Shown here in pieces: positions 1 through 64,000 of a stretch of DNA of 64,000 nucleotides. Made by a program: the position numbers and the translations under genes. Where the stretch lies: positions 62,270 through 126,269 of the IMG/VR virus record IMGVR_UViG_3300020448_000002; one strand, 5' to 3'. Under the pieces are notes generated by a model. The model had not been told where the DNA came from, did not search any database, and saw only the letters and a program-made list of their open reading frames with translations. This stretch comes from a virus. Position 1 is the first letter of the stretch. Each line of letters begins with the position of its first letter.

Positions 1-3000
1 AATATTAGTGCTATTGCAAAATACTCTGACACTAGATTTGTTTTAGGTGGTTTTACTAATACTAACTCTGGTAATCCATTTGATGCTTATATTGCTGTTG
101 TAGACACACTTGGTAACTTTGCTGTTAAGAGAAAGATTACTTCTGTAAATGTTTCTGAAAAAGTTACAGATTTACTTGTAAATGGAACTGACATATACTA
201 TACACTAGAAATTGCTACAAGTCCTAATGCAACAAGCGTTGACACAGGTATTGGTAAAGCAACTGTAGGTACTAGTGCAATTACTCTTGTTTGGACTAAG
301 CAATTAACTAATACACTGTATTCATTCATGGATACAAGTCTTACTGTTGATGAGTTTAGTGAACTATACCTTACTGCTACAACAAGACTTAAAGCAGATA
401 ATACAACTAAAGATGGTTTCTGGATTGGTAAACTTAATACAGAAGGTGTATTCCTTTGGAATTATCGTTATGCAGTAACTGGTGGATACACTGTTAATGT
501 TGCTAAGAGAACTCATATTGATATATTTGGCGATCTTAACATTGCTCTTAACAAATATCAAAATACAGATGGTGAATTAACTGTTGATGTAATTAAAGTT
601 GGTTATAACGGTATTATTAAATCACAGACAAATAATAAATTTAATCTTAATAATGTTGAAGGTGTAACTGCACATACTTTATTCCCTGATAGTTCTGGTG
701 ATGTTCATGTATATGGTCAGACTTCTTGGAATAGAAATGAACTTCTAATACCATTTACAAGTGGTGCAACTACAGATGTTACAGGACACTATACAGCAAC
801 GTTTGTAGGAGATGGAAACTCACTTCAATATGACACTTCTAATGGATATGCAAAATTACTAGGAAAAGACTCTACTACTCCTAGTACTTGGGTAAATTCA
901 GTTATACAAGTTAATGGATCAGATTTAACAACTAAAATGACTGGCGACTGGACTATTGAGTTCATGTTGTTTAAAGATGCTGCTAATAACAATAATACAC
1001 ACTCTCAAACACAACAAACCCTAATAGCAATAGGTGATGCAACCTTATCTACTGGTGGTCTATGGTTGTATTATGATATTGCATCTGGAGAGATGCAGTT
1101 AGTTGTTACTGCAAATGGAACTGCACTTAACTCTGCATCAGGTTCACTACAATCTACAGTTACAACAATGTTTGCCGATAATACTTGGCAATTTGTTGCA
1201 CTTACTAAATCTGCAGGTCAATTTACAGCATATGTTAATGGTATACAAGTTCTTCAAGGAACTATTGATAATACTGCATTCCAGAATCAAAATCTATACA
1301 TTGGTAATATTCCTGGTAAGAGTGGAACATTAAATCAATTCCGTTCTAATGAACAAGGTCAATATCATGTAGATAATCTTCGTGTTAGAAACAGAGCTGT
1401 TACTCCTACAGTTCCTAATGATGTTACTAACTATCCTATTGCAGGTGAGTTTAGTGAAGGATTCACATGGACTGATACATCATGGTTCTCTACTTACACT
1501 AACAAATATGATTATATTGATTATGTTGGTTGGGGTTTAAAAGTTGATAAAAACTCTGATGCTGCAAGACTTGGAACTCAAACTGTTCAAACTAACACAC
1601 AAGTTGGATTTGTTAGAACTGCTATTGCAATACAAACAGGTTCAGAATTAACTGTTAATAATACTGGATTTGGATTAGCAGAAGCAGGATTCCAAAACTT
1701 AGACTTTGATGATGCTGATACAACAATGACTCAAGATTCTGATTCATTAACTTATGTTCAAGATGTTTGGAGTTCTAGAACTGCTACTGTTCCTTCACCA
1801 GGTTCTCAAAAACTAAGAGTTACTGCAGTTGTTAAAGACAGATACTACTTTAAGGTTACACCTACAATCAAGATTGATAATATTCAAGAACTTACTCTAA
1901 ATCAGCAGTTTAGATTTACTACAGGAACAAAATTAGTATTAAGAAGTTCATCAGGATCATTCATTAATAGTGGATACATTATTAGACAAAATTCTGTAGG
2001 TAATAAAATATATCTTGCTGTTAATAATAATGCTTGGTCAAATGATCTTAATACTGGTGAATTAAGTACAGAACAGTTTAATGAGCAAAGCACTTATGGA
2101 ATTGTAGGTCCTATACCCGCAGATATTAATGAACTTATATTTACATTCCCATTATTAAACAATACTACACCTGGTACATTTGATATTGATTTAAACAATT
2201 TCAATCACCCAGAAGGAGGTTCAAATAATCTTGATGAATTAACTAACTTTAAACCTTATACTGATGATGATTACTCTATAAGAATTGATGAAGTATCTGG
2301 TGGTTCACCTTATATTGTTGGATCTGTTGTTAATATTAACTCTGGTGATATTAGTTTCAATGCTGCATATACAACTGCACAAATTATTAATTTAACTGGT
2401 GTTCTTAAGATTACTTTAGTAGCAACACTTAAGAAGATTATACAAGTAACTGGTGTTGCTAATAGTGATGAAGTTTATATTGTTACTGGAAATAGTCATT
2501 ACCTTACTGAAGGTGAAATGGTTAATATTGATGGTAACCCATCACAAACTGTTGATAGTGTAGTTTATGATGAATATGATGGTGCTTTCCCAGTTCATAC
2601 TGTTGTAAGTCCTGTTGAATTTACATATAAGTTACCTTCTGCTGCAATAACTGCACCAGCTACAAGTTCTGGAAGTGTTAATATCTACGTTAAGTCACCT
2701 GTTCTTAAAATGTATTATGGACATCAATATCTCTTTGATGTTAGTCATTCTTCTATGGCAGGTGGTAACTTATCATTCTCTAAAGATAATCTCTACAAAC
2801 TAGAATACTCATTTAACTCTATTGAAAGAGTAGGTACACCTGGTATTACTGGTCAAGGTGTTGCAAATCCTACTGTTAAATTAAAAGTTGATTCTGATAT
2901 TGTTACTAATATTTCTTATTACTTTGACCCATCTAGAACAGGTGATGATTCTCCTGTTATTAAAGCTAGTTACTTAGACGTTGTTAATTCACCTTACGTA

Positions 3001-6000
3001 GGTAATTTTACAATTAGTTCTACATCTGGTGCAACTATTACTCGTGGTGCAGATACATTCAAATTCCCACTTGCTAATGAACCAGAAGGTATTGCTGATG
3101 TTATTAATACATCTTACAGCACTAGTTCATTAAAAGCAGTTGGTTCTATAAGTGATATTCGTATTGTTAATGGAGGTGGTTTCTATACTAGACTGCCAGT
3201 TGTTACAACTATCCAGTCATCTAGACAAATCGAGAGAGTTCAAATTGATTCACCAGGTACTGAATATGCTGTAGGTGTTTATAATAGTGTTCCTATTGCA
3301 GGTGATGGAGAAGGTGGATTTGTTTCGATTACTGTTGCTGATGGAACTGATGATGAAGGAGTAACTATTCCTGGTCAGATACAGTCTGTTGTTGTTACAT
3401 CACCAGGTAAAGGATATACTACTGCAAGTATAGATGTTGAATCAATATCAGGTATTCTTGGAGCAGGTTTAACAGGTTCTGGTGTTGATTTGAATGTTGT
3501 TATTCCTCCTGCAGGAACAGGTGCTTCTATCTTTACTAAAGGAACTAAAGTTGGTAAAATTAAGAAATTACAGAACAACAACTTTGGATATGATTATCCT
3601 CATGATTATACTTTACGTCCTGAGATTTCATTCCCGATTAACGCACAGTTAACATCTACAAGTATTCTAGACAGTATTACAGTTACAGATCCAGGTTCTG
3701 GATATTCACAAGCACCAACCGTTGTTATTACTGGTGGTGGTGGAGCAAATGCAACTGCTGAAGCATCAATTAAGAATGGTCGTTTAGATGATATTATTGT
3801 TAAAGATCCAGGCTCAGGTTACTCTTCTGCTCCTACTGTTGCATTAAGATCATCCTTTAACTATGTTGTTAACCTTGACTTAGGATTACTACAATTTGCT
3901 TTCCCACATGGTATTGTAAATGGTTCTGAGGTTACCTTAACAGTTACTGATACTGGTGATGGTGCTGAGTTCCCATTAGCAGCAGGTGCTATTGGTCGTT
4001 TGAACTCTACTAACACATATTATGCTATTGCAGGTACTGCTAATTCTCTAGAAGAAAACCAGTTAAAGATTGCTATTACTGCTGCTAACGCTGCATTAGG
4101 AGATTCAATATCATTTGTTAACGCAGGAACAGGTCGTCAAACAATATTAACTGAATCATTTGGTGGTGCTGCTACTGCAAACGTTATTACTTCTACATTC
4201 TTAGAAGGTGAACTTGTTTATCAAGGTGATAGTTTAGACGCTGCAACTGCTAGTGGATATGTTTCTACTAACCAAGGTTGGCAGGTAGGACCTAGAATTA
4301 TTAAGATTGTTGATTACACTGGAAACTTTAATGCTAACGAAAGAATAACAGGTGTTATTTCTAAATCTTCTGGTGTTATAAGTGATCTTAAGATTGCTCG
4401 TGGTGTTCTTGAAATTGGTTCTATTACTAAAACAACTGGTCAATTTATTGATGACATCGGTAAACCATCTGAAATTATTCAGAAGATTCAAGATAGTTAC
4501 TATTATCAAGATTTCTCATATGCTGTTAAGTCTGCTGTTTCTATTGGTGAATGGAAAGAGATATTACTTAAGAACGTTCACCCTGCATCATTTAAAGTAT
4601 TTGGTGAATTAAATCTATCCGATTATGGTCAAATTCCTAATAAGGAAACTGATTTCCAGATAACAAAAGCTGTTGAATTAGCAAGAGAAGCAATTGTACC
4701 TAACATTCAGAGTTTCTCTCTAGTTGAACCAGTATATTCACAGTTTAATAACTCAGAAGTATTATTCAGACAGAAGAGATTAACATCTTCTGAGAACATT
4801 TTGACTTCTGTTGTTCAGCGTATTGATGATATATCAAATGAATTTGATGGAGTTAAAACACAATTCCAATTAAAAGTTAATGGTGAGAACGTAGTTGCTA
4901 ATGCTAACCAGTTAATGATCATCTTAAATGGTGTTGCTCAAACTCCTGAGACATCATTTAATATTCAAGGTGATTCTATTGTATTCAGTCAACCACCACA
5001 ACCACCTGCAAGTATTAAGTATGTAAACGTTACTATCGAACAGATTACTATATCCGTTCTTGAATTTACTAATATTAGTGGAATATTCCCAATCAAGGGA
5101 AATACAATGACTGGACAGACTTCTGGAACTAGATTTACTGTTACAACTGTTGTTGGTCAAACTGTTCAAGGATTCTTTGTAGAAGGAACTGCATTCCTTG
5201 CAGATGAATTAGTAAGTAATAGTGCTACTGGATTTATTGCAAACTATGCATCAGTATCAACTCTTTCAAATCTTGGATTATTTGTATTTGGAGAGCAGGT
5301 TTCAAACCTTACTGGAGAGACTGCTAAAGTTGAAGCAATTAACTTAGCAGGTGGTTCTGAAGCTCCACTTGGTCAATTACGTTATGGTATAGGTCCTTCA
5401 ACTGCATCAGTTGAAGTTGTAGCAGCAAAAACAGTTTCTACTGATCCTGATACAGCTCCTGTTGCAGGAACATTTACTGTAAGTGGTAATTATCAGATTG
5501 GTTCTGAAATTGTAACTGTAACTAATATTACTACTAACAATGACTCAGTTACATTAGAAATAACTAGAGGTCAATTAGGTACTACAGCAGCAACACAGGC
5601 AGAAGATGGTCCTGTATATGCAACCACAGTTCTTGTTAATGACAAATTAACTTTAAGTAAAACTACTGGAACATATCAGTCTACACCTGGTTTATTTGAT
5701 CTTGCTCTTAATGATGTTATTATCGGTGCTCAGTCTGGTGTAGTTGCAAGATTGACTGCTACATCAACATATCAAGATCCTACAACTAATGAGTTTATTG
5801 GTCAGGTTAATATTTCAGAAGGATCTTCATTCTTTGGATTACTATTCAACAGAGTTACATCAATTACATATCCAAATATTGTTCTAGATGATATTTCATT
5901 ATCAACAATTAGTGTTGTTGACTATACAGACTACGTAACAGATATTGATTCTCAATTCCCTGCTAACGAATTTATAAGTCAAATTGTAATTCCTTACGAT

Positions 6001-9000
6001 AATGCTTCTGGCAAGTTATCTGTAGGAGAGAAAATTAGAAATTATAAACTTGATTATGGTAATAATGTTGGAACATTTAATAGTGGTGAATCTGGTAAGT
6101 CTAGAAAACTATCATTTAAAGATAAGGTAGGAACTGGTCTATTTTCTACAGGTGATACAATAAGAACTAGAGATACTAAAGCAGAAGTAATTGGATTTAA
6201 TTTCTCAGGTAATACAATATATCTTGGTAAGATTGGTAGATCACTAAGAGGTGGTGCTGACTATCATCAATTTAACTTCTCTGGTAGTGCTCAATTAGAT
6301 ACTTCAATTAAGAAATTTGGAGATTCATCATTACAACTTGATTTAGCAACAAGTGATTATATTCAAATTCCTGCATCATCTGAATTTACTCGTGGTACAG
6401 GTGATTATACTATTGAATTCTGGGTTCGTTTAGATGCAGTATCATTAGCAGATACTAAGACTCTACTTGATATGAGAACAAGTGCTACTGAAGTTGCACT
6501 TAGAATTTACTTACAAGCAGCACAAGTTCGTGTTAATGTTAATGGTTCAGATATAGCAACTTCTGGTGGAAATGCTCTAAACAATAATGTTTGGTATCAT
6601 CTTGTAATTCAAAGAACTGGAACTACTCTTAAGATTATATCTAATGGAGTTGAGATTGGAACTGGAACAGATAGTAGTAACTATACATTGGATAGACCAA
6701 TCAGAATAGGTGCAGATTTATCTGGTCTTAATCCTATAACTGCTCATATTGATGAGTTTAGATATTCTACAGTTTCACGTTACGATACATTACCATTTAC
6801 TTCTCCTAATGGTATTTTCCAAGGAGATACTGATACTAAAGTATTATGTCACTTTGATGGTGCTGATGGTGCAACTAAGACTGAAGATTGGTCTGGTGGT
6901 GAATCATTTACTAAGGGTGAATATGTTAATAATGATTCTATATTAACAACATATAGTTCAAATCCAACTGCTGCTCCTGTAGGATTTAATACTAAGAGTC
7001 ACAGATATATTAACGCTGCAGATTTATTGTTAATGAACAAGGAATACCTTGCTCAAGAAACAGTTTATATTATGAAAGAAGTATTCCCTGCACATAGTGT
7101 TAAGGGTAGTGAAGTTGATTGTGAAGATGATGTAAGAGATGTTGTTGATGCTATTGTAGAAGATTTACGTAATGGTAGTAATCATCATATGTGGAAAGCA
7201 GCTTCATACTATGTTAATAGAGAAGTCAATCCAATTCAAATTGTAAACGTAGAAGATGATGTCTCTATGACAGTCTATGTTTATGAAATATTAGATAAAC
7301 TTGCTAAGTATATTGTTAATAATGTTCCTTGGAGTACTCAAGGTGATCATGGTGTAACACAAAAATTTGACACTTCTATTACATTTGATGGTTATACAAC
7401 TCAAACATTAACTAAGTTTACACCAACAGCAATCGACTATCATCCATCAATGGGTGACATGGAAATAACAGCTGCAAGTCATGGACTCGCGGCCCCTAGA
7501 ACTATAACAGCAACAGACTCAGGATACACTGCTACCACTGGTGTTTTGACGATTCAATCTGTTGGGCACAGTCTAGAAACTGGGGACAGAATTAAGTTTG
7601 AACCTAATTCTATTACCATGACTTGTACTTGTGATGGTAATACAGTATCACAGAGTTATCCTAGAGATGATGATCCTGCAAACCAAGGCTGGTTGGAGGT
7701 ATCAAAGATTGATAATGACAACTTTAGTGTAAATGTTGGAACATCTCCAACAGTCAACTTTACTGCAACTGCAGCAGATTATGATAGTAATACTGGTTTC
7801 TTAACTATGGACATTGGTGACAATGACCTAAGACCAGGCAGTAAGTATACTGTTTCTAACGCTGCATATAATCCTACTAGTGGTGTAATGACAGTAAGTA
7901 TTGGTAACGATCAATATAATGTTATTGATGCTGATTACAGTCCTCTAAGTGGAGATTTAGAAATCTTTGTTATGTCACATAATCTAAAAACAGGACAGAA
8001 AGTTAAGATTGCTAATGATGGTCTTACATTCAGATGTTCTCAAGATGATTATGCTACTGATCACCCATATCCAAGAGCAACTGACCCTGCACGTAATACA
8101 GCATTAGAAGTTATTCATGTAACTGATACATCATTCACTGTAAACGTTGGTAAGTCTCCTATAGTTACTTACGATGTTTCTAATGCAACATTCAATCCTA
8201 ATACAGGTGATATGGAGTTGACTATTGGAAATCATAGTTTGGCTTCAGGTACTTCTATTAGAATAGCAACTCAAAGTATTGGATTTACATGCACATATGG
8301 TGCAGGTGTTCACTACTATCCAAGACCTCTAATTGATGAGCACGTTCCAACTAATGTAGCATACAATCCAACAACAGGTGTAGTAACATTTACTGTTACT
8401 CAAGGACATGGAATTAAGAATGGTGATAAAGTTAAGATTCCTGATTATACACTTACATTCACATGTGACAAAGATAATAATGCAACTGAACACAGATATC
8501 CTAGACCTTATGATCCTATTAGTGATAAATGGATTCCAGTAAGTAATGTTCAAACAACATCATTCGATGTTCAAGTATTAGATAATGCTCCTTCAACAAA
8601 TACATCTACTCATACCTTTGTAAGTTTTACAGGTGTAATTCAACAGAAACGTGATAAATCATTTGAACAATCTGTTGCAATTACTGGTACAACTGGAACA
8701 ACTATTACTCTTAATGTTGGTATTTCAAGTAATACAACAACTCATACATATTCAACTTCTAAAGCAGGTGCTGTAATTACTGGTGGTAATTATAAGCATA
8801 AGTTTAGATCTGCAGTTGATAATGCTATAACAGTAGAGCATGGATTATATGTTGGTGATAGAGTCATGTTTGATAGAGACTCACTAACATTTACATGTCT
8901 TGAAGATAGTAATGCTACTGAGCACACATATCCAAGAATTACAGATCCTTATTATAATAAGTGGTTACCTATTTCTAATGTAACTCATACAACATTCGAT

Positions 9001-12000
9001 GTTCAAGTATTGAGTTCTACCCCTTCTACTAACCAAACTGCTCATACATTTGTTCGTGCTAAAGTTAATGGTTTAACAAGATCTGGTGAAACACTAAAAC
9101 TTGCTAAAGATGCATTATCATTTACATGCTCACAAGATAATGATGCTACTGTTCATTCTTATCCTAGAGTTGATGATTCTGTTTATAATACTGCTATTCC
9201 AATTTGGAGTAATGGTAGCACTAAGATGACTGCTCAAAGTGCAACTTATAATACTGCAGAAGGATTATTAATTATTACTATACTGAATCATGGTTTAACA
9301 GTTGGAACTGAAATTAGATTAGAAAATAATTCTCTTGTCTTTACATGTGCTAAAGATGGCAATAAAACAGAGCATTCATATCCAAGACCTAAAGATCCAT
9401 ATGCTGCTAGATGGTTAAGAATTAAAGCGGTTACTGATCATACATTCACAGTGTTTATTGGTGAAGCAAGTTCTACAGGTCAATTTGCTCATACATTTGT
9501 AAGAGCAGTTAAAGATGGTATTATCAAACGTGATAACACTGTTACTGTTAACGTTGGTGCTACTCCAACTAAGGCGTATACTCCATCTGCTGCAACTTAT
9601 AATGCTAGTACTGGTGCTTTAGAATTAAATATTGGATCACATAGTTATCCTGCTCCAACACAACATACACCAACTGATGTTGCTTACAATCCTGTTAGTG
9701 GTGTAATGACTCTGACTATTGCAGGTCATAACTTCTCTAATGGTGAAAAAATTAAGATTGCTGATAATGGTATTAAATTAAGTTGTCCTTATGGTGGTGC
9801 AACTGGAACTGCTGCACAGAAAGATTATCCACGTTCTACTGACCCAGTTAGCAATAAATGGATTCCAATATTCAACGTAACTACAGATACTTTTGATGTT
9901 CAAGTTTTAGATTCAACTCCTTCAACTAACGTTGATACTCATACATTTGTAAGTGCAGTTACTAACTGTGTTAGCAAGGCAAATTACACTGTTAAACTTG
10001 CTCCTGATTCATTACTAATGACATGTGATATGGATAGTGGTGCTACTAAACATGTATATCCAAGATCTAATGTTGCTACTCATACTCCATCTACAGGTAC
10101 AAGTTACAACCCAGTAACAGGTGCTCTTACAGTTTCAATTCCTACTGAATCATTTACTGCTAGTGCTGCAAATTATAATGTTACAACAGGTGCTTGTGTA
10201 TTAACAATATCTCAGAATGCAGGATCATATAATGTTACTGGTGCAACTTATTCACCTTCTGTTGGAACTTTAGTTCTTACACTTGGATCACATAATTTAA
10301 CAACTAATGACAGAATTAAAATTACTCCAGAATCACTTAGATTTACTTGTGATTATAATAATGATAATAATACAACTGTTCATCCTTATCCTCGTGCTGC
10401 AGGTGCATACAACTCAACAAATTCAAAAGCAGATTACGCTTATGATACATGGTTAGACATTAGTGCAGTTACAGGAACAACAATTACTGTAAACGTTAAC
10501 GGTGGTCAAGGTGCTATTACTGATATTAGTAACCATACATTTGTTGGTGCACTTGATGGTGCAGTTCAAGTTGGTCATGGTATCGTACCTGGCAATAAGG
10601 TTAAACTTGCTCCTAACTCACTAACATTTACTTGCACATTAGATGGTAACTCTGCACAGAAATCTTATCCTAGAGCAACAGGTGCTAATACAACAAGTGG
10701 TGCTGACTATGCTTATGATAAGTGGCTCAGAGTTATGGATGTTGGAGATAATACAATAACTGTTAACTTGAATGGTGGTCAAGGTGCCATCTCAGATACA
10801 TCAGCACATACATTTGTTTCTGCTACTGCTAATGGTATTACCCTTGGACACGGTATGGTTGCTGGTACACCTATTAAGATCAAAGATGGTGGCGTAATAT
10901 TCAGATGTGCTCATGATAATAATGCTACTTTACATCCTTATCCTAGATCAACTGACCCTGCAAGTGATAAGTGGTTGTTTATTAAGAATGTAAGTGATAC
11001 TCAATTTGAAGTTGATATTTTACAAGGAACAACTCCTACAAATACTACAACACATACCTATGCAGGTTCTATTGATAATTGTATTGTTCAAGGAGATCCA
11101 CTTGTTGCTCAAGCAATTCCGATTGATGCAGTTACAGGTAATACTATTACTATCAATGCTTTAGATGGATATACACCTTCATTTACACCAAACCATACTT
11201 TAGATTCTGTAGCAACATCTCAGTTTACACCAACTAATGCAGTTTACAATGGAACTACAGGTCTAATGACCATAACAGTTCAAACTGCTAACTTCCAACC
11301 TTCTACTGTTGCTTATAATGCGATAACTGGTGAGATGCAAATGACTATTGGAACTCATAGTTTGGCAGTTGGAGAAGAAATATTAATTGCTCCTAATTCA
11401 CTAACATTTACTTGTGATTTTAATGGAGATGGAAATACTACAAATAAAACATATCCTAGAGCAACAGGTGCTGCAACTCCTAGCGGTGCAGACTTTGCTT
11501 ACAATAATCAATTAGTAATTACAGACACCACAGCAACAACTATTACTGTAAACGTAAATGGTGGTGGAGGAGCAATTACTGATACAACCAACCATGTATT
11601 TGTATCGGCATTAGCAGATGCAGTCAGTGTTTCACATGGAATCAAGAACGGTGAAAAAATTAAGATTGCTGATAATGGTATTACATTTACTTGTACTCAT
11701 GATAGTAATGCTACAAACCATCCATATCCAAGAGTAACTGATCCTGCTAGTGGTAGATGGTTAGATGTTCATAACGTCACTAATACTACTTTCGATGTTC
11801 AAGTATTAGATGAAATTCCTTCTACAAATACTACAACTCATACATTTGTTTCTGCTACAACTAATGCGATTACAAGAGCAATAATTTCAACTGGTGGTAA
11901 CTATAAGCATAAGTTTATATCTGGTCTTACAAACGGTGTTAGAACTGGTGGTGACTATACTCATACATTTGTTTCTGCTACTTCTAACGGTATACATGTT

Positions 12001-15000
12001 GCAGGTGATTCAGTTTACATTGATACTAATTCACTAAGATTTACTTGTTCTCAAGATGATCATTTAACACAACATGATTATCCACGTCCTACTGATCCTG
12101 CAGCTAAGCATGTAATGGAAGTTAAGGCTAAAGATGATAATAGATTTGTAATTAACGTTGGTAAATCTCCACAAGACAAACGTTATGATCACTTATTTGT
12201 TAGTGGCGATGCTAATTCTATCACTAAGTCTAAGTATGTAATTACAAATTGTTCTGACGTTTACACAACTACAAACAACTTAATTGATATTCTTAGAGAT
12301 ACAATAACTCAAGCTGCTTTACCATCTCCTGTAGATCATCTTGCAACTATTACTGATCTTCTTCCAGTAGATGAATTTGTTGGTGGAACAATTCATTCAT
12401 ATCTTGAAGTACCATTCAAAATTACATATGAAGATGATGCATCAGAAATGGTATACACAGATAGAATTGATGTATTCAGTCGTTACAGATTCCGTGATGC
12501 TGCTAATTTAATTCGTCAAAATACAGGTGCTATTGTAGATAAAGCATCTTATGATATGTTAATTCGCTACCCTGCTCTTTATCAGGATATGCCTAGAAAC
12601 CAAGGTGGTACATCTACAGATGGAATCGAGCGTTGTAAGACTGACCTTACACAGGTTTGTGGTGGAGTTGCTAATGATATAGAAAATGGTGGTAATAAGA
12701 ATGTTGTTACTGCTGCAGGATTCTACCTTGGTCAAAATAATGAAATTCAACATATTAGATTACAGTTACCACAATCAATATATGTTCATAACCGTTTAGT
12801 ATACTACTTAAAGCAAGCAATAGATGGAAGTTTAACAACTGATAATACAGAAAATCTTATTGTTGGAGATTGGGGTATTACAAATGATGATAGTGTAACA
12901 ACTTATGATGTATATGATGCATCTTATGACGCAGCAAGTGGTGATTTAGTGATGACTCTTGCATCAAATACTGGAACATTTAGTGTTAGTGGTGCAGTCT
13001 ATAATCCAACATCAGGTGATTTAGTTCTTACAATCGGAACTCATACTTTAACAACTAATGATAAGGTTGGAATTGCTGAGGAATCATTAGTATTCACTTG
13101 TGATTACAATGGTAATGGTAATCAAACTCAGAAGAGATATCCTAGATCATTTGGTGCTGGTACAACAAATGGTGCTGATTATGCATACAATCAATTCCTT
13201 GATATTACAGCAGTAAATCAATCTGGTGGAACAATCACTGTTAACGTTAATGGTGGTCAAGGTGCTATTACAGATACCACAACTCATAACTTTGTTGTTA
13301 CTCCATCTGCTACAAATGCAGTTACTGTTGGACACGGATTTACTGCAGGAGATAGTTTACAGATTGCTAATGAGGGATTAACATTTACATGTTCAATGGA
13401 CGGTAATGTTGCTAATAAAACATATCCTCGTGCAACTGATCCTGCATATGGTAAGTCACTTACAATTACAAATGCTACTGCTACAACAGTAACTGTTAAT
13501 GTAGGAGCTTCTCCAGAAGTTAAGTATACTCCAACATTCGCAACATATACTGCTACAACTGGTGTATTAGTTCTTACTATTAGTAACCATAATTTAGAAG
13601 TTGGTCAACCAATTAAGATTAATCAAGGTGCATTGAAGTTTACTTGTGCAATGGATGGAAATGAATCTATCAAATCTTATCCAAGAACTAGTGATCCATT
13701 CTACAACCAACCTATTGATATTACTGCAACTACAGCAGATACTATTCAGTTAAACGTTGGGCAGAGTCCATTAGTTTTACACAACGTTTCTAATGCTACT
13801 TACGATCCTACTACAGGTGTAATGGTATTGACAATAGGAGCTCATACTTTGACTGCAGGTACTAGCATTAAACTTGCTACTGAATCATTAGTCTTTACTT
13901 GCACATTAGATGGTAATACAATTCAGAAATCATATCCTCGTGCTACTACTGCTAATACAGGAAGTGGTGCTGATTATGCATACGATACTGCAATCAATAT
14001 TGATTCTGCAGATACAGCAGCAGGAACTATTACTATCAACGTAAATGGTGGACAAGGTGCTATATCTGATACATCAGCACATACATTTGTTTCTGCTAAT
14101 GCAGGTGCTGTAAGATCAGGTGGTGATTATGTTCATACATTCCATTCTGCAGAGACTGAATGTGTAATCTCAGGTGGTGAATATACTCACGTATGGGCAG
14201 GTGGTACTGCTACCGATGTAGTTAGTGTTATCGGTGATTGTGCAGATGTTAAGAGTAATATCGAATCATTAATTAATACAGTTAATGATATTATTGCACC
14301 TACAGGTCTAGATTATGATACTGCAGGTAATAGACTTTACTTTAACAGAGAACTTATTGCTTCAGATGTAACTTCTAGAATGTTAACTGAGTTTACATAT
14401 CAAGCAGGTCCTACAACATACTTTGCATTCCAATTTGGTGGAACTAATATAACAGCAGCAGAATTCCAAGCAGATGTTGAGGTAGTTATTCAGAATCTAA
14501 TATCTGATTTACAGACTGGTGGTAATAATAGTTCTATCAGGGCACTTGAAGAAACATATCTCAATGCAGATGGAACACTTCATAGAATTGAAGATATGCT
14601 TTTACCAACCGTTTATGGTATGGAAGTTCTTAAGGAAGCAGGTAGAGAAGCAATTAGAAATAACATATACAATGCATCAGAAAATATTCCTTTCGGTGGA
14701 TATGTAACAAACGCTGCTCAAACACCTTTCAGAGATGATTTAGAGACTGTAGATATTGATCAAGTAATTGGAGATTGGAATAATCTTCTTGATCATGTAA
14801 TTGAATTCTTCTCACCTGGCAAAAAAGAGGCTAGGAATGGTATGAAGAATATTCTTTATAATGTAAACTATTATAAGAATGAATTAAACAACCTTGTTAA
14901 TACTCAGTTTGGTAATGGTGCTTGGGTTTATAATGATTTTGTTGATGAGTTAGTTGGAAATATAGTTCAAGACTCTGTTACAACTCCTATAGATCATAAG

Positions 15001-18000
15001 ACTACAGCAAGAAGACTAACTCTTACAGGTGTAAGTGGAGAATTTATAGTTGATCAAGTTATAACTGCTAATGGTGGTGGATACGCTAAGATTCTTGAAT
15101 GGGATAGTAAAGATAGACATTTATATATCGGACCTTTCCTTAGCGGTACAATTTCTGCAGGTGAAACTATTACTGGTAGCACTGCAGGTGCTGCGACTAT
15201 TGCAACTGGAGGAGTTGGTATTCCATTTGATTGGTATACACGACCATCAAACGTTGAAATTCTTAGAAATGCAAGATTAATTAGTTCTACTGTTCAAGAT
15301 CAATTAATAGGTCAAAACGTTGGTTACAATTATCCAGAAGATTTATCTAGTGGTAATACACTTACTGAAGTAACTATATCTACTGATAGTGCTGTTGCAC
15401 CTGATAACGCAGTTACTGCTGATAAGATTGTTGCTTCAACTACTGTTGGTGAACATTTGTTGTTCAGAAATTATAGTTTAAGTGCATTTGAAACATTTGA
15501 CGGTGGCACAGTTAGATTTGACTCATCAACAGAAACATTTGATACTGGACAAATAGGAACTACTGAATCACAGCAATTTACTTACTCTGTATTCTTAAAA
15601 GCAGGTGAGTATAGTAAAGTTCGTTTCGAGATGGCTCTTGATAGAGATACTACTCAAAGACAGCAATTATTCTATGATATTGATTTAACAAATGGAACTA
15701 CAGGTAGTATCTTCCAACCTCAAGGTGGTCTTACAGTAGATGCAACTGGAGTGATTCCTTATGGTGGAGGATGGTATAGAGCATACGGAACAATTACATG
15801 TTCATTTGGTTTCTCTCAACTTCGTCAACAAATTCAAATTAAGAATGCTACTGGTCAAACTAGTTTTGCAGGTAATGCATCTGATGGTGTCTTTGCATGG
15901 GGTCTAAAACTTACTAAAGGAACTATTGATCCTTATGCTGCTACAAGTGGAGATGTATTCTACGCTGATACTGAATACAATATTAAGACATATACAATCG
16001 ATAGATTAGAAGAATGGATGTATGATGCATTGAAAGATCAACTTGTTAATCCTTCTCCTAGTGCAGCGTTTACACCTTTCTTCAGCGATAGTGCATCTAC
16101 TTATTATCATCCAGATTCAATTCAAAGATTAGTAAGATATAGTTTAGAAATTGTTCGTAATCAATTATTAAATAGCACTTACTATACTGATATTATTGTT
16201 CAGAATGGAATAACTGTTCCAACTAAAGATTATGGAACATTCGACCTTCCAGTTGCTCTTGCAGGTGGTCTTGATGGTGCTGATTACTTATATGGTTTAG
16301 AAAGTGGATCATATGCTGAATTAGAGAAAGTTACTATAAACGAAGGTGAAGTTGTTCAAGTATATCAAAGATTCCGTATTGATAGTAATATTGTTGATGG
16401 TCCTTACTTCATGAATGAAGTTGTTCAAAAACAAGGAGACTCAACTGTTACAGGTGTTGTATATGGATTCTATGAAGATGATAACTTTAAGTATCTTGAT
16501 GTTGCAGTTACTGGTGGAACATTCGCAGTATTAGATTATGTTGTTGGTGCAACTAATACAACAACTGCACAAATTAATGCTATTGAAGATAGAATACAAA
16601 TCACTGATCTTGAAGGAGAATTTACTGATAACATTCCATTCAAGGGATATGATACAGGTGAAACTGCAATCCCAACTGGATTCTTAAAAGCACAAGCTGC
16701 TGTTACTGACAATAGTGGTGGTAAATTAACTGTTGATACTGAAACTCTAATAGGTACATTTGAAACATCTGCTGTAATATATCCTGAGCAATCAAAATTA
16801 TTCTTAGATGTTTCTAGGTATGAAGGATTAGATGTATTGATTGGTTATAGAATTTCTTCTGCAGGGCATACAAGAATTGGTATTACAATTCAAAATAACA
16901 AGAACGTATTTACAGTTGGTAATAAACTCAATAAGATTACTAACGGTGTTATTGATCCTAATAACTATGGTTATATTACTGAAGTTGATATTGATAATAA
17001 TATTATTTACTACATCTTAGCAGCAGGATCTATTACTAATGGTGATCAAGTTGGTGACTTTGGACCTGCACCTGATCCACTCAATCCATTAGGACACGCA
17101 GTAATTAATACTAAGTTAGATGTTGCAGGAGCTGCTAGTGCAGTAATTCAAGACATCAAAGATGTTGGTGTTAACAAACGATTCTATCTAACAAATGTAA
17201 CAGGAACATTCAGTGGTAGAGATGGAATCTTTGGTAAGGATAATTATAAAGCATCAGTTATAACTAAGACTGATCTTAGAGGACGTGTTGAACGTGCATT
17301 CAGAGGATTTGATGGAACACAAACTAACTTTAAGTTAACCATCTCAAACGGAACCAAGTACTTCCCAGATCCTGCAGGACATATGTTGATCTTCATCAAT
17401 GGTGTTCTACAACCACCAGGTTCAGCAAATGCTTATACAGCATTCTCAGATAACATCCAGTTTACTGAAGCACCTGATCTTGGAGCATCATTCACAGGAT
17501 TCTATGTTGGTAAACTAAGACAATTAGATGATATATCATTTGAGTTTGATTCATTACGTCAGTCATTCAACTTGAAACGTGACGATGTGTTCTACTCATT
17601 GACGCTGACTGATGGTGTTCAATCTTCTACAATCTTACCAGAAAATAATATTATTGTTTCACTGAATGGTGTTATACAGGAACCAGGCGTTGGTTTTGAA
17701 CTAGTTGGTTCTAGAATAATCTTCTCTGAAATTCCTCGTGTAGGATCAACATTCGTTGCATTCTCATACGTTGGTTCTGAAGCAGACGTTGATGCTGCAG
17801 AAGTTGTACCACCAATAGAAGTGGGTGACTTCATTGACATCCAAGGTGAGACCGAAGATAGACAGGTTGCTGTTATCGAATCTTCTAACTCCTTGATTAC
17901 ATTTGATTATCTTGGATCTGTATTTGGACAGAATGCTTCAGCATCTGCTACTCTCACATCTGGAACTATTGATAGAGTTCAAGTAACATCTGGTGGATCT

Positions 18001-18216
18001 GGTTATACAACTAGACCAAATGTAAGAGTTGACTCCATATCTGGATTCGATGGAAACATTCGTGCACTAGTTGGTGTTGCAGGTGTTGAAATTAGTAATG
18101 TTGGTTCTGGATATCAAAATCCTATAATCAATGTTGAGACTTCAGTCCCAGATGACTGGACTGCTCCAGACTTAAGTCTATACGGAGAAGAGGGAGTTGA
18201 CCCCGAAACCCCATAA
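1..18216 (+). CDS. gp7: Giant baseplate wedge initiator-like virion protein (gp7-like), 5'-truncated; at least 6,071 codons in the window
   Basis: Frame 1 is open from base 1 (NISAIAKYSDTRFVLGG...) through the track start at 328 to TAA at 18214-18216. Contains the gp7-type motif KIQDSYYYQDFSYAVKS...WKEILLKNVHPASFKVFGE (~4480-4610), beta-propeller-like repeats, two LamG-like domains, GSGY repeats and nested YPR repeats. Lies upstream of gp8, as in cyanomyophages. Confidence 0.75.
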   Translation, partial: NISAIAKYSDTRFVLGGFTNTNSGNPFDAYIAVVDTLGNFAVKRKITSVNVSEKVTDLLVNGTDIYYTLEIATSPNATSVDTGIGKATVGTSAITLVWTKQLTNTLYSFMDTSLTVDEFSELYLTATTRLKADNTTKDGFWIGKLNTEGVFLWNYRYAVTGGYTVNVAKRTHIDIFGDLNIALNKYQNTDGELTVDVIKVGYNGIIKSQTNNKFNLNNVEGVTAHTLFPDSSGDVHVYGQTSWNRNELLIPFTSGATTDVTGHYTATFVGDGNSLQYDTSNGYAKLLGKDSTTPSTWVNSVIQVNGSDLTTKMTGDWTIEFMLFKDAANNNNTHSQTQQTLIAIGDATLSTGGLWLYYDIASGEMQLVVTANGTALNSASGSLQSTVTTMFADNTWQFVALTKSAGQFTAYVNGIQVLQGTIDNTAFQNQNLYIGNIPGKSGTLNQFRSNEQGQYHVDNLRVRNRAVTPTVPNDVTNYPIAGEFSEGFTWTDTSWFSTYTNKYDYIDYVGWGLKVDKNSDAARLGTQTVQTNTQVGFVRTAIAIQTGSELTVNNTGFGLAEAGFQNLDFDDADTTMTQDSDSLTYVQDVWSSRTATVPSPGSQKLRVTAVVKDRYYFKVTPTIKIDNIQELTLNQQFRFTTGTKLVLRSSSGSFINSGYIIRQNSVGNKIYLAVNNNAWSNDLNTGELSTEQFNEQSTYGIVGPIPADINELIFTFPLLNNTTPGTFDIDLNNFNHPEGGSNNLDELTNFKPYTDDDYSIRIDEVSGGSPYIVGSVVNINSGDISFNAAYTTAQIINLTGVLKITLVATLKKIIQVTGVANSDEVYIVTGNSHYLTEGEMVNIDGNPSQTVDSVVYDEYDGAFPVHTVVSPVEFTYKLPSAAITAPATSSGSVNIYVKSPVLKMYYGHQYLFDVSHSSMAGGNLSFSKDNLYKLEYSFNSIERVGTPGITGQGVANPTVKLKVDSDIVTNISYYFDPSRTGDDSPVIKASYLDVVNSPYVGNFTISSTSGATITRGADTFKFPLANEPEGIADVINTSYSTSSLKAVGSISDIRIVNGGGFYTRLPVVTTIQSSRQIERVQIDSPGTEYAVGVYNSVPIAGDGEGGFVSITVADGTDDEGVTIPGQIQSVVVTSPGKGYTTASIDVESISGILGAGLTGSGVDLNVVIPPAGTGASIFTKGTKVGKIKKLQNNNFGYDYPHDYTLRPEISFPINAQLTSTSILDSITVTDPGSGYSQAPTVVITGGGGANATAEASIKNGRLDDIIVKDPGSGYSSAPTVALRSSFNYVVNLDLGLLQFAFPHGIVNGSEVTLTVTDTGDGAEFPLAAGAIGRLNSTNTYYAIAGTANSLEENQLKIAITAANAALGDSISFVNAGTGRQTILTESFGGAATANVITSTFLEGELVYQGDSLDAATASGYVSTNQGWQVGPRIIKIVDYTGNFNANERITGVISKSSGVISDLKIARGVLEIGSITKTTGQFIDDIGKPSEIIQKIQDSYYYQDFSYAVKSAVSIGEWKEILLKNVHPASFKVFGELNLSDYGQIPNKETDFQITKAVELAREAIVPNIQSFSLVEPVYSQFNNSEVLFRQKRLTSSENILTSVVQRIDDISNEFDGVKTQFQLKVNGENVVANANQLMIILNGVAQTPETSFNIQGDSIVFSQPPQPPASIKYVNVTIEQITISVLEFTNISGIFPIKGNTMTGQTSGTRFTVTTVVGQTVQGFFVEGTAFLADELVSNSATGFIANYASVSTLSNLGLFVFGEQVSNLTGETAKVEAINLAGGSEAPLGQLRYGIGPSTASVEVVAAKTVSTDPDTAPVAGTFTVSGNYQIGSEIVTVTNITTNNDSVTLEITRGQLGTTAATQAEDGPVYATTVLVNDKLTLSKTTGTYQSTPGLFDLALNDVIIGAQSGVVARLTATSTYQDPTTNEFIGQVNISEGSSFFGLLFNRVTSITYPNIVLDDISLSTISVVDYTDYVTDIDSQFPANEFISQIVIPYDNASGKLSVGEKIRNYKLDYGNNVGTFNSGESGKSRKLSFKDKVGTGLFSTGDTIRTRDTKAEVIGFNFSGNTIYLGKIGRSLRGGADYHQFNFSGSAQLDTSIKKFGDSSLQLDLATSDYIQIPASSEFTRGTGDYTIEFWVRLDAVSLADTKTLLDMRTSATEVALRIYLQAAQVRVNVNGSDIATSGGNALNNNVWYHLVIQRTGTTLKIISNGVEIGTGTDSSNYTLDRPIRIGADLSGLNPITAHIDEFRYSTVSRYDTLPFTSPNGIFQGDTDTKVLCHFDGADGATKTEDWSGGESFTKGEYVNNDSILTTYSSNPTAAPVGFNTKSHRYINAADLLLMNKEYLAQETVYIMKEVFPAHSVKGSEVDCEDDVRDVVDAIVEDLRNGSNHHMWKAASYYVNREVNPIQIVNVEDDVSMTVYVYEILDKLAKYIVNNVPWSTQGDHGVTQKFDTSITFDGYTTQTLTKFTPTAIDYHPSMGDMEITAASHGLAAPRTITATDSGYTATTGVLTIQSVGHSLETGDRIKFEPNSITMTCTCDGNTVSQSYPRDDDPANQGWLEVSKIDNDNFSVNVGTSPTVNFTATAADYDSNTGFLTMDIGDNDLRPGSKYTVSNAAYNPTSGVMTVSIGNDQYNVIDADYSPLSGDLEIFVMSHNLKTGQKVKIANDGLTFRCSQDDYATDHPYPRATDPARNTALEVIHVTDTSFTVNVGKSPIVTYDVSNATFNPNTGDMELTIGNHSLASGTSIRIATQSIGFTCTYGAGVHYYPRPLIDEHVPTNVAYNPTTGVVTFTVTQGHGIKNGDKVKIPDYTLTFTCDKDNNATEHRYPRPYDPISDKWIPVSNVQTTSFDVQVLDNAPSTNTSTHTFVSFTGVIQQKRDKSFEQSVAITGTTGTTITLNVGISSNTTTHTYSTSKAGAVITGGNYKHKFRSAVDNAITVEHGLYVGDRVMFDRDSLTFTCLEDSNATEHTYPRITDPYYNKWLPISNVTHTTFDVQVLSSTPSTNQTAHTFVRAKVNGLTRSGETLKLAKDALSFTCSQDNDATVHSYPRVDDSVYNTAIPIWSNGSTKMTAQSATYNTAEGLLIITILNHGLTVGTEIRLENNSLVFTCAKDGNKTEHSYPRPKDPYAARWLRIKAVTDHTFTVFIGEASSTGQFAHTFVRAVKDGIIKRDNTVTVNVGATPTKAYTPSAATYNASTGALELNIGSHSYPAPTQHTPTDVAYNPVSGVMTLTIAGHNFSNGEKIKIADNGIKLSCPYGGATGTAAQKDYPRSTDPVSNKWIPIFNVTTDTFDVQVLDSTPSTNVDTHTFVSAVTNCVSKANYTVKLAPDSLLMTCDMDSGATKHVYPRSNVATHTPSTGTSYNPVTGALTVSIPTESFTASAANYNVTTGACVLTISQNAGSYNVTGATYSPSVGTLVLTLGSHNLTTNDRIKITPESLRFTCDYNNDNNTTVHPYPRAAGAYNSTNSKADYAYDTWLDISAVTGTTITVNVNGGQGAITDISNHTFVGALDGAVQVGHGIVPGNKVKLAPNSLTFTCTLDGNSAQKSYPRATGANTTSGADYAYDKWLRVMDVGDNTITVNLNGGQGAISDTSAHTFVSATANGITLGHGMVAGTPIKIKDGGVIFRCAHDNNATLHPYPRSTDPASDKWLFIKNVSDTQFEVDILQGTTPTNTTTHTYAGSIDNCIVQGDPLVAQAIPIDAVTGNTITINALDGYTPSFTPNHTLDSVATSQFTPTNAVYNGTTGLMTITVQTANFQPSTVAYNAITGEMQMTIGTHSLAVGEEILIAPNSLTFTCDFNGDGNTTNKTYPRATGAATPSGADFAYNNQLVITDTTATTITVNVNGGGGAITDTTNHVFVSALADAVSVSHGIKNGEKIKIADNGITFTCTHDSNATNHPYPRVTDPASGRWLDVHNVTNTTFDVQVLDEIPSTNTTTHTFVSATTNAITRAIISTGGNYKHKFISGLTNGVRTGGDYTHTFVSATSNGIHVAGDSVYIDTNSLRFTCSQDDHLTQHDYPRPTDPAAKHVMEVKAKDDNRFVINVGKSPQDKRYDHLFVSGDANSITKSKYVITNCSDVYTTTNNLIDILRDTITQAALPSPVDHLATITDLLPVDEFVGGTIHSYLEVPFKITYEDDASEMVYTDRIDVFSRYRFRDAANLIRQNTGAIVDKASYDMLIRYPALYQDMPRNQGGTSTDGIERCKTDLTQVCGGVANDIENGGNKNVVTAAGFYLGQNNEIQHIRLQLPQSIYVHNRLVYYLKQAIDGSLTTDNTENLIVGDWGITNDDSVTTYDVYDASYDAASGDLVMTLASNTGTFSVSGAVYNPTSGDLVLTIGTHTLTTNDKVGIAEESLVFTCDYNGNGNQTQKRYPRSFGAGTTNGADYAYNQFLDITAVNQSGGTITVNVNGGQGAITDTTTHNFVVTPSATNAVTVGHGFTAGDSLQIANEGLTFTCSMDGNVANKTYPRATDPAYGKSLTITNATATTVTVNVGASPEVKYTPTFATYTATTGVLVLTISNHNLEVGQPIKINQGALKFTCAMDGNESIKSYPRTSDPFYNQPIDITATTADTIQLNVGQSPLVLHNVSNATYDPTTGVMVLTIGAHTLTAGTSIKLATESLVFTCTLDGNTIQKSYPRATTANTGSGADYAYDTAINIDSADTAAGTITINVNGGQGAISDTSAHTFVSANAGAVRSGGDYVHTFHSAETECVISGGEYTHVWAGGTATDVVSVIGDCADVKSNIESLINTVNDIIAPTGLDYDTAGNRLYFNRELIASDVTSRMLTEFTYQAGPTTYFAFQFGGTNITAAEFQADVEVVIQNLISDLQTGGNNSSIRALEETYLNADGTLHRIEDMLLPTVYGMEVLKEAGREAIRNNIYNASENIPFGGYVTNAAQTPFRDDLETVDIDQVIGDWNNLLDHVIEFFSPGKKEARNGMKNILYNVNYYKNELNNLVNTQFGNGAWVYNDFVDELVGNIVQDSVTTPIDHKTTARRLTLTGVSGEFIVDQVITANGGGYAKILEWDSKDRHLYIGPFLSGTISAGETITGSTAGAATIATGGVGIPFDWYTRPSNVEILRNARLISSTVQDQLIGQNVGYNYPEDLSSGNTLTEVTISTDSAVAPDNAVTADKIVASTTVGEHLLFRNYSLSAFETFDGGTVRFDSSTETFDTGQIGTTESQQFTYSVFLKAGEYSKVRFEMALDRDTTQRQQLFYDIDLTNGTTGSIFQPQGGLTVDATGVIPYGGGWYRAYGTITCSFGFSQLRQQIQIKNATGQTSFAGNASDGVFAWGLKLTKGTIDPYAATSGDVFYADTEYNIKTYTIDRLEEWMYDALKDQLVNPSPSAAFTPFFSDSASTYYHPDSIQRLVRYSLEIVRNQLLNSTYYTDIIVQNGITVPTKDYGTFDLPVALAGGLDGADYLYGLESGSYAELEKVTINEGEVVQVYQRFRIDSNIVDGPYFMNEVVQKQGDSTVTGVVYGFYEDDNFKYLDVAVTGGTFAVLDYVVGATNTTTAQINAIEDRIQITDLEGEFTDNIPFKGYDTGETAIPTGFLKAQAAVTDNSGGKLTVDTETLIGTFETSAVIYPEQSKLFLDVSRYEGLDVLIGYRISSAGHTRIGITIQNNKNVFTVGNKLNKITNGVIDPNNYGYITEVDIDNNIIYYILAAGSITNGDQVGDFGPAPDPLNPLGHAVINTKLDVAGAASAVIQDIKDVGVNKRFYLTNVTGTFSGRDGIFGKDNYKASVITKTDLRGRVERAFRGFDGTQTNFKLTISNGTKYFPDPAGHMLIFINGVLQPPGSANAYTAFSDNIQFTEAPDLGASFTGFYVGKLRQLDDISFEFDSLRQSFNLKRDDVFYSLTLTDGVQSSTILPENNIIVSLNGVIQEPGVGFELVGSRIIFSEIPRVGSTFVAFSYVGSEADVDAAEVVPPIEVGDFIDIQGETEDRQVAVIESSNSLITFDYLGSVFGQNASASATLTSGTIDRVQVTSGGSGYTTRPNVRVDSISGFDGNIRALVGVAGVEISNVGSGYQNPIINVETSVPDDWTAPDLSLYGEEGVDPETP
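7414..12237 (+). repeat. Nested array of 15 copies of a ~105-118 aa module (Y-x-P-x-x-G ... FTC-x-x-D ... YPR ... VNV ... HTFV) within the giant ORF
   Basis: 15 opening hairpin motifs, 15 C...YPR cores and 15 closing H-T/K-F strands counted in the translation. Uninterrupted copies lie at ~8332-8649, 9217-9531, 9658-9981, 10219-10572 and 11284-11631. Confidence 0.85.
12898..14229 (+). repeat. Second nested array of 4 copies of the same YPR module
   Basis: Four FTC...YPR cores, with stacked closing strands HTFVSANAG / GGDYVHTFHSA / GGEYTHVWAG at the end. Confidence 0.8.
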
Positions 18217-18219
18217 ATA
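18213..18219 (+). promoter_or_regulatory. T4-type late promoter (ATAAATA) overlapping the gp7 stop codon
   Basis: ccATAAATAa ~22 nt upstream of the ATG at 18242, followed by the RBS-like gagagga. Confidence 0.7.
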
Positions 18220-18241
18220 ACTACACAGAAAATAGAGAGGA

Positions 18242-19468
18242 ATGGCTAAACAAACGATAGGTCTTGGATCTGCTGCTAACGATAATACAGGTGACACTCT
18301 TCGAGCAGGTGGTGATAAGGTAAACGACAATTTTAGTGAGATCTATACTGCTCTTGGAAACGGAAGTAACCTGACAGTAACTCTTGCAAACCCTGCTGTT
18401 AATCAGGTGTTGCGTTATAATGGTTCAACTTTTATTCCTTCTGACTATACACAGTTAACTTCTGCTCTTGACGTAAATAGTAATTCTATAATTTCTTCTT
18501 CAAACGGTAATATCTCTCTTGCTCCTAATGGAACTGGTAATGTAACTATATCTCACGGAAGTATTACTAATACATTTAATGGCACAGATGGAACTATAGA
18601 TCTTCCAACAACAATAAAATATAAAAACGAATATACTTCTCTTGGTGCATCTCCTTTACCTGCAACATATCCTGGTTATTTCTTTACTGTAGATGGTGAT
18701 GATAATCCATATGTAAACATCAATATAACTGCAGGTGGTGTTGGTGATGCTAGAGCAAAAGTATTAACAGAGTATTCTTCTCTTGGTTTAGTTGGAGACG
18801 TAGATGTAGTATCAAGTGCTCCTACTAATGGACAAGTATTAAAATGGAATACTTCAAGTAGTAAGTGGTTACCTGCTGATGATATAGCGGGTGCAGGATC
18901 ACAAAACTTATGGGAATCTATTGTTGCTGATACAGGAACAACTACTGCTGATTCTGATACTGATTCTTTAACAATATCAGGTGGAACAGATATTGCAACT
19001 GCTATTACTGGTGATACAGTAACGATTAATTATACTGGAACTCCTGTAACAACATTTGCTGCTTTAACTGATACTGACTTATCAGGAATAGTTAAAGGTG
19101 ATTCAATTTATTGGAATAATACTGACTGGGTTGTATCTAGAAGTCCAGTTATTTGGTGGAACTTAAACTCTAGTGGTGCATCTGATTACACCTTCTCTGG
19201 TCCTGGTTTTACTGGTGCTGTAAATGACCCAACTCTTTATGTTTATAGAGGGTTTACTTACATCTTTGATAACTCTGTTCAAGGTGGTGCTCACCCATTC
19301 AGAATTCAAAGTACACAGGGTTTAACTGGAACTCCATATGTGGCAGGTCAGTCAGGTAGTGGATCTAATATTCTTTATTGGACAGTTCCGTTAGATGCTC
19401 CTGCAACTCTTTATTATCAATGTACACTTCATTCTGCTATGAATGGAACAATCAACGTAGCGGTATAA
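18242..19468 (+). CDS. Virion structural protein with gp9/gp10-type N-terminus and C-terminal cupredoxin-like domain
   Basis: N-terminus MAKQTIGLGSAANDNTGDTLRAGGDKVNDNFSEIY is the T4 gp9/gp10-type baseplate motif. C-terminus has HPFRIQ...LYYQCTLHSAMNGTINV. Confidence 0.7.
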   Translation: MAKQTIGLGSAANDNTGDTLRAGGDKVNDNFSEIYTALGNGSNLTVTLANPAVNQVLRYNGSTFIPSDYTQLTSALDVNSNSIISSSNGNISLAPNGTGNVTISHGSITNTFNGTDGTIDLPTTIKYKNEYTSLGASPLPATYPGYFFTVDGDDNPYVNINITAGGVGDARAKVLTEYSSLGLVGDVDVVSSAPTNGQVLKWNTSSSKWLPADDIAGAGSQNLWESIVADTGTTTADSDTDSLTISGGTDIATAITGDTVTINYTGTPVTTFAALTDTDLSGIVKGDSIYWNNTDWVVSRSPVIWWNLNSSGASDYTFSGPGFTGAVNDPTLYVYRGFTYIFDNSVQGGAHPFRIQSTQGLTGTPYVAGQSGSGSNILYWTVPLDAPATLYYQCTLHSAMNGTINVAV

Positions 19469-19473
19469 TATAA

Positions 19474-22400
19474 ATGGCAAGAACGGTTCCTGGTTCTGGT
19501 GCTGTCATTGAACCAATTTTCGATGAGATTTTTGGTGTTCGTGCGGTAGAAGTCACAGATGGTGGAAGTGGATACTCTCAAGCAGATCCACCTCGTTTGA
19601 CAATATCTGGTTGTGGAACCCCAGACGAAGAAGCGTTATTATATCCTATTATTGATTCTGACTCAGGAAAAATTATACACGTTAGAGTTCTGAGTAGAGG
19701 TAGAGGATATGATCCATTAAGATTACAGATCATTCCAGAACAAGAAACTCCTAATGTTGTAACGTCATTTGATGTAAAAAGAATATTTCAATCACATCCT
19801 AATAGTCCTACTACAGCAACATTTACAGATGATAGACTCAGAATAGTATCAGATAATCATCCTAAACCTTCTCAACATATTTTAGCAGAAAGAGAACCTG
19901 GTGGTTCTTCAGTAGTTGTAGATAGATCTTTTGATCAAACATTTATCTATAGAGGCGGTAAAGATGTACCTCATCCCGATGCTGCTAATAGACAATATCA
20001 AGGTGATAAAGCCATGGGTATCATGGCAAATGGTGTTTTACTTCATACACCTGAGTGGGGACAAGATGGTAATCCACCACCAGGATTTGCTATTGATGCT
20101 GTAAAGTATCCTTATATTAAAAACAATAATGCATATGATGCAGTAATAGATAATCAGGTTTACTATTATCAAACAAATAAACTTAGAAACGAATGGAATT
20201 TAGATAACGGAGTATTTGATTGGGGTAGAATAAGACAGTTTGTTTGGCAAGTTAAAACTGAGCATGATAATATTTTAATAGAATTAGGTAATTTAGATCA
20301 GACTATAGGTTCTGTTGAAGTAGGTAGAATTGTTGACTGTATTTCATCTACTGCAAAGGGTGAAGTAGCAAAAATTGTTAAAGATAATTTAGGTAATCCA
20401 ACAAAAATATATTTAAGAACTCTTACTGGTGTTCCTTTCCAAGAGAATGATGTTTGTTTAGGTGCTAACGGATTTCAATTTAAAGTTCAAGGTATTCCAA
20501 CAACATTCCCTAATGGTATATTCTATATTGAGTTTGGAGAAGAAGCACATGAGTTTGGTGCATTTACACCAGGTGTATTTTATTTTGCTCCAGAAGGAAT
20601 TAAAGTTCAAAGAAATTATTTGATTATTTGGGATCAAAGTGATTCATCAAATAATACAGGTGGAATGCAACATCCAATGCAGTTTAGCACGACTGCTGAT
20701 GGAACTTTGAATGGTGGAACTCTTTATTATAATAGTACTGGTGTTACACAAGCACCTGCGGCTGATTATGAAAATGAATATCAAGCATTATTCTTAATGA
20801 ATGCTGATGAAAATAGTAAAATTTATTATCATTGTAAGTTCCATCGTTATATGTCTGGGTATCAGGGTGATGAAGGTTATATGGAACTTGCGTCAGATGT
20901 AGATCCTGACCCAATGGTCAATACATATTATTTTAAAAATTATTATCAATCAGATGCTAATGATCCAAATACTATTGATTATAGTAGACATGTAGATGGT
21001 CATTCTAAAATTTTAGGTATGTCCTTTGATGGATATCCTATCTACGGTCCTTGGGGTTATAATTCTAGTGGTGCAGTTGCTAGAGAAGTATCAGGATATA
21101 GATTAAAAACTACTGCTGAGTTACCAGGTAATCGTCCTCAAGTTAATACAGTTTCTAATGTAACATACACAGTAACTGTATCTAATAATTTATTTAATTT
21201 TGATGGTAGTAGACCTGCATTTTTAACATTAGAAAGAGGTAAGACATATATCTTTAATCAAGATGATGCTTCAAATGATAGTCTATTCTTATTTGTTGGA
21301 ACATCTGAGGATGGATGGCATGTAGGTTCACCTCCTGTTATTGGAGATACATCATATCTTCTAGCAGGTGATCATGTTAAGTATTATATTGATGGTGCTG
21401 AGACTACTTACAATACTTACATTTCTGCTTTCAATACAGCATCACAAAGAGAAGTTAGATTTCATGTTCCTGTAAATGCTCCTATAGCATTATACCTCTT
21501 TGCATATTCACAATCAGGTGTAGGAATAAGATGTGTTGTTGAGGGATATGTACTTGGAGATTTGACTGATGATTATATTCATGATTCAACTGTTGGAAGT
21601 CTTGATGCTTATAATGGTAAGTTCGGTCCTACTCCAGAGTATCCTAATGGAACTTATGCATATTATATGACTGAGGATAGTTCTTCAGTTCCCACTTATC
21701 CTTATGCTATAGGAGATGCATTCTATGGAACTCCATTGTTTGAAGGTGATACAGTTCCTGCACAAGTAGAAATTTTCCCTGCAGGTGCTCAGGGTGATGT
21801 TGTTTTAAACGCTAGTGGTCAAATAGCATATGTTAAAATGACCCAGTTTGGTGATAATTACTTTGGTCCTGCACAAGCAAAGATTTTAGGTGGTCAAGGA
21901 ACAGGTGCGTTAGCAAGTCCAATTGTACAAACAGTTACTGGTTTATCATTACTATCAACAGGTAGAGAGTATGCTACTCCTCCAACACTTATATTTGAAG
22001 GTGGAGGTGGTGGTGTAGGTGCTGAGGGTGCTGCTGAGATTGATACCTTTGGTAAAGTTACTGCAATTAATATTGTTGATGAAGGTGAATTCTATCAAGA
22101 ACCTCCTTATATTTTAATTACAGGTGGTGGTGGAATTGGTGCTAAAGCAGTTGCTAGAATTGATCAAGGTGTCATAGTTGGTATTGATATTACAGATTCT
22201 GGTTCTGGTTATATTAATCCACCAAATATTGTATTTACTAAACTTGTTAACTTAAAACGTAAGACAAGAGCAAGACAGTCTTACAACTCTTCTGCAATTT
22301 ATTTAACAGGTCTTGTAAAAGATTTAGCAGCATCAGACACAGAAATATTCACTGACACAACTACAGGTTTTCCTGGTTCTGGATCTCTTATTGTTAATAC

Positions 22401-23643
22401 TGAAACCATTACATACACTGGTAAATCAACTGGTAAGTTCTTCGGTCTAACAAGAGGTGTAAACTTTAACTATGACCAGAGAATTATATTAGATGCAACT
22501 CAGAATAATCAGCAAGACGTATCCACATATAATTTTAATGTTGGTGATAGAGTAATTCGTAGAATAGATAATGCAAATAATAAAATTGCAAAGGTATATG
22601 ACTGGAATCCAAATAGTAGAGAACTTCTAGTAACATTTGAAGTTGATGAATTAGCGTTCATCGATGGTGGTATTCCATCTACTTTAGATGCTATTGTGCA
22701 GTTTGATGGAGGTGTTGCTGCTAGTGCATCCAATGCTTTCAATCCTCATCAAATTACCTTTGAAGCAAACTCAACTATTATTACTTTGACTGATCCTATA
22801 GGATCAATCTTAGATACTAAGTTTGTTGATACTGCAGAAAACGCAGGAGCTGGTGATGGAATTCCAGACTTGTTTAATACAGGTACTGATTATGAGAGTC
22901 AGATATCACTTGATGGTGGTATTTACAATTCATTATATGGTATTGAAGAGACTCAAGGTGGAACTAACACAACTCTATTTGCAGTTGCCGATCAAATAAA
23001 AGATGGTTCTATTCCGTTCAAATATGCAACTGTAGAAGTTGCAGGAACATTGACTGATGGTGTAGATCACGTTGCAAAATTAAATGTATATGTAGATCTA
23101 AATCAAGGTAACGGTCAGAACTATGTTGTTAATGATCTTGTTACAGGTGATATATCAGGTGTAAGAGGAACTGTTCTTGGATGGGATCCTAATACTGGAT
23201 TACTAGAAGTTGGTAACGTAGTTCCTTATAATACTGGTAATATCAATATAGGTATTGCAGGTTACTTCTATGAGTTCTCTGCTAGAGAAACAGTTATTGA
23301 TTTCATTGTTCAGAATCCAGGTACTAACTATACTGCACCTCCTTCGGTAACAGTAGAGAACATTGGTGATATACAAGCAACAGCAAGTGTTAACATGACT
23401 GCTGCAGGTGACCAAGTTGCTTCACTAACAATCACAAACGGTGGTTATGGTATAGCTCAGAACATTGATGAAAGTTTTGTAACACATCCGACAGTTACAT
23501 TTACTAATAATGCTAGTGATAGCACAGGATCTGGTGCGGTTGTTCAAGCCGTTCTTGGTGGTGAACGTATTGCAGGTAACACTGGTGCGAGTTATAGGAT
23601 CAAGAGAATTGAATATCAAGCACAACTTCAGTCTAAGGAGTAG
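19474..23643 (+). CDS. Large baseplate/virion structural protein with a YHYH-like domain and GSGY repeats
   Basis: GIMANGV, HSKILGMSFDGYPIYGPWGY and LDAYNGKFGPTPEYPNGTYAYY are YHYH-family motifs. Multiple G-x-GY-x-x-P repeats. Sits between the gp9-like gene and gp8. Confidence 0.65.
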   Translation: MARTVPGSGAVIEPIFDEIFGVRAVEVTDGGSGYSQADPPRLTISGCGTPDEEALLYPIIDSDSGKIIHVRVLSRGRGYDPLRLQIIPEQETPNVVTSFDVKRIFQSHPNSPTTATFTDDRLRIVSDNHPKPSQHILAEREPGGSSVVVDRSFDQTFIYRGGKDVPHPDAANRQYQGDKAMGIMANGVLLHTPEWGQDGNPPPGFAIDAVKYPYIKNNNAYDAVIDNQVYYYQTNKLRNEWNLDNGVFDWGRIRQFVWQVKTEHDNILIELGNLDQTIGSVEVGRIVDCISSTAKGEVAKIVKDNLGNPTKIYLRTLTGVPFQENDVCLGANGFQFKVQGIPTTFPNGIFYIEFGEEAHEFGAFTPGVFYFAPEGIKVQRNYLIIWDQSDSSNNTGGMQHPMQFSTTADGTLNGGTLYYNSTGVTQAPAADYENEYQALFLMNADENSKIYYHCKFHRYMSGYQGDEGYMELASDVDPDPMVNTYYFKNYYQSDANDPNTIDYSRHVDGHSKILGMSFDGYPIYGPWGYNSSGAVAREVSGYRLKTTAELPGNRPQVNTVSNVTYTVTVSNNLFNFDGSRPAFLTLERGKTYIFNQDDASNDSLFLFVGTSEDGWHVGSPPVIGDTSYLLAGDHVKYYIDGAETTYNTYISAFNTASQREVRFHVPVNAPIALYLFAYSQSGVGIRCVVEGYVLGDLTDDYIHDSTVGSLDAYNGKFGPTPEYPNGTYAYYMTEDSSSVPTYPYAIGDAFYGTPLFEGDTVPAQVEIFPAGAQGDVVLNASGQIAYVKMTQFGDNYFGPAQAKILGGQGTGALASPIVQTVTGLSLLSTGREYATPPTLIFEGGGGGVGAEGAAEIDTFGKVTAINIVDEGEFYQEPPYILITGGGGIGAKAVARIDQGVIVGIDITDSGSGYINPPNIVFTKLVNLKRKTRARQSYNSSAIYLTGLVKDLAASDTEIFTDTTTGFPGSGSLIVNTETITYTGKSTGKFFGLTRGVNFNYDQRIILDATQNNQQDVSTYNFNVGDRVIRRIDNANNKIAKVYDWNPNSRELLVTFEVDELAFIDGGIPSTLDAIVQFDGGVAASASNAFNPHQITFEANSTIITLTDPIGSILDTKFVDTAENAGAGDGIPDLFNTGTDYESQISLDGGIYNSLYGIEETQGGTNTTLFAVADQIKDGSIPFKYATVEVAGTLTDGVDHVAKLNVYVDLNQGNGQNYVVNDLVTGDISGVRGTVLGWDPNTGLLEVGNVVPYNTGNINIGIAGYFYEFSARETVIDFIVQNPGTNYTAPPSVTVENIGDIQATASVNMTAAGDQVASLTITNGGYGIAQNIDESFVTHPTVTFTNNASDSTGSGAVVQAVLGGERIAGNTGASYRIKRIEYQAQLQSKE

Positions 23644-23654
23644 TCGGAAAGCAC

Positions 23655-23661
23655 ATAAATA
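23655..23661 (+). promoter_or_regulatory. Late promoter ATAAATA for gp8
   Basis: cATAAATAaacaggagg upstream of ATG 23687. Confidence 0.7.
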
Positions 23662-23686
23662 AACAGGAGGACACTAGTCTTAGGAA

Positions 23687-25219
23687 ATGGCAGCTCTATT
23701 AACGGATCAATTTAGAATTTTTTCAGCACAAAAATTTATTAAGGCTCTTGAAGGTCCCGTTGCGACTCAAAGTGATGATGCAGCAGGTGCTACAAGAGAT
23801 AGGTTATATCTTTTCATAGGTAGACCACAAAGTTGGGATAATGAAAACTCACCCCCACAAGCGGTGGATTCATTTGCCGAATTTTCTGGTTCATATGATG
23901 ATATGGTTTCAATGAAGCGTGTGCTGGCTTCTGATACTGTCCAAGTTGTGCGTAGAATTGACTGGGTTTCCCCAGAACAAACTACTGGTGGATTAGGTTT
24001 TACCTATGACATGTATCGTCACGACTATTCTCCAAGTAAAACTGCTGCTTCTGGTGCTACTAAACTATATGATTCTGATTTTTACGTTGTAAACTCGCAG
24101 TATCAAGTATATAAGTGCATCTATAATGGTACATCTCCTTCAGACCCTAACGGAAAACCTTCGACTGTTGAACCGACTGGAACGTCTACTTCTATTATCA
24201 CTACTGGTGATTCTTATCGTTGGAAGTATATGTATACTATTCCAGTTGCGTCAGTGCTTAAGTTCTTCTCCAATGACTACATGCCTGTCTTTACCAACGA
24301 CGCGGTAAAAACAAACGCTGTTGCAGGAGAGATTGATACTGTTGTTATTAACGCAGCAGGATCAGGTTATAACAACGGAACCTATGACAACGTTGCTATT
24401 AATGGAGATGGAACTGGTGGTCGTGTTTCTATTGTTGTAGATGGTGGTAAGATTATATCTGCTACTGTTACTTCTGGAGGAACAGGATATACCTTTGGTA
24501 AAATATCTGTTGATAACGTTACTGGTATTGGAACAGGTACTGGTGCACAAGTTGATGTTATCGTTCCACCACCAGGTGGTCACGGTGCTGACTCTGTTGT
24601 AGAACTTGGTGCTTTCAGAGTTATGATCAACGCTAAACTCTCATATGATGAGGGTGCAGGTGACTTCCCAGTTGATAACGACTATCGTCGTATTGGTCTT
24701 ATTACCAATCCTTTAAAATATGGAACTGAGGAATTAATTTCAGACTTGACTGTATCTGCTACTAAGGCAGTTATATTCTCACCTACATTCCAAGGTAACT
24801 ACGTTCCTGATGAAATTATTACACAAACAAGAGTTGTTGGTGGAACCAACGTTACTGCTCGTGCTCGTGTTGTTTCTTGGAACCCAATAACAAAACTATT
24901 AAAGTACTATCAGAATGCTGTAGATGGTATCTTCCCAGAAGTTACAGGAACACAGAATGAATTTGATGGTTCAAACGTGATTAATGGTGCTACATCTGGT
25001 GCTGCAGGGCAACCCGATGTTAACTTCCCCGCCATACCAAACTCTTCTTCTAGAACAATCAACAATACTGAGTATGACTTAGGTATGAAGTTTAACAATG
25101 GTTATGCTAAACCCGAAGTTTCCTCAAGTAGCGGTGACGTAGTTTACATAGATAATAGAAGATCAATCAGTCGTGCTAACGACCAAGTAGAAGACATCAA
25201 AATCGTAATCGAGTTCTAA
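23687..25219 (+). CDS. gp8: Baseplate wedge protein gp8
   Basis: MAALLTDQFRIFSA, YLFIGRPQSW, VVRRIDW, YDMYRHDYS, YVVNSQYQVYKCIYN, YRWKYMY and C-terminal QVEDIKIVIEF; 510 aa, typical of cyanophage gp8. Confidence 0.9.
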   Translation: MAALLTDQFRIFSAQKFIKALEGPVATQSDDAAGATRDRLYLFIGRPQSWDNENSPPQAVDSFAEFSGSYDDMVSMKRVLASDTVQVVRRIDWVSPEQTTGGLGFTYDMYRHDYSPSKTAASGATKLYDSDFYVVNSQYQVYKCIYNGTSPSDPNGKPSTVEPTGTSTSIITTGDSYRWKYMYTIPVASVLKFFSNDYMPVFTNDAVKTNAVAGEIDTVVINAAGSGYNNGTYDNVAINGDGTGGRVSIVVDGGKIISATVTSGGTGYTFGKISVDNVTGIGTGTGAQVDVIVPPPGGHGADSVVELGAFRVMINAKLSYDEGAGDFPVDNDYRRIGLITNPLKYGTEELISDLTVSATKAVIFSPTFQGNYVPDEIITQTRVVGGTNVTARARVVSWNPITKLLKYYQNAVDGIFPEVTGTQNEFDGSNVINGATSGAAGQPDVNFPAIPNSSSRTINNTEYDLGMKFNNGYAKPEVSSSSGDVVYIDNRRSISRANDQVEDIKIVIEF

Positions 25220-28200
25220 TGGCACAAAATACTAATCTAAACGTAACACCGTATTACGACGACTTTGATAAAGCGAAGAACTTTTATCGAGTGCTGTTTA
25301 GACCTGGTTTTCCAATACAGGCAAGAGAATTAACACAGTCTCAATCAATTCTTCAAAATCAAATTGAGAATATGGGAACCCATCTATTCAAAGATGGTTC
25401 AATGGTTATACCTGGTCAAATAGGTTATGATCTAAACGTTAATGCTATTATGATCCAAGAATCATTCTTGGGTGCAGATGTAGAAAGTTATAGAAGTCAG
25501 ATTACAGGAAAGATAATTACAGGTTTAACATCAGGTGTTAAAGCTAAAGTTCTTTATAGTATTTCATCAACTGAATCAGATAAAGGATATATTACACTTT
25601 ATATTAAATACATTGAATCAGGTGGAGCAGATAATAATCAAGATACATTTACTAATAATGAACAGTTAATAACTGATACTGAAATAACTTTTGGAACAAC
25701 TCTTATTGAAGTTGGATCACCATTTGCACAGTTACTACCTACAGAAGCAACACAAGTTGGATCTGTAGCATATGTGCAGGAAGGTGTTTACTTTATTAGA
25801 GGTTTCTTTGTAGACGTTCCTTATCAATACATTCTCCTTGATCAATATGGAAGCAACCCCAAATACAGGATCGGACTCGAAATTCTTGAATCGATCATTA
25901 CCCCCGAAGATGACTTATCACTCAATGATAACGCTGCAGGAACATCTAATTATGCTGCTCCTGGTTCTCACAGGTTCAGAATAACAACTAACCTTATTAA
26001 GAAATTACTTACAGACGAGGCAGATAAAGACTTTATTGAATTATTACGTATCAATGGTAATAAGATTGAAAAACTAATTGATCGTAGTGCATATGATGAG
26101 TTAGAAAAAACAATGGCAACCAGAACTTATGAAGAGTCTGGTGACTATGTTGTTAGTGATTTCCAAATCACTATGAGAGATGGACTAAATGATGGATTTA
26201 ATAATGGTGTTTATGAGGTAGGAGATACCACTGCTCAAGGTAATAGTGCTGCAGAAAGCATGTATGCTGTTGAGTTTGGTCCTGGTACTGCATATGTTAG
26301 AGGTTATAGACTTAAAACATTATCTCCAACTTATGTTGATATCGCAAAACCAAGAGATACAGATGCTTCTCAAAACACAATTATACCTTTTACATTAGGA
26401 AACTATTCTAAAGTAAGTAATATAAACGGATTTTTAAATACAGCTGGTTCTACTATTTCTCAAGCATATCAAACAGTAGAATTGCGTGATAGATTTACAG
26501 CAACACCAGGTGATGCTGTTGGTAATGTAATTGGATATGCACGTGTAGCATCTCTTGAATTTTTACAAGATCCAGATAATAGTTTTGGAAATGCAGATGA
26601 CAAGTATAATATGCATCTGTTTGATGTTCAAATGTTTACAGTATTACATTTAGCATCTGCACAAACTATTAGTACTGGTGCTGCTGACCAAAGAGGATCT
26701 CTTGTTGTTGGAAACTCTTCTGGTGCAAGAGGTTATTTAATTGATAATGTTTCTGCTGCTACTCACTTAAGCATTTATCAAGTTGAAGGAACTTTCCAGA
26801 AAGGTGAGATGGTAACATTAGATGGTTTAAATTTAGATACTATTACTAATGTTCATACTTACAAATATTCTGATAGTAGACAAGTCTGTGCTAAAGATGA
26901 AAATACATCAGCAGTAGAATTTACAGCAGATATTGTATTAGAAGATTTAAAATTTATTCAAGGTGCTACATTTACATATGATGCTACAGGTAGTGCAGAA
27001 AAAATTACTGGTTTAAATTCAAACTTTGCTGCTGACTTAAGACCTGGCGATAGAATATATTTCTCTGAAACAAAATATGTTGATGTAGATTTTGTTGATC
27101 CTACAAACTTAGCATCATCTAATAATTCAACAATCTTTACTTACTCTACTCAAATAGTTAATGTAACACCTCCTGGTGGTTCTGCTTCTCCTACTGGAGG
27201 AACTTACAATACATTATTACGTTACAGAGCAAAACTTTGGGAAACAGAAAAGGCAACTCTTCTTAAAGCAATGCCTAAGACATATGTCAAGACTATTTCT
27301 GACGAGTCTATGGTTGTTAGAAGAACTTTTGACGCTCAAACTGTTGCTGCAAACGCTATATCAATTACTCTTCCTGAGAACGAGCAGTTCCAAGCAATTA
27401 CAAATACTGCATATTCATTTACTGTTATGGGTAGTACATCAGCTGCATATCCTGCAGGTGCACAGATACCCATCGATACTGTAAACACTGGTGCTATTGG
27501 TTATACAACATTTACATCTGCTGATAGAACTACAATTCAGATAACAAACTTAGATGTAACAGGTGACTCAGGTGCAATTACATCTGTTAAAGTTACAGCA
27601 TCTGTTTCTAAGAACGTTACAACTAAGAAGACAAAATCACCTACTAACATGTTTGTGTTAAAGGTGAATCAAACAGTTCAGAATTTAGATAAACAAAACT
27701 ATCAACTTACATATTCTGGTGTATATGGAACTAGAATTGAAGACGTAGATTTATCATTAGGTATAACTGACGTATTTAATATACATGCTGTATATGAATC
27801 AATGGATGATGCTGATCCAGTAATACCTTCTATAACTTTAGTTGAACCAACATTCTTTGAAACTAAGAGTATTGTTACAGGTAAAACATCTGGTGCAAGA
27901 GCAAGAGTTGTTGACTTTAACTCAAGTACTTTAAAACTGTCAATCGTTTATTTGAGTGGTAAATTTATATCAGGTGAAACAGTTGATGGATTTAATAGTA
28001 GTAATATTGCTATTCAAGGTATTATTAATGACTCTGTAGGATCTATTGTTGAAGGATCTAAAGTTATTACAGATCGTTATGACTTAGAAACTGGTCAAAC
28101 TGGATTTATATATGGTATATCAAAATTAGTAAGAAAGAAAGGTGTTGCTAGACCAATTAGAAAAGTAAAAATTGTTTTAGATTACTATTCTCATGCTGCT

Positions 28201-31200
28201 ACTGGAGATTACTTTGCAGGTCAATCATATTTGGATACTGCATATGCTGATGTTCCTTATTATCAAGAGAAATTCTTACCTGATTTCTTAGACTTTAGAC
28301 CAGGTGTTAGAAACTTATTTACAGGAACTGGATCAGTTGCTTCTCCTGCATATGTAAATGCTGCTACATTAGACTTTAAACATAGAACATTCCCAACTGC
28401 AGGAAGTCCATCTGCAACTTTATTTGATATTCCTAAAGTTGCTAGTGACTTTAGATGTGATTTTGATTGGTATCTTCCTAGAGTTGATAAAGTATTCTTA
28501 CTACCTACTGGAGAATTCCAAGTTGTTAAAGGTAAGTCAGAACAAAGACCTTCTCCCCCAGATGATCTACAAGATGGTATGCTACTAGCAACATTGCTAC
28601 ATGCACCATATGGTTTTGATCCTTCTAGTGATGTCGTTATTCAGAAATCTGATAACAGACGTTATACTATGCGTGACATTGGTAAGTTAGAAAAACGTAT
28701 TGACCAAGTTGAATATTATACATCACTTAACATGTTAGAAAGTGATACATTCAACGTTGAAATTACTGATGCATCTGGTAAGAGTCGTCTGAAGAATGGA
28801 TTTATGGTTGATGATTTTACAGATCATTCTAAATCTAGTACAACAAATCCAGACTATGCTGCTGCATTAAGTTATTCTGATGGAACTTGTCAGTCTTCAC
28901 ACTATACTACTAATACATCATTATTAATTAATGAATCACTGTCTACAAATTATCAAAAGACAGGTCCTTTAATTACACTACCATATGAAGAGATTGCATT
29001 AATTACACAGTCATATGCATCTCGTGTTGAGAACGTTAACCCATTCAACGTATTTGCTTACATTGGACGTATTGATCTTATACCTGCTTCAGATGACTGG
29101 GTAGATACTAATCGTCTTCCTGTCAACGTTATTGATGTTGAGGGTGACTTTGAAGCAACTAGCAGATCTATGAATGTAGATCAATCTGGTTTTGCTCCTA
29201 TCCAATGGGGTTCATGGAATACTACATGGTCTGGAGAATCTACTGGTGCATGGAGTAGATGGAAAGAACATACATTTGCTAACTTTGTTAGTGGTAGAGG
29301 TCGTCGTGTTATGGGATCAAGAACCATTACTTCTACAACTAATCAAACTAGAAGAGGTATTAGAAGTAGAGTAGTTCCCAGAATTGATCGTCAATCTATG
29401 GGTGATAGAACTGTATCTTCAACTTCTATTCCTTGGATACGTTCTAGAAATATTGACGTAACTGTTGCTAGAATGAAACCAAGAACAACTTTCTATTCAT
29501 TCTTTGACGGAACTAAAGTTGGCGATTATATGGTGCCAAAAGTTCTTGAAGTTATTAAAGATCCTTCTACAGATAGTAGAACTAACTCAACACCATTTGT
29601 TATTGGTGAAACAGTTAGAGGTCTAACAAGTGGTGCTAGATTTAGAGTTTCTGCTCCAAATAATTTCTTTACATGGAATCCATATGATGATACTGATATG
29701 CCTTCATCATATTCTTCAACTACTAACTTTATCAACGTTGATACTGAATCACTTGCTGCTCAGGCAGTTGGACAATACTTCGGTAATATACAAGTAGGTG
29801 AAGTTTTGGTTGGTGATTCTGGTGCAAGAGCAGTTGTTCGTGATCGTAGATTAATGACTGATAGATTAGGACAGTGGAAAGGTTCATTCTTTATACCACC
29901 TCCTCAAGTCAATACAAATCCACGTTGGGCAACTGGTAGTAGACTACTAAGATTAACAACTAATGCAGATGATTCCAGAACATTTGGAACAGTTGCATCT
30001 GCTGCACAAACAGAATATGCAGCAACAGGTACATTGAATACTTTACAGGAAAACGTATTATCAATTAGAAATGCTGATATCGTTCAAGATACTGTAACTC
30101 AAGATAGAACTGTTCAAACAACTAGAACTGAAACACGTCAGGTTGGTTGGTGGGATCCACTTGCACAATCATTCTTGGTTGATGAAACTGGTGGTGTGTT
30201 TATTACTTCTGTTGATGTTTACTTCAATGCTAAAGATAGTAATATTCCGATCTCTATGCAGATCAGAACAATGTCAAATGGTTATCCAACAACAAGTATT
30301 CTTCCATTCTCTGATGTTACTGTAACTCCAGATACTATTCAGACATCTGAAACTGGTGCTATTGCAACTAAGTTTACATTCCAAGCACCTGTTTATATTC
30401 CTCAGTCTATTGAACATTGTTTTGTTCTATTCTCAGACTCTAATGAATATCAGGTTTGGATCTCTAGAATGGGTGAGTTAGATATTACTGGAGACAGAAC
30501 TATATCTGAACAACCATATGCAGGTGTTCTATTCAAATCACAGAACGCTACTACATGGACTGCAGACCAGTACGAAGATCTTAAGTTCGTTGTTTATAAA
30601 GCGGTATTTGATACTAGTGTTGCTTCTCAATTAACATTAAATAATGCTCCTTTAGACATAGGTAACGGTGGTAAGATTGTATTAAGAACTGATCCAGTTC
30701 AAACATACCAACCAGAGTTACAACTAGTGATGAATGCAGTAAATTCTACTCTACCTTATACAGTTGGTGCTCGTGTTTATCAGAAGACGACTCTTGCTCA
30801 AGGAACAATTAAAACAATTACAGATAGTAATGCAGGAGTTCTGTTAACTATTAATGACATATCAGGAACATGGCAGTCAGGTTCATCAACTGGTGGAACA
30901 ATTATTAACAGATTAGTATCTTCTAAGACTCTTGCTACTATGGCAGTAACAAGTGCATCAGGTGACTTTACTGTTGGTGAAACAATAACTGGTAACAGTG
31001 CTTCTGCTCCAACTGCAGAGGTTGTAAGTTGGACAGATGGTGGCGGTGGTGCAGGAACATTAACACTTAAATATGTTTCAACAACATTTACAGCTTCTAC
31101 TGAACAAATTACTGGTGGAACTTCTACTAAGACTGCAACTGTTGGTTCTATAACTTACTCTGGAGATAACGTTTCATCTTCAACTGTTCAAGATGCATTC

Positions 31201-32448
31201 CCAAGTAGCACTCCAACTTATACTACTTCTCAAAGAAGAGTAACTATTCAACATTCACATCATGGTATGCATGATACAGATAATAATGTTGTTATTGAAG
31301 GTGTTACATCTGAAGTATCACCAACATACTTGACATCATCTATATCAGATTCTGATACAACCATACAGGTTAATGATGCAACAGCATTCCATACCATTAT
31401 TAATGGTGCTAATGTTGGTACATTAAATCTTGGTTATATTAAGATAGAAGATGAGATTATGTCTTATACTGGAATTAGTGGAACTGGTAAAACCATTACT
31501 ATTAATGAAAGAGGACTAGCTGGAACTTCAGCAGTAAGTCATGCTGATGAGACAAATGTAGAGTGTTACAACTTAGATGGTATTCCTCTAATTGAAATTA
31601 ATAAGACTCATACTAATATACAGAGTCCTACTTTAGACACTTATGATCTTGCTACTTCTTCTATTGCTAGACTAGGTATTAGATCTGGTGCTACAAATGT
31701 TATTGCATCTCAGAACATACAGTATGAGATTCTTTCACCACAAATCCAGAGAATGACTCTTCCTAAGACTTTAATCACAGCAAGAGTTAATACTATTACT
31801 GGAACATCAATCAATGATGGTCAGTCATTACCACAAAACTCATTCAGTAATACTGGAGAGTTCTATGATGTAAACCTAGGAGAAGATAATTACTTTGTTT
31901 CTCCACAGTTAATATGCTCTGCTCAAAATGAGTCTGCAGAATTAAGTGGTGCTAAGTCATTTAGAATGGATCTAACATTATTCAGTGAAAATAATAATGT
32001 AACTCCTGTTGTTGATACTGACAGAATGTCTATTACTACAATCAGTCATAGAATCAACTCTCCTTCAGATCCTAATACTGCTCTGTTACCAGTTGGTGAC
32101 GGACATAACGGAGTTTATATTACTAAGGTTGCTGACTTAAGTAATCCATCATCTTCTATTAAATTAATGTTTGCGGGTTATCGCCCATCTAACACTGAAA
32201 TTAAACCTCTATATAGAGTACTACCTTCGGGATCTACTGATTCTATAGAGACTCTAGGATGGGAATTCTTCCCTACTAGTGATGCTAAGATTCCTCAAAC
32301 TTCTGAAACGTTACAATACTACGATTATGAGTATGAGGTTACAGGTTTAGATTTCTCACAATATCAAGTTAAACTTGTGTTTGTATCTCCAAACCAAGCA
32401 TACTCACCAATCGTTAAAGATCTACGAGCTATCGCTCTTGCTGTATAA
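25219..32448 (+). CDS. VrlC-like / DUF4815-type large virion structural protein
   Basis: N-terminus NLNVTPYYDDFD...RVLFRPGFPIQARELTQSQSILQNQ; internal RYTMRDIGKLEKRI, LKNGFMVDDF and WDPLAQSF; C-terminal KDLRAIALA. Follows gp8 as in cyanomyophages. Confidence 0.8.
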   Translation: MAQNTNLNVTPYYDDFDKAKNFYRVLFRPGFPIQARELTQSQSILQNQIENMGTHLFKDGSMVIPGQIGYDLNVNAIMIQESFLGADVESYRSQITGKIITGLTSGVKAKVLYSISSTESDKGYITLYIKYIESGGADNNQDTFTNNEQLITDTEITFGTTLIEVGSPFAQLLPTEATQVGSVAYVQEGVYFIRGFFVDVPYQYILLDQYGSNPKYRIGLEILESIITPEDDLSLNDNAAGTSNYAAPGSHRFRITTNLIKKLLTDEADKDFIELLRINGNKIEKLIDRSAYDELEKTMATRTYEESGDYVVSDFQITMRDGLNDGFNNGVYEVGDTTAQGNSAAESMYAVEFGPGTAYVRGYRLKTLSPTYVDIAKPRDTDASQNTIIPFTLGNYSKVSNINGFLNTAGSTISQAYQTVELRDRFTATPGDAVGNVIGYARVASLEFLQDPDNSFGNADDKYNMHLFDVQMFTVLHLASAQTISTGAADQRGSLVVGNSSGARGYLIDNVSAATHLSIYQVEGTFQKGEMVTLDGLNLDTITNVHTYKYSDSRQVCAKDENTSAVEFTADIVLEDLKFIQGATFTYDATGSAEKITGLNSNFAADLRPGDRIYFSETKYVDVDFVDPTNLASSNNSTIFTYSTQIVNVTPPGGSASPTGGTYNTLLRYRAKLWETEKATLLKAMPKTYVKTISDESMVVRRTFDAQTVAANAISITLPENEQFQAITNTAYSFTVMGSTSAAYPAGAQIPIDTVNTGAIGYTTFTSADRTTIQITNLDVTGDSGAITSVKVTASVSKNVTTKKTKSPTNMFVLKVNQTVQNLDKQNYQLTYSGVYGTRIEDVDLSLGITDVFNIHAVYESMDDADPVIPSITLVEPTFFETKSIVTGKTSGARARVVDFNSSTLKLSIVYLSGKFISGETVDGFNSSNIAIQGIINDSVGSIVEGSKVITDRYDLETGQTGFIYGISKLVRKKGVARPIRKVKIVLDYYSHAATGDYFAGQSYLDTAYADVPYYQEKFLPDFLDFRPGVRNLFTGTGSVASPAYVNAATLDFKHRTFPTAGSPSATLFDIPKVASDFRCDFDWYLPRVDKVFLLPTGEFQVVKGKSEQRPSPPDDLQDGMLLATLLHAPYGFDPSSDVVIQKSDNRRYTMRDIGKLEKRIDQVEYYTSLNMLESDTFNVEITDASGKSRLKNGFMVDDFTDHSKSSTTNPDYAAALSYSDGTCQSSHYTTNTSLLINESLSTNYQKTGPLITLPYEEIALITQSYASRVENVNPFNVFAYIGRIDLIPASDDWVDTNRLPVNVIDVEGDFEATSRSMNVDQSGFAPIQWGSWNTTWSGESTGAWSRWKEHTFANFVSGRGRRVMGSRTITSTTNQTRRGIRSRVVPRIDRQSMGDRTVSSTSIPWIRSRNIDVTVARMKPRTTFYSFFDGTKVGDYMVPKVLEVIKDPSTDSRTNSTPFVIGETVRGLTSGARFRVSAPNNFFTWNPYDDTDMPSSYSSTTNFINVDTESLAAQAVGQYFGNIQVGEVLVGDSGARAVVRDRRLMTDRLGQWKGSFFIPPPQVNTNPRWATGSRLLRLTTNADDSRTFGTVASAAQTEYAATGTLNTLQENVLSIRNADIVQDTVTQDRTVQTTRTETRQVGWWDPLAQSFLVDETGGVFITSVDVYFNAKDSNIPISMQIRTMSNGYPTTSILPFSDVTVTPDTIQTSETGAIATKFTFQAPVYIPQSIEHCFVLFSDSNEYQVWISRMGELDITGDRTISEQPYAGVLFKSQNATTWTADQYEDLKFVVYKAVFDTSVASQLTLNNAPLDIGNGGKIVLRTDPVQTYQPELQLVMNAVNSTLPYTVGARVYQKTTLAQGTIKTITDSNAGVLLTINDISGTWQSGSSTGGTIINRLVSSKTLATMAVTSASGDFTVGETITGNSASAPTAEVVSWTDGGGGAGTLTLKYVSTTFTASTEQITGGTSTKTATVGSITYSGDNVSSSTVQDAFPSSTPTYTTSQRRVTIQHSHHGMHDTDNNVVIEGVTSEVSPTYLTSSISDSDTTIQVNDATAFHTIINGANVGTLNLGYIKIEDEIMSYTGISGTGKTITINERGLAGTSAVSHADETNVECYNLDGIPLIEINKTHTNIQSPTLDTYDLATSSIARLGIRSGATNVIASQNIQYEILSPQIQRMTLPKTLITARVNTITGTSINDGQSLPQNSFSNTGEFYDVNLGEDNYFVSPQLICSAQNESAELSGAKSFRMDLTLFSENNNVTPVVDTDRMSITTISHRINSPSDPNTALLPVGDGHNGVYITKVADLSNPSSSIKLMFAGYRPSNTEIKPLYRVLPSGSTDSIETLGWEFFPTSDAKIPQTSETLQYYDYEYEVTGLDFSQYQVKLVFVSPNQAYSPIVKDLRAIALAV

Positions 32449-32669
32449 TGAAAGTTCCAATTAAAGACATTGAAAATTGGTATAAAGATGATGTAACAGG
32501 AGCAGTCTCGTGTTCTGATCGTGCTAAGTATGAACAATACATGGCTGCATATAGAGCAGATCTGAAGGAAAAAGAAGATTTTAAGGCTTTACAAAATGAT
32601 GTTTATAGCCTAAAATCAGATATGAGTGAGATAAAATCTCTCTTGTTAACGTTAGCAAAAAATTCATGA
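32448..32669 (+). CDS. Small hypothetical protein with C-terminal coiled coil
   Basis: 73 aa; TAATG coupling to the upstream gene; heptad-like LQNDVYSLKSDMSEIKSLL. Confidence 0.7.
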   Translation: MKVPIKDIENWYKDDVTGAVSCSDRAKYEQYMAAYRADLKEKEDFKALQNDVYSLKSDMSEIKSLLLTLAKNS

Positions 32670-32908
32670 CAATGGAAAAGATCGGTCAAGATCAAATGCT
32701 CTCCCAATTTAAAGAGAGATATAGTGGGTTGATCAAAGAAAACCAGGAATTAGCTGGTAAAATTAAACAAAATGAAGTTCAAGCATTGAAACTTCAAGGT
32801 GCTATAGAAGCATTGGAGTATTATTCTCCACCAGGTGACGACGCAGAATCCCCTCCAGAAATTGCAGAGGATGATGTAACTTCCGAGTCTCCTGAGTTAA
32901 CTGAATAA
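32666..32908 (+). CDS. Small hypothetical coiled-coil protein with acidic tail
   Basis: 80 aa; ATGA overlap with the previous ORF; LKLQGAIEALEYY motif. Confidence 0.7.
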   Translation: MTMEKIGQDQMLSQFKERYSGLIKENQELAGKIKQNEVQALKLQGAIEALEYYSPPGDDAESPPEIAEDDVTSESPELTE

Positions 32909-32916
32909 ATCATTTT

Positions 32917-32943
32917 AAAGGGGGACAGGAGTTCCCCTTTTTT
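32917..32943 (+). terminator. Rho-independent terminator
   Basis: aaagggggac-agga-gttccccttt hairpin followed by a T-run. Confidence 0.75.
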
Positions 32944-32949
32944 AGTGAC

Positions 32950-32956
32950 ATAAATA
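32950..32956 (+). promoter_or_regulatory. Late promoter ATAAATA for the fibre gene
   Basis: gacATAAATAac immediately after the terminator, upstream of ATG 32996. Confidence 0.7.
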
Positions 32957-32995
32957 ACTTGGAAGCATGTTCTCATAGAGTTGTCCTAAAATAAA

Positions 32996-35900
32996 ATGGC
33001 AAATAGATTACAATTAAGAAGGGGTGGTGCACAGGAATGGGCAAACTCAAACCCTACTCTTGCTCAAGGTGAATTGGGTATTGAGTTAGATACTGGTCGA
33101 TTTAAGATTGGTGATGGAGTATCAGCATGGAATACTTTGCGATACGAAAGACCCGTTGAATCTATATCTAATACTGCAAACACTCTTGTACAAAGGGATG
33201 CCGACGGTAACTTTGCTGCAGGTGTTATAACTGCAACTCTAATTGGTAACGCTTCTACTGCTGCTAGACTTTCTTCAACTCGACAAATAACTTTATCTGA
33301 TGACCTGAGTGCCACAGGAACATTTGATGGATCACAAAACTTAAACCTTGCTGCAGAACTTTCTTTAGTTGCAACTCTTCCACATTACGATGGAACAGCT
33401 TCTTCATCTGGAACTTATAACAAAGTAACTGTAGACGCAAAAGGTAGAATTACCGCAGCGATAGACTATACTACAAGTAATAATGGAACGCTTGCTGATT
33501 ACGGTCTAGACGGGACTACAGAGGGTGCTTCTGCTCAACCTTATGATTTAGACCTAGTTGCTATTGCAGGTCTAACAACCACTGGTATGATCGCTAGAAC
33601 TTCTGGTGGTGCTATGGCAACCAGAACGATTACTGGTACTGCAGGAAAAATACAAATTAATAATGGTGCAGGTGTTAATGGTAATCCTACTATTAATCTT
33701 ATAACAACTACTGTAACTCCAGGTGATTATAATACAGAATCTTTAACATCTGTAAGTGCTGTAGGTAGTAATAGTGAACCATTTGGAACTGAAACTGTAA
33801 ACGCAGTTAAGTTCTCTGTTAATGAAGATGGAAGAATAACATCATCTACTAATGTTCCTATTGCAACTGCTACTGAAGGTAGTAAGTATGGTGCATTCAA
33901 TGGTGCTACTAATTATGTAAGAGATAATATAATTGAAACAGGAAGTAAGGTATATCAAGCGATTCAAGATATTAGTTCTGGAGGAATTGCACCAACTCAT
34001 ACAGATACATCTGATACTAACGGTTGGAGATATCTTGCTGCAGCTGCAGTAGAACAAAAAGGATTAGCATCATTTGCTCAAGAAGATTTTGACGTAGATT
34101 CAAATGGTCACGTTACTATTGCTGCAGTAGGAGTTGATAATAGTCAACTACAGAATAATAGAATTGGATTTGCTGATGGTAATACATTAGAGAATTTTGA
34201 ACTAGATCAAGAATTAACTGCAACAACTGGTTATAGAGGATTTAACTATCTTAATTATATTAAGGTAAACAATACTTCTGGTAGTTTATTATTTGGTGCA
34301 AATAATACAGGAGATAGTGGAAATGGTGAAGTTGATATTAATGTAAAAACTGTATTCAGTGATCCTGATTTTATACTTGATGGTGCAACTACACAACAGA
34401 TTGATAAGACTGGAGATGGTGATTTCAACATAGAACTCACACAAAACACTGCAGTAGATAGAAACCTAACTGTAGCTTCTACTAACGCAGGTTCTGGAAC
34501 TAGCACATTAACATTATCTGCAGAAGATGTAGTAGATATTGATGCCACTGCTGCAACTGGAAAGGTACATATAGAAACTATGAGATTCCAAGCAGACCAT
34601 ATTGGTGCTGTAGGAAATATATTAATTGACCCTAACGATGATAGAGACGTTAGTGGTCTAGTAACTATTAGAGGAAACTTACAAGTAGATGGAACGACTA
34701 CAACAGTTAATTCAACAGTCACAACGTTGGATGATCCCATTATTACTCTTGGTGGCGATACTGCTCCAGCTAGTGACGACGGTAAAGATCGTGGAGTTGA
34801 GTTCAGATACTACGACACTCAAGCAAGAGTTGGATTCTTTGGTTACGATGATAGCTACACAGACCTTGGAGGACACAGTGGAGGATTCAGATTCCTCTAC
34901 GATGCCACAAATACCTCGGAGGTATTCGCAGGAACAGATGCAGGGATTATATCGGGTAATCTTAAACTTACAACCAATACAAACTCAACATCTAACACAA
35001 CTGGAGATCTGGTAGTTGCAGGTGGTGTAGGTATAGGACAAGATGTTAATATTGGTGGAACAGTTGATATTGATACTAACTTAAGAACTCGTGGAACTAC
35101 TAGATTTGATGATGAGGTAGTTATTCAAGGTGCTTCTAAGGACTTCATAATGAAGAACGGAAGTGGAACTGCAAAAATTACTGCAGGATCTACAACTGGT
35201 AATATTACTATGGAAGGCATCCTTGCTGTTACAGGCAATGTAGATGTAAACACTGACAAGTTTAATATAACAGCATCCTCTGGTAATACTGCTATTGCAG
35301 GTACTTTAGTAGTAAGTGATGCTACTACTATAAAGGCAGATAATAAATTCTTTAAGATTCAAACTGCTGCGGCTGCAGATAAGTTTACAGTTGATACAGA
35401 TAACGGTAACACAGTTATATCAGGTGAATTAAATGTAAACTCAGCTGTCGATCTTGATACAACATTAAACGTAGATGGTGGTGCTACATTCCAAGATAAT
35501 GTAACACTTAACGCAGACAATAAGATGTTTAAGATCCAGACAAATGGATCTGTTGATAAGTTTACAGTAGATAGTGATAATGGTAATACAGTTATTGCAG
35601 GTCAACTAAATGTAAATTCAGCTGTTGATTTAGATAATACTTTAAATGTTGATAACGCTGCAACCTTCCAACATAATGTAACTATCAATGCTGATAATAA
35701 GATGTTCAAGATACAGAACAACTCAGCACAGGATAAGTTTACAGTTGATACAGATAATGGAAATACAATTATACAAGGAACAGTTGATATAGTCGGAGTT
35801 ACAACTCTTACTGACAACTTTACAGTTAATGGATCTCAGACAACTATTGGTAATGCTAGTAGCGATGTTTTGACTGTTAATGCAGACGCAACATTTACAG

Positions 35901-38900
35901 ATGATCTCACAGTAAATGCAACCGTTGACTTTGATTCAACTCTAAATGTTGATGGTCAAGCAACCTTCCAAGACAATATCATCTTGAACGCTGACAATAA
36001 GATGTTCAAGATACAGAATAATAGTTCTGTAGATAAATTTACAGTTGATTCTGATAATGGTAATACAGAAACACAAGGAACATTAACAGTACAAGGTCAA
36101 ACTAATATTATTGATTCACTTGTAATCAATGCTTCTAATGAGAACTTCTTAATTCAGAATGGTTCTGGTGTTAATAAGTTTACAGTTGATACCGACAATG
36201 GTAATACTAATATTACTGGAACAATAACTGTTGGTAGCACATCACAAATTAATTCTACTCTTGGTGTTACTGGAATAACAAGTCTAACAAATGCTAGTGA
36301 TCAAACTATTACTGGATCATTTGGTCTAGATGGTGGTGTAAGAGTTACTGGTGGTGTTGGAATTACTAAGAGACTTGCTGTAGGATCTGATGCAAGAGTA
36401 TATGGTAATACTACATTATCTGGAACTGTAGATATTGATAACAATACTGATGTATCTGGTAAGTTTAATATTAGCAATACTCAGGATGCCACAAGTTTTG
36501 CAGATAATTCTGTAGCATTTACTAATGATGGTGGTGCAAGGATTACTAAAAATACTTACATTGGTGGTGATCTTGTTGTTTATGACAACACTAACACAAG
36601 AGCTGCATTTACTGTTACTAATTTAACAGGAGATGGCGAGTTCCACAATGATCTTACAGTTGGAGGTAACTTAATAGTCAATGGAGCAACAACTACTGTT
36701 AACAGCACGGTCACAACTCTCGATGACCCTGTTATTACTTTGGGTGGTGACACAGCACCAGTCTCTAACGATGCTAAGGATAGGGGTGTTGAATTCCGTT
36801 ACTACGACGGCTCTGCTAAAGTTGGGTACTTCGGATTAGATAGATCATCTTTAGAATTTGCATTCTTAACAGACGCTACTAATAATTCAGAAATATTTAC
36901 AGGAACTGACGGTGCATTAAGAGTTGGTTCTATTCATGTTACAGGTGCAGGACAATCTGTTGACATTGATTCAAATGCAAACATAGATGGAACTTTAACT
37001 GTAGATGGTCAAATTACATCTCAGGTAACATCAGGACCTGCTCTTGTTATTCCAACAACTGATAAGATTAATAATCTAAACGCAGACTTACTAGATGGTA
37101 TGACAACTGCGACTGCTGCAACAGCATCTACAGTTGTTAATCGTGACTCATCTGGAGACTTTGCTGCTAATATTATTACTGTCGCAGCTGGAACTGGAGC
37201 TGGTGCAGGTATTCAAGGTAACGCACTTACTGCTGACGAATGGAAGACTGCTAGAACATTAACTGTTGACGGTGTTGTAAATGGAACTATAAGCATTAAT
37301 GGTGGTTCAGATATTACACTTACAACAACATTTGATGATCCTGATATAACTGGATTATCAGGAATGACTGGCACAGGTTATGTTGTAAGAACTGCTGCTA
37401 ATACTTTCGCACAAAGAACTTTACTAGTTACAGGAAACTCAGGTATAACACTTACCAACGCTGATGGTGTCTCAGGTGACACAACTATTAACGTTGCTTC
37501 TACACCTAACAATGCATCTGACAACTTAGTTTTACGTGATGGTAACGGTGACTTTGCTGCAGGAACTATAACTGCAAATCTAGGTGGTAACTTAACTAAC
37601 ACAAACAGTACTGCAAAGAATTTAACTCCTGCTGCTGATAGCACATACAATTTAGGATCAAATGCAGTTAGATGGGCTTATACCTATTCGGATAACTTTA
37701 CTGGTGATTCAGCAACTATTACTCAAGTAACTGGTGATCTTGGTGGTAATTTAACTAATACAACTAGCACCGCAAAGAATTTTGTTCCTGCTGCTGATTC
37801 TACTTGGAACTTAGGATCAAATACTGTCAGATGGGCTTATACTTATTCAGATGCCTTCGTTGGTGATTCAGCAACTATTACTCAAGTAACTGGTAATCTA
37901 GGTGGTAACTTAACTAACTCAACCAGTACAGCGAAGAACTTAACTCCTGCTGCAGATTCTACTTGGAATTTAGGATCTAATACTGTCAGATGGGCTTACA
38001 CATATTCTGACAATTTCACTGGTGACTCAGCAACTATTACTCAGATAACTGGTAACCTTGGTGGTAACTTAACTAATAACAACTCAACAACAAAAAATGT
38101 ATTACCTTCTGCTGATTCCACTTGGAACTTAGGATCAAATACACAGAGATATGCATACACATACTCAGATAACTTTACTGGTGACTCAGCAACTATTACT
38201 CAAGTAACTGGTGATCTTGGTGGTAACTTAACTAATAACAATACCTTTGCAAGAACAATTCTTCCTGCTGCTAGTTCTACTTGGAATTTAGGATCTAGTA
38301 CAGCTAAGTGGGCATATGTATATGTCGATACTATTAATGTTACCAACTCTATTACTGCTAATGTAACAGGTGCTCTTACAGGTAACGCTGATACTGCAAC
38401 TGCCTTAGAGACTGCAAGAACTATCGGTGGCACAACCTTTGACGGAACTGTTGATATTGTTCCTGCTACTGCAACACAGGCAACAAACCTTAACAACCAT
38501 GATACTGATAATCTATCAGAAGGAACATCTAATCAATACTATACAGAAGCAAGAGTTCAAGCAAAACTTGACAATGCTTATGATCAACTAAAAGCAATGT
38601 TATCTAATCTTGCTACTACAACAACATTAAAATTAAATCTATCTGGAGATCCTACACCTGGTGCTGTTGTATCACTTGGATCTATTACAGCAAGTGGTCT
38701 AGGAGGATTCACAGGAGCAACAGGAGTTGCAACTAATGGTGGAACTGGAGTTGGATTAACAGTTGATACGACTGTAACAAATGGTGCTATAACTGGAATC
38801 ACATTAAATGCTGCAGGTACTGGATACTTAATAAGCGATACTTTAACACTCACAAATGCTAATGCAGGTGGTGTTGCTACATTGAACCTTGGATCATTAG

Positions 38901-40033
38901 TAACTGGAACTGGTGGATTCAGTAATGCAACAGCTGTTGCAACAACTGGTGGATCAGGAACAGGATTAACTCTTGATACTACAGTAGATGCATCTGGAGC
39001 AATTACAAACCTTGTAGTTAATGCTGCAGGAACTGGTTATGCAAATGGTGAAACAATTACACTTACAAATCCTAATGCAGGTGGAGTAGCTACAACAGAT
39101 ACTCTTGTTGTTGGAACTGGTTACATTGATGGAACTGCAGTTGCAACAACTGGTGGTGGGGGAAGCGGTTTAACAGTAGATGTTACTACATCAGGTGGTC
39201 AAGTAACTGGGGTTGCAGTAAATGCTGCAGGATCAGGATATGCTGTTGATGACACTATTACTATTACTAACCCTAACGGTGGTGGAGTACAAACACTAGG
39301 AACTATTGCTACTGGAGGAACAGGATATTCTAACGCAACTGCGGTTGCAGTAACAGGTGGTGGAGGATCTGGATTGACAGTTGACATCACTACATCAGCA
39401 GGAGTAGTAACTGGGGTTACAATCAATAATGATGGAGTTGGTTATGCTGCATCTGATGTTGTTACTATTGCAAATGCTAATGGAACAGGTGCTAAGACTC
39501 TTGGTTCTATTACAACTGCAGGAACTGGATATTCATCTGGAACTGGAGTTGCAACAACTTCATCTGGATCAGGAACTGGATTGACAGTTGATACTACAGT
39601 TGATGGAGATGGAGCGATAACTGCTGTTACAATAAACAATGATGGATCTGGTTATGCAGCATCTGAAGTTATAACTATTGCAGGAGGTAGTGGAACTGCT
39701 CAATTTACTGTGTCAGCAATACATGGTAATGGAGCAACAATTCCTATATCTGCAGTGTTCAGTAACAACGCAACGTTTGATGTTGCAAGCATATTTGTTG
39801 ATGCAACAATTAACCTTGCTACTGTATTCACAGATGCAACCTTCTCACTAAGTGACATTACTGCAATGGAAATCGGTGGAACTGTAATAGGAGCAACTTC
39901 TGGAACTACTGGAACTATCACTGCTATGGATAGCAGTTCTGTTACTGTTGATAATGTAGACGGATTCTTCAAATCTGGAGAAACTGTTGGTGCTAATGAT
40001 GTTACTAACTTGACTATAAGTTCATTCGGATAA
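32996..40033 (+). CDS. Long tail/neck fibre-like protein with Mtd_N/hyaluronidase-type N-terminus and several repeat blocks
   Basis: LQLRRGGAQEWANSNPTLAQGELGIELDTGRFKIGDG N-terminal motif; YNKVTVDAKGRIT, LNADLLDG and ARTIGG fibre motifs; Gly/Thr-rich; directly upstream of gp13. Confidence 0.75.
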   Translation: MANRLQLRRGGAQEWANSNPTLAQGELGIELDTGRFKIGDGVSAWNTLRYERPVESISNTANTLVQRDADGNFAAGVITATLIGNASTAARLSSTRQITLSDDLSATGTFDGSQNLNLAAELSLVATLPHYDGTASSSGTYNKVTVDAKGRITAAIDYTTSNNGTLADYGLDGTTEGASAQPYDLDLVAIAGLTTTGMIARTSGGAMATRTITGTAGKIQINNGAGVNGNPTINLITTTVTPGDYNTESLTSVSAVGSNSEPFGTETVNAVKFSVNEDGRITSSTNVPIATATEGSKYGAFNGATNYVRDNIIETGSKVYQAIQDISSGGIAPTHTDTSDTNGWRYLAAAAVEQKGLASFAQEDFDVDSNGHVTIAAVGVDNSQLQNNRIGFADGNTLENFELDQELTATTGYRGFNYLNYIKVNNTSGSLLFGANNTGDSGNGEVDINVKTVFSDPDFILDGATTQQIDKTGDGDFNIELTQNTAVDRNLTVASTNAGSGTSTLTLSAEDVVDIDATAATGKVHIETMRFQADHIGAVGNILIDPNDDRDVSGLVTIRGNLQVDGTTTTVNSTVTTLDDPIITLGGDTAPASDDGKDRGVEFRYYDTQARVGFFGYDDSYTDLGGHSGGFRFLYDATNTSEVFAGTDAGIISGNLKLTTNTNSTSNTTGDLVVAGGVGIGQDVNIGGTVDIDTNLRTRGTTRFDDEVVIQGASKDFIMKNGSGTAKITAGSTTGNITMEGILAVTGNVDVNTDKFNITASSGNTAIAGTLVVSDATTIKADNKFFKIQTAAAADKFTVDTDNGNTVISGELNVNSAVDLDTTLNVDGGATFQDNVTLNADNKMFKIQTNGSVDKFTVDSDNGNTVIAGQLNVNSAVDLDNTLNVDNAATFQHNVTINADNKMFKIQNNSAQDKFTVDTDNGNTIIQGTVDIVGVTTLTDNFTVNGSQTTIGNASSDVLTVNADATFTDDLTVNATVDFDSTLNVDGQATFQDNIILNADNKMFKIQNNSSVDKFTVDSDNGNTETQGTLTVQGQTNIIDSLVINASNENFLIQNGSGVNKFTVDTDNGNTNITGTITVGSTSQINSTLGVTGITSLTNASDQTITGSFGLDGGVRVTGGVGITKRLAVGSDARVYGNTTLSGTVDIDNNTDVSGKFNISNTQDATSFADNSVAFTNDGGARITKNTYIGGDLVVYDNTNTRAAFTVTNLTGDGEFHNDLTVGGNLIVNGATTTVNSTVTTLDDPVITLGGDTAPVSNDAKDRGVEFRYYDGSAKVGYFGLDRSSLEFAFLTDATNNSEIFTGTDGALRVGSIHVTGAGQSVDIDSNANIDGTLTVDGQITSQVTSGPALVIPTTDKINNLNADLLDGMTTATAATASTVVNRDSSGDFAANIITVAAGTGAGAGIQGNALTADEWKTARTLTVDGVVNGTISINGGSDITLTTTFDDPDITGLSGMTGTGYVVRTAANTFAQRTLLVTGNSGITLTNADGVSGDTTINVASTPNNASDNLVLRDGNGDFAAGTITANLGGNLTNTNSTAKNLTPAADSTYNLGSNAVRWAYTYSDNFTGDSATITQVTGDLGGNLTNTTSTAKNFVPAADSTWNLGSNTVRWAYTYSDAFVGDSATITQVTGNLGGNLTNSTSTAKNLTPAADSTWNLGSNTVRWAYTYSDNFTGDSATITQITGNLGGNLTNNNSTTKNVLPSADSTWNLGSNTQRYAYTYSDNFTGDSATITQVTGDLGGNLTNNNTFARTILPAASSTWNLGSSTAKWAYVYVDTINVTNSITANVTGALTGNADTATALETARTIGGTTFDGTVDIVPATATQATNLNNHDTDNLSEGTSNQYYTEARVQAKLDNAYDQLKAMLSNLATTTTLKLNLSGDPTPGAVVSLGSITASGLGGFTGATGVATNGGTGVGLTVDTTVTNGAITGITLNAAGTGYLISDTLTLTNANAGGVATLNLGSLVTGTGGFSNATAVATTGGSGTGLTLDTTVDASGAITNLVVNAAGTGYANGETITLTNPNAGGVATTDTLVVGTGYIDGTAVATTGGGGSGLTVDVTTSGGQVTGVAVNAAGSGYAVDDTITITNPNGGGVQTLGTIATGGTGYSNATAVAVTGGGGSGLTVDITTSAGVVTGVTINNDGVGYAASDVVTIANANGTGAKTLGSITTAGTGYSSGTGVATTSSGSGTGLTVDTTVDGDGAITAVTINNDGSGYAASEVITIAGGSGTAQFTVSAIHGNGATIPISAVFSNNATFDVASIFVDATINLATVFTDATFSLSDITAMEIGGTVIGATSGTTGTITAMDSSSVTVDNVDGFFKSGETVGANDVTNLTISSFG
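35336..36210 (+). repeat. Degenerate 177-bp (59 aa) repeats ADNKMFKIQ...DKFTVDTDNGNT
   Basis: Units begin at 35336, 35513 and 35690 (177-bp spacing), then at 35990 and ~36131. Confidence 0.8.
37583..38330 (+). repeat. 159-bp (53 aa) tandem repeat, ~4.7 copies
   Basis: GGNLTN...PAADSTWNLGSNTVRWAYTYSDNFTGDSATITQVTG units start at 37583, 37742, 37901, 38060 and 38219, with visibly high nucleotide identity. Confidence 0.9.
38659..39860 (+). repeat. Five Gly/Thr-rich ~65 aa modules followed by five stacked closing strands
   Basis: 5x (G-x-G-Y/F...GGSGTGLTVD...G-x-GY...TIT), then AQFTVSAI / ATIPISAV / ATFDVASI / ATINLATV / ATFSLSDI. Confidence 0.75.
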
Positions 40034-40039
40034 TAACAA

Positions 40040-40846
40040 ATGTCGGCAACTCAACCTGCAAGTAAAACTGAATTAAAAGACTATGCTCTTCGTAGATTAG
40101 GATATCCTACGATAGACATTAACGTTGCTACTGAGCAATTAGATGATCTAATAGAAGAGGCAATAGATTACTATCAAGAATATCATTATAACGGAAGTTA
40201 TAAGTCATTCATGAGAATAGAAGTTACTGATGCTATAAAAACTGCTGCACAAACTTACGATCAACAAGGTTCTACTGCGTGGTATGAAGCAAAAAATTAT
40301 GTTGATTCACCACCTGGCATGCTAGGAATAAATCATGTATATACAATGATTGGTGCATCAAGTATAGTACCTGGTAATATTTTTAATATTAAATATCAAA
40401 TATTTTTAAATGATATCTATGCAATGACGCATGGACATATATTACATTACTTCTTAACTTCACAGTATCTTGAAACTCTTGATTGGGTAACTAATTCTCA
40501 ACAGAATCGTAGAGTTAAATGGAATGAGCATCAAGGAAAAATTTATATGGATATGGATTGGAATGACTTTACTGCAGGAGACTACATACTAGTAGACTGC
40601 ACTATGAGACAAGATCCAGATACATATACAGCAATGTATAATGACAACTGGTTAAAGGATTATGTAGAAGCATTATTCCAACAACAGTGGGGTAGAAACT
40701 TGAGTAAGTATGATGGCATTCAGATGCTAGGTGGTGTCACTTTAAACGGTAGACAGATCTTAGAAGATGGATCAACCTTTAAGAAAGATCTTGAAGAAGA
40801 ACTTCGTAATCGTTATGAACTTCCACCTTTAGATTTGGTAGGTTAA
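40040..40846 (+). CDS. gp13: Neck protein gp13
   Basis: ELKDYALRRLGYPTIDINV...QLDDLIEEAI, WLKDYVEAL..QQWGRNLSKY.GIQMLGGVTLNG. Confidence 0.92.
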   Translation: MSATQPASKTELKDYALRRLGYPTIDINVATEQLDDLIEEAIDYYQEYHYNGSYKSFMRIEVTDAIKTAAQTYDQQGSTAWYEAKNYVDSPPGMLGINHVYTMIGASSIVPGNIFNIKYQIFLNDIYAMTHGHILHYFLTSQYLETLDWVTNSQQNRRVKWNEHQGKIYMDMDWNDFTAGDYILVDCTMRQDPDTYTAMYNDNWLKDYVEALFQQQWGRNLSKYDGIQMLGGVTLNGRQILEDGSTFKKDLEEELRNRYELPPLDLVG

Positions 40847-40847
40847 A

Positions 40848-41774
40848 ATGGCAATTTCTAATACTCCTGCTCAAGATTACGTTCAATCAGACTACAGTAA
40901 TAGTGGTCGTTTGAGAGCGAATGGTTCTGAACAAGAACAAAAATTTATTGAAAACTTAGTAGTAGAGAGTATTGAAATTTATGGACAAGACATCTATTAT
41001 GTTCCAAGGACTATCGTCAATCGTGACACGGTTTTCGGAGAAGATTCAGATGGTAAGTTCGAGTCTGCAAAACCAATCAGAGCATATATCAATAATGTCG
41101 AAGGATGGGAAGGACAAGGTGAGTTACTTACAAAATTTGGAATACGTATCGAAGATAAAACAACGTTTATATTCTCCCGTGAAAAGTTTAAAGAAAAAAT
41201 TGACGACTCTACAGTCCTTAATGTCGAAGGAAGACCTAACGAAGGGGATCTAATATGGTTTCCAATAACAAAACATTTATTTGAAATACAATTTGTAGAA
41301 GTAGAAAGACCTTTCTATCAGTTAGGTAGAAATTTTGTATGGGAATGTCAGTGTGAACTCTTCGAGTACAGTGACGAATCAATCGATACTGGTCTTGCAG
41401 AACTAGATGCTATCGAGACTGCATTTGCAAATGCTATTACAGTTGGTCTTGCTACTGGTGGTAGTGGTGACTTTACTGTAGGTGAGACTGTAACAGGTGG
41501 TTCTTCTAATGTTACTGCTGAAGTTAAGTCTTGGGATTCTGCTACTAGAACTCTTATTGTTATAAATCGTTCTGGAACATTCACAGTTCCCGAAACACTT
41601 ACAGGAGGCACATCTAGTGCATCTTGGACAACCGCATCTTATAACACCATAGATAATAAAAACATCGAGTACGATCAAAACAATGAGTTTGAAACTGCTG
41701 ATGATGATATTATTGACTTCTCCGAAACTAATCCATTTGGATCAGTCGGATCCACTAATGACTTGACAATCTAA
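40848..41774 (+). CDS. gp14: Neck protein gp14
   Basis: LVVESIEIYGQDIYYVPR, RPNEGDLIWFP, PFYQLG, CELFEYSDESIDTG, DFSETNPFG. Confidence 0.92.
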   Translation: MAISNTPAQDYVQSDYSNSGRLRANGSEQEQKFIENLVVESIEIYGQDIYYVPRTIVNRDTVFGEDSDGKFESAKPIRAYINNVEGWEGQGELLTKFGIRIEDKTTFIFSREKFKEKIDDSTVLNVEGRPNEGDLIWFPITKHLFEIQFVEVERPFYQLGRNFVWECQCELFEYSDESIDTGLAELDAIETAFANAITVGLATGGSGDFTVGETVTGGSSNVTAEVKSWDSATRTLIVINRSGTFTVPETLTGGTSSASWTTASYNTIDNKNIEYDQNNEFETADDDIIDFSETNPFGSVGSTNDLTI

Positions 41775-42805
41775 TGCTAGGCACTTATTCGTATCACGAA
41801 ATATTCAGAAAGACCATCGTTGGTTTTGGAACTCTATTCAACAATATTGAATTGAGAAGAAACACTGAGGTCATGAAAGTTCCTCTTGCTTATGGTCCTA
41901 AGCAAAAATTCTTAGCACGTTTAGATCAGAACCCTGATCCTACAAATAAAAGAGTTCAGATTACTTTACCTAGAATTTCTTTTGAGATTGCAGGTGTTAT
42001 GTATGATCCTGGTAGAAAAGTTTCTCCTACTCAGAAGATAAAAATTACAAAAGACGTAGATAAAAATTATAATACTTACATGCCAGTTCCATACAATTTA
42101 GATTTTGAACTAGCAATTATTTCTAAGAACCAAGATGATGGTCTACAAATTTTAGAACAGATATTACCTATATTTCAACCTCATTATAATTTACCTGTGA
42201 AGTTAATAACTCAAATGAAAGAGATAAAAGATGTGCCTGTAGTTCTACAATCTATAGACTATGAAGATGATTATGAAGCAGATTTTTCTACTCGTAGAGC
42301 AATCATTTATACTCTAAGATTCACTGCAAAGACATACCTATACGGTCCTGTTGTAGAGCAGAAAGTTATCAAGAAGACACAGGTCGATTACTATTCATCT
42401 ACAAATACAAGTGTCGCACCAAGACAAGTTCGTTACACTGCTACACCAGAAGCATGGTCAGATAAGGATGGAGTTGTAGTTACTACGCTATCAGGTAACA
42501 TTACAGCATCAACTACTAACATCCCTGTTGTAGACGCATCTACTCTTGCTAAATGGGACGATCTTTATATTGGTAGTGAAGTTATGAAAGTTACTAATAT
42601 AACAGGTAACACAGTTCATGTACAAAGAGGTCGAAATGGAACTGTAGCAGCAACTGCAGTGGGTGGTGCACAAGTATTCAAACTTGATGCTGCTGATGAT
42701 GTATTGGTCGATTCAGATGATGATTTTGGATTTAATGAAACTACTTCATTCTTCCAAGATCAGAAGAAGTATAACCCTGTGAGTGGTGCCGATGAATCCA
42801 TTTGA
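41774..42805 (+). CDS. gp15: Tail sheath stabilizer/terminator gp15
   Basis: FGTLFNNI, VPLAYGPKQKFLARL, TLPRISFE, PVPYNLDFEL, QILEQILPIFQP. Confidence 0.92.
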   Translation: MLGTYSYHEIFRKTIVGFGTLFNNIELRRNTEVMKVPLAYGPKQKFLARLDQNPDPTNKRVQITLPRISFEIAGVMYDPGRKVSPTQKIKITKDVDKNYNTYMPVPYNLDFELAIISKNQDDGLQILEQILPIFQPHYNLPVKLITQMKEIKDVPVVLQSIDYEDDYEADFSTRRAIIYTLRFTAKTYLYGPVVEQKVIKKTQVDYYSSTNTSVAPRQVRYTATPEAWSDKDGVVVTTLSGNITASTTNIPVVDASTLAKWDDLYIGSEVMKVTNITGNTVHVQRGRNGTVAATAVGGAQVFKLDAADDVLVDSDDDFGFNETTSFFQDQKKYNPVSGADESI

Positions 42806-43220
42806 CGGACTAGATAAAACTTTCGGAACTGAACCATCAGAACTGAAAAAACATGTAGAGAAAGTTAAACCTTCTCTTAAGAAGAGTGAAACACCTGATG
42901 TACAACAGGATTACGAGATATCTCGTGCTCAACTACATAACTTAGTAATGAAAGGACAGGAGGCAGTAGATGGCATACTTGATGTGGCACGAGCGTCAGA
43001 TCATCCTCGTGCTTATGAGGTGGCTGGGCAACTCATCAAATCTGTGGGAGATGTAGCAGATAAGTTAATTGACTTACAAGGTAAGATGAAAGACCTTGAT
43101 AAAGAAGAGAAAAAAGGTCCTACAAATGTAACTAATGCTATGTTTGTAGGGAGCACATCTGATCTACAGAAGATGTTGAAGCAACAAAAACAGATAAATA
43201 AAGATACAGAAACAACATAG
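42792..43220 (+). CDS. gp16: Terminase small subunit gp16
   Basis: DYEISRAQLHNLV, SDHPRAYEVAGQLIK, NAMFVGSTSDLQKML. ATG at 42792 is preferred over the GTG at 42783. Confidence 0.9.
   Translation: MNPFDGLDKTFGTEPSELKKHVEKVKPSLKKSETPDVQQDYEISRAQLHNLVMKGQEAVDGILDVARASDHPRAYEVAGQLIKSVGDVADKLIDLQGKMKDLDKEEKKGPTNVTNAMFVGSTSDLQKMLKQQKQINKDTETT
43194..43200 (+). promoter_or_regulatory. Late promoter ATAAATA in the 3' end of gp16
   Basis: cagATAAATAaag ~30 nt upstream of ATG 43230. Confidence 0.55.
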
Positions 43221-43229
43221 ACAAAGACA

Positions 43230-43766
43230 ATGACAGTCCTTAATGTATTAAGCACCAACACTATTTCAGCAGGTGCAACCGAATATCAGGTTGTAAAAAC
43301 TGGGTTTTATAGAGTTGGATCTACTGCAGGTGCAGCAACTGTAACCTTCGGTAGTGGTCCTGCAATCACACTTGTTCAGAATGAATTCATTCTTGTTAAA
43401 GGTGGTAAGCCAGGTCAAGCACAGATTATAAAAGCAGTAGACGATTCTACCGCAGATTACTTTGTTGGACAACATCTACAAGATAGTTCTGCCAACCATC
43501 CGTTTTCTGTAGGAGATTTCATTGCTGTTGTAGATAACAGTACAAGTCCTACCATAGACAGTAACTTTTTATCTGCAGGAACAGCAGGAAAGAAAATAAC
43601 TGCAGCTAACAATGTTAATATGTTAAGTACAGATATAGATTCATCTAGTGCATCTGCTGATTACACACATTCATCAGGTCCTAAAGCACTAGTTCAACGC
43701 TGTGTAAAAATTGCTGCAGCAACAAGTGCAGTAATAGTAGAAGAAGTGCAAGTTGTCGGAGGCTAG
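43230..43766 (+). CDS. Hypothetical protein, likely virion-associated (beta-rich)
   Basis: 178 aa, Ala/Ser/Thr-rich, downstream of a late promoter; phage-like codon usage. Confidence 0.7.
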   Translation: MTVLNVLSTNTISAGATEYQVVKTGFYRVGSTAGAATVTFGSGPAITLVQNEFILVKGGKPGQAQIIKAVDDSTADYFVGQHLQDSSANHPFSVGDFIAVVDNSTSPTIDSNFLSAGTAGKKITAANNVNMLSTDIDSSSASADYTHSSGPKALVQRCVKIAAATSAVIVEEVQVVGG

Positions 43767-43767
43767 C

Positions 43768-44439
43768 ATGCCAACGGTTAATCAAGAAGCAGAACGCATC
43801 GTTCGTGGAATGAAGAAGAACCAACACAGGTTCAAAAAACTTTATGGAAAACGTGACAAAGAAGTGATGTATGCCACTGCAAATAAACTAGCACAAAAGG
43901 AACAACTTAAAGTTATGTACTATTCAGACTTTATCCAATTAGTCGAAGGCAATCCTACAACAAGGATGCTTACAAAATCCAAGAAAAATGTAACTGGAAA
44001 CATTTCGGCTGACAGAGGTGGAGATGAGAAAAAGAATAGAGAAAAGCGGAAAGGTCTTGAAAAAGATTTAAAGAAAAAAGGTATCGGATATAAAAAAGGT
44101 GTAGGTGAGTACAAGTACAAATCAGATGATGGAAAGGAAGGGACTGGAAAGGAAGTTTCTTACCAAACATCTAAACCAAATAAAATGAGCAAACGTCGTT
44201 TTGGAAAAGTAATGCGTCGTTTAGGTCGTAAACATGGACAAGAATCCGTAATCACCAAAGACAAAGACAAACCCGCAAAGTTACATGACACCCAATCTAA
44301 AAAACCTAAAAAGTCAATCAGCCTAGGAAAATCAAAATCAGGGAAGAATCCCAGTGGTGCAGGAGAGACTACAGGAACTAAAGTAAGAGGGGGTAAGATG
44401 CCTAAGAAAACTACTAAGCCAGCGTATCATTACAATTAG
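43768..44439 (+). CDS. Lysine-rich basic hypothetical protein (possible internal head protein)
   Basis: ATG at 43768 preceded by GGAGG; very K/R-rich; internal FIQLVE-G motif. Confidence 0.7.
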   Translation: MPTVNQEAERIVRGMKKNQHRFKKLYGKRDKEVMYATANKLAQKEQLKVMYYSDFIQLVEGNPTTRMLTKSKKNVTGNISADRGGDEKKNREKRKGLEKDLKKKGIGYKKGVGEYKYKSDDGKEGTGKEVSYQTSKPNKMSKRRFGKVMRRLGRKHGQESVITKDKDKPAKLHDTQSKKPKKSISLGKSKSGKNPSGAGETTGTKVRGGKMPKKTTKPAYHYN

Positions 44440-44452
44440 TAAGATACCCACT

Positions 44453-44590
44453 ATGGATAGAAAAAAAGAACTTAAAGAGGTAGAAAAGGAACTTGCCTCT
44501 ATAAAAAAATTATTGAACCTTCAAAGAGATCATGATATGAAGTCAGTAAAAATACCGTCTTCAAACCCTGATGAAATTTCAAAGAAATAA
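44453..44590 (+). CDS. Small hypothetical protein, 45 aa (not in ORF track)
   Basis: MDRKKELKEVEKELASIKKLLNLQRDHDMKSVKIPSSNPDEISKK*; fills the gap between neighbouring genes. Confidence 0.5.
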   Translation: MDRKKELKEVEKELASIKKLLNLQRDHDMKSVKIPSSNPDEISKK

Positions 44591-44599
44591 ACTGTATCA

Positions 44600-44606
44600 A
44601 TAAATA
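44600..44606 (+). promoter_or_regulatory. Late promoter ATAAATA
   Basis: caATAAATActaggaatggag upstream of ATG 44629. Confidence 0.6.
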
Positions 44607-44628
44607 CTAGGAATGGAGTTGAAAGATC

Positions 44629-44790
44629 ATGTCCCATTATACGGTTGGTTATCACGATAACCAGAATCATCATTATGAAATTTGTGAGTATGCAGAAGAT
44701 GCATATAATGCTATTAAGCAAGCAAGGGAAGACCTTAATGGTTTTAATAACCCAAATGCTGCAGAGTATTGTATCAAGGAGGATGAATGA
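44629..44790 (+). CDS. Small His/Cys-containing hypothetical protein, 53 aa (not in ORF track)
   Basis: MSHYTVGYHDNQNHHYEICEYAEDAYNAIKQAREDLNGFNNPNAAEYCIKEDE*; preceded by GGAG and a late promoter. Confidence 0.65.
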   Translation: MSHYTVGYHDNQNHHYEICEYAEDAYNAIKQAREDLNGFNNPNAAEYCIKEDE

Positions 44791-44951
44791 ACGGAAGACT
44801 AGACAAGGTTGCTATGACCAATAGGTTAATGCAATTAAAGAGAGAGTTACATTATAAGTGTGAGATAGGAGAAAAGGGTAAGTGGGAATGTATAGGTGCA
44901 AACGAATATTTAAACAAGACATTTGATGTATTGGACGAATACTGGCAATAA
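44787..44951 (+). CDS. Small hypothetical protein, 54 aa (not in ORF track)
   Basis: MNGRLDKVAMTNRLMQLKRELHYKCEIGEKGKWECIGANEYLNKTFDVLDEYWQ*; AGGAGG RBS and ATGA overlap with the previous ORF. Confidence 0.65.
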   Translation: MNGRLDKVAMTNRLMQLKRELHYKCEIGEKGKWECIGANEYLNKTFDVLDEYWQ

Positions 44952-45127
44952 TGGTCACAGTAGTCTGGTCAATAAATATAATGTGTGCTATACTGTTAAT
45001 TGCAGTTGGCATTGTAATTTACTGGATCTTCAAGTACGATGAATGGTATCCGAATCCTATCACTACTACCACTACTAATGAGTCTGACCATGTGCGGGAC
45101 AGCTCCAGTAACAGCGAATCTCATTGA
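44951..45127 (+). CDS. Small membrane protein, 58 aa (not in ORF track)
   Basis: TAATG coupling; MVTVVWSINIMCAILLIAVGIVIYWIFKYDEW... contains one hydrophobic helix. Confidence 0.55.
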   Translation: MVTVVWSINIMCAILLIAVGIVIYWIFKYDEWYPNPITTTTTNESDHVRDSSSNSESH

Positions 45128-45347
45128 TGATAGAGATCAATTTTATGATGACTTATATGAAGCACTAGAAGATGCAAGACAATATCAAATACAACAGAAT
45201 CAACCCAATCCTGCAGATACTATAAATAGTGCACTAGCAGAATTCTTGGAGAATGATTATGGGAGCAATGGTGCCACCGAGCAGGAAGAGTTGTTACAAC
45301 TTCCGAGTAGTGTCGATAGACCGAGTAGTGGATGGAGATACGATTGA
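45039..45347 (+). CDS. Hypothetical protein with signal-peptide/lipoprotein-like N-terminus
   Basis: MNGIRILSLLPLLMSLTMCG has a hydrophobic leader ending in Cys. Overlaps both neighbouring ORFs. Confidence 0.45.
   Translation: MNGIRILSLLPLLMSLTMCGTAPVTANLIDDRDQFYDDLYEALEDARQYQIQQNQPNPADTINSALAEFLENDYGSNGATEQEELLQLPSSVDRPSSGWRYD
45221..45228 (+). promoter_or_regulatory. Late promoter TATAAATA for the nuclease and gp17
   Basis: Exact T4 late consensus upstream of GGAG and ATG 45253/45259. Confidence 0.7.
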
Positions 45348-45723
45348 TGTATCCATTGACTTAGGTTTTGATCTTATAAAAAAAGAAAGAGTTCGTATAG
45401 CAGGAGTCGATACTCCTGAGAAGAGAACAAGAGATCTAGAAGAAAAAGCATTAGGTATAGATGCTACAAACTGGATGAAAAAAAATTTAGAGGATACTAT
45501 TGCAGGAGACGACGAACTCACTATTAGAACAGAACTTGTTGGTGGTATGGGTAAGTACGGTAGGCTTCTTGGTTGGTTATATGTTGGCGATGACGATGTA
45601 TCACTCAACGAAAAAATGATCACCGAAGGTTATGCATGGGAATATGACGGAGGCACGAAGAAGAAAGACTTTGAAGAGTTGAGAGAAATACGTAGATCAC
45701 TTGGAACTTTACAGGCAGGTTAA
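45253..45723 (+). CDS. Thermonuclease (staphylococcal nuclease-like) family protein
   Basis: RVVDGDTIDV, RIAGVDTPE, GKYGRLLG and LNEKMITEGYA are SNase motifs. Confidence 0.85.
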   Translation: MIMGAMVPPSRKSCYNFRVVSIDRVVDGDTIDVSIDLGFDLIKKERVRIAGVDTPEKRTRDLEEKALGIDATNWMKKNLEDTIAGDDELTIRTELVGGMGKYGRLLGWLYVGDDDVSLNEKMITEGYAWEYDGGTKKKDFEELREIRRSLGTLQAG

Positions 45724-47372
45724 TGGCAGAACAAGGTGTATACCTAGGTAATCCGAATCTTAAGAAAGCAAATGTTCCTCAGAACTTTACTAAGAAACAA
45801 GTTGCTGAGTATTTAAAATGTGCTGAAGATCCGATTTACTTTATAAGAAAATATATTAAGATTGTTTCTCTTGATGAAGGTGTAGTGCCATTTGACCTAT
45901 ATGACTTTCAAGAGGACATGGTTCAAAAGTTCCATGACAACAGATTTAATATAGCAAAGTTACCACGACAGTCTGGTAAGTCAACAGTCGTTACAGCATA
46001 TCTATTATGGTTTGTTCTTTTTAATCCTAATGTAAATGTCGCAATCCTCGCAAACAAAGCACCAACTGCAAGAGAAATGTTGGGACGTTTACAGTTATCT
46101 TACGAGAATCTTCCTAAATGGATGCAACAAGGTATACTGGGGTGGAACAAGGGATCCTTGGAGTTGGAGAACGGGAGTAAGATTCTGGCTTCAAGTACTA
46201 GTGCTTCTGCTGTTCGCGGTATGTCCTTTAACATTATATTTTTGGACGAATTCGCGTTCGTTCCGAATCATATTGCTGAACAGTTTTTTGCTAGTGTGTA
46301 TCCTACAATTTCATCTGGTAAGTCAACTAAAGTTATTATTATCTCCACTCCTCACGGGATGAATCTTTACTATAAGATTTGGCATGATGCACAAAGAGGA
46401 GTAAATAATTATATAACTACTGAGGTGCACTGGTCTCAAGTACCTGGCAGAGATGCCAAGTGGAAACAACAGACTATAGAAAATACTTCTGAAGCACAGT
46501 TCAGAGTTGAATTTGATTGTGAATTTTTAGGTTCAGTTGATACTCTTATATCTCCTAGTAAGTTAGGAGTAATGCCATATTCAGATCCAATAACACAGAA
46601 TAGGGGGTTAGCAGTCTATGAAGATCGCAAGGAAGGAAATAATTATATACTTACTGTTGATGTCTCTCGTGGTATCGGAGGAGACTATTCAGCATTTTGC
46701 GTGATGGATACAACAACCGTTCCGTATAAAATGGTTGCAAGGTATAAGAACAATGAAATTAAACCTATTATCTTTCCAGATATAATTGTCAATGTGGCAA
46801 AGAATTATAACAATGCATATATTTTATGTGAAGTAAATGACATAGGTGGACAAGTAGCAGACATCATTCAATATGATTTGGAATATGAAAATCTATTAAT
46901 GGCTGCTATGCGTGGTAGAGCAGGTCAACAACTAGGACAAGGTTTCTCTGGTAAGAAAACACAACTAGGTGTAAAGATGAGTACTGCAGTTAAACAAGTT
47001 GGTTGCTCTAATCTTAAAGCATTAATAGAAGATGATAAATTATTAATTCCAGATTATGATACTATTTCAGAACTAACTACGTTTATTCAAAAAGGTAATT
47101 CATTTCAAGCGGAAGATGGATGTCATGATGACCTTGCCATGTGTCTTGTTATTTTTGCATGGATGGCAATGCAAGATTACTTTAAGGAAATGAATGATAA
47201 CGATGTGAGGGCAAGAATATATGCGGATCAAAGAGAATCAATAGAACAAGATATGGCACCATTTGGGTTTGTATCTGATGGTTTAGAAGATGATGTTATT
47301 GTGGATGCTCAAGGAGAAAGATGGGAACTCGCGGAATATGGCGACGTTCAGCACATGCTTGACTTTAGGTGA
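45723..47372 (+). CDS. gp17: Terminase large subunit gp17
   Basis: YLGNPNLKKAN, Walker A PRQSGKST, Walker B IFLDEFAF, ISTPHG; nuclease motifs TVDVSRG and HDDLAM. Confidence 0.96.
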   Translation: MAEQGVYLGNPNLKKANVPQNFTKKQVAEYLKCAEDPIYFIRKYIKIVSLDEGVVPFDLYDFQEDMVQKFHDNRFNIAKLPRQSGKSTVVTAYLLWFVLFNPNVNVAILANKAPTAREMLGRLQLSYENLPKWMQQGILGWNKGSLELENGSKILASSTSASAVRGMSFNIIFLDEFAFVPNHIAEQFFASVYPTISSGKSTKVIIISTPHGMNLYYKIWHDAQRGVNNYITTEVHWSQVPGRDAKWKQQTIENTSEAQFRVEFDCEFLGSVDTLISPSKLGVMPYSDPITQNRGLAVYEDRKEGNNYILTVDVSRGIGGDYSAFCVMDTTTVPYKMVARYKNNEIKPIIFPDIIVNVAKNYNNAYILCEVNDIGGQVADIIQYDLEYENLLMAAMRGRAGQQLGQGFSGKKTQLGVKMSTAVKQVGCSNLKALIEDDKLLIPDYDTISELTTFIQKGNSFQAEDGCHDDLAMCLVIFAWMAMQDYFKEMNDNDVRARIYADQRESIEQDMAPFGFVSDGLEDDVIVDAQGERWELAEYGDVQHMLDFR

Positions 47373-47383
47373 CGTTTCAAAAA

Positions 47384-47391
47384 TATAAATA
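47384..47391 (+). promoter_or_regulatory. Late promoter TATAAATA for gp18
   Basis: Exact consensus in the gp17-gp18 intergenic region; AGGAG RBS before ATG 47432. Confidence 0.8.
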
Positions 47392-47431
47392 ATCTTAGAC
47401 AACCGCTAAGGCATTCTAGGAGTATATAAAC

Positions 47432-49684
47432 ATGGCAGCGAATCAATCATCGCCAGGTGTAGTAGTACAAGAGAGAGATCTGACAACTGTCTCTACAGTA
47501 TCAACTGCGAATATTGGTGTAATGGCAGCCCCCTTTGAGTTGGGACCTGTAGAAGAAATCATCGAGGTCTCAGGTGAGAGACAACTTGCAGAAGTGTTTG
47601 GTGAACCAAATGATAACAACTATGAGTATTGGTTTACAGCAGCACAGTATCTTGCATATGGTGGAACATTAAAAACAATCCGCGTATCATCTGCATCATT
47701 GAAAAATGCTGTTGATACAGGAACTGCTCCATTAATTAAGAATTTACAATCGTACGAAACATCTTACGAAGAAGCAAATAACAACTGGACTTGGGCAGCT
47801 AGAACTGCAGGTTCTAAAGGTAACTCAATCGGTATATTTGTAACTGACTCAGGTGCTGATCAAATCGCTGTTATACCTGCTCCTGGTTCTGGTAACGATC
47901 CTGAGTTTGTCGCTGATGCTGCTGTAACTGCATCTTCTGGTGCTGCAGGTAAAGTATTCAAATACTCTATTGTCTTAACAGTAACAAGCGTTGTCGGAGA
48001 TTTTACACCTGGTACAACAACTACTATTAGTATTTCTGGTTCTAACGAAACAGTTAATGTATTAGCATGGGATCCAACAAATCTTAAATTAGAGATTGGA
48101 TTACCTGGTGGTGGAGTTACTGGTATCATCGCTGATGGTCAAACAATAACTCAAGGATCAAATACTTGCGATATCGCTACAGGTGGTATTGAAAGAAAAT
48201 TATATATCGCATCTGACAAAGGCACTGTTGCTTTTGCAGCTGCTGATAGCATCCAAGATACAAACTCTACAGCATTCTCTATTACTTCTGTAAGAAATGA
48301 GTATGCAGAGCGTGAGTATCTACCTGGTGTAAAGTGGATTAACGTGGCTCCACGTCCTGAGACTTCACAGTTTGCAGTTGCAAATGGTGGATTCAGAGAT
48401 GAACTACACGTTCTTGTCATTGATATAGACGGTAAAATCACAGGTACTGTTGGTGCATTACTTGAAAGATTTGTCGGTTTATCAAAGGCATCAGATGCTA
48501 AGACTTCCGTTGGAGAAACTAACTACTATCCAGAAGTTCTTAAGCAAAAGTCTCAATATGTTTATTGGGGTGAGCACGAGGATACAACATTCTCTGCTAC
48601 TGGAACTCCTTCTGATGGTGTATTTGGTGGAAGTGCTCAGAACAAACAGTTTAACTTACTACGTTCTGCAGCTGGTTCAACAGATTATCCTGATGGAAGA
48701 ACAACAATAGGTTCTAAGAACAACTCAACATATTACTACAGACTTGCCAGTGGTGCAGATTATGCAACATCTGGTGGTAACTATACAGTTTCAAATACTG
48801 ATATCGCTACTGCATATCAATTAGTAGAAGATCCTGAGTCACAGACAATCGACTTTATTCTCGCTGGTCCTTCTGGTGCTGATGACGCAAGTGCAATCGC
48901 TAAGATTACTTCACTAACAAATATCGTAGAAGAGCGTAGAGACTGTATGTTATTCGTATCACCTAGACGTGCAAACGTTGTTGGTGTAAGTAGTGGAACA
49001 ACTGTTACTTCAAATATAATTGACTTCTTCAAGCAATTACCAAGTTCTTCTTACATGGTATTTGATTCTGGATACAAATATATCTACGATAAGTATAATG
49101 ATGTTTATAGATACATTCCTTGTAACGGTGACGTAGCAGGTCTATGTTTACAAGCAACAGAAACTGCTGAAGCATGGTTCTCACCTGCAGGTTTCCAACG
49201 TGGTGTTCTAAGAAATGCTATTAAACTAGCATATACACCAACTAAAACTCAGCGTGATAACTTATACGCAAACAGAGTTAACCCAATCGTATCCTTCCCT
49301 GGTCAGGGTGTGGTACTATTCGGTGATAAGACTGCTCTTGGATTTGCAAGTGCATTTGATAGAATTAACATTCGTCGCTTGTTCTTGGTTGTTGAGAGAG
49401 TTATCTCTGGTGCTGCTAAAGCACAACTCTTTGAACAGAACGATGAGTCACAAAGATCACTCTTTGTTAATATCATCGAACCTTATCTAAGGGATGTTCA
49501 AGGACGTAGAGGTGTTACAGACTTTATTGTTAAGTGTGATTCTTCTAACAATACTCCAGAGGCAGTTGACCGTGGAGAATTTTATGCGGAAGTATACTTG
49601 AAGCCAACACGCACAATTAACTACATTACACTAACATTCGTTGCAACACGGACAGGTGTAAGTTTCGGTGAGGTAGCAAGCTAG
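47432..49684 (+). CDS. gp18: Tail sheath protein gp18
   Basis: SPGVVVQERDLT, AWFSPAGFQRG, LFGDKT, FDRINIRRLF, FEQNDE, INYITLTFVATRTGVSF. Confidence 0.96.
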   Translation: MAANQSSPGVVVQERDLTTVSTVSTANIGVMAAPFELGPVEEIIEVSGERQLAEVFGEPNDNNYEYWFTAAQYLAYGGTLKTIRVSSASLKNAVDTGTAPLIKNLQSYETSYEEANNNWTWAARTAGSKGNSIGIFVTDSGADQIAVIPAPGSGNDPEFVADAAVTASSGAAGKVFKYSIVLTVTSVVGDFTPGTTTTISISGSNETVNVLAWDPTNLKLEIGLPGGGVTGIIADGQTITQGSNTCDIATGGIERKLYIASDKGTVAFAAADSIQDTNSTAFSITSVRNEYAEREYLPGVKWINVAPRPETSQFAVANGGFRDELHVLVIDIDGKITGTVGALLERFVGLSKASDAKTSVGETNYYPEVLKQKSQYVYWGEHEDTTFSATGTPSDGVFGGSAQNKQFNLLRSAAGSTDYPDGRTTIGSKNNSTYYYRLASGADYATSGGNYTVSNTDIATAYQLVEDPESQTIDFILAGPSGADDASAIAKITSLTNIVEERRDCMLFVSPRRANVVGVSSGTTVTSNIIDFFKQLPSSSYMVFDSGYKYIYDKYNDVYRYIPCNGDVAGLCLQATETAEAWFSPAGFQRGVLRNAIKLAYTPTKTQRDNLYANRVNPIVSFPGQGVVLFGDKTALGFASAFDRINIRRLFLVVERVISGAAKAQLFEQNDESQRSLFVNIIEPYLRDVQGRRGVTDFIVKCDSSNNTPEAVDRGEFYAEVYLKPTRTINYITLTFVATRTGVSFGEVAS

Positions 49685-49700
49685 CACTGGAATATTGAAG

Positions 49701-49726
49701 AAAGACTCCTTCGGGGGTCTTTTTTT
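49701..49726 (+). terminator. Rho-independent terminator with cUUCGg loop
   Basis: aaagactc-cttcgg-gggtcttttttt downstream of gp18. Confidence 0.85.
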
Positions 49727-49748
49727 ATGCTTAAAAATTTTATTTTGT

Positions 49749-49755
49749 CTAAATA
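49749..49755 (+). promoter_or_regulatory. Late promoter variant CTAAATA for gp19
   Basis: gtCTAAATAct after the terminator, upstream of ATG 49790. Confidence 0.55.
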
Positions 49756-49789
49756 CTACTGACGGAAATTTTTTTATATAAAGGAACCA

Positions 49790-50371
49790 ATGGCAGAAAG
49801 AGGAACTATTGATGATTTTAAAGCGAAAGTCACCTCCGACTTCGCACGTCCTAATCTATTCCAAGTCGATCTTGCATTCCCTACTGATATACTTCAAGGA
49901 GCAGACCTTATTGATTTAGGGAAGTTTACTGTGAGAGCAGCTAATCTACCTTCATCTCAGGTTGGTGTTATTGAAGTTCCTTTCAGAGGAAGAGTATTAA
50001 AGATTGCGGGAGACAGGACATTTGAACCTTGGACAATTACTGTTATGAATGACAGTGGGTTCAAAGTCAGAACCGCATTTGAATTGTGGGCATCAAGTAT
50101 TCAAGCATATAATGAGAACTTTACATCAGCTGCAGGTCTTGGTGACAAGTCTGATAGTACTGGTTACTTCGCGGATATGAAAGTTCATCAGTTGGCAAGA
50201 GATCTTAAAGCGGGTGAGCAACCTAAGATTCTTAAATCTTATAAGTTCTATAACGTATTCCCAAGTAATATCGCTGCAATCGATCTTGATTTCGGTAATA
50301 ATGACGCAGTTGAAGAGTTCACAGTGGAGTTACAAGTCCAATACTGGATGCCAGAATTGACTTCTCAGTAA
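49790..50371 (+). CDS. gp19: Tail tube protein gp19
   Basis: ARPNLFQV, AANLPSS, VPFRGRVLKIAGDRTFEPWTITVMND, VEEFTVELQVQYW. Confidence 0.96.
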   Translation: MAERGTIDDFKAKVTSDFARPNLFQVDLAFPTDILQGADLIDLGKFTVRAANLPSSQVGVIEVPFRGRVLKIAGDRTFEPWTITVMNDSGFKVRTAFELWASSIQAYNENFTSAAGLGDKSDSTGYFADMKVHQLARDLKAGEQPKILKSYKFYNVFPSNIAAIDLDFGNNDAVEEFTVELQVQYWMPELTSQ

Positions 50372-50375
50372 CCTC

Positions 50376-50382
50376 CTAAATA
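50376..50382 (+). promoter_or_regulatory. Late promoter variant CTAAATA for gp20
   Basis: ctcCTAAATAtag in the gp19-gp20 gap. Confidence 0.55.
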
Positions 50383-50407
50383 TAGTAGGAACAATCATTA
50401 AAATATA

Positions 50408-52024
50408 ATGGCACAGCAGCTCTTCGGTTTTTCACTGCAGAGAGCAAAGAAGGTTCCCAAGGGACCTTCTTTTGTTCAAAAAGATAGCTTAGACGGATCA
50501 CAACCCGTAGTTGGTGGTGGTTACTATGGCTACTCTGTTGACTTTGATGGACAAATTAGAAATGAGTATGAACTAATCACTCGTTATAGAGAGATGGTTC
50601 TACAACCAGAATGTGATAGTGCGGTTGACGATGTAGTTAACGAAACTATCTGTGGTAACTTTGATGACGTACCTGTAGAGTTAGAACTATCTAACCTCAA
50701 GGTATCTGAAAAAATTAAAAAATTAATGAGAGAAGAGTTTGATGAGATTCTTCGCTTATTAGATTTTGATAATAGATCTTATGAGATCTTCCGTAGATGG
50801 TATGTTGACGGTAGATTATTTTATCATAAAGTTATAGATCCGAAGAAACCACGTAACGGTTTGGTAGAATTACGCTATATTGATCCTCGTAAGATCCGTA
50901 AGGTTACAGAGTATGAACAGAAGAAACCTGGCGAGTTAAGGAATCAAGATCTGAATACTCAGTTGACTCAGAAGAGTGCTGAGTATTTCTTGTATAATCC
51001 TAAAGGTCTTAGAAATTCTACTAATCAAGGATTAAAAATTGCACCTGATTCAATTACATATTGTCATTCTGGTATACAGGATCTCAATAAGAACATGGTG
51101 TTATCACACTTACACAAAGCAATTAAGGCAGTCAATCAGTTAAGAATGATTGAAGATAGTTTAGTTATATACAGACTATCAAGAGCACCAGAAAGAAGAA
51201 TATTTTATATCGATGTTGGTAACTTACCTAAGAACAAAGCGGAGCAATATCTTCGTGAAGTTATGGGTCGTTACAGAAACAAACTTGTATATGATGCAAA
51301 CACAGGAGAGATTAAAGATGACAAAAAATTCATGTCAATGCTCGAAGACTTCTGGTTACCCAGACGAGAAGGAGGACGAGGTACTGAAATCACTACGTTG
51401 CCAGGTGGACAAAATCTTGGAGAACTTGAGGATGTCAAATACTTCCAAAAGAAATTATACAAATCACTCAACGTTCCGAACTCAAGGTTAGAAACAGAAA
51501 CTACATTTAACATTGGACGTGCTGCAGAAATCACACGTGATGAAGTTAAATTCCAAAAGTTTGTTGCACGTTTGCGTAAACGTTTCGGAGAATTGTTTAT
51601 AGATCTCCTCAAGACTCAATTAATTCTAAAAGGAATTATATCTATTGAAGATTGGGAAGAGTATAAAGAACATATTCAGTTTGATTATATCGCTGATAAC
51701 TACTTTACTGAACTCAAAGAGATTGAAATCCGTAATGAAAGGATGAATGAAGTTAATCAGATGGATCCTTATGTCGGTAAATACTTCTCTATCGAACACA
51801 TACGTCGTCAGATTCTTAAACAGACTGATATGGAAATTAAAGAAATAGATAAACAGATAGAGGCAGAAACGGAGGCAGGATTAATTATGTCTCCAGAAGA
51901 TCAGATGGCTGCAGAAATGGGAGTAATGCCAGGTGAAGAGGGTGGAGTTCCACCCGATGAAGGAGTACCCCAAGACCCAAAGTCCGCGATTGACCCTGCT
52001 GATTTAAAGCGAGGGGAATTCTAA
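50408..52024 (+). CDS. gp20: Portal vertex protein gp20
   Basis: FRRWYVDGR, LRYIDPRKIR, NQLRMIEDSLVIYRLSRAPERRIFYIDVGNLPK, EDFWLPRREGGRGTEITTLPGG. Confidence 0.97.
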   Translation: MAQQLFGFSLQRAKKVPKGPSFVQKDSLDGSQPVVGGGYYGYSVDFDGQIRNEYELITRYREMVLQPECDSAVDDVVNETICGNFDDVPVELELSNLKVSEKIKKLMREEFDEILRLLDFDNRSYEIFRRWYVDGRLFYHKVIDPKKPRNGLVELRYIDPRKIRKVTEYEQKKPGELRNQDLNTQLTQKSAEYFLYNPKGLRNSTNQGLKIAPDSITYCHSGIQDLNKNMVLSHLHKAIKAVNQLRMIEDSLVIYRLSRAPERRIFYIDVGNLPKNKAEQYLREVMGRYRNKLVYDANTGEIKDDKKFMSMLEDFWLPRREGGRGTEITTLPGGQNLGELEDVKYFQKKLYKSLNVPNSRLETETTFNIGRAAEITRDEVKFQKFVARLRKRFGELFIDLLKTQLILKGIISIEDWEEYKEHIQFDYIADNYFTELKEIEIRNERMNEVNQMDPYVGKYFSIEHIRRQILKQTDMEIKEIDKQIEAETEAGLIMSPEDQMAAEMGVMPGEEGGVPPDEGVPQDPKSAIDPADLKRGEF

Positions 52025-52027
52025 TTA

Positions 52028-52034
52028 CTAAATA
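52028..52034 (+). promoter_or_regulatory. Late promoter variant CTAAATA
   Basis: taCTAAATAg between gp20 and ORF 52056. Confidence 0.5.
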
Positions 52035-52055
52035 GATAATGAAGGTAACTAATTT

Positions 52056-52394
52056 ATGGCAAGCGAAATAGCAAACACTATCATCGACCACATCTTTGGT
52101 GATGAAAAAGCAAAAGCAGTTGATGCAATGAATGATGCATTAAGTGCTACAGCTTATGATGCAATACAAGCTCAGAAAGCCGAATTTGCAAAAACAATGG
52201 GGTTTAATATGGATCAAACTGCACAAGCAGTTGCGGATGATCTAGAAGATAAACTCGTTGATGATGGATCTGGTGAAACAAAGGTAGAACCTGTAACAGG
52301 TAGAATGCCTCATGAACCACCAGAAGGTGAGGTTCAAACAGAACCACCTGCCGAAGAACCCGTAGAGGAACCCAACAATGAGACTAATAGCTGA
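52056..52394 (+). CDS. Acidic prohead core protein (gp67-like position)
   Basis: Small acidic protein between portal and prohead protease. Confidence 0.6.
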   Translation: MASEIANTIIDHIFGDEKAKAVDAMNDALSATAYDAIQAQKAEFAKTMGFNMDQTAQAVADDLEDKLVDDGSGETKVEPVTGRMPHEPPEGEVQTEPPAEEPVEEPNNETNS

Positions 52395-53022
52395 AGAAAT
52401 CGAAGCAGTAGAATTTATTACTGAAGAAAAGGGTGGTAAAAAATCACACTTTATAGAAGGTATATTTCTACAATCTGAGATAACAAATAAAAATGGAAGG
52501 ATGTATCCTTTCAAAACACTTCAGAGAGAAGTTGCTAAGTACGAAGAGTCACAGATCAGAAAAGGTCGTGCACTTGGAGAACTTGGACATCCAGACGGTC
52601 CTTCAATTAACCTAGATAGAGTATCACATAAGATCGAATCTTTGAAAGAAGACGGAAATAATTTCGTTGGAAGAGCAAAGATACTTGATACACCTATGGG
52701 TAACATTGCATCATCACTACTAAGTGAAGGTGTAAGACTAGGAGTTTCTTCAAGAGGAATGGGTTCTCTGAAGAAAGAATCTGATTGCAACATAGTCCAA
52801 GATGACTTTATGCTTGCAACTGCTGCTGATATAGTAGCAGACCCTTCTGCTCCAGACGCTTTTGTGGATGGAATCATGGAAGGAAAAGAGTGGGTTTGGG
52901 ATAATGGCATCTTAAAAGAAGCAGCTATTGCGGAAATTAAGGATGAAATTGACCATGCAACTCTCATAAACTTACAGGAAAAGAAGCTTTCCGCATTTGA
53001 AAAGTTTCTTAAGAGTCTGTAG
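52378..53022 (+). CDS. gp21: Prohead core protease gp21
   Basis: IEGIFLQ, NKNGRMY, ALGELGHP, INLDRVSH, GVSSRGMGSL, ADIVADPSAPDAFV. Confidence 0.95.
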   Translation: MRLIAEEIEAVEFITEEKGGKKSHFIEGIFLQSEITNKNGRMYPFKTLQREVAKYEESQIRKGRALGELGHPDGPSINLDRVSHKIESLKEDGNNFVGRAKILDTPMGNIASSLLSEGVRLGVSSRGMGSLKKESDCNIVQDDFMLATAADIVADPSAPDAFVDGIMEGKEWVWDNGILKEAAIAEIKDEIDHATLINLQEKKLSAFEKFLKSL

Positions 53023-53024
53023 TT

Positions 53025-53032
53025 TATAAATA
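53025..53032 (+). promoter_or_regulatory. Late promoter TATAAATA for gp22-gp23
   Basis: Exact consensus just after the gp21 stop; GGAG RBS before ATG 53069. Confidence 0.8.
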
Positions 53033-53068
53033 AAACTGTATATAACGCTAAGAAATCGGAGTTAAACA

Positions 53069-54154
53069 ATGTCTGAGACCTCTACTAAAGAGTTAGATAA
53101 CATGGAAACAGTGAAAGAAGACGCAGCAACTGGAACAGCAGCTATAACAAAAGGTGCAACGTCTGGAGAAAAGATTGATACTTCCCAAGGTAAGTACACT
53201 GATATCGGTGGATCCGATAGTAAGGGTAAACCAGAAGGAACAGAAAATCTAGGAGCTAAAGCTGCATCACCTGTAGGTGCTACTAAGGATTCCTCATTAA
53301 AGACGAAACCTAGCAACGCATCGAGTTCCATGCCTGGTGCACTGTCAAGTAAAATCTTCGATGACGTGGAGAAGAAAGATGGCGAAACAATCCAAGAAGA
53401 GCCAGAGTCTGAAGAAACCAAGTACGACTTTACTCAAGATGTTGACGCTCTTGTCTCTGGTGAAGAACTCACAGAAGAGTTCAGAGTAAAAGCTGCAACA
53501 ATCTTTGAAGCTGCAGTTACTTCACGTGTTAATGAGGAAACTAAAGCGTTAACCGAAGCATTTGAATCTACTCTGACTGAAGAAGTCGAGAAGATCAAAA
53601 CAGAATTGGCTGAAAAAGTTGATGACTATCTATCTTATGCTGCTGAACAGTGGATCAAAGAGAATTCACTCGCTGTTGAGCACGGTATAAAGACTGAGAT
53701 GGCAGAGTCATTCTTTAACGGTCTAAAAGGTCTCTTCGTAGAACATAATTTTGATGTTCCCGAAGACAAATATAACCTGCTTGATGGTATGGCAGGGGAA
53801 TTAGATGATATGGAAAAGAAACTCAATGAGCAAATCGACTCTAATGTATCTTTGAACAAGAGGATTGGAGAGTTTGTTAAAATGGAAATCGTGAACGAAT
53901 GTGCTGCAGGTCTCGCAGAGACTCAAAAAGAGAAGCTTGCTTCTTTAGCAGAGGGTGTTGAGTTTGAAAATGAAGAAGACTTTAAATCAAAAGTCGAGAC
54001 AATTAAGGAATCATATTTCACTAGGAAGGCTGAAGTCGCTGCAGAAGCTGCAAAGACAGAACCCACCGAGGAAAGTTCAGAACCCTTAGTTGAAAGTACA
54101 GCAAGCGGTACCATGGGTAAATACGTGGATGCAATCGCTCGTTGGTCCAAATAA
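53069..54154 (+). CDS. gp22: Prohead core scaffold protein gp22
   Basis: EELTEEFRVKAATIFEAAV, KVDDYLSYAAEQW, GIKTEMAESF, IKESYF; acidic coiled coil. Confidence 0.93.
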   Translation: MSETSTKELDNMETVKEDAATGTAAITKGATSGEKIDTSQGKYTDIGGSDSKGKPEGTENLGAKAASPVGATKDSSLKTKPSNASSSMPGALSSKIFDDVEKKDGETIQEEPESEETKYDFTQDVDALVSGEELTEEFRVKAATIFEAAVTSRVNEETKALTEAFESTLTEEVEKIKTELAEKVDDYLSYAAEQWIKENSLAVEHGIKTEMAESFFNGLKGLFVEHNFDVPEDKYNLLDGMAGELDDMEKKLNEQIDSNVSLNKRIGEFVKMEIVNECAAGLAETQKEKLASLAEGVEFENEEDFKSKVETIKESYFTRKAEVAAEAAKTEPTEESSEPLVESTASGTMGKYVDAIARWSK

Positions 54155-54178
54155 TAAACTACTAACTTAGGAGACATA

Positions 54179-55576
54179 ATGTCACTACAATCACTCCAAG
54201 AAAAGTGGGCACCCGTTCTAAACCACGAAGCTCTTCCAGGCATCGAGGACACATATAAGAAAGGCGTAGTCGCACAACTTCTTGAGAACCAAGAAATAGC
54301 ATTAAGAGAAGAAGGGAATGCTTTAAACGAAACTCTTCAAACAGTTGGAACAGGTGGATTCGGTGGCGGTGCAACCGCAACAGGTCCAGTCGCAGGTTTC
54401 GACCCAGTTCTAATTTCATTGATCAGAAGATCAATGCCAATGTTGATCGCTTACGATATCGCAGGTGTTCAACCAATGACAGGTCCTACAGGACTTATCT
54501 TTGCAATGAGAACAGCTTATGGTAGCGAAAGAAGCCCTGCTTCTAGCGACTTCCGTGAAGCAATGTTCAACGAGCCTAACGCAGGTTTCTCTGGTGGTGC
54601 AGGTACAGGTTTATCAAACTATGACCCAACAGCATCAAGTTCTGCAGTTAACGACGCTGAAGGTGCAAACCCAGGTGTTCTTAACGACTCATCACCAGGA
54701 ACTTACGAGTTAACAGGTGACGGAGCAGGTATGGCTACAACCACTGCTGAAGGTTTAGATGACTCTAGTGCATCTACAGCATTCAGAGAGATGGGTTTCT
54801 CAATCGAGAAAGTAACCGTTACAGCGAAATCCAGAGCACTAAAGGCTGAGTATTCAATCGAACTTGCTCAAGACTTGAAAGCAATTCATGGTCTTGATGC
54901 CGAGCAAGAATTGTCTAATATTCTTTCAACAGAAATACTTGCTGAAATAAACAGAGAAGTTGTTCGTACTATCTACGTTAACGCAGTAGAAGGTGCACAG
55001 AATAACGTTGCTGATGCAGGTATCTTTGACCTTGACGTTGACTCAAATGGTAGATGGTCAGTTGAGAAGTTCAAAGGACTTCTATTCCAGATCGAAAGAG
55101 ATTCCAACGCTATCGGGCAACAGACTCGTCGCGGGAAGGGCAACATATTAATCTGCTCTGCAGACGTTGCATCTGCTCTTGGAATGGCTGGAGTTCTTGA
55201 TTACGCTCCTGCTCTTAATGGTAACAACGCTTTGACAGGTGTAGACGATACATCTTCAACTCTTGTTGGAACATTAAACGGAAGAATCAAGGTTTACGTT
55301 GATCCATATTCAGCAAACGTAGCAGACAAGCACTTCTATGTTGCAGGATACAAAGGTACTTCACCTTATGACGCAGGATTATTCTACTGTCCTTACGTTC
55401 CATTACAGCAAGTTAGAGCAATCAACCCTAACACCTTCCAACCAAAAATTGGTTTCAAGACTCGTTACGGTATGGTTTCTAACCCATTCTCACAGGGACT
55501 TACACAAGGATCTGGAGCACTTACAGCTAACAGCAATAAGTACTACAGAAGAGTTCAAGTTGCGAACATCATGTAA
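54179..55576 (+). CDS. gp23: Major capsid protein gp23
   Basis: EKWAPVL, FDPVLISLIRR, GVQPMTGPTGLIFAMR, KSRALKAEYSIELAQDLKAIHGLDAE, FYCPYVPL, FQPKIGFKTRYG. Confidence 0.98.
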   Translation: MSLQSLQEKWAPVLNHEALPGIEDTYKKGVVAQLLENQEIALREEGNALNETLQTVGTGGFGGGATATGPVAGFDPVLISLIRRSMPMLIAYDIAGVQPMTGPTGLIFAMRTAYGSERSPASSDFREAMFNEPNAGFSGGAGTGLSNYDPTASSSAVNDAEGANPGVLNDSSPGTYELTGDGAGMATTTAEGLDDSSASTAFREMGFSIEKVTVTAKSRALKAEYSIELAQDLKAIHGLDAEQELSNILSTEILAEINREVVRTIYVNAVEGAQNNVADAGIFDLDVDSNGRWSVEKFKGLLFQIERDSNAIGQQTRRGKGNILICSADVASALGMAGVLDYAPALNGNNALTGVDDTSSTLVGTLNGRIKVYVDPYSANVADKHFYVAGYKGTSPYDAGLFYCPYVPLQQVRAINPNTFQPKIGFKTRYGMVSNPFSQGLTQGSGALTANSNKYYRRVQVANIM

Positions 55577-55598
55577 TTCGGATATTACATATATCACT

Positions 55599-55623
55599 AA
55601 GAGACCTTCGGGTCTCTTTTTTT
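55599..55623 (+). terminator. Rho-independent terminator with cUUCGg loop after gp23
   Basis: aagagacc-ttcg-ggtctctt followed by a T-run. Confidence 0.9.
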
Positions 55624-55631
55624 ATGCTATC

Positions 55632-55638
55632 ATAAATA
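55632..55638 (+). promoter_or_regulatory. Late promoter ATAAATA immediately before def
   Basis: cATAAATAcaacATG: only 4 nt between the motif and the start codon. Confidence 0.6.
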
Positions 55639-55642
55639 CAAC

Positions 55643-56086
55643 ATGTTAAAAACTTTAATCCCACCAGAAGATTCTTTACTACATCGCAAGATCAAAGGAT
55701 GTAGTTATAATTTAGATCGTTCTAAATTATCATATACTCTAACTGAGAATATGTTTCATTATTGTGGTGTAGGACTTTCTGCTAATCAAATAGGAATAGA
55801 GGAAAGAGCATTTGTAATGATTTCTAATATGGAAACTCAAGATACTATCACATGCTTTAATCCTAGAATAATAAAAGAATCGAAGGAAGAAGTAGTAATG
55901 GAAGAAGGATGTTTATCTTATCCAGAATTGTTTATAGAAATATCAAGACCCAGTAGTATCATAGTTAAGTATGAGGATGAAGGAAAAGAACTTCATAAGG
56001 TTAAATTAACAGGATTTATAGCAAGAATCTTTCAGCATGAGTATGATCATATGGAAGGTATTGATTTTACACAAAAGACTAAATAG
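55643..56086 (+). CDS. def: Peptide deformylase (auxiliary gene)
   Basis: All three PDF motifs are present: GVGLSANQ, EGCLS, QHEYDH. 147 aa, ending shortly after HEXXH. Confidence 0.93.
   Translation: MLKTLIPPEDSLLHRKIKGCSYNLDRSKLSYTLTENMFHYCGVGLSANQIGIEERAFVMISNMETQDTITCFNPRIIKESKEEVVMEEGCLSYPELFIEISRPSSIIVKYEDEGKELHKVKLTGFIARIFQHEYDHMEGIDFTQKTK
56079..56085 (+). promoter_or_regulatory. Late promoter variant CTAAATA for gp3, overlapping the def stop
   Basis: agaCTAAATAgttaaaaagtttaATG. Confidence 0.5.
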
Positions 56087-56098
56087 TTAAAAAGTTTA

Positions 56099-56656
56099 AT
56101 GGCTAATTGGTATAAAGACCAACTTACAAACAAGAACTTCTTATCACCGATAGGATTTGTTTTTCTGATAGAAAAGGCAAGGAAGACTGCGTTTCTATGT
56201 CAGAAAGCAACCGTTCCTACAATGGTGTTGGGTGATATTGATATACCTACACGTGGTTTTGCTCCTATTCCTATAGAAGGAAACATGAGATATCAAGATT
56301 TAACTATCGAGTTTATAGTTGATGAAGATTTAAGAAACTATATGGAACTCCATAACTGGATGAGAGCATTAGGAACACCTCAAGATCAGCAAGAAAGAAA
56401 TGATTGGCAAGAACAGTGGAATGAATCGAGGGTGCCAGTAGAAAGAGATACTAGATTTTCAGATGCTACTCTACAAGTACTGAATAATAATAACTTGGCT
56501 AATTTTGATATTGTATTTAAAGAATGTTTCCCAGTAGAATTGAGTGCTTTACCATTCGATGTCACATCTGGTGACAATAACTACCTAACAGCTACCGCTA
56601 CGTTCAGATATATACTATATGAAATAAGAAATGTGAACTCTACCATCAAACGGTAA
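56099..56656 (+). CDS. gp3: Tail completion / sheath stabilizer gp3
   Basis: NKNFLSPIGF, EFIVDEDLRNYMELHNWM, FSDATLQVLNNN, FPVELS, TATATFRY. Confidence 0.9.
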   Translation: MANWYKDQLTNKNFLSPIGFVFLIEKARKTAFLCQKATVPTMVLGDIDIPTRGFAPIPIEGNMRYQDLTIEFIVDEDLRNYMELHNWMRALGTPQDQQERNDWQEQWNESRVPVERDTRFSDATLQVLNNNNLANFDIVFKECFPVELSALPFDVTSGDNNYLTATATFRYILYEIRNVNSTIKR

Positions 56657-57063
56657 TGCCAAAAATAAAGTTTGAGAAGACACTACTAATCGGATCAGGC
56701 AAAATTACTTGGTATATGAAGGCAGAAAGGTGGGTAAAACGAAAGTTTAAGAACCCCTTTACGCAACATCTTTTATTAGGTATGATCGAATACTTGAAAA
56801 AAGAGTGGATACGTGTTAAGATAAGTAATGTCATGTTGGATGTAGATTCACAATCACAGCAACTACTCGAAAAATGGGAGCAAGATGACAGAGAACACCG
56901 AACCAAAAGAATGGTTAAGCGGGTGGAGAAAGGAACTTTTGGAGAACCCGATTGGTCTATCGAAATTTCAAATCCAGTTGTTGAAAGAAGGACCGAAGAG
57001 TCTGAGTTCGGCATGGATGTTGGGAGCACTTCATCAGAAGTGGAAGGACAGCAAGGGGATTAA
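56656..57063 (+). CDS. Hypothetical protein
   Basis: TAATG coupling to gp3; 135 aa; 3' part overlaps the next ORF by 179 nt. Confidence 0.6.
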   Translation: MPKIKFEKTLLIGSGKITWYMKAERWVKRKFKNPFTQHLLLGMIEYLKKEWIRVKISNVMLDVDSQSQQLLEKWEQDDREHRTKRMVKRVEKGTFGEPDWSIEISNPVVERRTEESEFGMDVGSTSSEVEGQQGD

Positions 57064-57148
57064 GGAAGATCATCCATCTGAAAACAAAGGGCAAATGCAA
57101 TCCTCAATGAAGGAGTTTCTTCAAAGTCAAAAAGATCAAGGCATTTAA
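56885..57148 (+). CDS. Hypothetical protein
   Basis: GGAG RBS upstream of ATG; ends 2 nt before uvsY; LSKFQIQLLKEGPKSLSSAW helical core. Confidence 0.65.
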   Translation: MTENTEPKEWLSGWRKELLENPIGLSKFQIQLLKEGPKSLSSAWMLGALHQKWKDSKGIKEDHPSENKGQMQSSMKEFLQSQKDQGI

Positions 57149-57150
57149 TT

Positions 57151-57579
57151 ATGAATCTAGAGGCATTACAGGAACAGTGGAGAACTGATTCTGTTATTGA
57201 TCCTGATAAGTATGGTGAGGAGTCTACAAGAATTCCTCAACTACACTTGAGGTACATGGAAATATATAACACGTATGCCTTGATGAAGAAGGAGAGAAAA
57301 TCAGAATTTATAAAACTTGTAAGACAAAAATGGATATACTATAAGGGCAAAGCAACTGCTGCAGTATATAAGGAACTACCATTTGATTTTAAATTAACAA
57401 CTAAAGAAGAAATTAATATGTTCATCGAGTCAGATGATGACATACAAAAACTTCAGTTGAAGATTGACTATATAGATCAAGTCCTCTTCTTTTTAGATGG
57501 AGTCTTGAAGCAAATTGGAAGTAGAAACTTTCAAATCAAAAATGCTATCGAGTGGGAGAGGTTTCAAAGTGGTATGTAA
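57151..57579 (+). CDS. uvsY: Recombination mediator UvsY
   Basis: W..DSVID, IPQLHLRY, WIYYKGKA, RNFQIKNAIEW.RF..G; directly precedes uvsW. Confidence 0.9.
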   Translation: MNLEALQEQWRTDSVIDPDKYGEESTRIPQLHLRYMEIYNTYALMKKERKSEFIKLVRQKWIYYKGKATAAVYKELPFDFKLTTKEEINMFIESDDDIQKLQLKIDYIDQVLFFLDGVLKQIGSRNFQIKNAIEWERFQSGM

Positions 57580-57582
57580 TTC

Positions 57583-59043
57583 ATGGATCTTACGATCAAA
57601 AAGAAGAATGAAGTATATTTAAAAGTTGACGCAGAACCATCCACCCATCAAGAACTAGCAGACTTTTTTACTTTCGATGTCGATAATGCAAAGTATATGC
57701 AGAAAAATCGAAGGTATAAAGGATGGGATGGAAAAGTAAGATTATATTCTCCTGCTACTGGAGAGATTTATTGTGGTTTATATTCTTATTTAATTGACTG
57801 GGCAAAGAAGAAGGGTTATACATACGAAATTCAGAAGCACGATCACTTTGGTCTTCCACTTGAGGAGAACGATCTAATAACTCCTGAGGCTGTGACAGGG
57901 TTTGTGAAGGCACTTTCTCTTCCTGTAAAAGTACGCGATTACCAACTGAAAGCAATATACGAATGCCTGAGATACAACAGACGAGTCCTATTGTCGCCAA
58001 CTGCCAGTGGGAAATCCTTAATGATCTATTCATTGGTTAGGTTTCATGTAAATGTTAATAGACAGGTTCTAATTGTAGTTCCTACGACTTCTCTTGTAGA
58101 ACAAATGTATAAAGACTTTGAAGAGTATGGATGGAAAGCATCTGCATACTGTCATAAGATATACGGTGGAGAAGAAAAATATACAGAACACCCAGTAACT
58201 ATTACTACTTGGCAATCCATATACAAAGAACCACGTAAATGGTTTGAACGCTATGATGTTATTATAGGCGATGAAGCACATTTATTCAAGGCTAAATCAC
58301 TAACAAGATTGATGTCTAAGTTACATGACTGTAAGTATAGGTATGGATTTACTGGAACACTGGATGGAACTAATGTAAATCAACTAGTATTAGAAGGTGT
58401 ATTTGGTAGATGTTCTAAGGTAACTAAGACAGAAAGTCTAATGCAGAAAGGACATCTTGCTAAATTAAAGATCAATATTATATTATTAAAGCATAAAGAA
58501 AAAATATTTGAAGGGTATCAGGAAGAAATAGAGTACCTGACCGAACATGAAAACCGTAATAAATTTATCCGAAACTTAGCATCAGACCTAAAAGGTAATA
58601 CTTTAGTGCTGTTTAATTACGTAGAAAAACATGGTGTCCCTCTATACGAGATGATAAATACTTATACAGATAAGTCTGTATATTTGGTTCATGGTGGAGT
58701 TGAGACAGAAGATAGGGAAGACATTCGTTTCCTTGTTGAGAGATCTGTTGATGGAGGATGTATTATAGTAGCATCTCTAGGAACGTTCTCTACAGGTATC
58801 AACATTAAAAATCTACATAATGTTATTTTTGCATCGCCCTCCAAATCAAGAATACGCAACCTACAATCTATAGGACGTGTATTAAGGAAAGGAGAAAACA
58901 AGTCCAAAGCTACTTTATATGATATAGCTGACGATATATCTACAGATACAGGAAAGAATTATACTCTCCGACATTTGTATGAAAGGATAAAAATTTATAA
59001 AGAAGAAAATTTTAAGTATGAAATTGTAGAAGTAACCCTCTAA
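57583..59043 (+). CDS. uvsW: SF2 DNA helicase UvsW
   Basis: WDGKVRL, RDYQ, SPTASGKS, VPTTSLVEQM, DEAH, GFTGT, QSIGRVLR. Confidence 0.95.
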   Translation: MDLTIKKKNEVYLKVDAEPSTHQELADFFTFDVDNAKYMQKNRRYKGWDGKVRLYSPATGEIYCGLYSYLIDWAKKKGYTYEIQKHDHFGLPLEENDLITPEAVTGFVKALSLPVKVRDYQLKAIYECLRYNRRVLLSPTASGKSLMIYSLVRFHVNVNRQVLIVVPTTSLVEQMYKDFEEYGWKASAYCHKIYGGEEKYTEHPVTITTWQSIYKEPRKWFERYDVIIGDEAHLFKAKSLTRLMSKLHDCKYRYGFTGTLDGTNVNQLVLEGVFGRCSKVTKTESLMQKGHLAKLKINIILLKHKEKIFEGYQEEIEYLTEHENRNKFIRNLASDLKGNTLVLFNYVEKHGVPLYEMINTYTDKSVYLVHGGVETEDREDIRFLVERSVDGGCIIVASLGTFSTGINIKNLHNVIFASPSKSRIRNLQSIGRVLRKGENKSKATLYDIADDISTDTGKNYTLRHLYERIKIYKEENFKYEIVEVTL

Positions 59044-59047
59044 TCTA

Positions 59048-59515
59048 ATGGCAATTAACTACGCTAAACATGAAGAAGAATTCTATGGAGTTTTCAAACT
59101 CATAAGTGGAGAAGAGGTGCTTGGTCGATCAGTGATAACAGAAGATCAAGGTGAGTCATTAGTTTTTATTCAAGATCCAGTTGTAGTTCAACTTATTGAT
59201 AAACCAGTTGGAGATCAGAAAGTATCTGCAACAGGAGAGTACAAAGTAGCACGTGCAATAGGGTTTACCAAATGGCAACAACTATCAGATGAAGATTTTT
59301 ATATTATAAGAGAGAAAGATATAGTTACTGTTTCTTCTATGAACAAAGAAGTTATATTCATGTATGAGGCATTCGTCCACGGTGCCGACGGGTTGGGTGA
59401 AAAGAAATTTAGAATGAAAACTCCCCTCAACAAAACAAAAGGTTTTGTAGGGAAGATAGATGAAGCAAGAAAAAGGTTTGAAAAACTATTTAAAGAAGAT
59501 CCAAAATCCCCTTGA
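59048..59515 (+). CDS. Hypothetical protein between uvsW and gp55 (Sm-like N-terminal fold possible)
   Basis: FKLISGEEVLG motif; syntenic position typical of cyanomyophages. Confidence 0.7.
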   Translation: MAINYAKHEEEFYGVFKLISGEEVLGRSVITEDQGESLVFIQDPVVVQLIDKPVGDQKVSATGEYKVARAIGFTKWQQLSDEDFYIIREKDIVTVSSMNKEVIFMYEAFVHGADGLGEKKFRMKTPLNKTKGFVGKIDEARKRFEKLFKEDPKSP

Positions 59516-59529
59516 ACCCTTACATGGTT

Positions 59530-59558
59530 ATTGTAGTGGCATTTGACACCTTTGTCAA
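59530..59558 (-). promoter_or_regulatory. Divergent sigma70-like promoter on the minus strand
   Basis: The minus strand reads TTGACA (59558-59553), 17-bp spacer, TACAAT (59535-59530). Confidence 0.5.
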
Positions 59559-59571
59559 GCCCTGCTATAAT
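59543..59571 (+). promoter_or_regulatory. Consensus sigma70 (early-type) promoter for the gp55-gp47-gp46 operon
   Basis: TTGACA (59543-59548), 17-bp spacer, TATAAT (59566-59571); GGAGG RBS before ATG 59595. Confidence 0.85.
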
Positions 59572-59594
59572 AAAACTATTGTCGGAGGACAAAT

Positions 59595-60068
59595 ATGAGG
59601 AAGGCGAACTCGAAAAAGAAGCCGCACTACGTTGATAATGCCGAATTTTTAAACCACATTATCAAATATAAAAGAAAAGTCAAGGAAGCGGAGGAATCTG
59701 GCAAAGCCAAACCCCGCGTGAACAATTATATAGGGAGTTGCTTTCTTAAAATCGCCACTCACCTGTCATACAGACCAAATTTTATCAACTACATGTATAA
59801 AGATGACATGGTATGTGATGGAATAGAGAACTGTATTCAATACATTGATAACTTTGACCCAGAGAAGTCAAGAAATCCTTTTGCGTACTTCACTCAAATA
59901 GTATACTACGCTTTCCTTAGAAGAATTGCAAAAGAGAAACGTCAAATGGATATCAAAGATAAAATTTTAGAAAAATCAGGCTACGATCATGTATTTTCAG
60001 TTGACGGAGAAGTAAATCCCGACTATAATCAGATCAAAAGCCGTGTTGAGATGAACACTAAACGATGA
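59595..60068 (+). CDS. gp55: Late-transcription sigma factor gp55
   Basis: HYVDNAEFL, CFLKIATHLSYRPNFINYMYKDDM, NFDPEKSRNPFAYFTQI. Confidence 0.95.
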   Translation: MRKANSKKKPHYVDNAEFLNHIIKYKRKVKEAEESGKAKPRVNNYIGSCFLKIATHLSYRPNFINYMYKDDMVCDGIENCIQYIDNFDPEKSRNPFAYFTQIVYYAFLRRIAKEKRQMDIKDKILEKSGYDHVFSVDGEVNPDYNQIKSRVEMNTKR

Positions 60069-61099
60069 AGATTCTCTTAATAACCGATCAGCATTTTGGT
60101 GTTCGTAATGATAACGTGTACTTTATAGAACATTATAAAAAGTTCTATGGAAATGTTGTCATACCTTTTATAGAAAAGTTAGACATCAAAGAAATTATTA
60201 ATTTAGGTGATACGTTTGATAAACGTAGATCAATAAATTATATGTCTCTTGATGAATCAAAGTCAATGTGGTTTGATCCTATTACAGAACTAGGATGTCA
60301 TATGACTAGTCTAATAGGTAACCATGACATATATTATAAGAATACACTTAGAATAAATGCTCCAACAGAACTACTAGGAGAGTATAAAAACTTTGATATA
60401 GTAGATAAACCAACTACTCTTAACTATGATGGGTTAGATATTCTTATGCTACCTTGGATATGTGAAGAGAATTATGATAAAACTCTTAGAGTAATTACTG
60501 AGAGTGAAGCACCTGTGTGTATGGGTCACTTAGAACTCAATGGTTTTGAAGCACATCCTGGTCATGTAATGCAGACTGGAACTGACATGTATGTCTTCCA
60601 GAAGTTCAAGAAAGTATTTTCTGGACACTATCATACCAAGTCTAATATGGATAACTGCTATTATCTTGGTAACCCTTATCAATTATACTGGAGTGATTAT
60701 GGAGCAAGAAGAGGATTCCATGTCTTCGACACAGAGACTTTACGAACTACTTTTTACAGAAATCCCTATAACACTTTTCATAAGCTTTATTATAATAATA
60801 AACTTGTGGCACCGAGTGAGGAAGAACTGGAAGGAACATTCGTAAAATTAATTGTAGAAGATAAAGGTGACTATGCTAAATTTGATTACAACGTTAGAAA
60901 ACTACAAGACATAGGTCTTGCAGATCTCAAAATTGTTGAAGACCTTAGTGTTAATCTTGAAGAGGGTGAAACTACGGTAGAGACAGAAGACACTTTAACT
61001 TTATTAGACAACTACATAGATGAGATTGAAGTGAAAGTAAATAAAGATAATGTTAAATCAGTTATGAGATCACTTTATATGGAGGCATCAGAGTTATAA
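60065..61099 (+). CDS. gp47: Recombination endonuclease subunit gp47 (Mre11/SbcD-like)
   Basis: Metallophosphoesterase motifs TDQHFG, LGDTFD, GNHD and SGHYH. Confidence 0.95.
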   Translation: MKILLITDQHFGVRNDNVYFIEHYKKFYGNVVIPFIEKLDIKEIINLGDTFDKRRSINYMSLDESKSMWFDPITELGCHMTSLIGNHDIYYKNTLRINAPTELLGEYKNFDIVDKPTTLNYDGLDILMLPWICEENYDKTLRVITESEAPVCMGHLELNGFEAHPGHVMQTGTDMYVFQKFKKVFSGHYHTKSNMDNCYYLGNPYQLYWSDYGARRGFHVFDTETLRTTFYRNPYNTFHKLYYNNKLVAPSEEELEGTFVKLIVEDKGDYAKFDYNVRKLQDIGLADLKIVEDLSVNLEEGETTVETEDTLTLLDNYIDEIEVKVNKDNVKSVMRSLYMEASEL

Positions 61100-61356
61100 T
61101 GTTTATTTTAACTACCTCAAAAACTGGCGGTGTTTATCATGTTATGAATGATAATAAGAAAAAGACTGTACAATGTTTTGAAGAAAGAGATGATGCTGTT
61201 AGATATCTTACATTGCTTCAAGCTGAACCTGATTTCCAAGTAGGTTTAGATGTTGTAGAAGTAGACCCAGATGTTGTTGCTCTTAATTGTAGTAACTACG
61301 GATATAATTATACCGTCGTAACACCTGACGATTTTGTGATTCCCCCTACTAAATGA
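61099..61356 (+). CDS. Hypothetical protein, DUF3110-like
   Basis: VQCFEERDDAVRY..LL.A and C...GY.Y.VV...IPP pattern, recalled from the cyanobacterial DUF3110 family. Confidence 0.55.
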   Translation: MFILTTSKTGGVYHVMNDNKKKTVQCFEERDDAVRYLTLLQAEPDFQVGLDVVEVDPDVVALNCSNYGYNYTVVTPDDFVIPPTK

Positions 61357-63074
61357 TTACTTTTGAAACTTTAAAGTGGAAAAATTTTCTTTCCACTGGT
61401 GACCAATGGATTGAAATAAATCTAAATACCACTACATCAACTTTGATAGTTGGTGCAAATGGAGCAGGTAAATCCACTATGTTGGATGCACTTACCTTTG
61501 CTTTATTCAATAAACCTTTTCGTAAAATAAGTAAAGGTCAACTAGTTAATAGTATTAATGAAAAAGGAACTAAAGTCGAACTGACATTTATTATAGGGAG
61601 GGATGAGTATCGTGTATTCAGAGGGATTAAACCAACTACGTTCGAGGTTTATAGGAACAATAAGCCACTTGATCAGGATGCTGCAACCAAAGACATGCAG
61701 AAATATCTCGAACAATCAATTCTCAAACTCAACTATAAGTCATTTACACAAGTCGTCATCTTGGGTTCATCCACATTTGTCCCCTTCATGCAACTCAAAG
61801 CTCCTCACAGGAGAGAAGTTATCGAAGATTTATTGGACATCAATATCTTCTCACAAATGAATCAACTGCTGAAAGACAGAGTTCGATCAGCATCACAGAA
61901 AGATAAAGACTGCACTCACCTAGTCACACTAGCAGAAGAGAAAGTATCATCACAAGAAAAATTAATCGATTCTCTTAAAGAAGTAAATTCAGAATTAAAA
62001 GAAGAACAATTAAAAAAATTAAATAAAAAGCAAATACAGATATTAGATTTATGTAAAGATAAAGAAGCAGATGAACAAGAATTATCTCATTCTGAAAAAC
62101 AGTTAAAAGGATTTGATGCTCATAAAAAATCATTACAAGAATTAAGATCTACAGAGTCTGATCTTAAATCAGAACTAAGAAGAGTTACTAAAGAAACAAA
62201 GTTTTTTAAGAACAATGATTCATGTCCTACATGTACACAAGTTATAAATCCAAACTTTAAAAAGGATAAGATAGATGTCTTAACAAGGGATGGTGTATCT
62301 CTAACAAAGAAAACTAATGAATTTAAAGAAGAGATTACTACTCTTGTAAAAACTATTGAAGAACTTGAATCTATATCTGAAGAGGTATATCAACTTCGTA
62401 GTAGAATCTCATCATACGATAGAGATATAATTCGTCTGGAAAAAGATACACTGACTATTGAAAAAGAATTAGATAAGCTAGGACGTGATACTCCTAATAT
62501 TGATAAAGAGAATCATATTCTAAATGCTCTAACAATGGATCTAGAAAATACTAGAGACAAGTGTGGTAAGGTGTCTGCTGAACTAGATGAATACAAAGTT
62601 GTAGCTAATTTATTAAGAGACTCAGGAATCAAAGCAAAAATTATTAAAAAATATATTCCTGTTTTTAATACATTGATCAATAAATATCTTCATAACATGG
62701 ACACCTTCTTTAACTTTACTCTTGATGAAGAATTTAATGAAGTTATTAAGAGTAGATTTAGAGATGAGTTTACTTATTCATCCTTCTCTGAAGGAGAGAA
62801 ACAGAAGATTGATTTAGCACTTCTCTTTACATGGAGAGAGATTGCTCGTATGAAAAATTCAGCAGCGACTAATCTTCTTATACTTGATGAAGTATTTGAT
62901 AGTTCTCTTGATGCATCTGCTGTGAATGATTTGATTAGTATACTTTTAAAGTTAGGTCAAGATACTAATCTATTTGTCATATCACACAAAGGTGAAATCC
63001 TCATAGATAAATTTAAGAGGACACTAGAGTTTGAAAAAGTAAACGATTTCTCAAAGATGTCTGAAGATACCTAA
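61353..63074 (+). CDS. gp46: Recombination endonuclease ATPase subunit gp46 (Rad50/SbcC-like)
   Basis: WKNFLSTG, Walker A GANGAGKS, zinc hook CPTC, signature FSEGE, Walker B LILDE, VISH. Confidence 0.96.
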   Translation: MITFETLKWKNFLSTGDQWIEINLNTTTSTLIVGANGAGKSTMLDALTFALFNKPFRKISKGQLVNSINEKGTKVELTFIIGRDEYRVFRGIKPTTFEVYRNNKPLDQDAATKDMQKYLEQSILKLNYKSFTQVVILGSSTFVPFMQLKAPHRREVIEDLLDINIFSQMNQLLKDRVRSASQKDKDCTHLVTLAEEKVSSQEKLIDSLKEVNSELKEEQLKKLNKKQIQILDLCKDKEADEQELSHSEKQLKGFDAHKKSLQELRSTESDLKSELRRVTKETKFFKNNDSCPTCTQVINPNFKKDKIDVLTRDGVSLTKKTNEFKEEITTLVKTIEELESISEEVYQLRSRISSYDRDIIRLEKDTLTIEKELDKLGRDTPNIDKENHILNALTMDLENTRDKCGKVSAELDEYKVVANLLRDSGIKAKIIKKYIPVFNTLINKYLHNMDTFFNFTLDEEFNEVIKSRFRDEFTYSSFSEGEKQKIDLALLFTWREIARMKNSAATNLLILDEVFDSSLDASAVNDLISILLKLGQDTNLFVISHKGEILIDKFKRTLEFEKVNDFSKMSEDT

Positions 63075-63080
63075 AAAAAT

Positions 63081-64000
63081 ATGAGTGAATTTGTCACAAG
63101 ACATATAGGTCCTTCTAAGGATCAACAGACCCAGATGCTACAGGATTTGGGTCTTTCTAGTTTAGACGAACTTGTTAGAGAAATAGTTCCTGACTCTATT
63201 TTACTTCGTGGTGATTATAAATTACCAAAAGGTTGTAGTGAGTATGAGGCATTAGGAGAACTAAAAGAAATAGTTAAAAAGAATCAAGTTAAAAGAAGCT
63301 TGATAGGTCAAGGATATTACGGTACAATTACACCACCAGTAATACAAAGAAATGTATTAGAGAATCCTGCATGGTATACATCTTATACACCTTATCAGGC
63401 AGAGATATCACAAGGTAGATTAGAAGCATTATTTAATTTTCAGACATTAGTAACAGAACTTACTGGATTACCAGTAGCAAATGCATCTCTATTAGATGAA
63501 GGAACTGCAGCTGCAGAAGCTATGACACTTGCATATAATGCAACATCTAATAAAAATGTTTTTCTAGTTGATAATAAAATATTTCCACAGACATTAAGTA
63601 TTTTAAGAACAAGAGCAAAACCTTTAGGTATTAAAGTTCTTCCAATAGAGTTAAGTAATTTTGAACTAGAAGATTTTACTAATGCATTTGGTATTGTAGT
63701 TCAGTTACCAAATAATCATGGTGGGATAAAACATCCTGATGGTTTACTTAGATGTGCAGAAGTATATAAGTGTATTAAAATAGCAGTTGTAGATCCTCTA
63801 GCACAGGTATTAATGCAACCTGTAGGAGATATGGGTTTTGATATTGCTGTAGGTAGTATGCAGAGATTTGGTATACCTATGGGTTTTGGAGGACCTCATG
63901 CAGCATTCTTTGCAACCACTGAGAAATATAAACGTAAGATTCCTGGACGTATTGTAGGGCAGTCGGTAGATAGTCAAGGTAATAAAGCACTACGGCTAGC
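63081..64000 (+). CDS. gcvP: Glycine dehydrogenase (glycine cleavage P protein), N-terminal part, 3'-truncated; not in ORF track
   Basis: Manual translation: MSEFVTRHIGPS...SLIGQGYYGTITPPVIQRNVLENPAWYTSYTPYQAEISQGRLEALFNFQT...ANASLLDEGTAAAEAM...GSMQRFGIPMGFGGPHAAFF...PGRIVG. Frame stays open to the window end. Confidence 0.93.
   Translation, partial: MSEFVTRHIGPSKDQQTQMLQDLGLSSLDELVREIVPDSILLRGDYKLPKGCSEYEALGELKEIVKKNQVKRSLIGQGYYGTITPPVIQRNVLENPAWYTSYTPYQAEISQGRLEALFNFQTLVTELTGLPVANASLLDEGTAAAEAMTLAYNATSNKNVFLVDNKIFPQTLSILRTRAKPLGIKVLPIELSNFELEDFTNAFGIVVQLPNNHGGIKHPDGLLRCAEVYKCIKIAVVDPLAQVLMQPVGDMGFDIAVGSMQRFGIPMGFGGPHAAFFATTEKYKRKIPGRIVGQSVDSQGNKALRL

Follow-up and report, generated by a model that had tools for sequence, protein, structure and literature searches.

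Recursively nested beta-barrel domains in a giant protein from the baseplate region of a marine cyanophage

Introduction

The closest described system is Si3 of the beta′ subunit (RpoC2) of cyanobacterial RNA polymerase in which, according to passages of two papers, HABAS/SBHM domains are inserted recursively into HABAS domains (PMC11515920, PMC13114784). Nine additional HABAS domains are counted in section 2.4 of PMC11515920, and an architecture of eight domains and six recursive levels is given for Prochlorococcus marinus rpoC2 in a passage of PMC13114784.

The DNA considered here is a window of 64,000 nucleotides (positions 62,270 to 126,269 of IMG/VR record IMGVR_UViG_3300020448_000002), and nucleotide positions are those of the window. 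In it, a giant protein was found to contain a nest that resembles Si3, as the latter is presented in those passages, in that one small beta family occupies its own loops recursively, with branching and with discontinuous parents (PMC11515920, PMC13114784). Each tree, taken whole, also appears to be an insertion in a host element. The setting differs, being a phage virion/baseplate protein rather than the polymerase trigger loop, and the phage nests are larger, with 15 plus 4 copies and seven levels (up to 30 and 11 in homologues) against fewer in the Si3 passages. Unlike Si3, the phage tree also varies in shape among related phages. The fold apparently differs as well: the best matches of the phage copies are the FCCH domain of ubiquitin E1 and endosialidase barrels, whereas the Si3 crystal chain 8emb_D appeared in the Foldseek list only (E 3.4e-3, TM 0.08).

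The original prediction, made from sequence alone, had supposed that this parsing was undescribed. Within the limited literature searched, that is right for this protein, and no paper on a phage case of recursive nesting was found. The type of architecture, by contrast, is already known, from the passages cited, as recursive HABAS insertion in Si3 (PMC11515920, PMC13114784).

Results

The giant open reading frame

The product of the giant ORF (1..18216, + strand) is gp7-like, a virion structural protein belonging to a T4-like cyanomyovirus. From the first ATG, at 328, it measures 5962 aa, but the frame has no stop as far back as window base 1 and probably begins further upstream. Its first 1000 aa match phrog_701, entering that profile at position 2068 of 6136, and the gp7 label was taken from the annotation of the P-SSM4 homologue record. 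Downstream lie genes for a gp9-like connector (phrog_677), a wedge subunit (phrog_708) and a gp8-like protein (phrog_438). The gene shares with T4 gp7 this baseplate-wedge neighbourhood and, in its P-SSM4 homologue, the annotation; the likeness rests on annotation and neighbours, and the protein is five to eight times the length of T4 gp7 (1032 aa). Searches of the protein gave Laminin_G_3 as the sole find in Pfam and a spike-fibre domain as the sole find in NCBIfam.

Parsing of the 15-copy nest

Fifteen copies of one domain of ~100 aa, five contiguous and ten split as predicted, occupy positions 7414-12225 (aa 2363-3966). An HMM built on the five intact copies matched those five at full length, and every other match was partial, with complementary profile ranges along the protein. 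The nested-profile parser returned one top-level domain, aa 2363-3966, with all 15 copies inside at a depth of seven, as the single tree 1(2(3(4(5(6(7))) 8 9(10 11(12(13))) 14(15)))). Profile positions (k) run on contiguously across all 14 breaks, and every rejoined parent covers the whole profile. All 19 copies (15 of 15 here and 4 of 4 in a second array) are complete, i.e. at least 90 of the 102 profile positions are matched, from k≤5 to k≥95. Openings, cores and closings balance at 15 each, as had been claimed; the ORF contains 19 YPR motifs, 15 in aa 2363-3970 and four in aa 4271-4536. The claim that fragments close in last-opened-first-closed order was likewise confirmed: when the 28 fragments were put in random order 2,000,000 times, not one order obeyed this stack rule, exactly or with a tolerance of six positions, and none of 2,000,000 order-preserving interleavings was non-crossing.

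All copies lie on the + strand. The outermost, copy 1 (7414..12225; own score 76 nats), spans the whole nest as aa 2363-2389 (nt 7414-7494, k1-27) and aa 3893-3966 (nt 12004-12225, k28-102). Copy 2 (7501..11997) consists of aa 2392-2476 (nt 7501-7755, k1-85) and a closing strand, aa 3874-3890 (nt 11947-11997, k86-102), a break that it shares with copy 5. Copy 3 (7756..11940) is in four fragments, aa 2477-2501 (nt 7756-7830, k1-25), 2918-2961 (9079-9210, k26-69), 3067-3078 (9526-9561, k70-81) and 3852-3871 (11881-11940, k82-101).

Within copy 3, copy 4 (7843..9078; aa 2506-2526, nt 7843-7905, and aa 2837-2917, nt 8836-9078) holds 5[6[7]]. Copy 5 (7912..8832) runs from aa 2529-2613 (nt 7912-8166, k1-85) to a closing strand at aa 2819-2835 (nt 8782-8832); copy 6 (8167..8775) comprises aa 2614-2668 (nt 8167-8331, k1-57) and aa 2776-2816 (nt 8653-8775, k58-101); and copy 7 (8338..8631, aa 2671-2768), intact in both HMM and parse, is at the deepest level, the seventh. 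Copy 8 (9223..9522, aa 2966-3065) is an intact child of copy 3 at k69/70. Copy 9 (9574..11217), broken at k25/26 and k57/58 by copies 10 and 11, comprises aa 3083-3107 (nt 9574-9648), 3217-3248 (9976-10071) and 3590-3630 (11095-11217). Copy 10 (9661..9975, aa 3112-3216) is intact. Copy 11 (10081..11085; aa 3252-3272, nt 10081-10143, and aa 3507-3586, nt 10846-11085) holds copy 12 (10150..10842; aa 3275-3295, nt 10150-10212, and aa 3416-3505, nt 10573-10842), which holds the intact copy 13 (10225..10569, aa 3300-3414). Copy 14 (11221..11874; aa 3632-3652, nt 11221-11283, and aa 3769-3849, nt 11632-11874) holds the intact copy 15 (11290..11628, aa 3655-3767). The HMM and the parse agree for copies 8, 10, 13 and 15 also.

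The predicted seven levels and branching stand, but one branch was misplaced. The closing strand of copy 9 (aa ~3620) precedes the opening of copy 14, so that 14[15] is the fourth child of copy 3; copies 3 and 9 do not have three children each, but four (copies 4, 8, 9 and 14) and two, respectively. Copies 4, 11, 12 and 14 are all split at k21/22. Six junction positions are present in the nest, in line with the six or so insertion loops proposed, but these group in about four loop regions.

A second nest

A second, separate nest of four copies, 16(17 18(19)), lies beyond the region predicted (12901..14220, + strand, aa 4192-4631; parse). Copy 16 is in three fragments (aa 4192-4212, 4335-4398 and 4616-4631) around copy 17 (aa 4217-4333) and copy 18 (aa 4399-4481 and 4596-4613), the latter enclosing copy 19 (aa 4484-4595). 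The sequences that flank the two nests on their upstream sides are homologues, sharing 25% identity across 108 aa (E 3e-9).

Relatives and insertion sites

The architecture recurs, with differing trees, in 121 giant cyanophage homologues. These contain 1850 domains, 1051 of them split, and reach 30 copies and 11 levels with the same parser; 977 of the 1051 split and 714 of the 799 intact copies are complete. Insertion sites across the family concentrate at a few profile positions. The key residues Y9, G14, H23, C42, Y53, P54, R55 and D58 are each retained in 88-100% of 1039 split copies and in 96-100% of 781 intact ones. Parent and child are joined by very short linkers (median lengths of 2 and 1 residues over 1470 junctions), which implies that the two ends of a child adjoin, as had been inferred for the domain's N- and C-termini.

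Orthologues of individual copies were also compared. Those of copy 1 are split in the same way, and copy 2, when spliced, is 80% identical to an orthologue with the identical split point. Orthologues of copy 3 (66-67% identity) have identical junctions with simpler children, and those of copy 9 (69-73%) keep both junctions with the second child intact. Spliced copy 14 is 64-67% identical to intact copies elsewhere. Both fragments of copy 4 match, end to end at 62-63% identity, an intact orthologue in contigs L043 and L047, where it is the first child of the copy-3 orthologue; both fragments of copy 11 match at 54-56% an intact orthologue that is the second child of the copy-9 orthologue (54% for L044:4705-5013). 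These comparisons support the view that related phages carry empty and filled versions of the same insertion sites. The central prediction, that copies sit inside the loops of other copies, is thus borne out by sequence grammar, by these orthologous sites and by the equal conservation of key residues.

Structure predictions

AlphaFold2 models of the copy 4 subtree (aa 2506-2917) and the copy 11 subtree (aa 3252-3586) gave mean pLDDT values of 87.6 and 86.2, with no segment below 50 in either. The alignments used for folding were plain colinear MAFFT alignments, but their rows were picked with the same parser and have the same topology, which makes the models partly circular as evidence. Barrel pairing was read solely from the first and last aligned residues and the aligned length of fold-search rows.

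The same contiguous PDB barrels of ~80 aa (E1 FCCH, K1F and phi92 endosialidases) that fit an intact child also superpose on copies 5, 6 and 12, all of them split (rmsd 2.0-4.2 Å, 65-85 residues), with Z of 5.0-7.9; fold-search Z values were mostly below 8, and such values can mirror a common arrangement. Copy 5 was spanned (model residues 21-23..331-336) by 17 of 50 VIA-align rows and 9 of 50 in a second search (e.g. 1v0e_A, Z 7.3, rmsd 2.0 Å, 78 aligned), copy 6 (107-108..313-315) by 2 and 3 of 50 (e.g. 3gvj_A, Z 7.4, rmsd 2.3 Å, 80 aligned), and copy 12 (21-23..256-259) by 4 and 2 of 50. Most rows fell on the intact children, copy 7 taking 30 and 37 of 50 and copy 13 taking 46 and 48 of 50. 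The aligned ranges for copies 5, 6 and 12 stop at the nested partner; no crossed range (22..311, 107..330, 1..254 or 24..335) occurs among the 200 rows. The predicted models thereby support the closing of these three split copies as barrels across their inserted children, as had been anticipated, but none of the 200 rows from the two models spans an assembled outermost barrel, that of copy 4 or copy 11.

When the halves of copy 1 were modelled as two chains, ipSAE was 0.36 against 0.00 for the best control; at least 85% of the contacts were shared between runs, and the partner had a pLDDT of 61 or more. For the ipSAE support mark, the pass rate is 58 of 80 among solved complexes and 2 of 110 among mismatched pairs; 7 of the 80 solved complexes and both passing mismatches reach it with scores of 0.60 or less. 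This weakly suggests that the halves may pair with each other.

The endosialidase barrels (K1F endoNF ~424-510, phi92 ~256-339) are phage tail modules of ~85 residues, similar in this to the nest copies, and fit the split copies 5 and 6 as well as an intact copy, with rmsd 2.0-2.3 Å over 78-83 residues (Z 7.1-7.9). In endoNF the barrel is itself an insertion in the propeller and is a binder of sialic acid. The endosialidase barrel occurs once, without self-nesting, unlike the phage nest, and a profile search of PDB sequences revealed no sequence similarity to endosialidase barrels (best match an unrelated protein, E 0.11). The highest Z values, 7.8-8.6 (rmsd 2.7-3.0 Å, 75-81 aligned), came from matching E1 FCCH to the intact copies 7 and 13, and the fold-search tool describes values at about this level as common; FCCH also matches split copy 5. 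Like the nest copies it is a small barrel, but it is eukaryotic and sequence-unrelated (7-17% identity in aligned residues), and no functional link is inferred.

Discussion

Alternative explanations

Self-nested copying is, for the stretch as a whole, the explanation that we consider highly probable. It is unlikely that the nest is instead an interdigitated or domain-swapped array, in which fragments are complementary but, in three dimensions, a neighbouring or crossed barrel is in places completed by a hairpin or closing strand that is not its own. Strand exchange does occur in some recursively inserted Si3 domains, according to a passage of PMC11515920, and partial swapping may occur here too; moreover, same-site stacks (e.g. 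A11 A12 [13] BDC12 BDC11) are ambiguous by token order alone, and outer copies 4 and 11 were never seen as assembled barrels in the fold searches. Against this, the ends of the ranges matched for copies 5, 6 and 12 are those of nested partners, with no crossed range, and a single intact orthologue matches both fragments of copy 4, as another does for copy 11, which fixes the hairpin-to-body assignment, at least historically.

The exact 15/15/15 balance and the stack-rule order speak against a parsing artefact, in which the hairpins and closing strands, instead of belonging to distant partners, would be linkers or small repeats in their own right among whole and truncated tandem units. The parser is permissive, calling 9-14 of 15 domains complete even in shuffled fragment orders, and short fragments alone score weakly in HMM searches (i-Evalues 1e-3 to 1e-5); however, none of 30 shuffles reached the real 15 complete copies (10 split). 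As intact orthologues align with a split copy across its two fragments (54-63% identity), invariant residues are equally retained in split copies and all fragments have high pLDDT in the models, this reading has largely been refuted already and is very improbable. Misassembled or chimeric DNA could also yield an apparent nested order, since repeats can mislead assemblers, but no sign specific to this window was seen. The identical tree pair is present in eight of nine close, independent IMG/VR metagenomic loci (82-91% identical; the ninth is cut by the contig end), a 94%-identical protein is colinear without gaps over 5232 aa, and the copies, only ~30-55% identical to each other at the protein level, are too diverged for assembly collapse. 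We regard this explanation as having almost no chance of being correct.

Proposed architecture and its significance

Taken together, these data support well the description of this giant protein as ~100-residue beta-barrel domains nested in each other's loops, one such domain having been copied repeatedly into surface loops of earlier copies within one polypeptide. The few hot spots lie at profile positions ~21-27, 57, 69-73 and 81-86. Each split parent keeps all its parts in order, a complete child or subtree being looped out at a hot spot, and its pieces would join around the child into a normal barrel. A child would add only about three linker residues to the parent loop because its ends would lie side by side. 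The 1604-residue tree would likewise begin and finish at nearly one point and so act as one large insertion. Its host in the gp7-like protein is probably a unit that is mostly helical and repeated, the latter in keeping with the homologous flanks upstream of the two nests.

As to function, we can offer only a guess, and one that may well be wrong: the tree might form a compact, branched, lectin-like cluster at the baseplate periphery, binding host surface glycans or stiffening or shielding the wedge. The flanking core has to fit the baseplate, and on the nested reading phages could gain or lose copies without altering its spacing. Recursive self-insertion is a rare mode of protein growth, known before mainly from cyanobacterial RNA polymerase.

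Genomic context of the giant ORF

The nested domain copies reside in a giant ORF on the + strand (window positions 328–18216; 5962 aa counted from the first ATG). Because the reading frame is open back to base 1 of the window, and the alignment of the first 1000 residues of the ORF with phrog_701 does not begin until profile position 2068 of 6136, the true start of the protein very probably lies upstream of the window. The full protein is probably some 2000 aa longer than the 5962 aa counted here. PHROGs provided broad structural labels only, that of phrog_701 being 'virion structural protein'. The downstream genes match phrog_677 (baseplate wedge/tail-fibre connector), phrog_708 (wedge subunit) and phrog_438 (gp8-like wedge subunit), and the genes that follow the 7312-aa 'gp7' CDS in Prochlorococcus phage P-SSM4 have the same order. 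It is apparent that the giant ORF is located in the baseplate wedge gene block; the name gp7 is taken from database annotation (the P-SSM4 record) and from gene order.

At the DNA level, the nested region matched only five records, all from Prochlorococcus-infecting cyanophages, with approximately 70 % identity across one quarter of the region. Protein-level matches were obtained in 324 phage records, all named Synechococcus, Cyanophage, Prochlorococcus or Marine. From these cyanophage-only relatives, the source of the window is assigned to a T4-like marine cyanomyovirus. In Pfam, only Laminin_G_3 was found in the giant ORF outside the nest, and the single NCBIfam find was a spike-fibre domain near the C-terminus. 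The two Laminin_G_3 (concanavalin-like lectin) domains are situated at aa ~226–360 and ~2008–2146, outside the nests, and would be consistent with a carbohydrate-binding theme for the giant protein.

Nested arrangement of the domain copies

The giant ORF contains 19 YPR motifs, 15 within aa 2363–3970 and four within aa 4271–4536. For the first of these regions, the original prediction was of 15 copies of one domain nested inside each other, up to seven levels deep. An HMM built from the five copies that it had identified as contiguous recovered all five end to end, and yielded a further 25 partial matches with complementary profile ranges (hairpin, hairpin to YPR, YPR to end, or closing strand). 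Intact copies in 121 giant proteins, 427 of them distinct, were used to construct an improved profile of 102 positions. This profile was fitted globally with a dynamic-programming aligner (the parser), in which a complete domain that has already been scored may loop out at any profile position.

Applied to aa 2331–4000, the parser returned a single top-level domain, aa 2363–3966 (window 7414–12225), holding all 15 copies in seven levels, in agreement with the prediction. The tree, in which each parent is followed by its children in parentheses, is 1(2(3(4(5(6(7))) 8 9(10 11(12(13))) 14(15)))). The tree first proposed was thus correct in its overall nesting but not in the position of 14(15), which is a fourth child of copy 3, because copy 9 closes at about aa 3620, ahead of the opening of copy 14; copy 9 has two children and not three. 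Four further copies of the domain form a second nest, apart from the first, with the tree 16(17 18(19)), at aa 4192–4631 (window 12901–14220).

Scored on their own residues, the split copies reach 50–112 nats and the intact copies 84–106 nats. At every break in the split copies the profile positions run on contiguously, and the rejoined parents cover the full unit, as had been expected of them: completeness holds for all ten split copies in the first array, and for 19 of 19 window copies when both arrays are considered. Domains are therefore interrupted by complete copies of their own family while the parts of the host domain are kept in order, and this recurs, with branching, over at least two levels, to a depth of seven here and up to 11 in homologues. 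A linear tandem-repeat fibre, composed of contiguous head-to-tail units, was already disfavoured in the original prediction; the copies do not fit it, as 10 of the 15 are split and only five are contiguous. Ordinary profile searches present these proteins as a mixture of whole and 'truncated' repeats, and a nested parser is needed for them to be read correctly.

Chance, parser behaviour and assembly

The fragments had been described as closing in last-opened-first-closed order, like balanced parentheses. When the 28 fragments were placed in random order 2,000,000 times, no arrangement obeyed this rule, whether it was applied strictly or relaxed by 6 profile positions, and none of 2,000,000 random interleavings in which the fragment order within each copy was kept was free of crossings. 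The reversed sequence gave no domain. The parser is permissive, in that 30 shuffled fragment orders still yielded 9–14 'complete' domains, 1–7 of them split; none of the 30, however, matched the real values of 15 complete domains with ten split, and the real parse score was 1208.6, compared with a maximum of 1162.5 among the shuffles. The significance of the result therefore lies in the full balance and order of the fragments, not in the capacity of the parser to find domains. Local matches unexplained by the parse numbered 13 of 2295, a weak measure, because the parser's flexibility lets it account for most matches in any case.

Assembly error can be dismissed as the source of the nesting, because the same two trees are present in eight of nine close metagenomic contigs (82–91 % identical; the ninth ends at a contig edge) and a 94 %-identical protein is colinear and gapless over 5232 aa.

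Predicted structures of nested segments

Alignments for structure prediction were limited to rows with one-to-one correspondence to the query, picked with the parser of this study; rows of different topology were left out, as MAFFT mixed intact and split copies when they were added. AlphaFold2 model 1 covers aa 2506–2917, i.e. 4(5(6(7))), and was obtained from 34 rows (mean pLDDT 87.6, pTM 0.61, no segment below 50). Model 2 covers aa 3252–3586, i.e. 11(12(13)), and was obtained from 36 rows (mean pLDDT 86.2, pTM 0.76). Model indices are aa numbers minus 2505 and minus 3251, respectively. The pairing within barrels was inferred from structural alignments to PDB chains, using the first and last aligned model residues and the aligned length.

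In the two VIA-align lists for model 1, intact copy 7 (residues ~163–272) accounts for 30 of 50 and 37 of 50 rows. Split copy 5 (residues 24–108 and 314–330) is covered by 17 of 50 and 9 of 50 rows, which span 21–23 to 331–336 with 65–85 residues aligned, and split copy 6 (residues 109–163 and 271–311) by two and three rows of 50, which span 107–108 to 313–315. These range ends fit nesting, with copy 6 ending ahead of copy 5. Copy 5 aligns with residues 424–510 of the K1F endosialidase 1v0e_A (Z 7.3, rmsd 2.0 Å, 78 aligned) and with the phi92 endosialidase 4hiz_A (Z 7.7, rmsd 2.2 Å, 81 aligned), and copy 6 with residues 425–506 of the endo-neuraminidase NF mutant 3gvj_A (Z 7.4, rmsd 2.3 Å, 80 aligned). 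In model 2, four of 50 and two of 50 rows (Z 5.0–6.0) span 21–23 to 256–259, corresponding to split copy 12 (residues 24–44 and 165–254) around copy 13; all remaining rows fall on copy 13. A contiguous barrel of 80–90 residues that spans such ranges implies that the distant closing piece occupies the place of the barrel's last strands. In the predicted models, the aligned ranges fit the expectation that parents rejoin in three dimensions for copies 5, 6 and 12. No row in the four VIA-align lists spans copy 4 or copy 11; this is a gap and does not count against closure.

The two halves of copy 1 (aa 2363–2392 and aa 3891–3966), which are approximately 1500 residues apart, were submitted to a complex predictor as separate chains, with 11 orthologous rows each. 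The complex score was 0.36, against 0.00 for the best control, which the tool rates as 'weak support'. Of 80 solved complexes, 58 reach its mark, as do 2 of 110 mismatched pairs; at 0.60 or under, only seven of those 80 do so, together with both of the passing mismatches. Contact agreement between runs was at least 85 %, and partner pLDDT at least 61.

Empty and filled insertion sites

The own residues of the 19 window copies were spliced and compared with 2920 distinct domains from other proteins and loci. Orthologues in the P-SSM4-like group were identified for copy 1 (51–52 % identity), copy 2 (78–80 %), copy 3 (66–67 %) and copy 9 (69–73 %). The listed junction positions are identical for copies 1, 2 and 9 and within one residue for copy 3, and the children are simpler in these orthologues.

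Copy 4 of the window is 62 % identical to an intact domain, L043:5478–5771, which is the first child of the copy-3 orthologue in a related phage locus (the same holds in a further locus, L047). The start of the intact domain aligns to the first fragment of copy 4 and the remainder to the second, while the window residues between the fragments, including all of 5(6(7)), face one long gap. Likewise, the intact domain L044:4705–5013, the second child of the copy-9 orthologue in another related locus, matches the two fragments of copy 11, around 12(13), with 54 % identity. These two pairs are read from the alignments as direct evidence of insertion or loss.

The intact orthologues also fix which hairpin belongs to which body, and they bear directly on the main alternative to nesting, namely that fragments are paired crosswise between copies. 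Such crossed pairing is made less likely, at least historically, by the match of single intact domains to both fragments of copies 4 and 11, and no crossed range was observed among the structural alignment rows of the two models. A local variant, strand swapping in part of the array, might occur; in the Si3 region of the cyanobacterial RNA polymerase β′ subunit, some HABAS domains exchange secondary-structure elements, according to section 2.4 of PMC11515920. Taken together, the data demonstrate that the copies stand in nested order, that this order is conserved, and that children have been gained or lost in nature.

Nesting in the family of giant homologues

A search confined to giant proteins found 390 relatives, and the window protein and the best 120 of these 390 were parsed. 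When 1.84 billion representative proteins were scanned in full with aa 2506–2917, just 525 were found at E≤0.001; the domain family is narrow. The 121 giant proteins contain 1850 domains, of which 1051 are split. It had been proposed that tree topology be compared across homologues; the top-level trees range from 1 to 11 levels, with shapes that vary widely between proteins. Complete copies make up 977 of the 1051 split and 714 of the 799 intact domains, and 59 of the 121 proteins have complete copies only. Insertion points cluster at profile positions 21–27, 57, 69–73, 81, 85 and 97–98. Junctions are tight, with a median of 2 unaligned residues before the child and 1 after (n=1470); the two ends of the child must therefore be close together, as was suggested when adjacent N- and C-termini were first proposed.

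Judged by column conservation over 1039 split and 781 intact copies, split copies appear no less constrained than intact copies: the values (split and intact, respectively) are 0.94 and 0.96 for Y9, 1.00 and 1.00 for G14, 0.93 and 0.97 for H23, 1.00 and 0.99 for C42, 0.95 and 0.99 for Y53, 0.92 and 0.99 for P54, 0.88 and 0.97 for R55, and 0.95 and 0.96 for D58. In both classes, profile columns 23 (His), 42 (Cys) and 53–55 (YPR) are near-invariant, and the copies in the window show another His ahead of YPR and one in the closing strand. Together these positions could represent a putative metal site or a structural clamp.

In five of the giant proteins (P0046, P0048, P0056, P0062 and P0120) and at L031:9995–10924 in a related locus, the middle copy of a three-level unit is split between FxC and YPR. 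This break site is rare elsewhere in the family, and the Cys is followed by a short H-x-Y-S-G-G segment. At these breaks the true topology may not be the one read by the parser.

Proposed host unit and mode of growth

The flanks upstream of the two nests (window 6925–7413 and 12415–12900) are 25 % identical over 108 aa (E 3e–9), which suggests a repeated, mostly helical host unit, each instance being interrupted by a nest at the equivalent place. BLASTP gave no significant match between the downstream flanks, and a short C-x-D-V...L-I motif is visible by eye after each nest. With homologous flanks of this kind, each tree resembles a single large insert within a host domain.

A barrel with adjacent ends could be inserted in a permissive loop of a second barrel with about three linker residues added, and repeated insertion would build a tree whose own two ends stay adjacent. 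Modules might then be added or removed without altering the geometry of the flanking core that assembles into the baseplate, which a tandem array would be incapable of.

Relation to known folds and nested proteins

The repeated domain is, according to the models, a small β-barrel. The top structural matches were to the FCCH domain of ubiquitin E1 enzymes (VIA-align Z up to 8.6), followed by phage endosialidase β-barrels and then by FNR-type and elongation-factor-type barrels and several phage tail modules. The endosialidase and E1 FCCH barrels superpose over most of the domain (Z 7.1–8.6, rmsd 2.0–3.0 Å, 75–83 residues), although the tool cautions that a Z of ~7–8 can reflect a common arrangement. 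A search of PDB sequences with a profile of seven intact copies gave an unrelated sequence as its sole match (E 0.11). For these two reasons, the likeness to endosialidases and FCCH is regarded as a resemblance of fold only. Foldseek found nothing convincing in the PDB for the 412-aa model 1 (best E 9e–4 at TM 0.07), and its matches in BFVD were limited to generically named fragments of giant proteins from cyanophages. One BFVD match to the nested model, A0A346FK93 from Synechococcus virus S-PRM1 (E 7.8e–14), carries the label 'Endosialidase'. HABAS/Si3 chains (CATH 2.40.50.100) were absent from the four VIA-align lists; one Si3 chain, 8emb_D, appeared in the Foldseek list only (E 3.4e–3, TM 0.08).

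Domain nesting is usually one level deep. In Si3, HABAS domains are described as 'inserted into other HABAS domains' in the part of PMC11515920 consulted, and a 2026 survey of 2.7 million classified domains gives, in the portion available, the eight-domain, six-level Si3 of Prochlorococcus marinus as an example of extreme nesting (PMC13114784). Si3 and the phage array are alike in the recursive insertion of a domain into copies of its own family. They differ in that the phage array is in a virus structural protein, apparently has a different fold, and is deeper and more branched. A search of listings and abstracts, mostly of open-access literature, found no publications on nesting in cyanophage gp7-like proteins, and the part of PMC10895346 consulted does not mention it. 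The parsing thus appears to be new, as first supposed, for this phage protein; recursive self-insertion as such, however, was already known from Si3 (the portions of PMC11515920 and PMC13114784 cited).

Implications

The leading, albeit tentative, guess as to function is that the modules bind glycans or the cell surface, because of the likeness to endosialidase barrels, the location in a baseplate protein and the turnover between phages; a purely structural or shielding role would rank next. A wider and rather doubtful reading, taken as a whole, is that recursive self-insertion is a general, fast mode of growth of cyanophage baseplate and fibre proteins, in which a barrel with neighbouring termini and a few permissive loops, copied over and over into itself, would produce fractal-like branched trees of 11–30 lectin-like modules, reshaped between related phages so as to change binding with the core undisturbed. 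On that reading it would represent the deepest natural domain nesting on record, as the parser of this study counts seven levels in the window protein and as many as 11 in homologues, compared with the six singled out by the 2026 survey (PMC13114784).

Another ORF in the window (32996–40033) has, at its C-terminus (window 38621–40030), five Gly/Thr-rich repeat units followed by five short, mutually similar strands, as seen on inspection of the translation. This may be a second, unrelated nested module and, if real, would suggest a lineage-specific mechanism or selection favouring nesting.

The variable trees offer many natural 'before and after' pairs for the study of insertion tolerance, permissive loops and the folding of discontinuous domains. 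Nesting accounts for part of the large size of the cyanomyovirus gp7-like proteins. It also suggests that the baseplate is decorated with modules, possibly glycan-binding, which could bear on host range among Prochlorococcus and Synechococcus.

Follow-up and report, generated by a model that had tools for sequence, protein, structure and literature searches.

A probable recursively nested stalk of one beta domain at the C-terminus of a predicted T4-like cyanophage fibre protein

How does a protein chain fold when five related units each stop short of their last strand, and five short strands follow only after the fifth unit? This question is raised by the C-terminus of a 2345-residue protein encoded in a 64,000-nucleotide stretch of viral DNA (the window; part of IMG/VR record IMGVR_UViG_3300020448_000002). 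Repeat proteins are normally tandem. Here, the last ~460 residues are quite probably a recursively nested array of a single ~80-residue, six-stranded beta domain, which forms an out-and-back stalk. If this is true, copies of one homologous domain sit inside each other to a depth of up to eight, which would be a clear case of a long-range, count-matched sequence dependency: a separate array of closing strands has to match the units in number.

The whole protein was matched over its full length by the phrog_697 profile (E = 0, 2695.8 bits), and the C-terminal 516 residues alone matched the same profile at 7.6e-119. PF18454 (Mtd_N) was found at residues 6-43 with 48.2 bits, the cut-off being 26.3. 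The three ORFs directly downstream match the head-tail adaptor Ad2, the head closure protein Hc2 and the tail sheath stabilizer, and the gene lies directly upstream of gp13-, gp14- and gp15-like genes. From its sequence, the ORF encodes a T4-like cyanophage fibre or structural protein. The GenBank records of its orthologues carry a YadA label. This label was not reproduced: a Pfam search at E ≤ 1 returned none of the YadA head, stalk or anchor profiles on the 2345-residue protein and gave only Mtd_N and a weak match to DUF6149.

The boundaries of the parts of the tail (Table 1) were set by a regular-expression parse of the translated ORF. Five Gly/Thr-rich units of about 69 residues (63-71 each) are followed by five strands of 11-12 residues, called closers here, and then by a 55-residue module. 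A unit begins with a lead strand and a GxG[YF] turn, continues with three strands and another GxGY turn, and ends in a TITI-type strand. The lead strands, which precede the first GxGY turn, resemble the closers, and a tail of N units holds 2N strands of this type in total. The re-parse returned the same coordinates (38620-40030) and sequence strings as the initial annotation, which had described five units without their last strand followed by five short strands. This anatomy was borne out with two refinements: the likeness of the lead strands to the closers, and the place of closer 1, which comes right after unit 5 with a linker of 4 residues between them. The number of displaced strands is therefore four. 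The His of closer 1 is invariant in 51 sequences, and closer 5 is the most conserved closer, with a mean pairwise identity of 0.80. The initial annotation took the pre-strand, which it read from TTLKLNLSGD, as the putative first strand of the C-terminal module, a module that the stack would interrupt. Searched against the ORFs of the window, an HMM of the C-terminal module gave just a weak match to the gp14-like protein (iE 0.5).

Table 1. The fibre gene and the parts of its C-terminal tail, in window coordinates.
Feature	Position	Strand	Basis
Fibre/structural protein gene, 2345 aa	32996..40033	+	phrog_697; Mtd_N at residues 6-43
Predicted alpha-helix (YYTEARV... segment), before the stack	38534..38617	+	DSSP H18-45 of P0001
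Conserved pre-strand ending LSGDPTPG	38618..38662	+	Columns invariant in 22 sequences
Unit 1, outermost; lead strand and core, without own closer	38663..38851	+	Regex parse
Unit 2; lead strand and core, without own closer	38852..39064	+	Regex parse
Unit 3; lead strand and core, without own closer	39065..39265	+	Regex parse; used in trans test
Unit 4; lead strand and core, without own closer	39266..39469	+	Regex parse; AlphaFold2 E8-11, E24-31, E35-44, E47-58, E65-68
Unit 5, innermost, putative stalk tip	39470..39679	+	Regex parse; AlphaFold2 E76-84, E92-99, E104-112, E118-128, E135-138
Closer 1, last strand of unit 5	39692..39724	+	AlphaFold2 E145-152
Closer 2, putative last strand of unit 4	39725..39760	+	AlphaFold2 E157-164; 10-residue blocks there average pLDDT 91-94
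Closer 3, putative last strand of unit 3	39761..39796	+	Regex parse; trans test
Closer 4, putative last strand of unit 2	39797..39829	+	Regex parse; count and pairing-register analyses
Closer 5, putative last strand of unit 1	39830..39862	+	Regex parse; conservation
55-aa C-terminal module (MEIGG...SSFG)	39866..40030	+	HMM 3e-32 to itself; phrog_358 weak

The unit has many relatives. The GxGY domain was found in 660 representative clusters at E ≤ 1e-3. Among the 150 matches listed, 25 cover a single stretch, and 23 of these align through query residue 81 or later, inside the closer (query residues 76-83). In all seven single-copy sequences inspected, a closer-like strand comes directly after the second GxGY hairpin. 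The closer-type strand is the normal last strand of the domain. In the fibre, it sits in place only after unit 5, and four further closers come next. The single-copy domain is present in small proteins and in gp14-like neck proteins, both of which are non-fibres. Judged by database searches, the unit seems to be a widespread domain without a curated family: Pfam gave no family and NCBIfam no match on the 516-residue tail, the single-copy relatives had only a sub-threshold Pfam match to Gp18_dom_I (18.6 bits, cut-off 27), and no common Pfam family was present in any of the 30 nearest clusters of the ESM Atlas. The PDB returned only four chance matches by sequence, all at E ≥ 0.67, and none by fold at E ≤ 0.001; the best fold lead, above this cut-off, was a sheath chain of Klebsiella phage KP1 (probability 0.66, TM 0.34). 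The unit may have an internal two-fold symmetry, although the hhalign comparison of the half-domains was weak (probability 41%, E 2.7e-4).

In the nested arrangement, a complete domain would comprise a lead strand, a GxGY turn, three strands, a second GxGY turn, a fourth core strand and a closing strand. The next domain would enter the preceding one after its fourth core strand and before its closing strand, and this would happen five times. The chain would go out through the five closer-less units to the tip (unit 5) and come back as the five short strands. Each returning strand would give one unit its missing last strand, and closer k would therefore complete unit 6-k. Such a topology would put the C-terminal module at the base of the stalk, next to the LSGDPTPG segment and the helix. 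The structure would probably serve as a rigid stalk whose length can be adjusted, located distally on the host-recognition fibre and carrying the most variable domain at the tip.

The two innermost levels (39266-39763, 166 residues) were modelled with AlphaFold2 using an alignment of 51 sequences. The predicted fold is confident (mean pLDDT 93.8, pTM 0.78; five models 86.5-93.8) and has 12 strands (2x6), with closers 1 and 2 both among them. According to DSSP, closer 2 is hydrogen-bonded to some partner in this model. Superposition with an independent model from BFVD, that of a P-SSM3 fragment, gave a TM of 0.85 and an rmsd of 3.1 over 177 columns. The AlphaFold2 model of the whole 516-residue C-terminus, made from a 22-row alignment, was unusable (pLDDT 40.8, pTM 0.23), and its best-scoring part is the helix of the YYTEARV... 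segment (pLDDT 67-69). Another prediction presented the closers in trans: three closer-less units (205 residues) and closers 1-3 (39 residues) were given to ESMFold2 as separate chains. The median ipSAE was 0.48, compared to 0.00 for the best of three controls, which was rated a weak pass since passes at ≤0.60 include just 7 of the 80 solved complexes used in calibration but both passing mismatches, and passes at such values are more often wrong than right unless the guess is already likely. Overall, 58 of the 80 solved complexes and 2 of 110 mismatched pairs passed in that calibration, counts that hold only roughly here because the alignment in the trans test was made by the authors. The runs agreed in at least 95% of contacts, the partner pLDDT was at least 78, and the units' own pLDDT was 86-90 with the closers versus 61-64 with unrelated partners. 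The model weakly suggests that closers on a separate chain can complete the closer-less units.

Binding in trans is also what would be seen if strands were exchanged between chains, that is, if the returning strands of a trimeric fibre completed the units of a neighbouring chain and locked the three chains together. Fibres of phages that begin with Mtd_N are usually trimeric. This fibre is probably a trimer, and its closers could complement the neighbouring chain. Such an exchange predicts the same equality of units and closers as nesting does, and the trans result (0.48 against 0.00 for the best control) weakly agrees with it. However, a single two-level chain was predicted to fold by itself with the high scores given above, and the small proteins and the gp14-like neck proteins, which are not fibres, contain a single copy of the domain. 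Complementation would more probably be within the chain than between chains, and the exchange is considered unlikely.

The equal numbers of units and closers, from which the initial annotation had started, recur in the orthologues. Counting relied on a regular expression with a spacing rule; HMM-based counting of units was dropped for over-counting, a result of the likeness between the halves of a unit. The numbers of units and closers were equal in 118 of the 119 orthologous proteins, or 82 of 83 unique tails, with N ranging from 3 to 8, and the sole exception was P0075 with 4 units and 3 closers. The same was found for 60/60 unique tails from 80/80 parsed IMG/VR loci, 46 of them new. A fragment (P0145) has 1 unit and 1 closer, and P0090, a non-orthologue without the anchor and with a different C-terminus, was left out of all counts. 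The tail lengths of the orthologues fall in discrete classes about 82 residues apart. The unit spacing is 67-74 residues throughout, which leaves space for an own closer only in the last unit. On the outer-shell tree, N changes at least 16 times, compared to a mean of 43.6 for shuffled labels; on the N-terminal tree, it changes 30 times. The pattern of units and closers exceeds chance.

The count coupling also bears on a simpler arrangement of beads on a string, in which each unit is completed by the lead-type strand that follows it and the extra N-1 strands form a sheet or solenoid of their own, its length happening to track that of the stalk. The strand after each core does resemble a closer, and the weak hhalign result for the two half-domains fits this arrangement as well. 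However, it leaves unexplained why the counts are equal in 118/119 and 60/60 tails when N has changed at least 16 times. The strand that follows each outer core has a GxGY turn after it; in single-copy domains, this holds for the first strand but not for the last. True tandem arrays such as P0132 have a closer on every unit. Moreover, the closer-less units drop to a pLDDT of 61-64 when the closers are taken away. Beads on a string are for these reasons very unlikely. A low-complexity region without a defined fold, its pattern being a by-product of repeat slippage, would suit the Gly/Thr/Ala-rich composition and the poor model of the whole tail, but it is close to negligible given that the DNA of the units has diverged too far for Tandem Repeats Finder to report a repeat there, that many columns are invariant among orthologues at 45-70% identity, and that the two-level model reaches a pLDDT of 93.8.

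For the nested arrangement, the types of units and closers were also compared. In nested pairs, an Asp before the second GxGY goes with a His-ending closer 145 times, D-F pairs occur 12 times and A-H pairs 4 times, and the number of D-units equals that of H-closers in 65 of 82 tails, including N=5 tails of two different architectures. The pooled mutual information peaked at 89.4 with nested pairing; it was 76.9 and 63.5 when the register was moved by one, 63.1 when units and closers were paired in parallel and 22.4 when they were paired at random. Both this test and the type mirroring are confounded, however, as positional homology from both ends and shared ancestry could give the same signal. 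The APC-corrected diagonals were positive in all block matrices. A local exception is found in the clade of the window, where unit 4 has the Asp and its presumed closer ends in Phe.

The initial annotation had proposed an out-and-back nesting of the form 1[2[3[4[5]]]] and, beyond it, recursive insertion as a growth mechanism. The first proposal gained from the single-copy relatives, the equal counts, the two-level fold and, weakly, the trans test, while the register of the individual closers stays presumptive. The second fared less evenly. The GxGY domain family is nested at another split point elsewhere, which speaks for it; against it, a single tandem duplication would break the count match. 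One such duplication would give N+1 units and N closers, and matched growth would therefore need either the insertion of a whole domain or two events and selection. This is an evolutionary puzzle: one duplication breaks the match, yet N has changed often with one unmatched protein among those examined.

Nesting of protein domains has precedents. The pneumococcal pilus adhesin RrgA, for instance, has a domain that sits in a loop of a second one, and this second domain lies within a third. Insertions of this type involve unlike domains, two or three levels and a fixed number, whereas the fibre would use one homologous domain, 3 to 8 deep, in a variable number and with a separate array of closing strands. 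In the distal tip of T4 gp37 (needle domain, PDB 2XGF), which serves host recognition, the chain runs to the tip and back with both ends at the base, and the tip is an interwoven trimer in which iron-binding His-x-His motifs hold the chains together (iron sites, PMC6957217). The fibre tail would share the out-and-back chain. It would differ in its discrete nested domains, and it has at most one His per closer and no His-x-His motif. Between the fibre tail and gp37 or any other PDB entry, there was no sequence match at E<0.6 and no fold match at E≤0.001.

The closest known systems are the phrog_697 orthologues of T4-like cyanophages, recorded as 'YadA domain-containing structural protein / fiber' (S-TIM4 ORF108, the P-RSM3 fiber, P-SSM7), which share the gene, its location upstream of gp13/14/15 and a tail of the same design (N=3-8). 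The nested tail is not described in these records or in PMC6224464. That paper ties an orthologue of the gene to host adaptation: S-TIM4 ORF108 is associated with the particle, and every host-adaptation population carried mutations in it (PMC6224464). The nested stalk suggests how marine cyanophages may tune the length of a host-recognition fibre and swap its tip domain. A literature search of limited coverage for nested or matryoshka fibres found nothing relevant and no published description.

On balance, there is a slightly better than even case that the GxGY domain represents a new way to build extended surface structures. These would be nested 3-8 deep under a count-matched (A^nB^n-like) rule enforced by folding. 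The design would have arisen at two split points: in cyanophage fibres, the domain would be split ahead of its last strand, and in bacterial T9SS proteins at its midpoint. The resulting stalk would be rigid and tunable in length, would have the two chain ends at its base and would carry an exchangeable tip domain for host recognition. Standard domain callers will mis-parse nested arrays in annotation. Tandem arrays of the domain (P0132, P0133, P0137) have the ~80-residue GxGY domain in common with the fibre, but each copy has its own closer (AB AB AB), as beads on a string rather than nested. Bacterial T9SS-secreted proteins (P0124, P0127, P0134 and others) belong to the same GxGY family and contain equal numbers of first and second halves (5+5, 3+3, 2+2). 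These A^nB^n arrays would also imply nesting. They are split in the middle of the domain, whereas the fibre is split before the last strand, and the proteins that contain them are cellular ones that also have a PA domain and, for sorting, a Por_Secre_tail domain.

The combined evidence favours a fibre tail built as a recursively nested out-and-back stalk, for which we infer the pairing register. The chain would run outward through N open domains and back through N short strands, each returning strand closing one domain. The tip of the stalk would then be the innermost unit, and the C-terminal module is predicted to be brought back to the stalk base. In the initial annotation, this module and the LSGDPTPG pre-strand ahead of the stack were proposed to be parts of one fold. 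The open domains, Gly/Thr-rich repeats of ~69 aa, are referred to as units and the short strands (11-12 aa) as closers; in the nested register, closer k is paired with unit N+1-k, and a level is a unit with its own closer.

Features of the fibre gene and its tail, with two further ORFs (window coordinates)
Feature	Position	Strand	Remark
Fibre ORF, 2345 aa	32996..40033	+	putative nested stack at its 3' end
Repeat in fibre ORF	35378-35773		plain head-to-tail, period 177 nt x 2.2 copies; not nested
Repeat in fibre ORF	37569-38303		plain head-to-tail, period 159 nt x 4.6 copies, 79% matches; not nested
Unit 1	38663-38851	+	generic-pattern parse
Unit 2	38852-39064	+	generic-pattern parse
Unit 3	39065-39265	+	generic-pattern parse
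Unit 4	39266-39469	+	generic-pattern parse
Unit 5 (innermost)	39470-39679	+	generic-pattern parse
Closer 1	39692-39724	+	generic-pattern parse
Closer 2	39725-39760	+	generic-pattern parse
Closer 3	39761-39796	+	generic-pattern parse
Closer 4	39797-39829	+	generic-pattern parse
Closer 5	39830-39862	+	generic-pattern parse
C-terminal module, 55 aa	39866-40030	+	generic-pattern parse
P0270, 510 aa	23687-25216	+	
gp14-like protein	40848-41771	+	

The parser that placed the parts of the tail used generic patterns only. Every element of the five units and five short strands described in the initial annotation is present. Each unit runs from a lead strand through a GxG[YF] turn, a strand, a Gly-rich turn, two strands and a second GxGY turn to a TITI-type strand. 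The closers are similar to the lead strands of the units. As closer 1 directly follows unit 5, only four closers are displaced. The innermost unit is the least conserved (mean identity 0.55 vs 0.68 for unit 1) and occurs in two alternative forms.

The same annotation held that the units stop before their final strand, and for units 1-4 this was borne out by comparison with single-copy relatives. An 86-aa query (the innermost unit with its flanking strands; closer at residues 76-83) was searched against 1.84 billion representative proteins, which gave 660 clusters at E<=1e-3 and 62 at E<=1e-10. A single matched stretch was found in 25 of the 150 clusters listed, and 23 of these 25 reach query residue 81 or beyond, into the closer. 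All seven single-copy examples inspected have a lead-type strand just before the first GxGY and a closer-like strand (...ITI-GG..-ATFTV...) directly after the second GxGY hairpin, so that the domain normally ends with the closer. In the fibre, unlike in single-copy domains, the strand after each outer core runs into a GxGY turn and is therefore the opening strand of the unit that follows. No model in Pfam or NCBIfam covers the GxGY domain, and no common Pfam family was present in any of the 30 nearest ESM Atlas clusters.

A model of the whole 516-aa tail was unusable (pLDDT 40.8). The innermost two levels, which stand alone as an object only if the nesting holds, were modelled separately (39266-39763, 166 aa) with a 51-sequence alignment from the loci. 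The mean pLDDT was 93.8 and the pTM 0.78, with all five models at 86.5 or above. The model has 12 strands, six per level, including closer 1 (E145-152) and closer 2 (E157-164). A P-SSM3 fragment (BFVD model) superposes on both domains (TM 0.85, rmsd 3.1, 177 columns), and several viral proteins fit one domain (78-94 columns, rmsd 1.2-1.9); a PDB fold search returned nothing similar at E<=0.001. Another prediction took the three innermost levels, severed at the tip, as two chains: the three units without their closers (205 aa) and closers 1-3 (39 aa). Their ipSAE (ESMFold2) was 0.48 (median of 0.48, 0.43 and 0.49), whereas the best of three controls scored 0.00. In calibration, 58 of 80 solved complexes and 2 of 110 mismatched pairs pass the mark; passes at 0.60 or below comprise 7 of the 80 solved complexes and both passing mismatches, counts that are approximate here owing to the custom alignment. 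Contact agreement between runs was at least 95% and partner pLDDT at least 78, and the closer-less units themselves had a pLDDT of 86-90 with the closers vs 61-64 with unrelated partners. This outcome is rated as weak support that closers supplied as a separate chain may complement the closer-less units. Complementation between the chains of a trimer, in place of closure within one chain, is considered unlikely.

If the returning strands close the units, their numbers should agree, and the initial annotation had proposed counting both in orthologues. Among the 119 orthologues (120 listed proteins less P0090, which is not one), the counts were equal in 118, or in 82 of 83 unique tails: N = 3 in 43 proteins, 4 in 24, 5 in 27, 6 in 18, 7 in one and 8 in five. 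In an independent set of viral contigs, 80 of 80 were parsed, and all 60 unique tails (46 of them new) were matched, with N = 4-8; the fragment P0145 has one unit and one closer. The unit-to-unit spacing in the orthologue tails is 67-74 aa without exception, and tail-length classes lie ~82 aa apart. In P0075, the sole unmatched orthologue, there are four units and three closers, and relatives with three units, such as P0081, share exactly these closers. The protein could be an intermediate of duplication or a recombinant, or could reflect a collapsed assembly. Growth by a simple tandem duplication at the tip would yield N+1 units with N closers, just as in P0075, so that the match would have to be restored or selected.

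On a FastTree tree built from the outer shell of the tail (helix, unit 1, last closer and module; 77 rows), at least 16 changes of N are counted, vs a mean of 43.6 with shuffled labels; on a second tree, from the 420 N-terminal residues (94 rows), there are 30. Both trees are short or possibly confused by recombination. Even so, the match of counts was kept through many separate events. Beads on a string followed by a separate strand array would leave the equal counts unexplained, and this arrangement is judged improbable. A tail with no defined fold is contradicted by the conservation and by the confident two-level model, and can be given hardly any weight.

Unit and closer types mirror one another when paired in the nested register. 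In 145 such pairs, a unit with Asp ahead of its second GxGY is matched by a His-ending closer (D-F, 12; A-H, 4), and the number of D-units equals that of H-closers in 65 of 82 tails, including tails of two distinct N=5 architectures. For unit and closer columns, the pooled mutual information peaked at the nested register (89.4), followed by the same register shifted by -1 (76.9) or +1 (63.5) and the parallel register (63.1); random pairing within a protein gave 22.4 +/- 0.7. Diagonals were positive in all APC-corrected unit-closer block matrices. Positional homology and ancestry confound these tests, which are weighed as no more than supporting evidence.

Besides the fibre nest, the GxGY domain is known here in two arrangements. 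Tandem copies each with their own closer (ABAB or ABABAB) were found in 9 of 148 representatives scanned, and n first halves followed by n second halves (A^nB^n) in 13 of the 148: 5+5 once, 3+3 five times and 2+2 seven times. P0127 is likewise 5+5 by eye, and the proteins with this order include P0124, P0134-P0136, P0165 and P0210. P0124, P0127 and P0134 carry a Por_Secre_tail sorting domain, the first two also a PA domain, which marks them as bacterial secreted proteins. Judged from its order, A^nB^n looks like nesting at the domain midpoint. Nesting thus recurs at a second split point within the GxGY family, in the spirit of the proposal that recursive insertion is a general growth mechanism. 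In P0125, a complete GxGY domain is apparently inserted between core strands 2 and 3 of another copy, which would be a third insertion point.

An out-and-back fibre tip is already known from T4 gp37, and nested insertions from RrgA, whose domains are unlike, whereas those of the fibre are homologous. In the limited library of literature searched, we found no account of nesting to a depth of 3-8 by a homologous domain with a closer array of matching count.

Along its entire length the fibre matches phrog_697, a family of cyanophage structural proteins (E=0), and it has an N-terminal Mtd_N domain (PF18454, residues 6-43). The three ORFs that follow match the head-tail adaptor Ad2, head closure Hc2 and a tail sheath stabilizer (equivalents of T4 gp13, gp14 and gp15). 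The last 516 residues matched 223 phage records by tblastn, all Synechococcus/Prochlorococcus phages or cyanophages, where orthologues are annotated as 'structural protein', 'fiber' or 'YadA domain-containing structural protein'; the YadA label in GenBank is without Pfam support on the 2345-aa fibre. In S-TIM4, one study describes the orthologue ORF108 as particle-associated and mutated in every experimentally evolved population; one population had a 120-bp stretch with 15 synonymous changes, of which the part with the ten most upstream is identical to a downstream genome region (PMC6224464). This may point to copying between repeats.

The nearest solved fold is an inserted domain of the Klebsiella phage KP1 tail sheath (PDB 9f4a chain SA; probability 0.66, 26% identity, 98 columns), and single-copy relatives give sub-threshold matches to Gp18 domain I (PF22639); a distant relationship between the unit and sheath decoration domains is possible. 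In P0270, the first-half profile of the unit has two weak matches, at residues 226-253 and 266-294, and GxGY turns are present; this neighbouring structural protein may carry a diverged form of the domain. Residues ~195-255 of the gp14-like protein hold a short strand that ends in GGSGD and, directly after it, a match to the fibre's C-terminal module (iE 0.5, too weak to serve as evidence); together they could represent, in contiguous form, the pre-strand and module that the initial annotation held to be interrupted by the stack.
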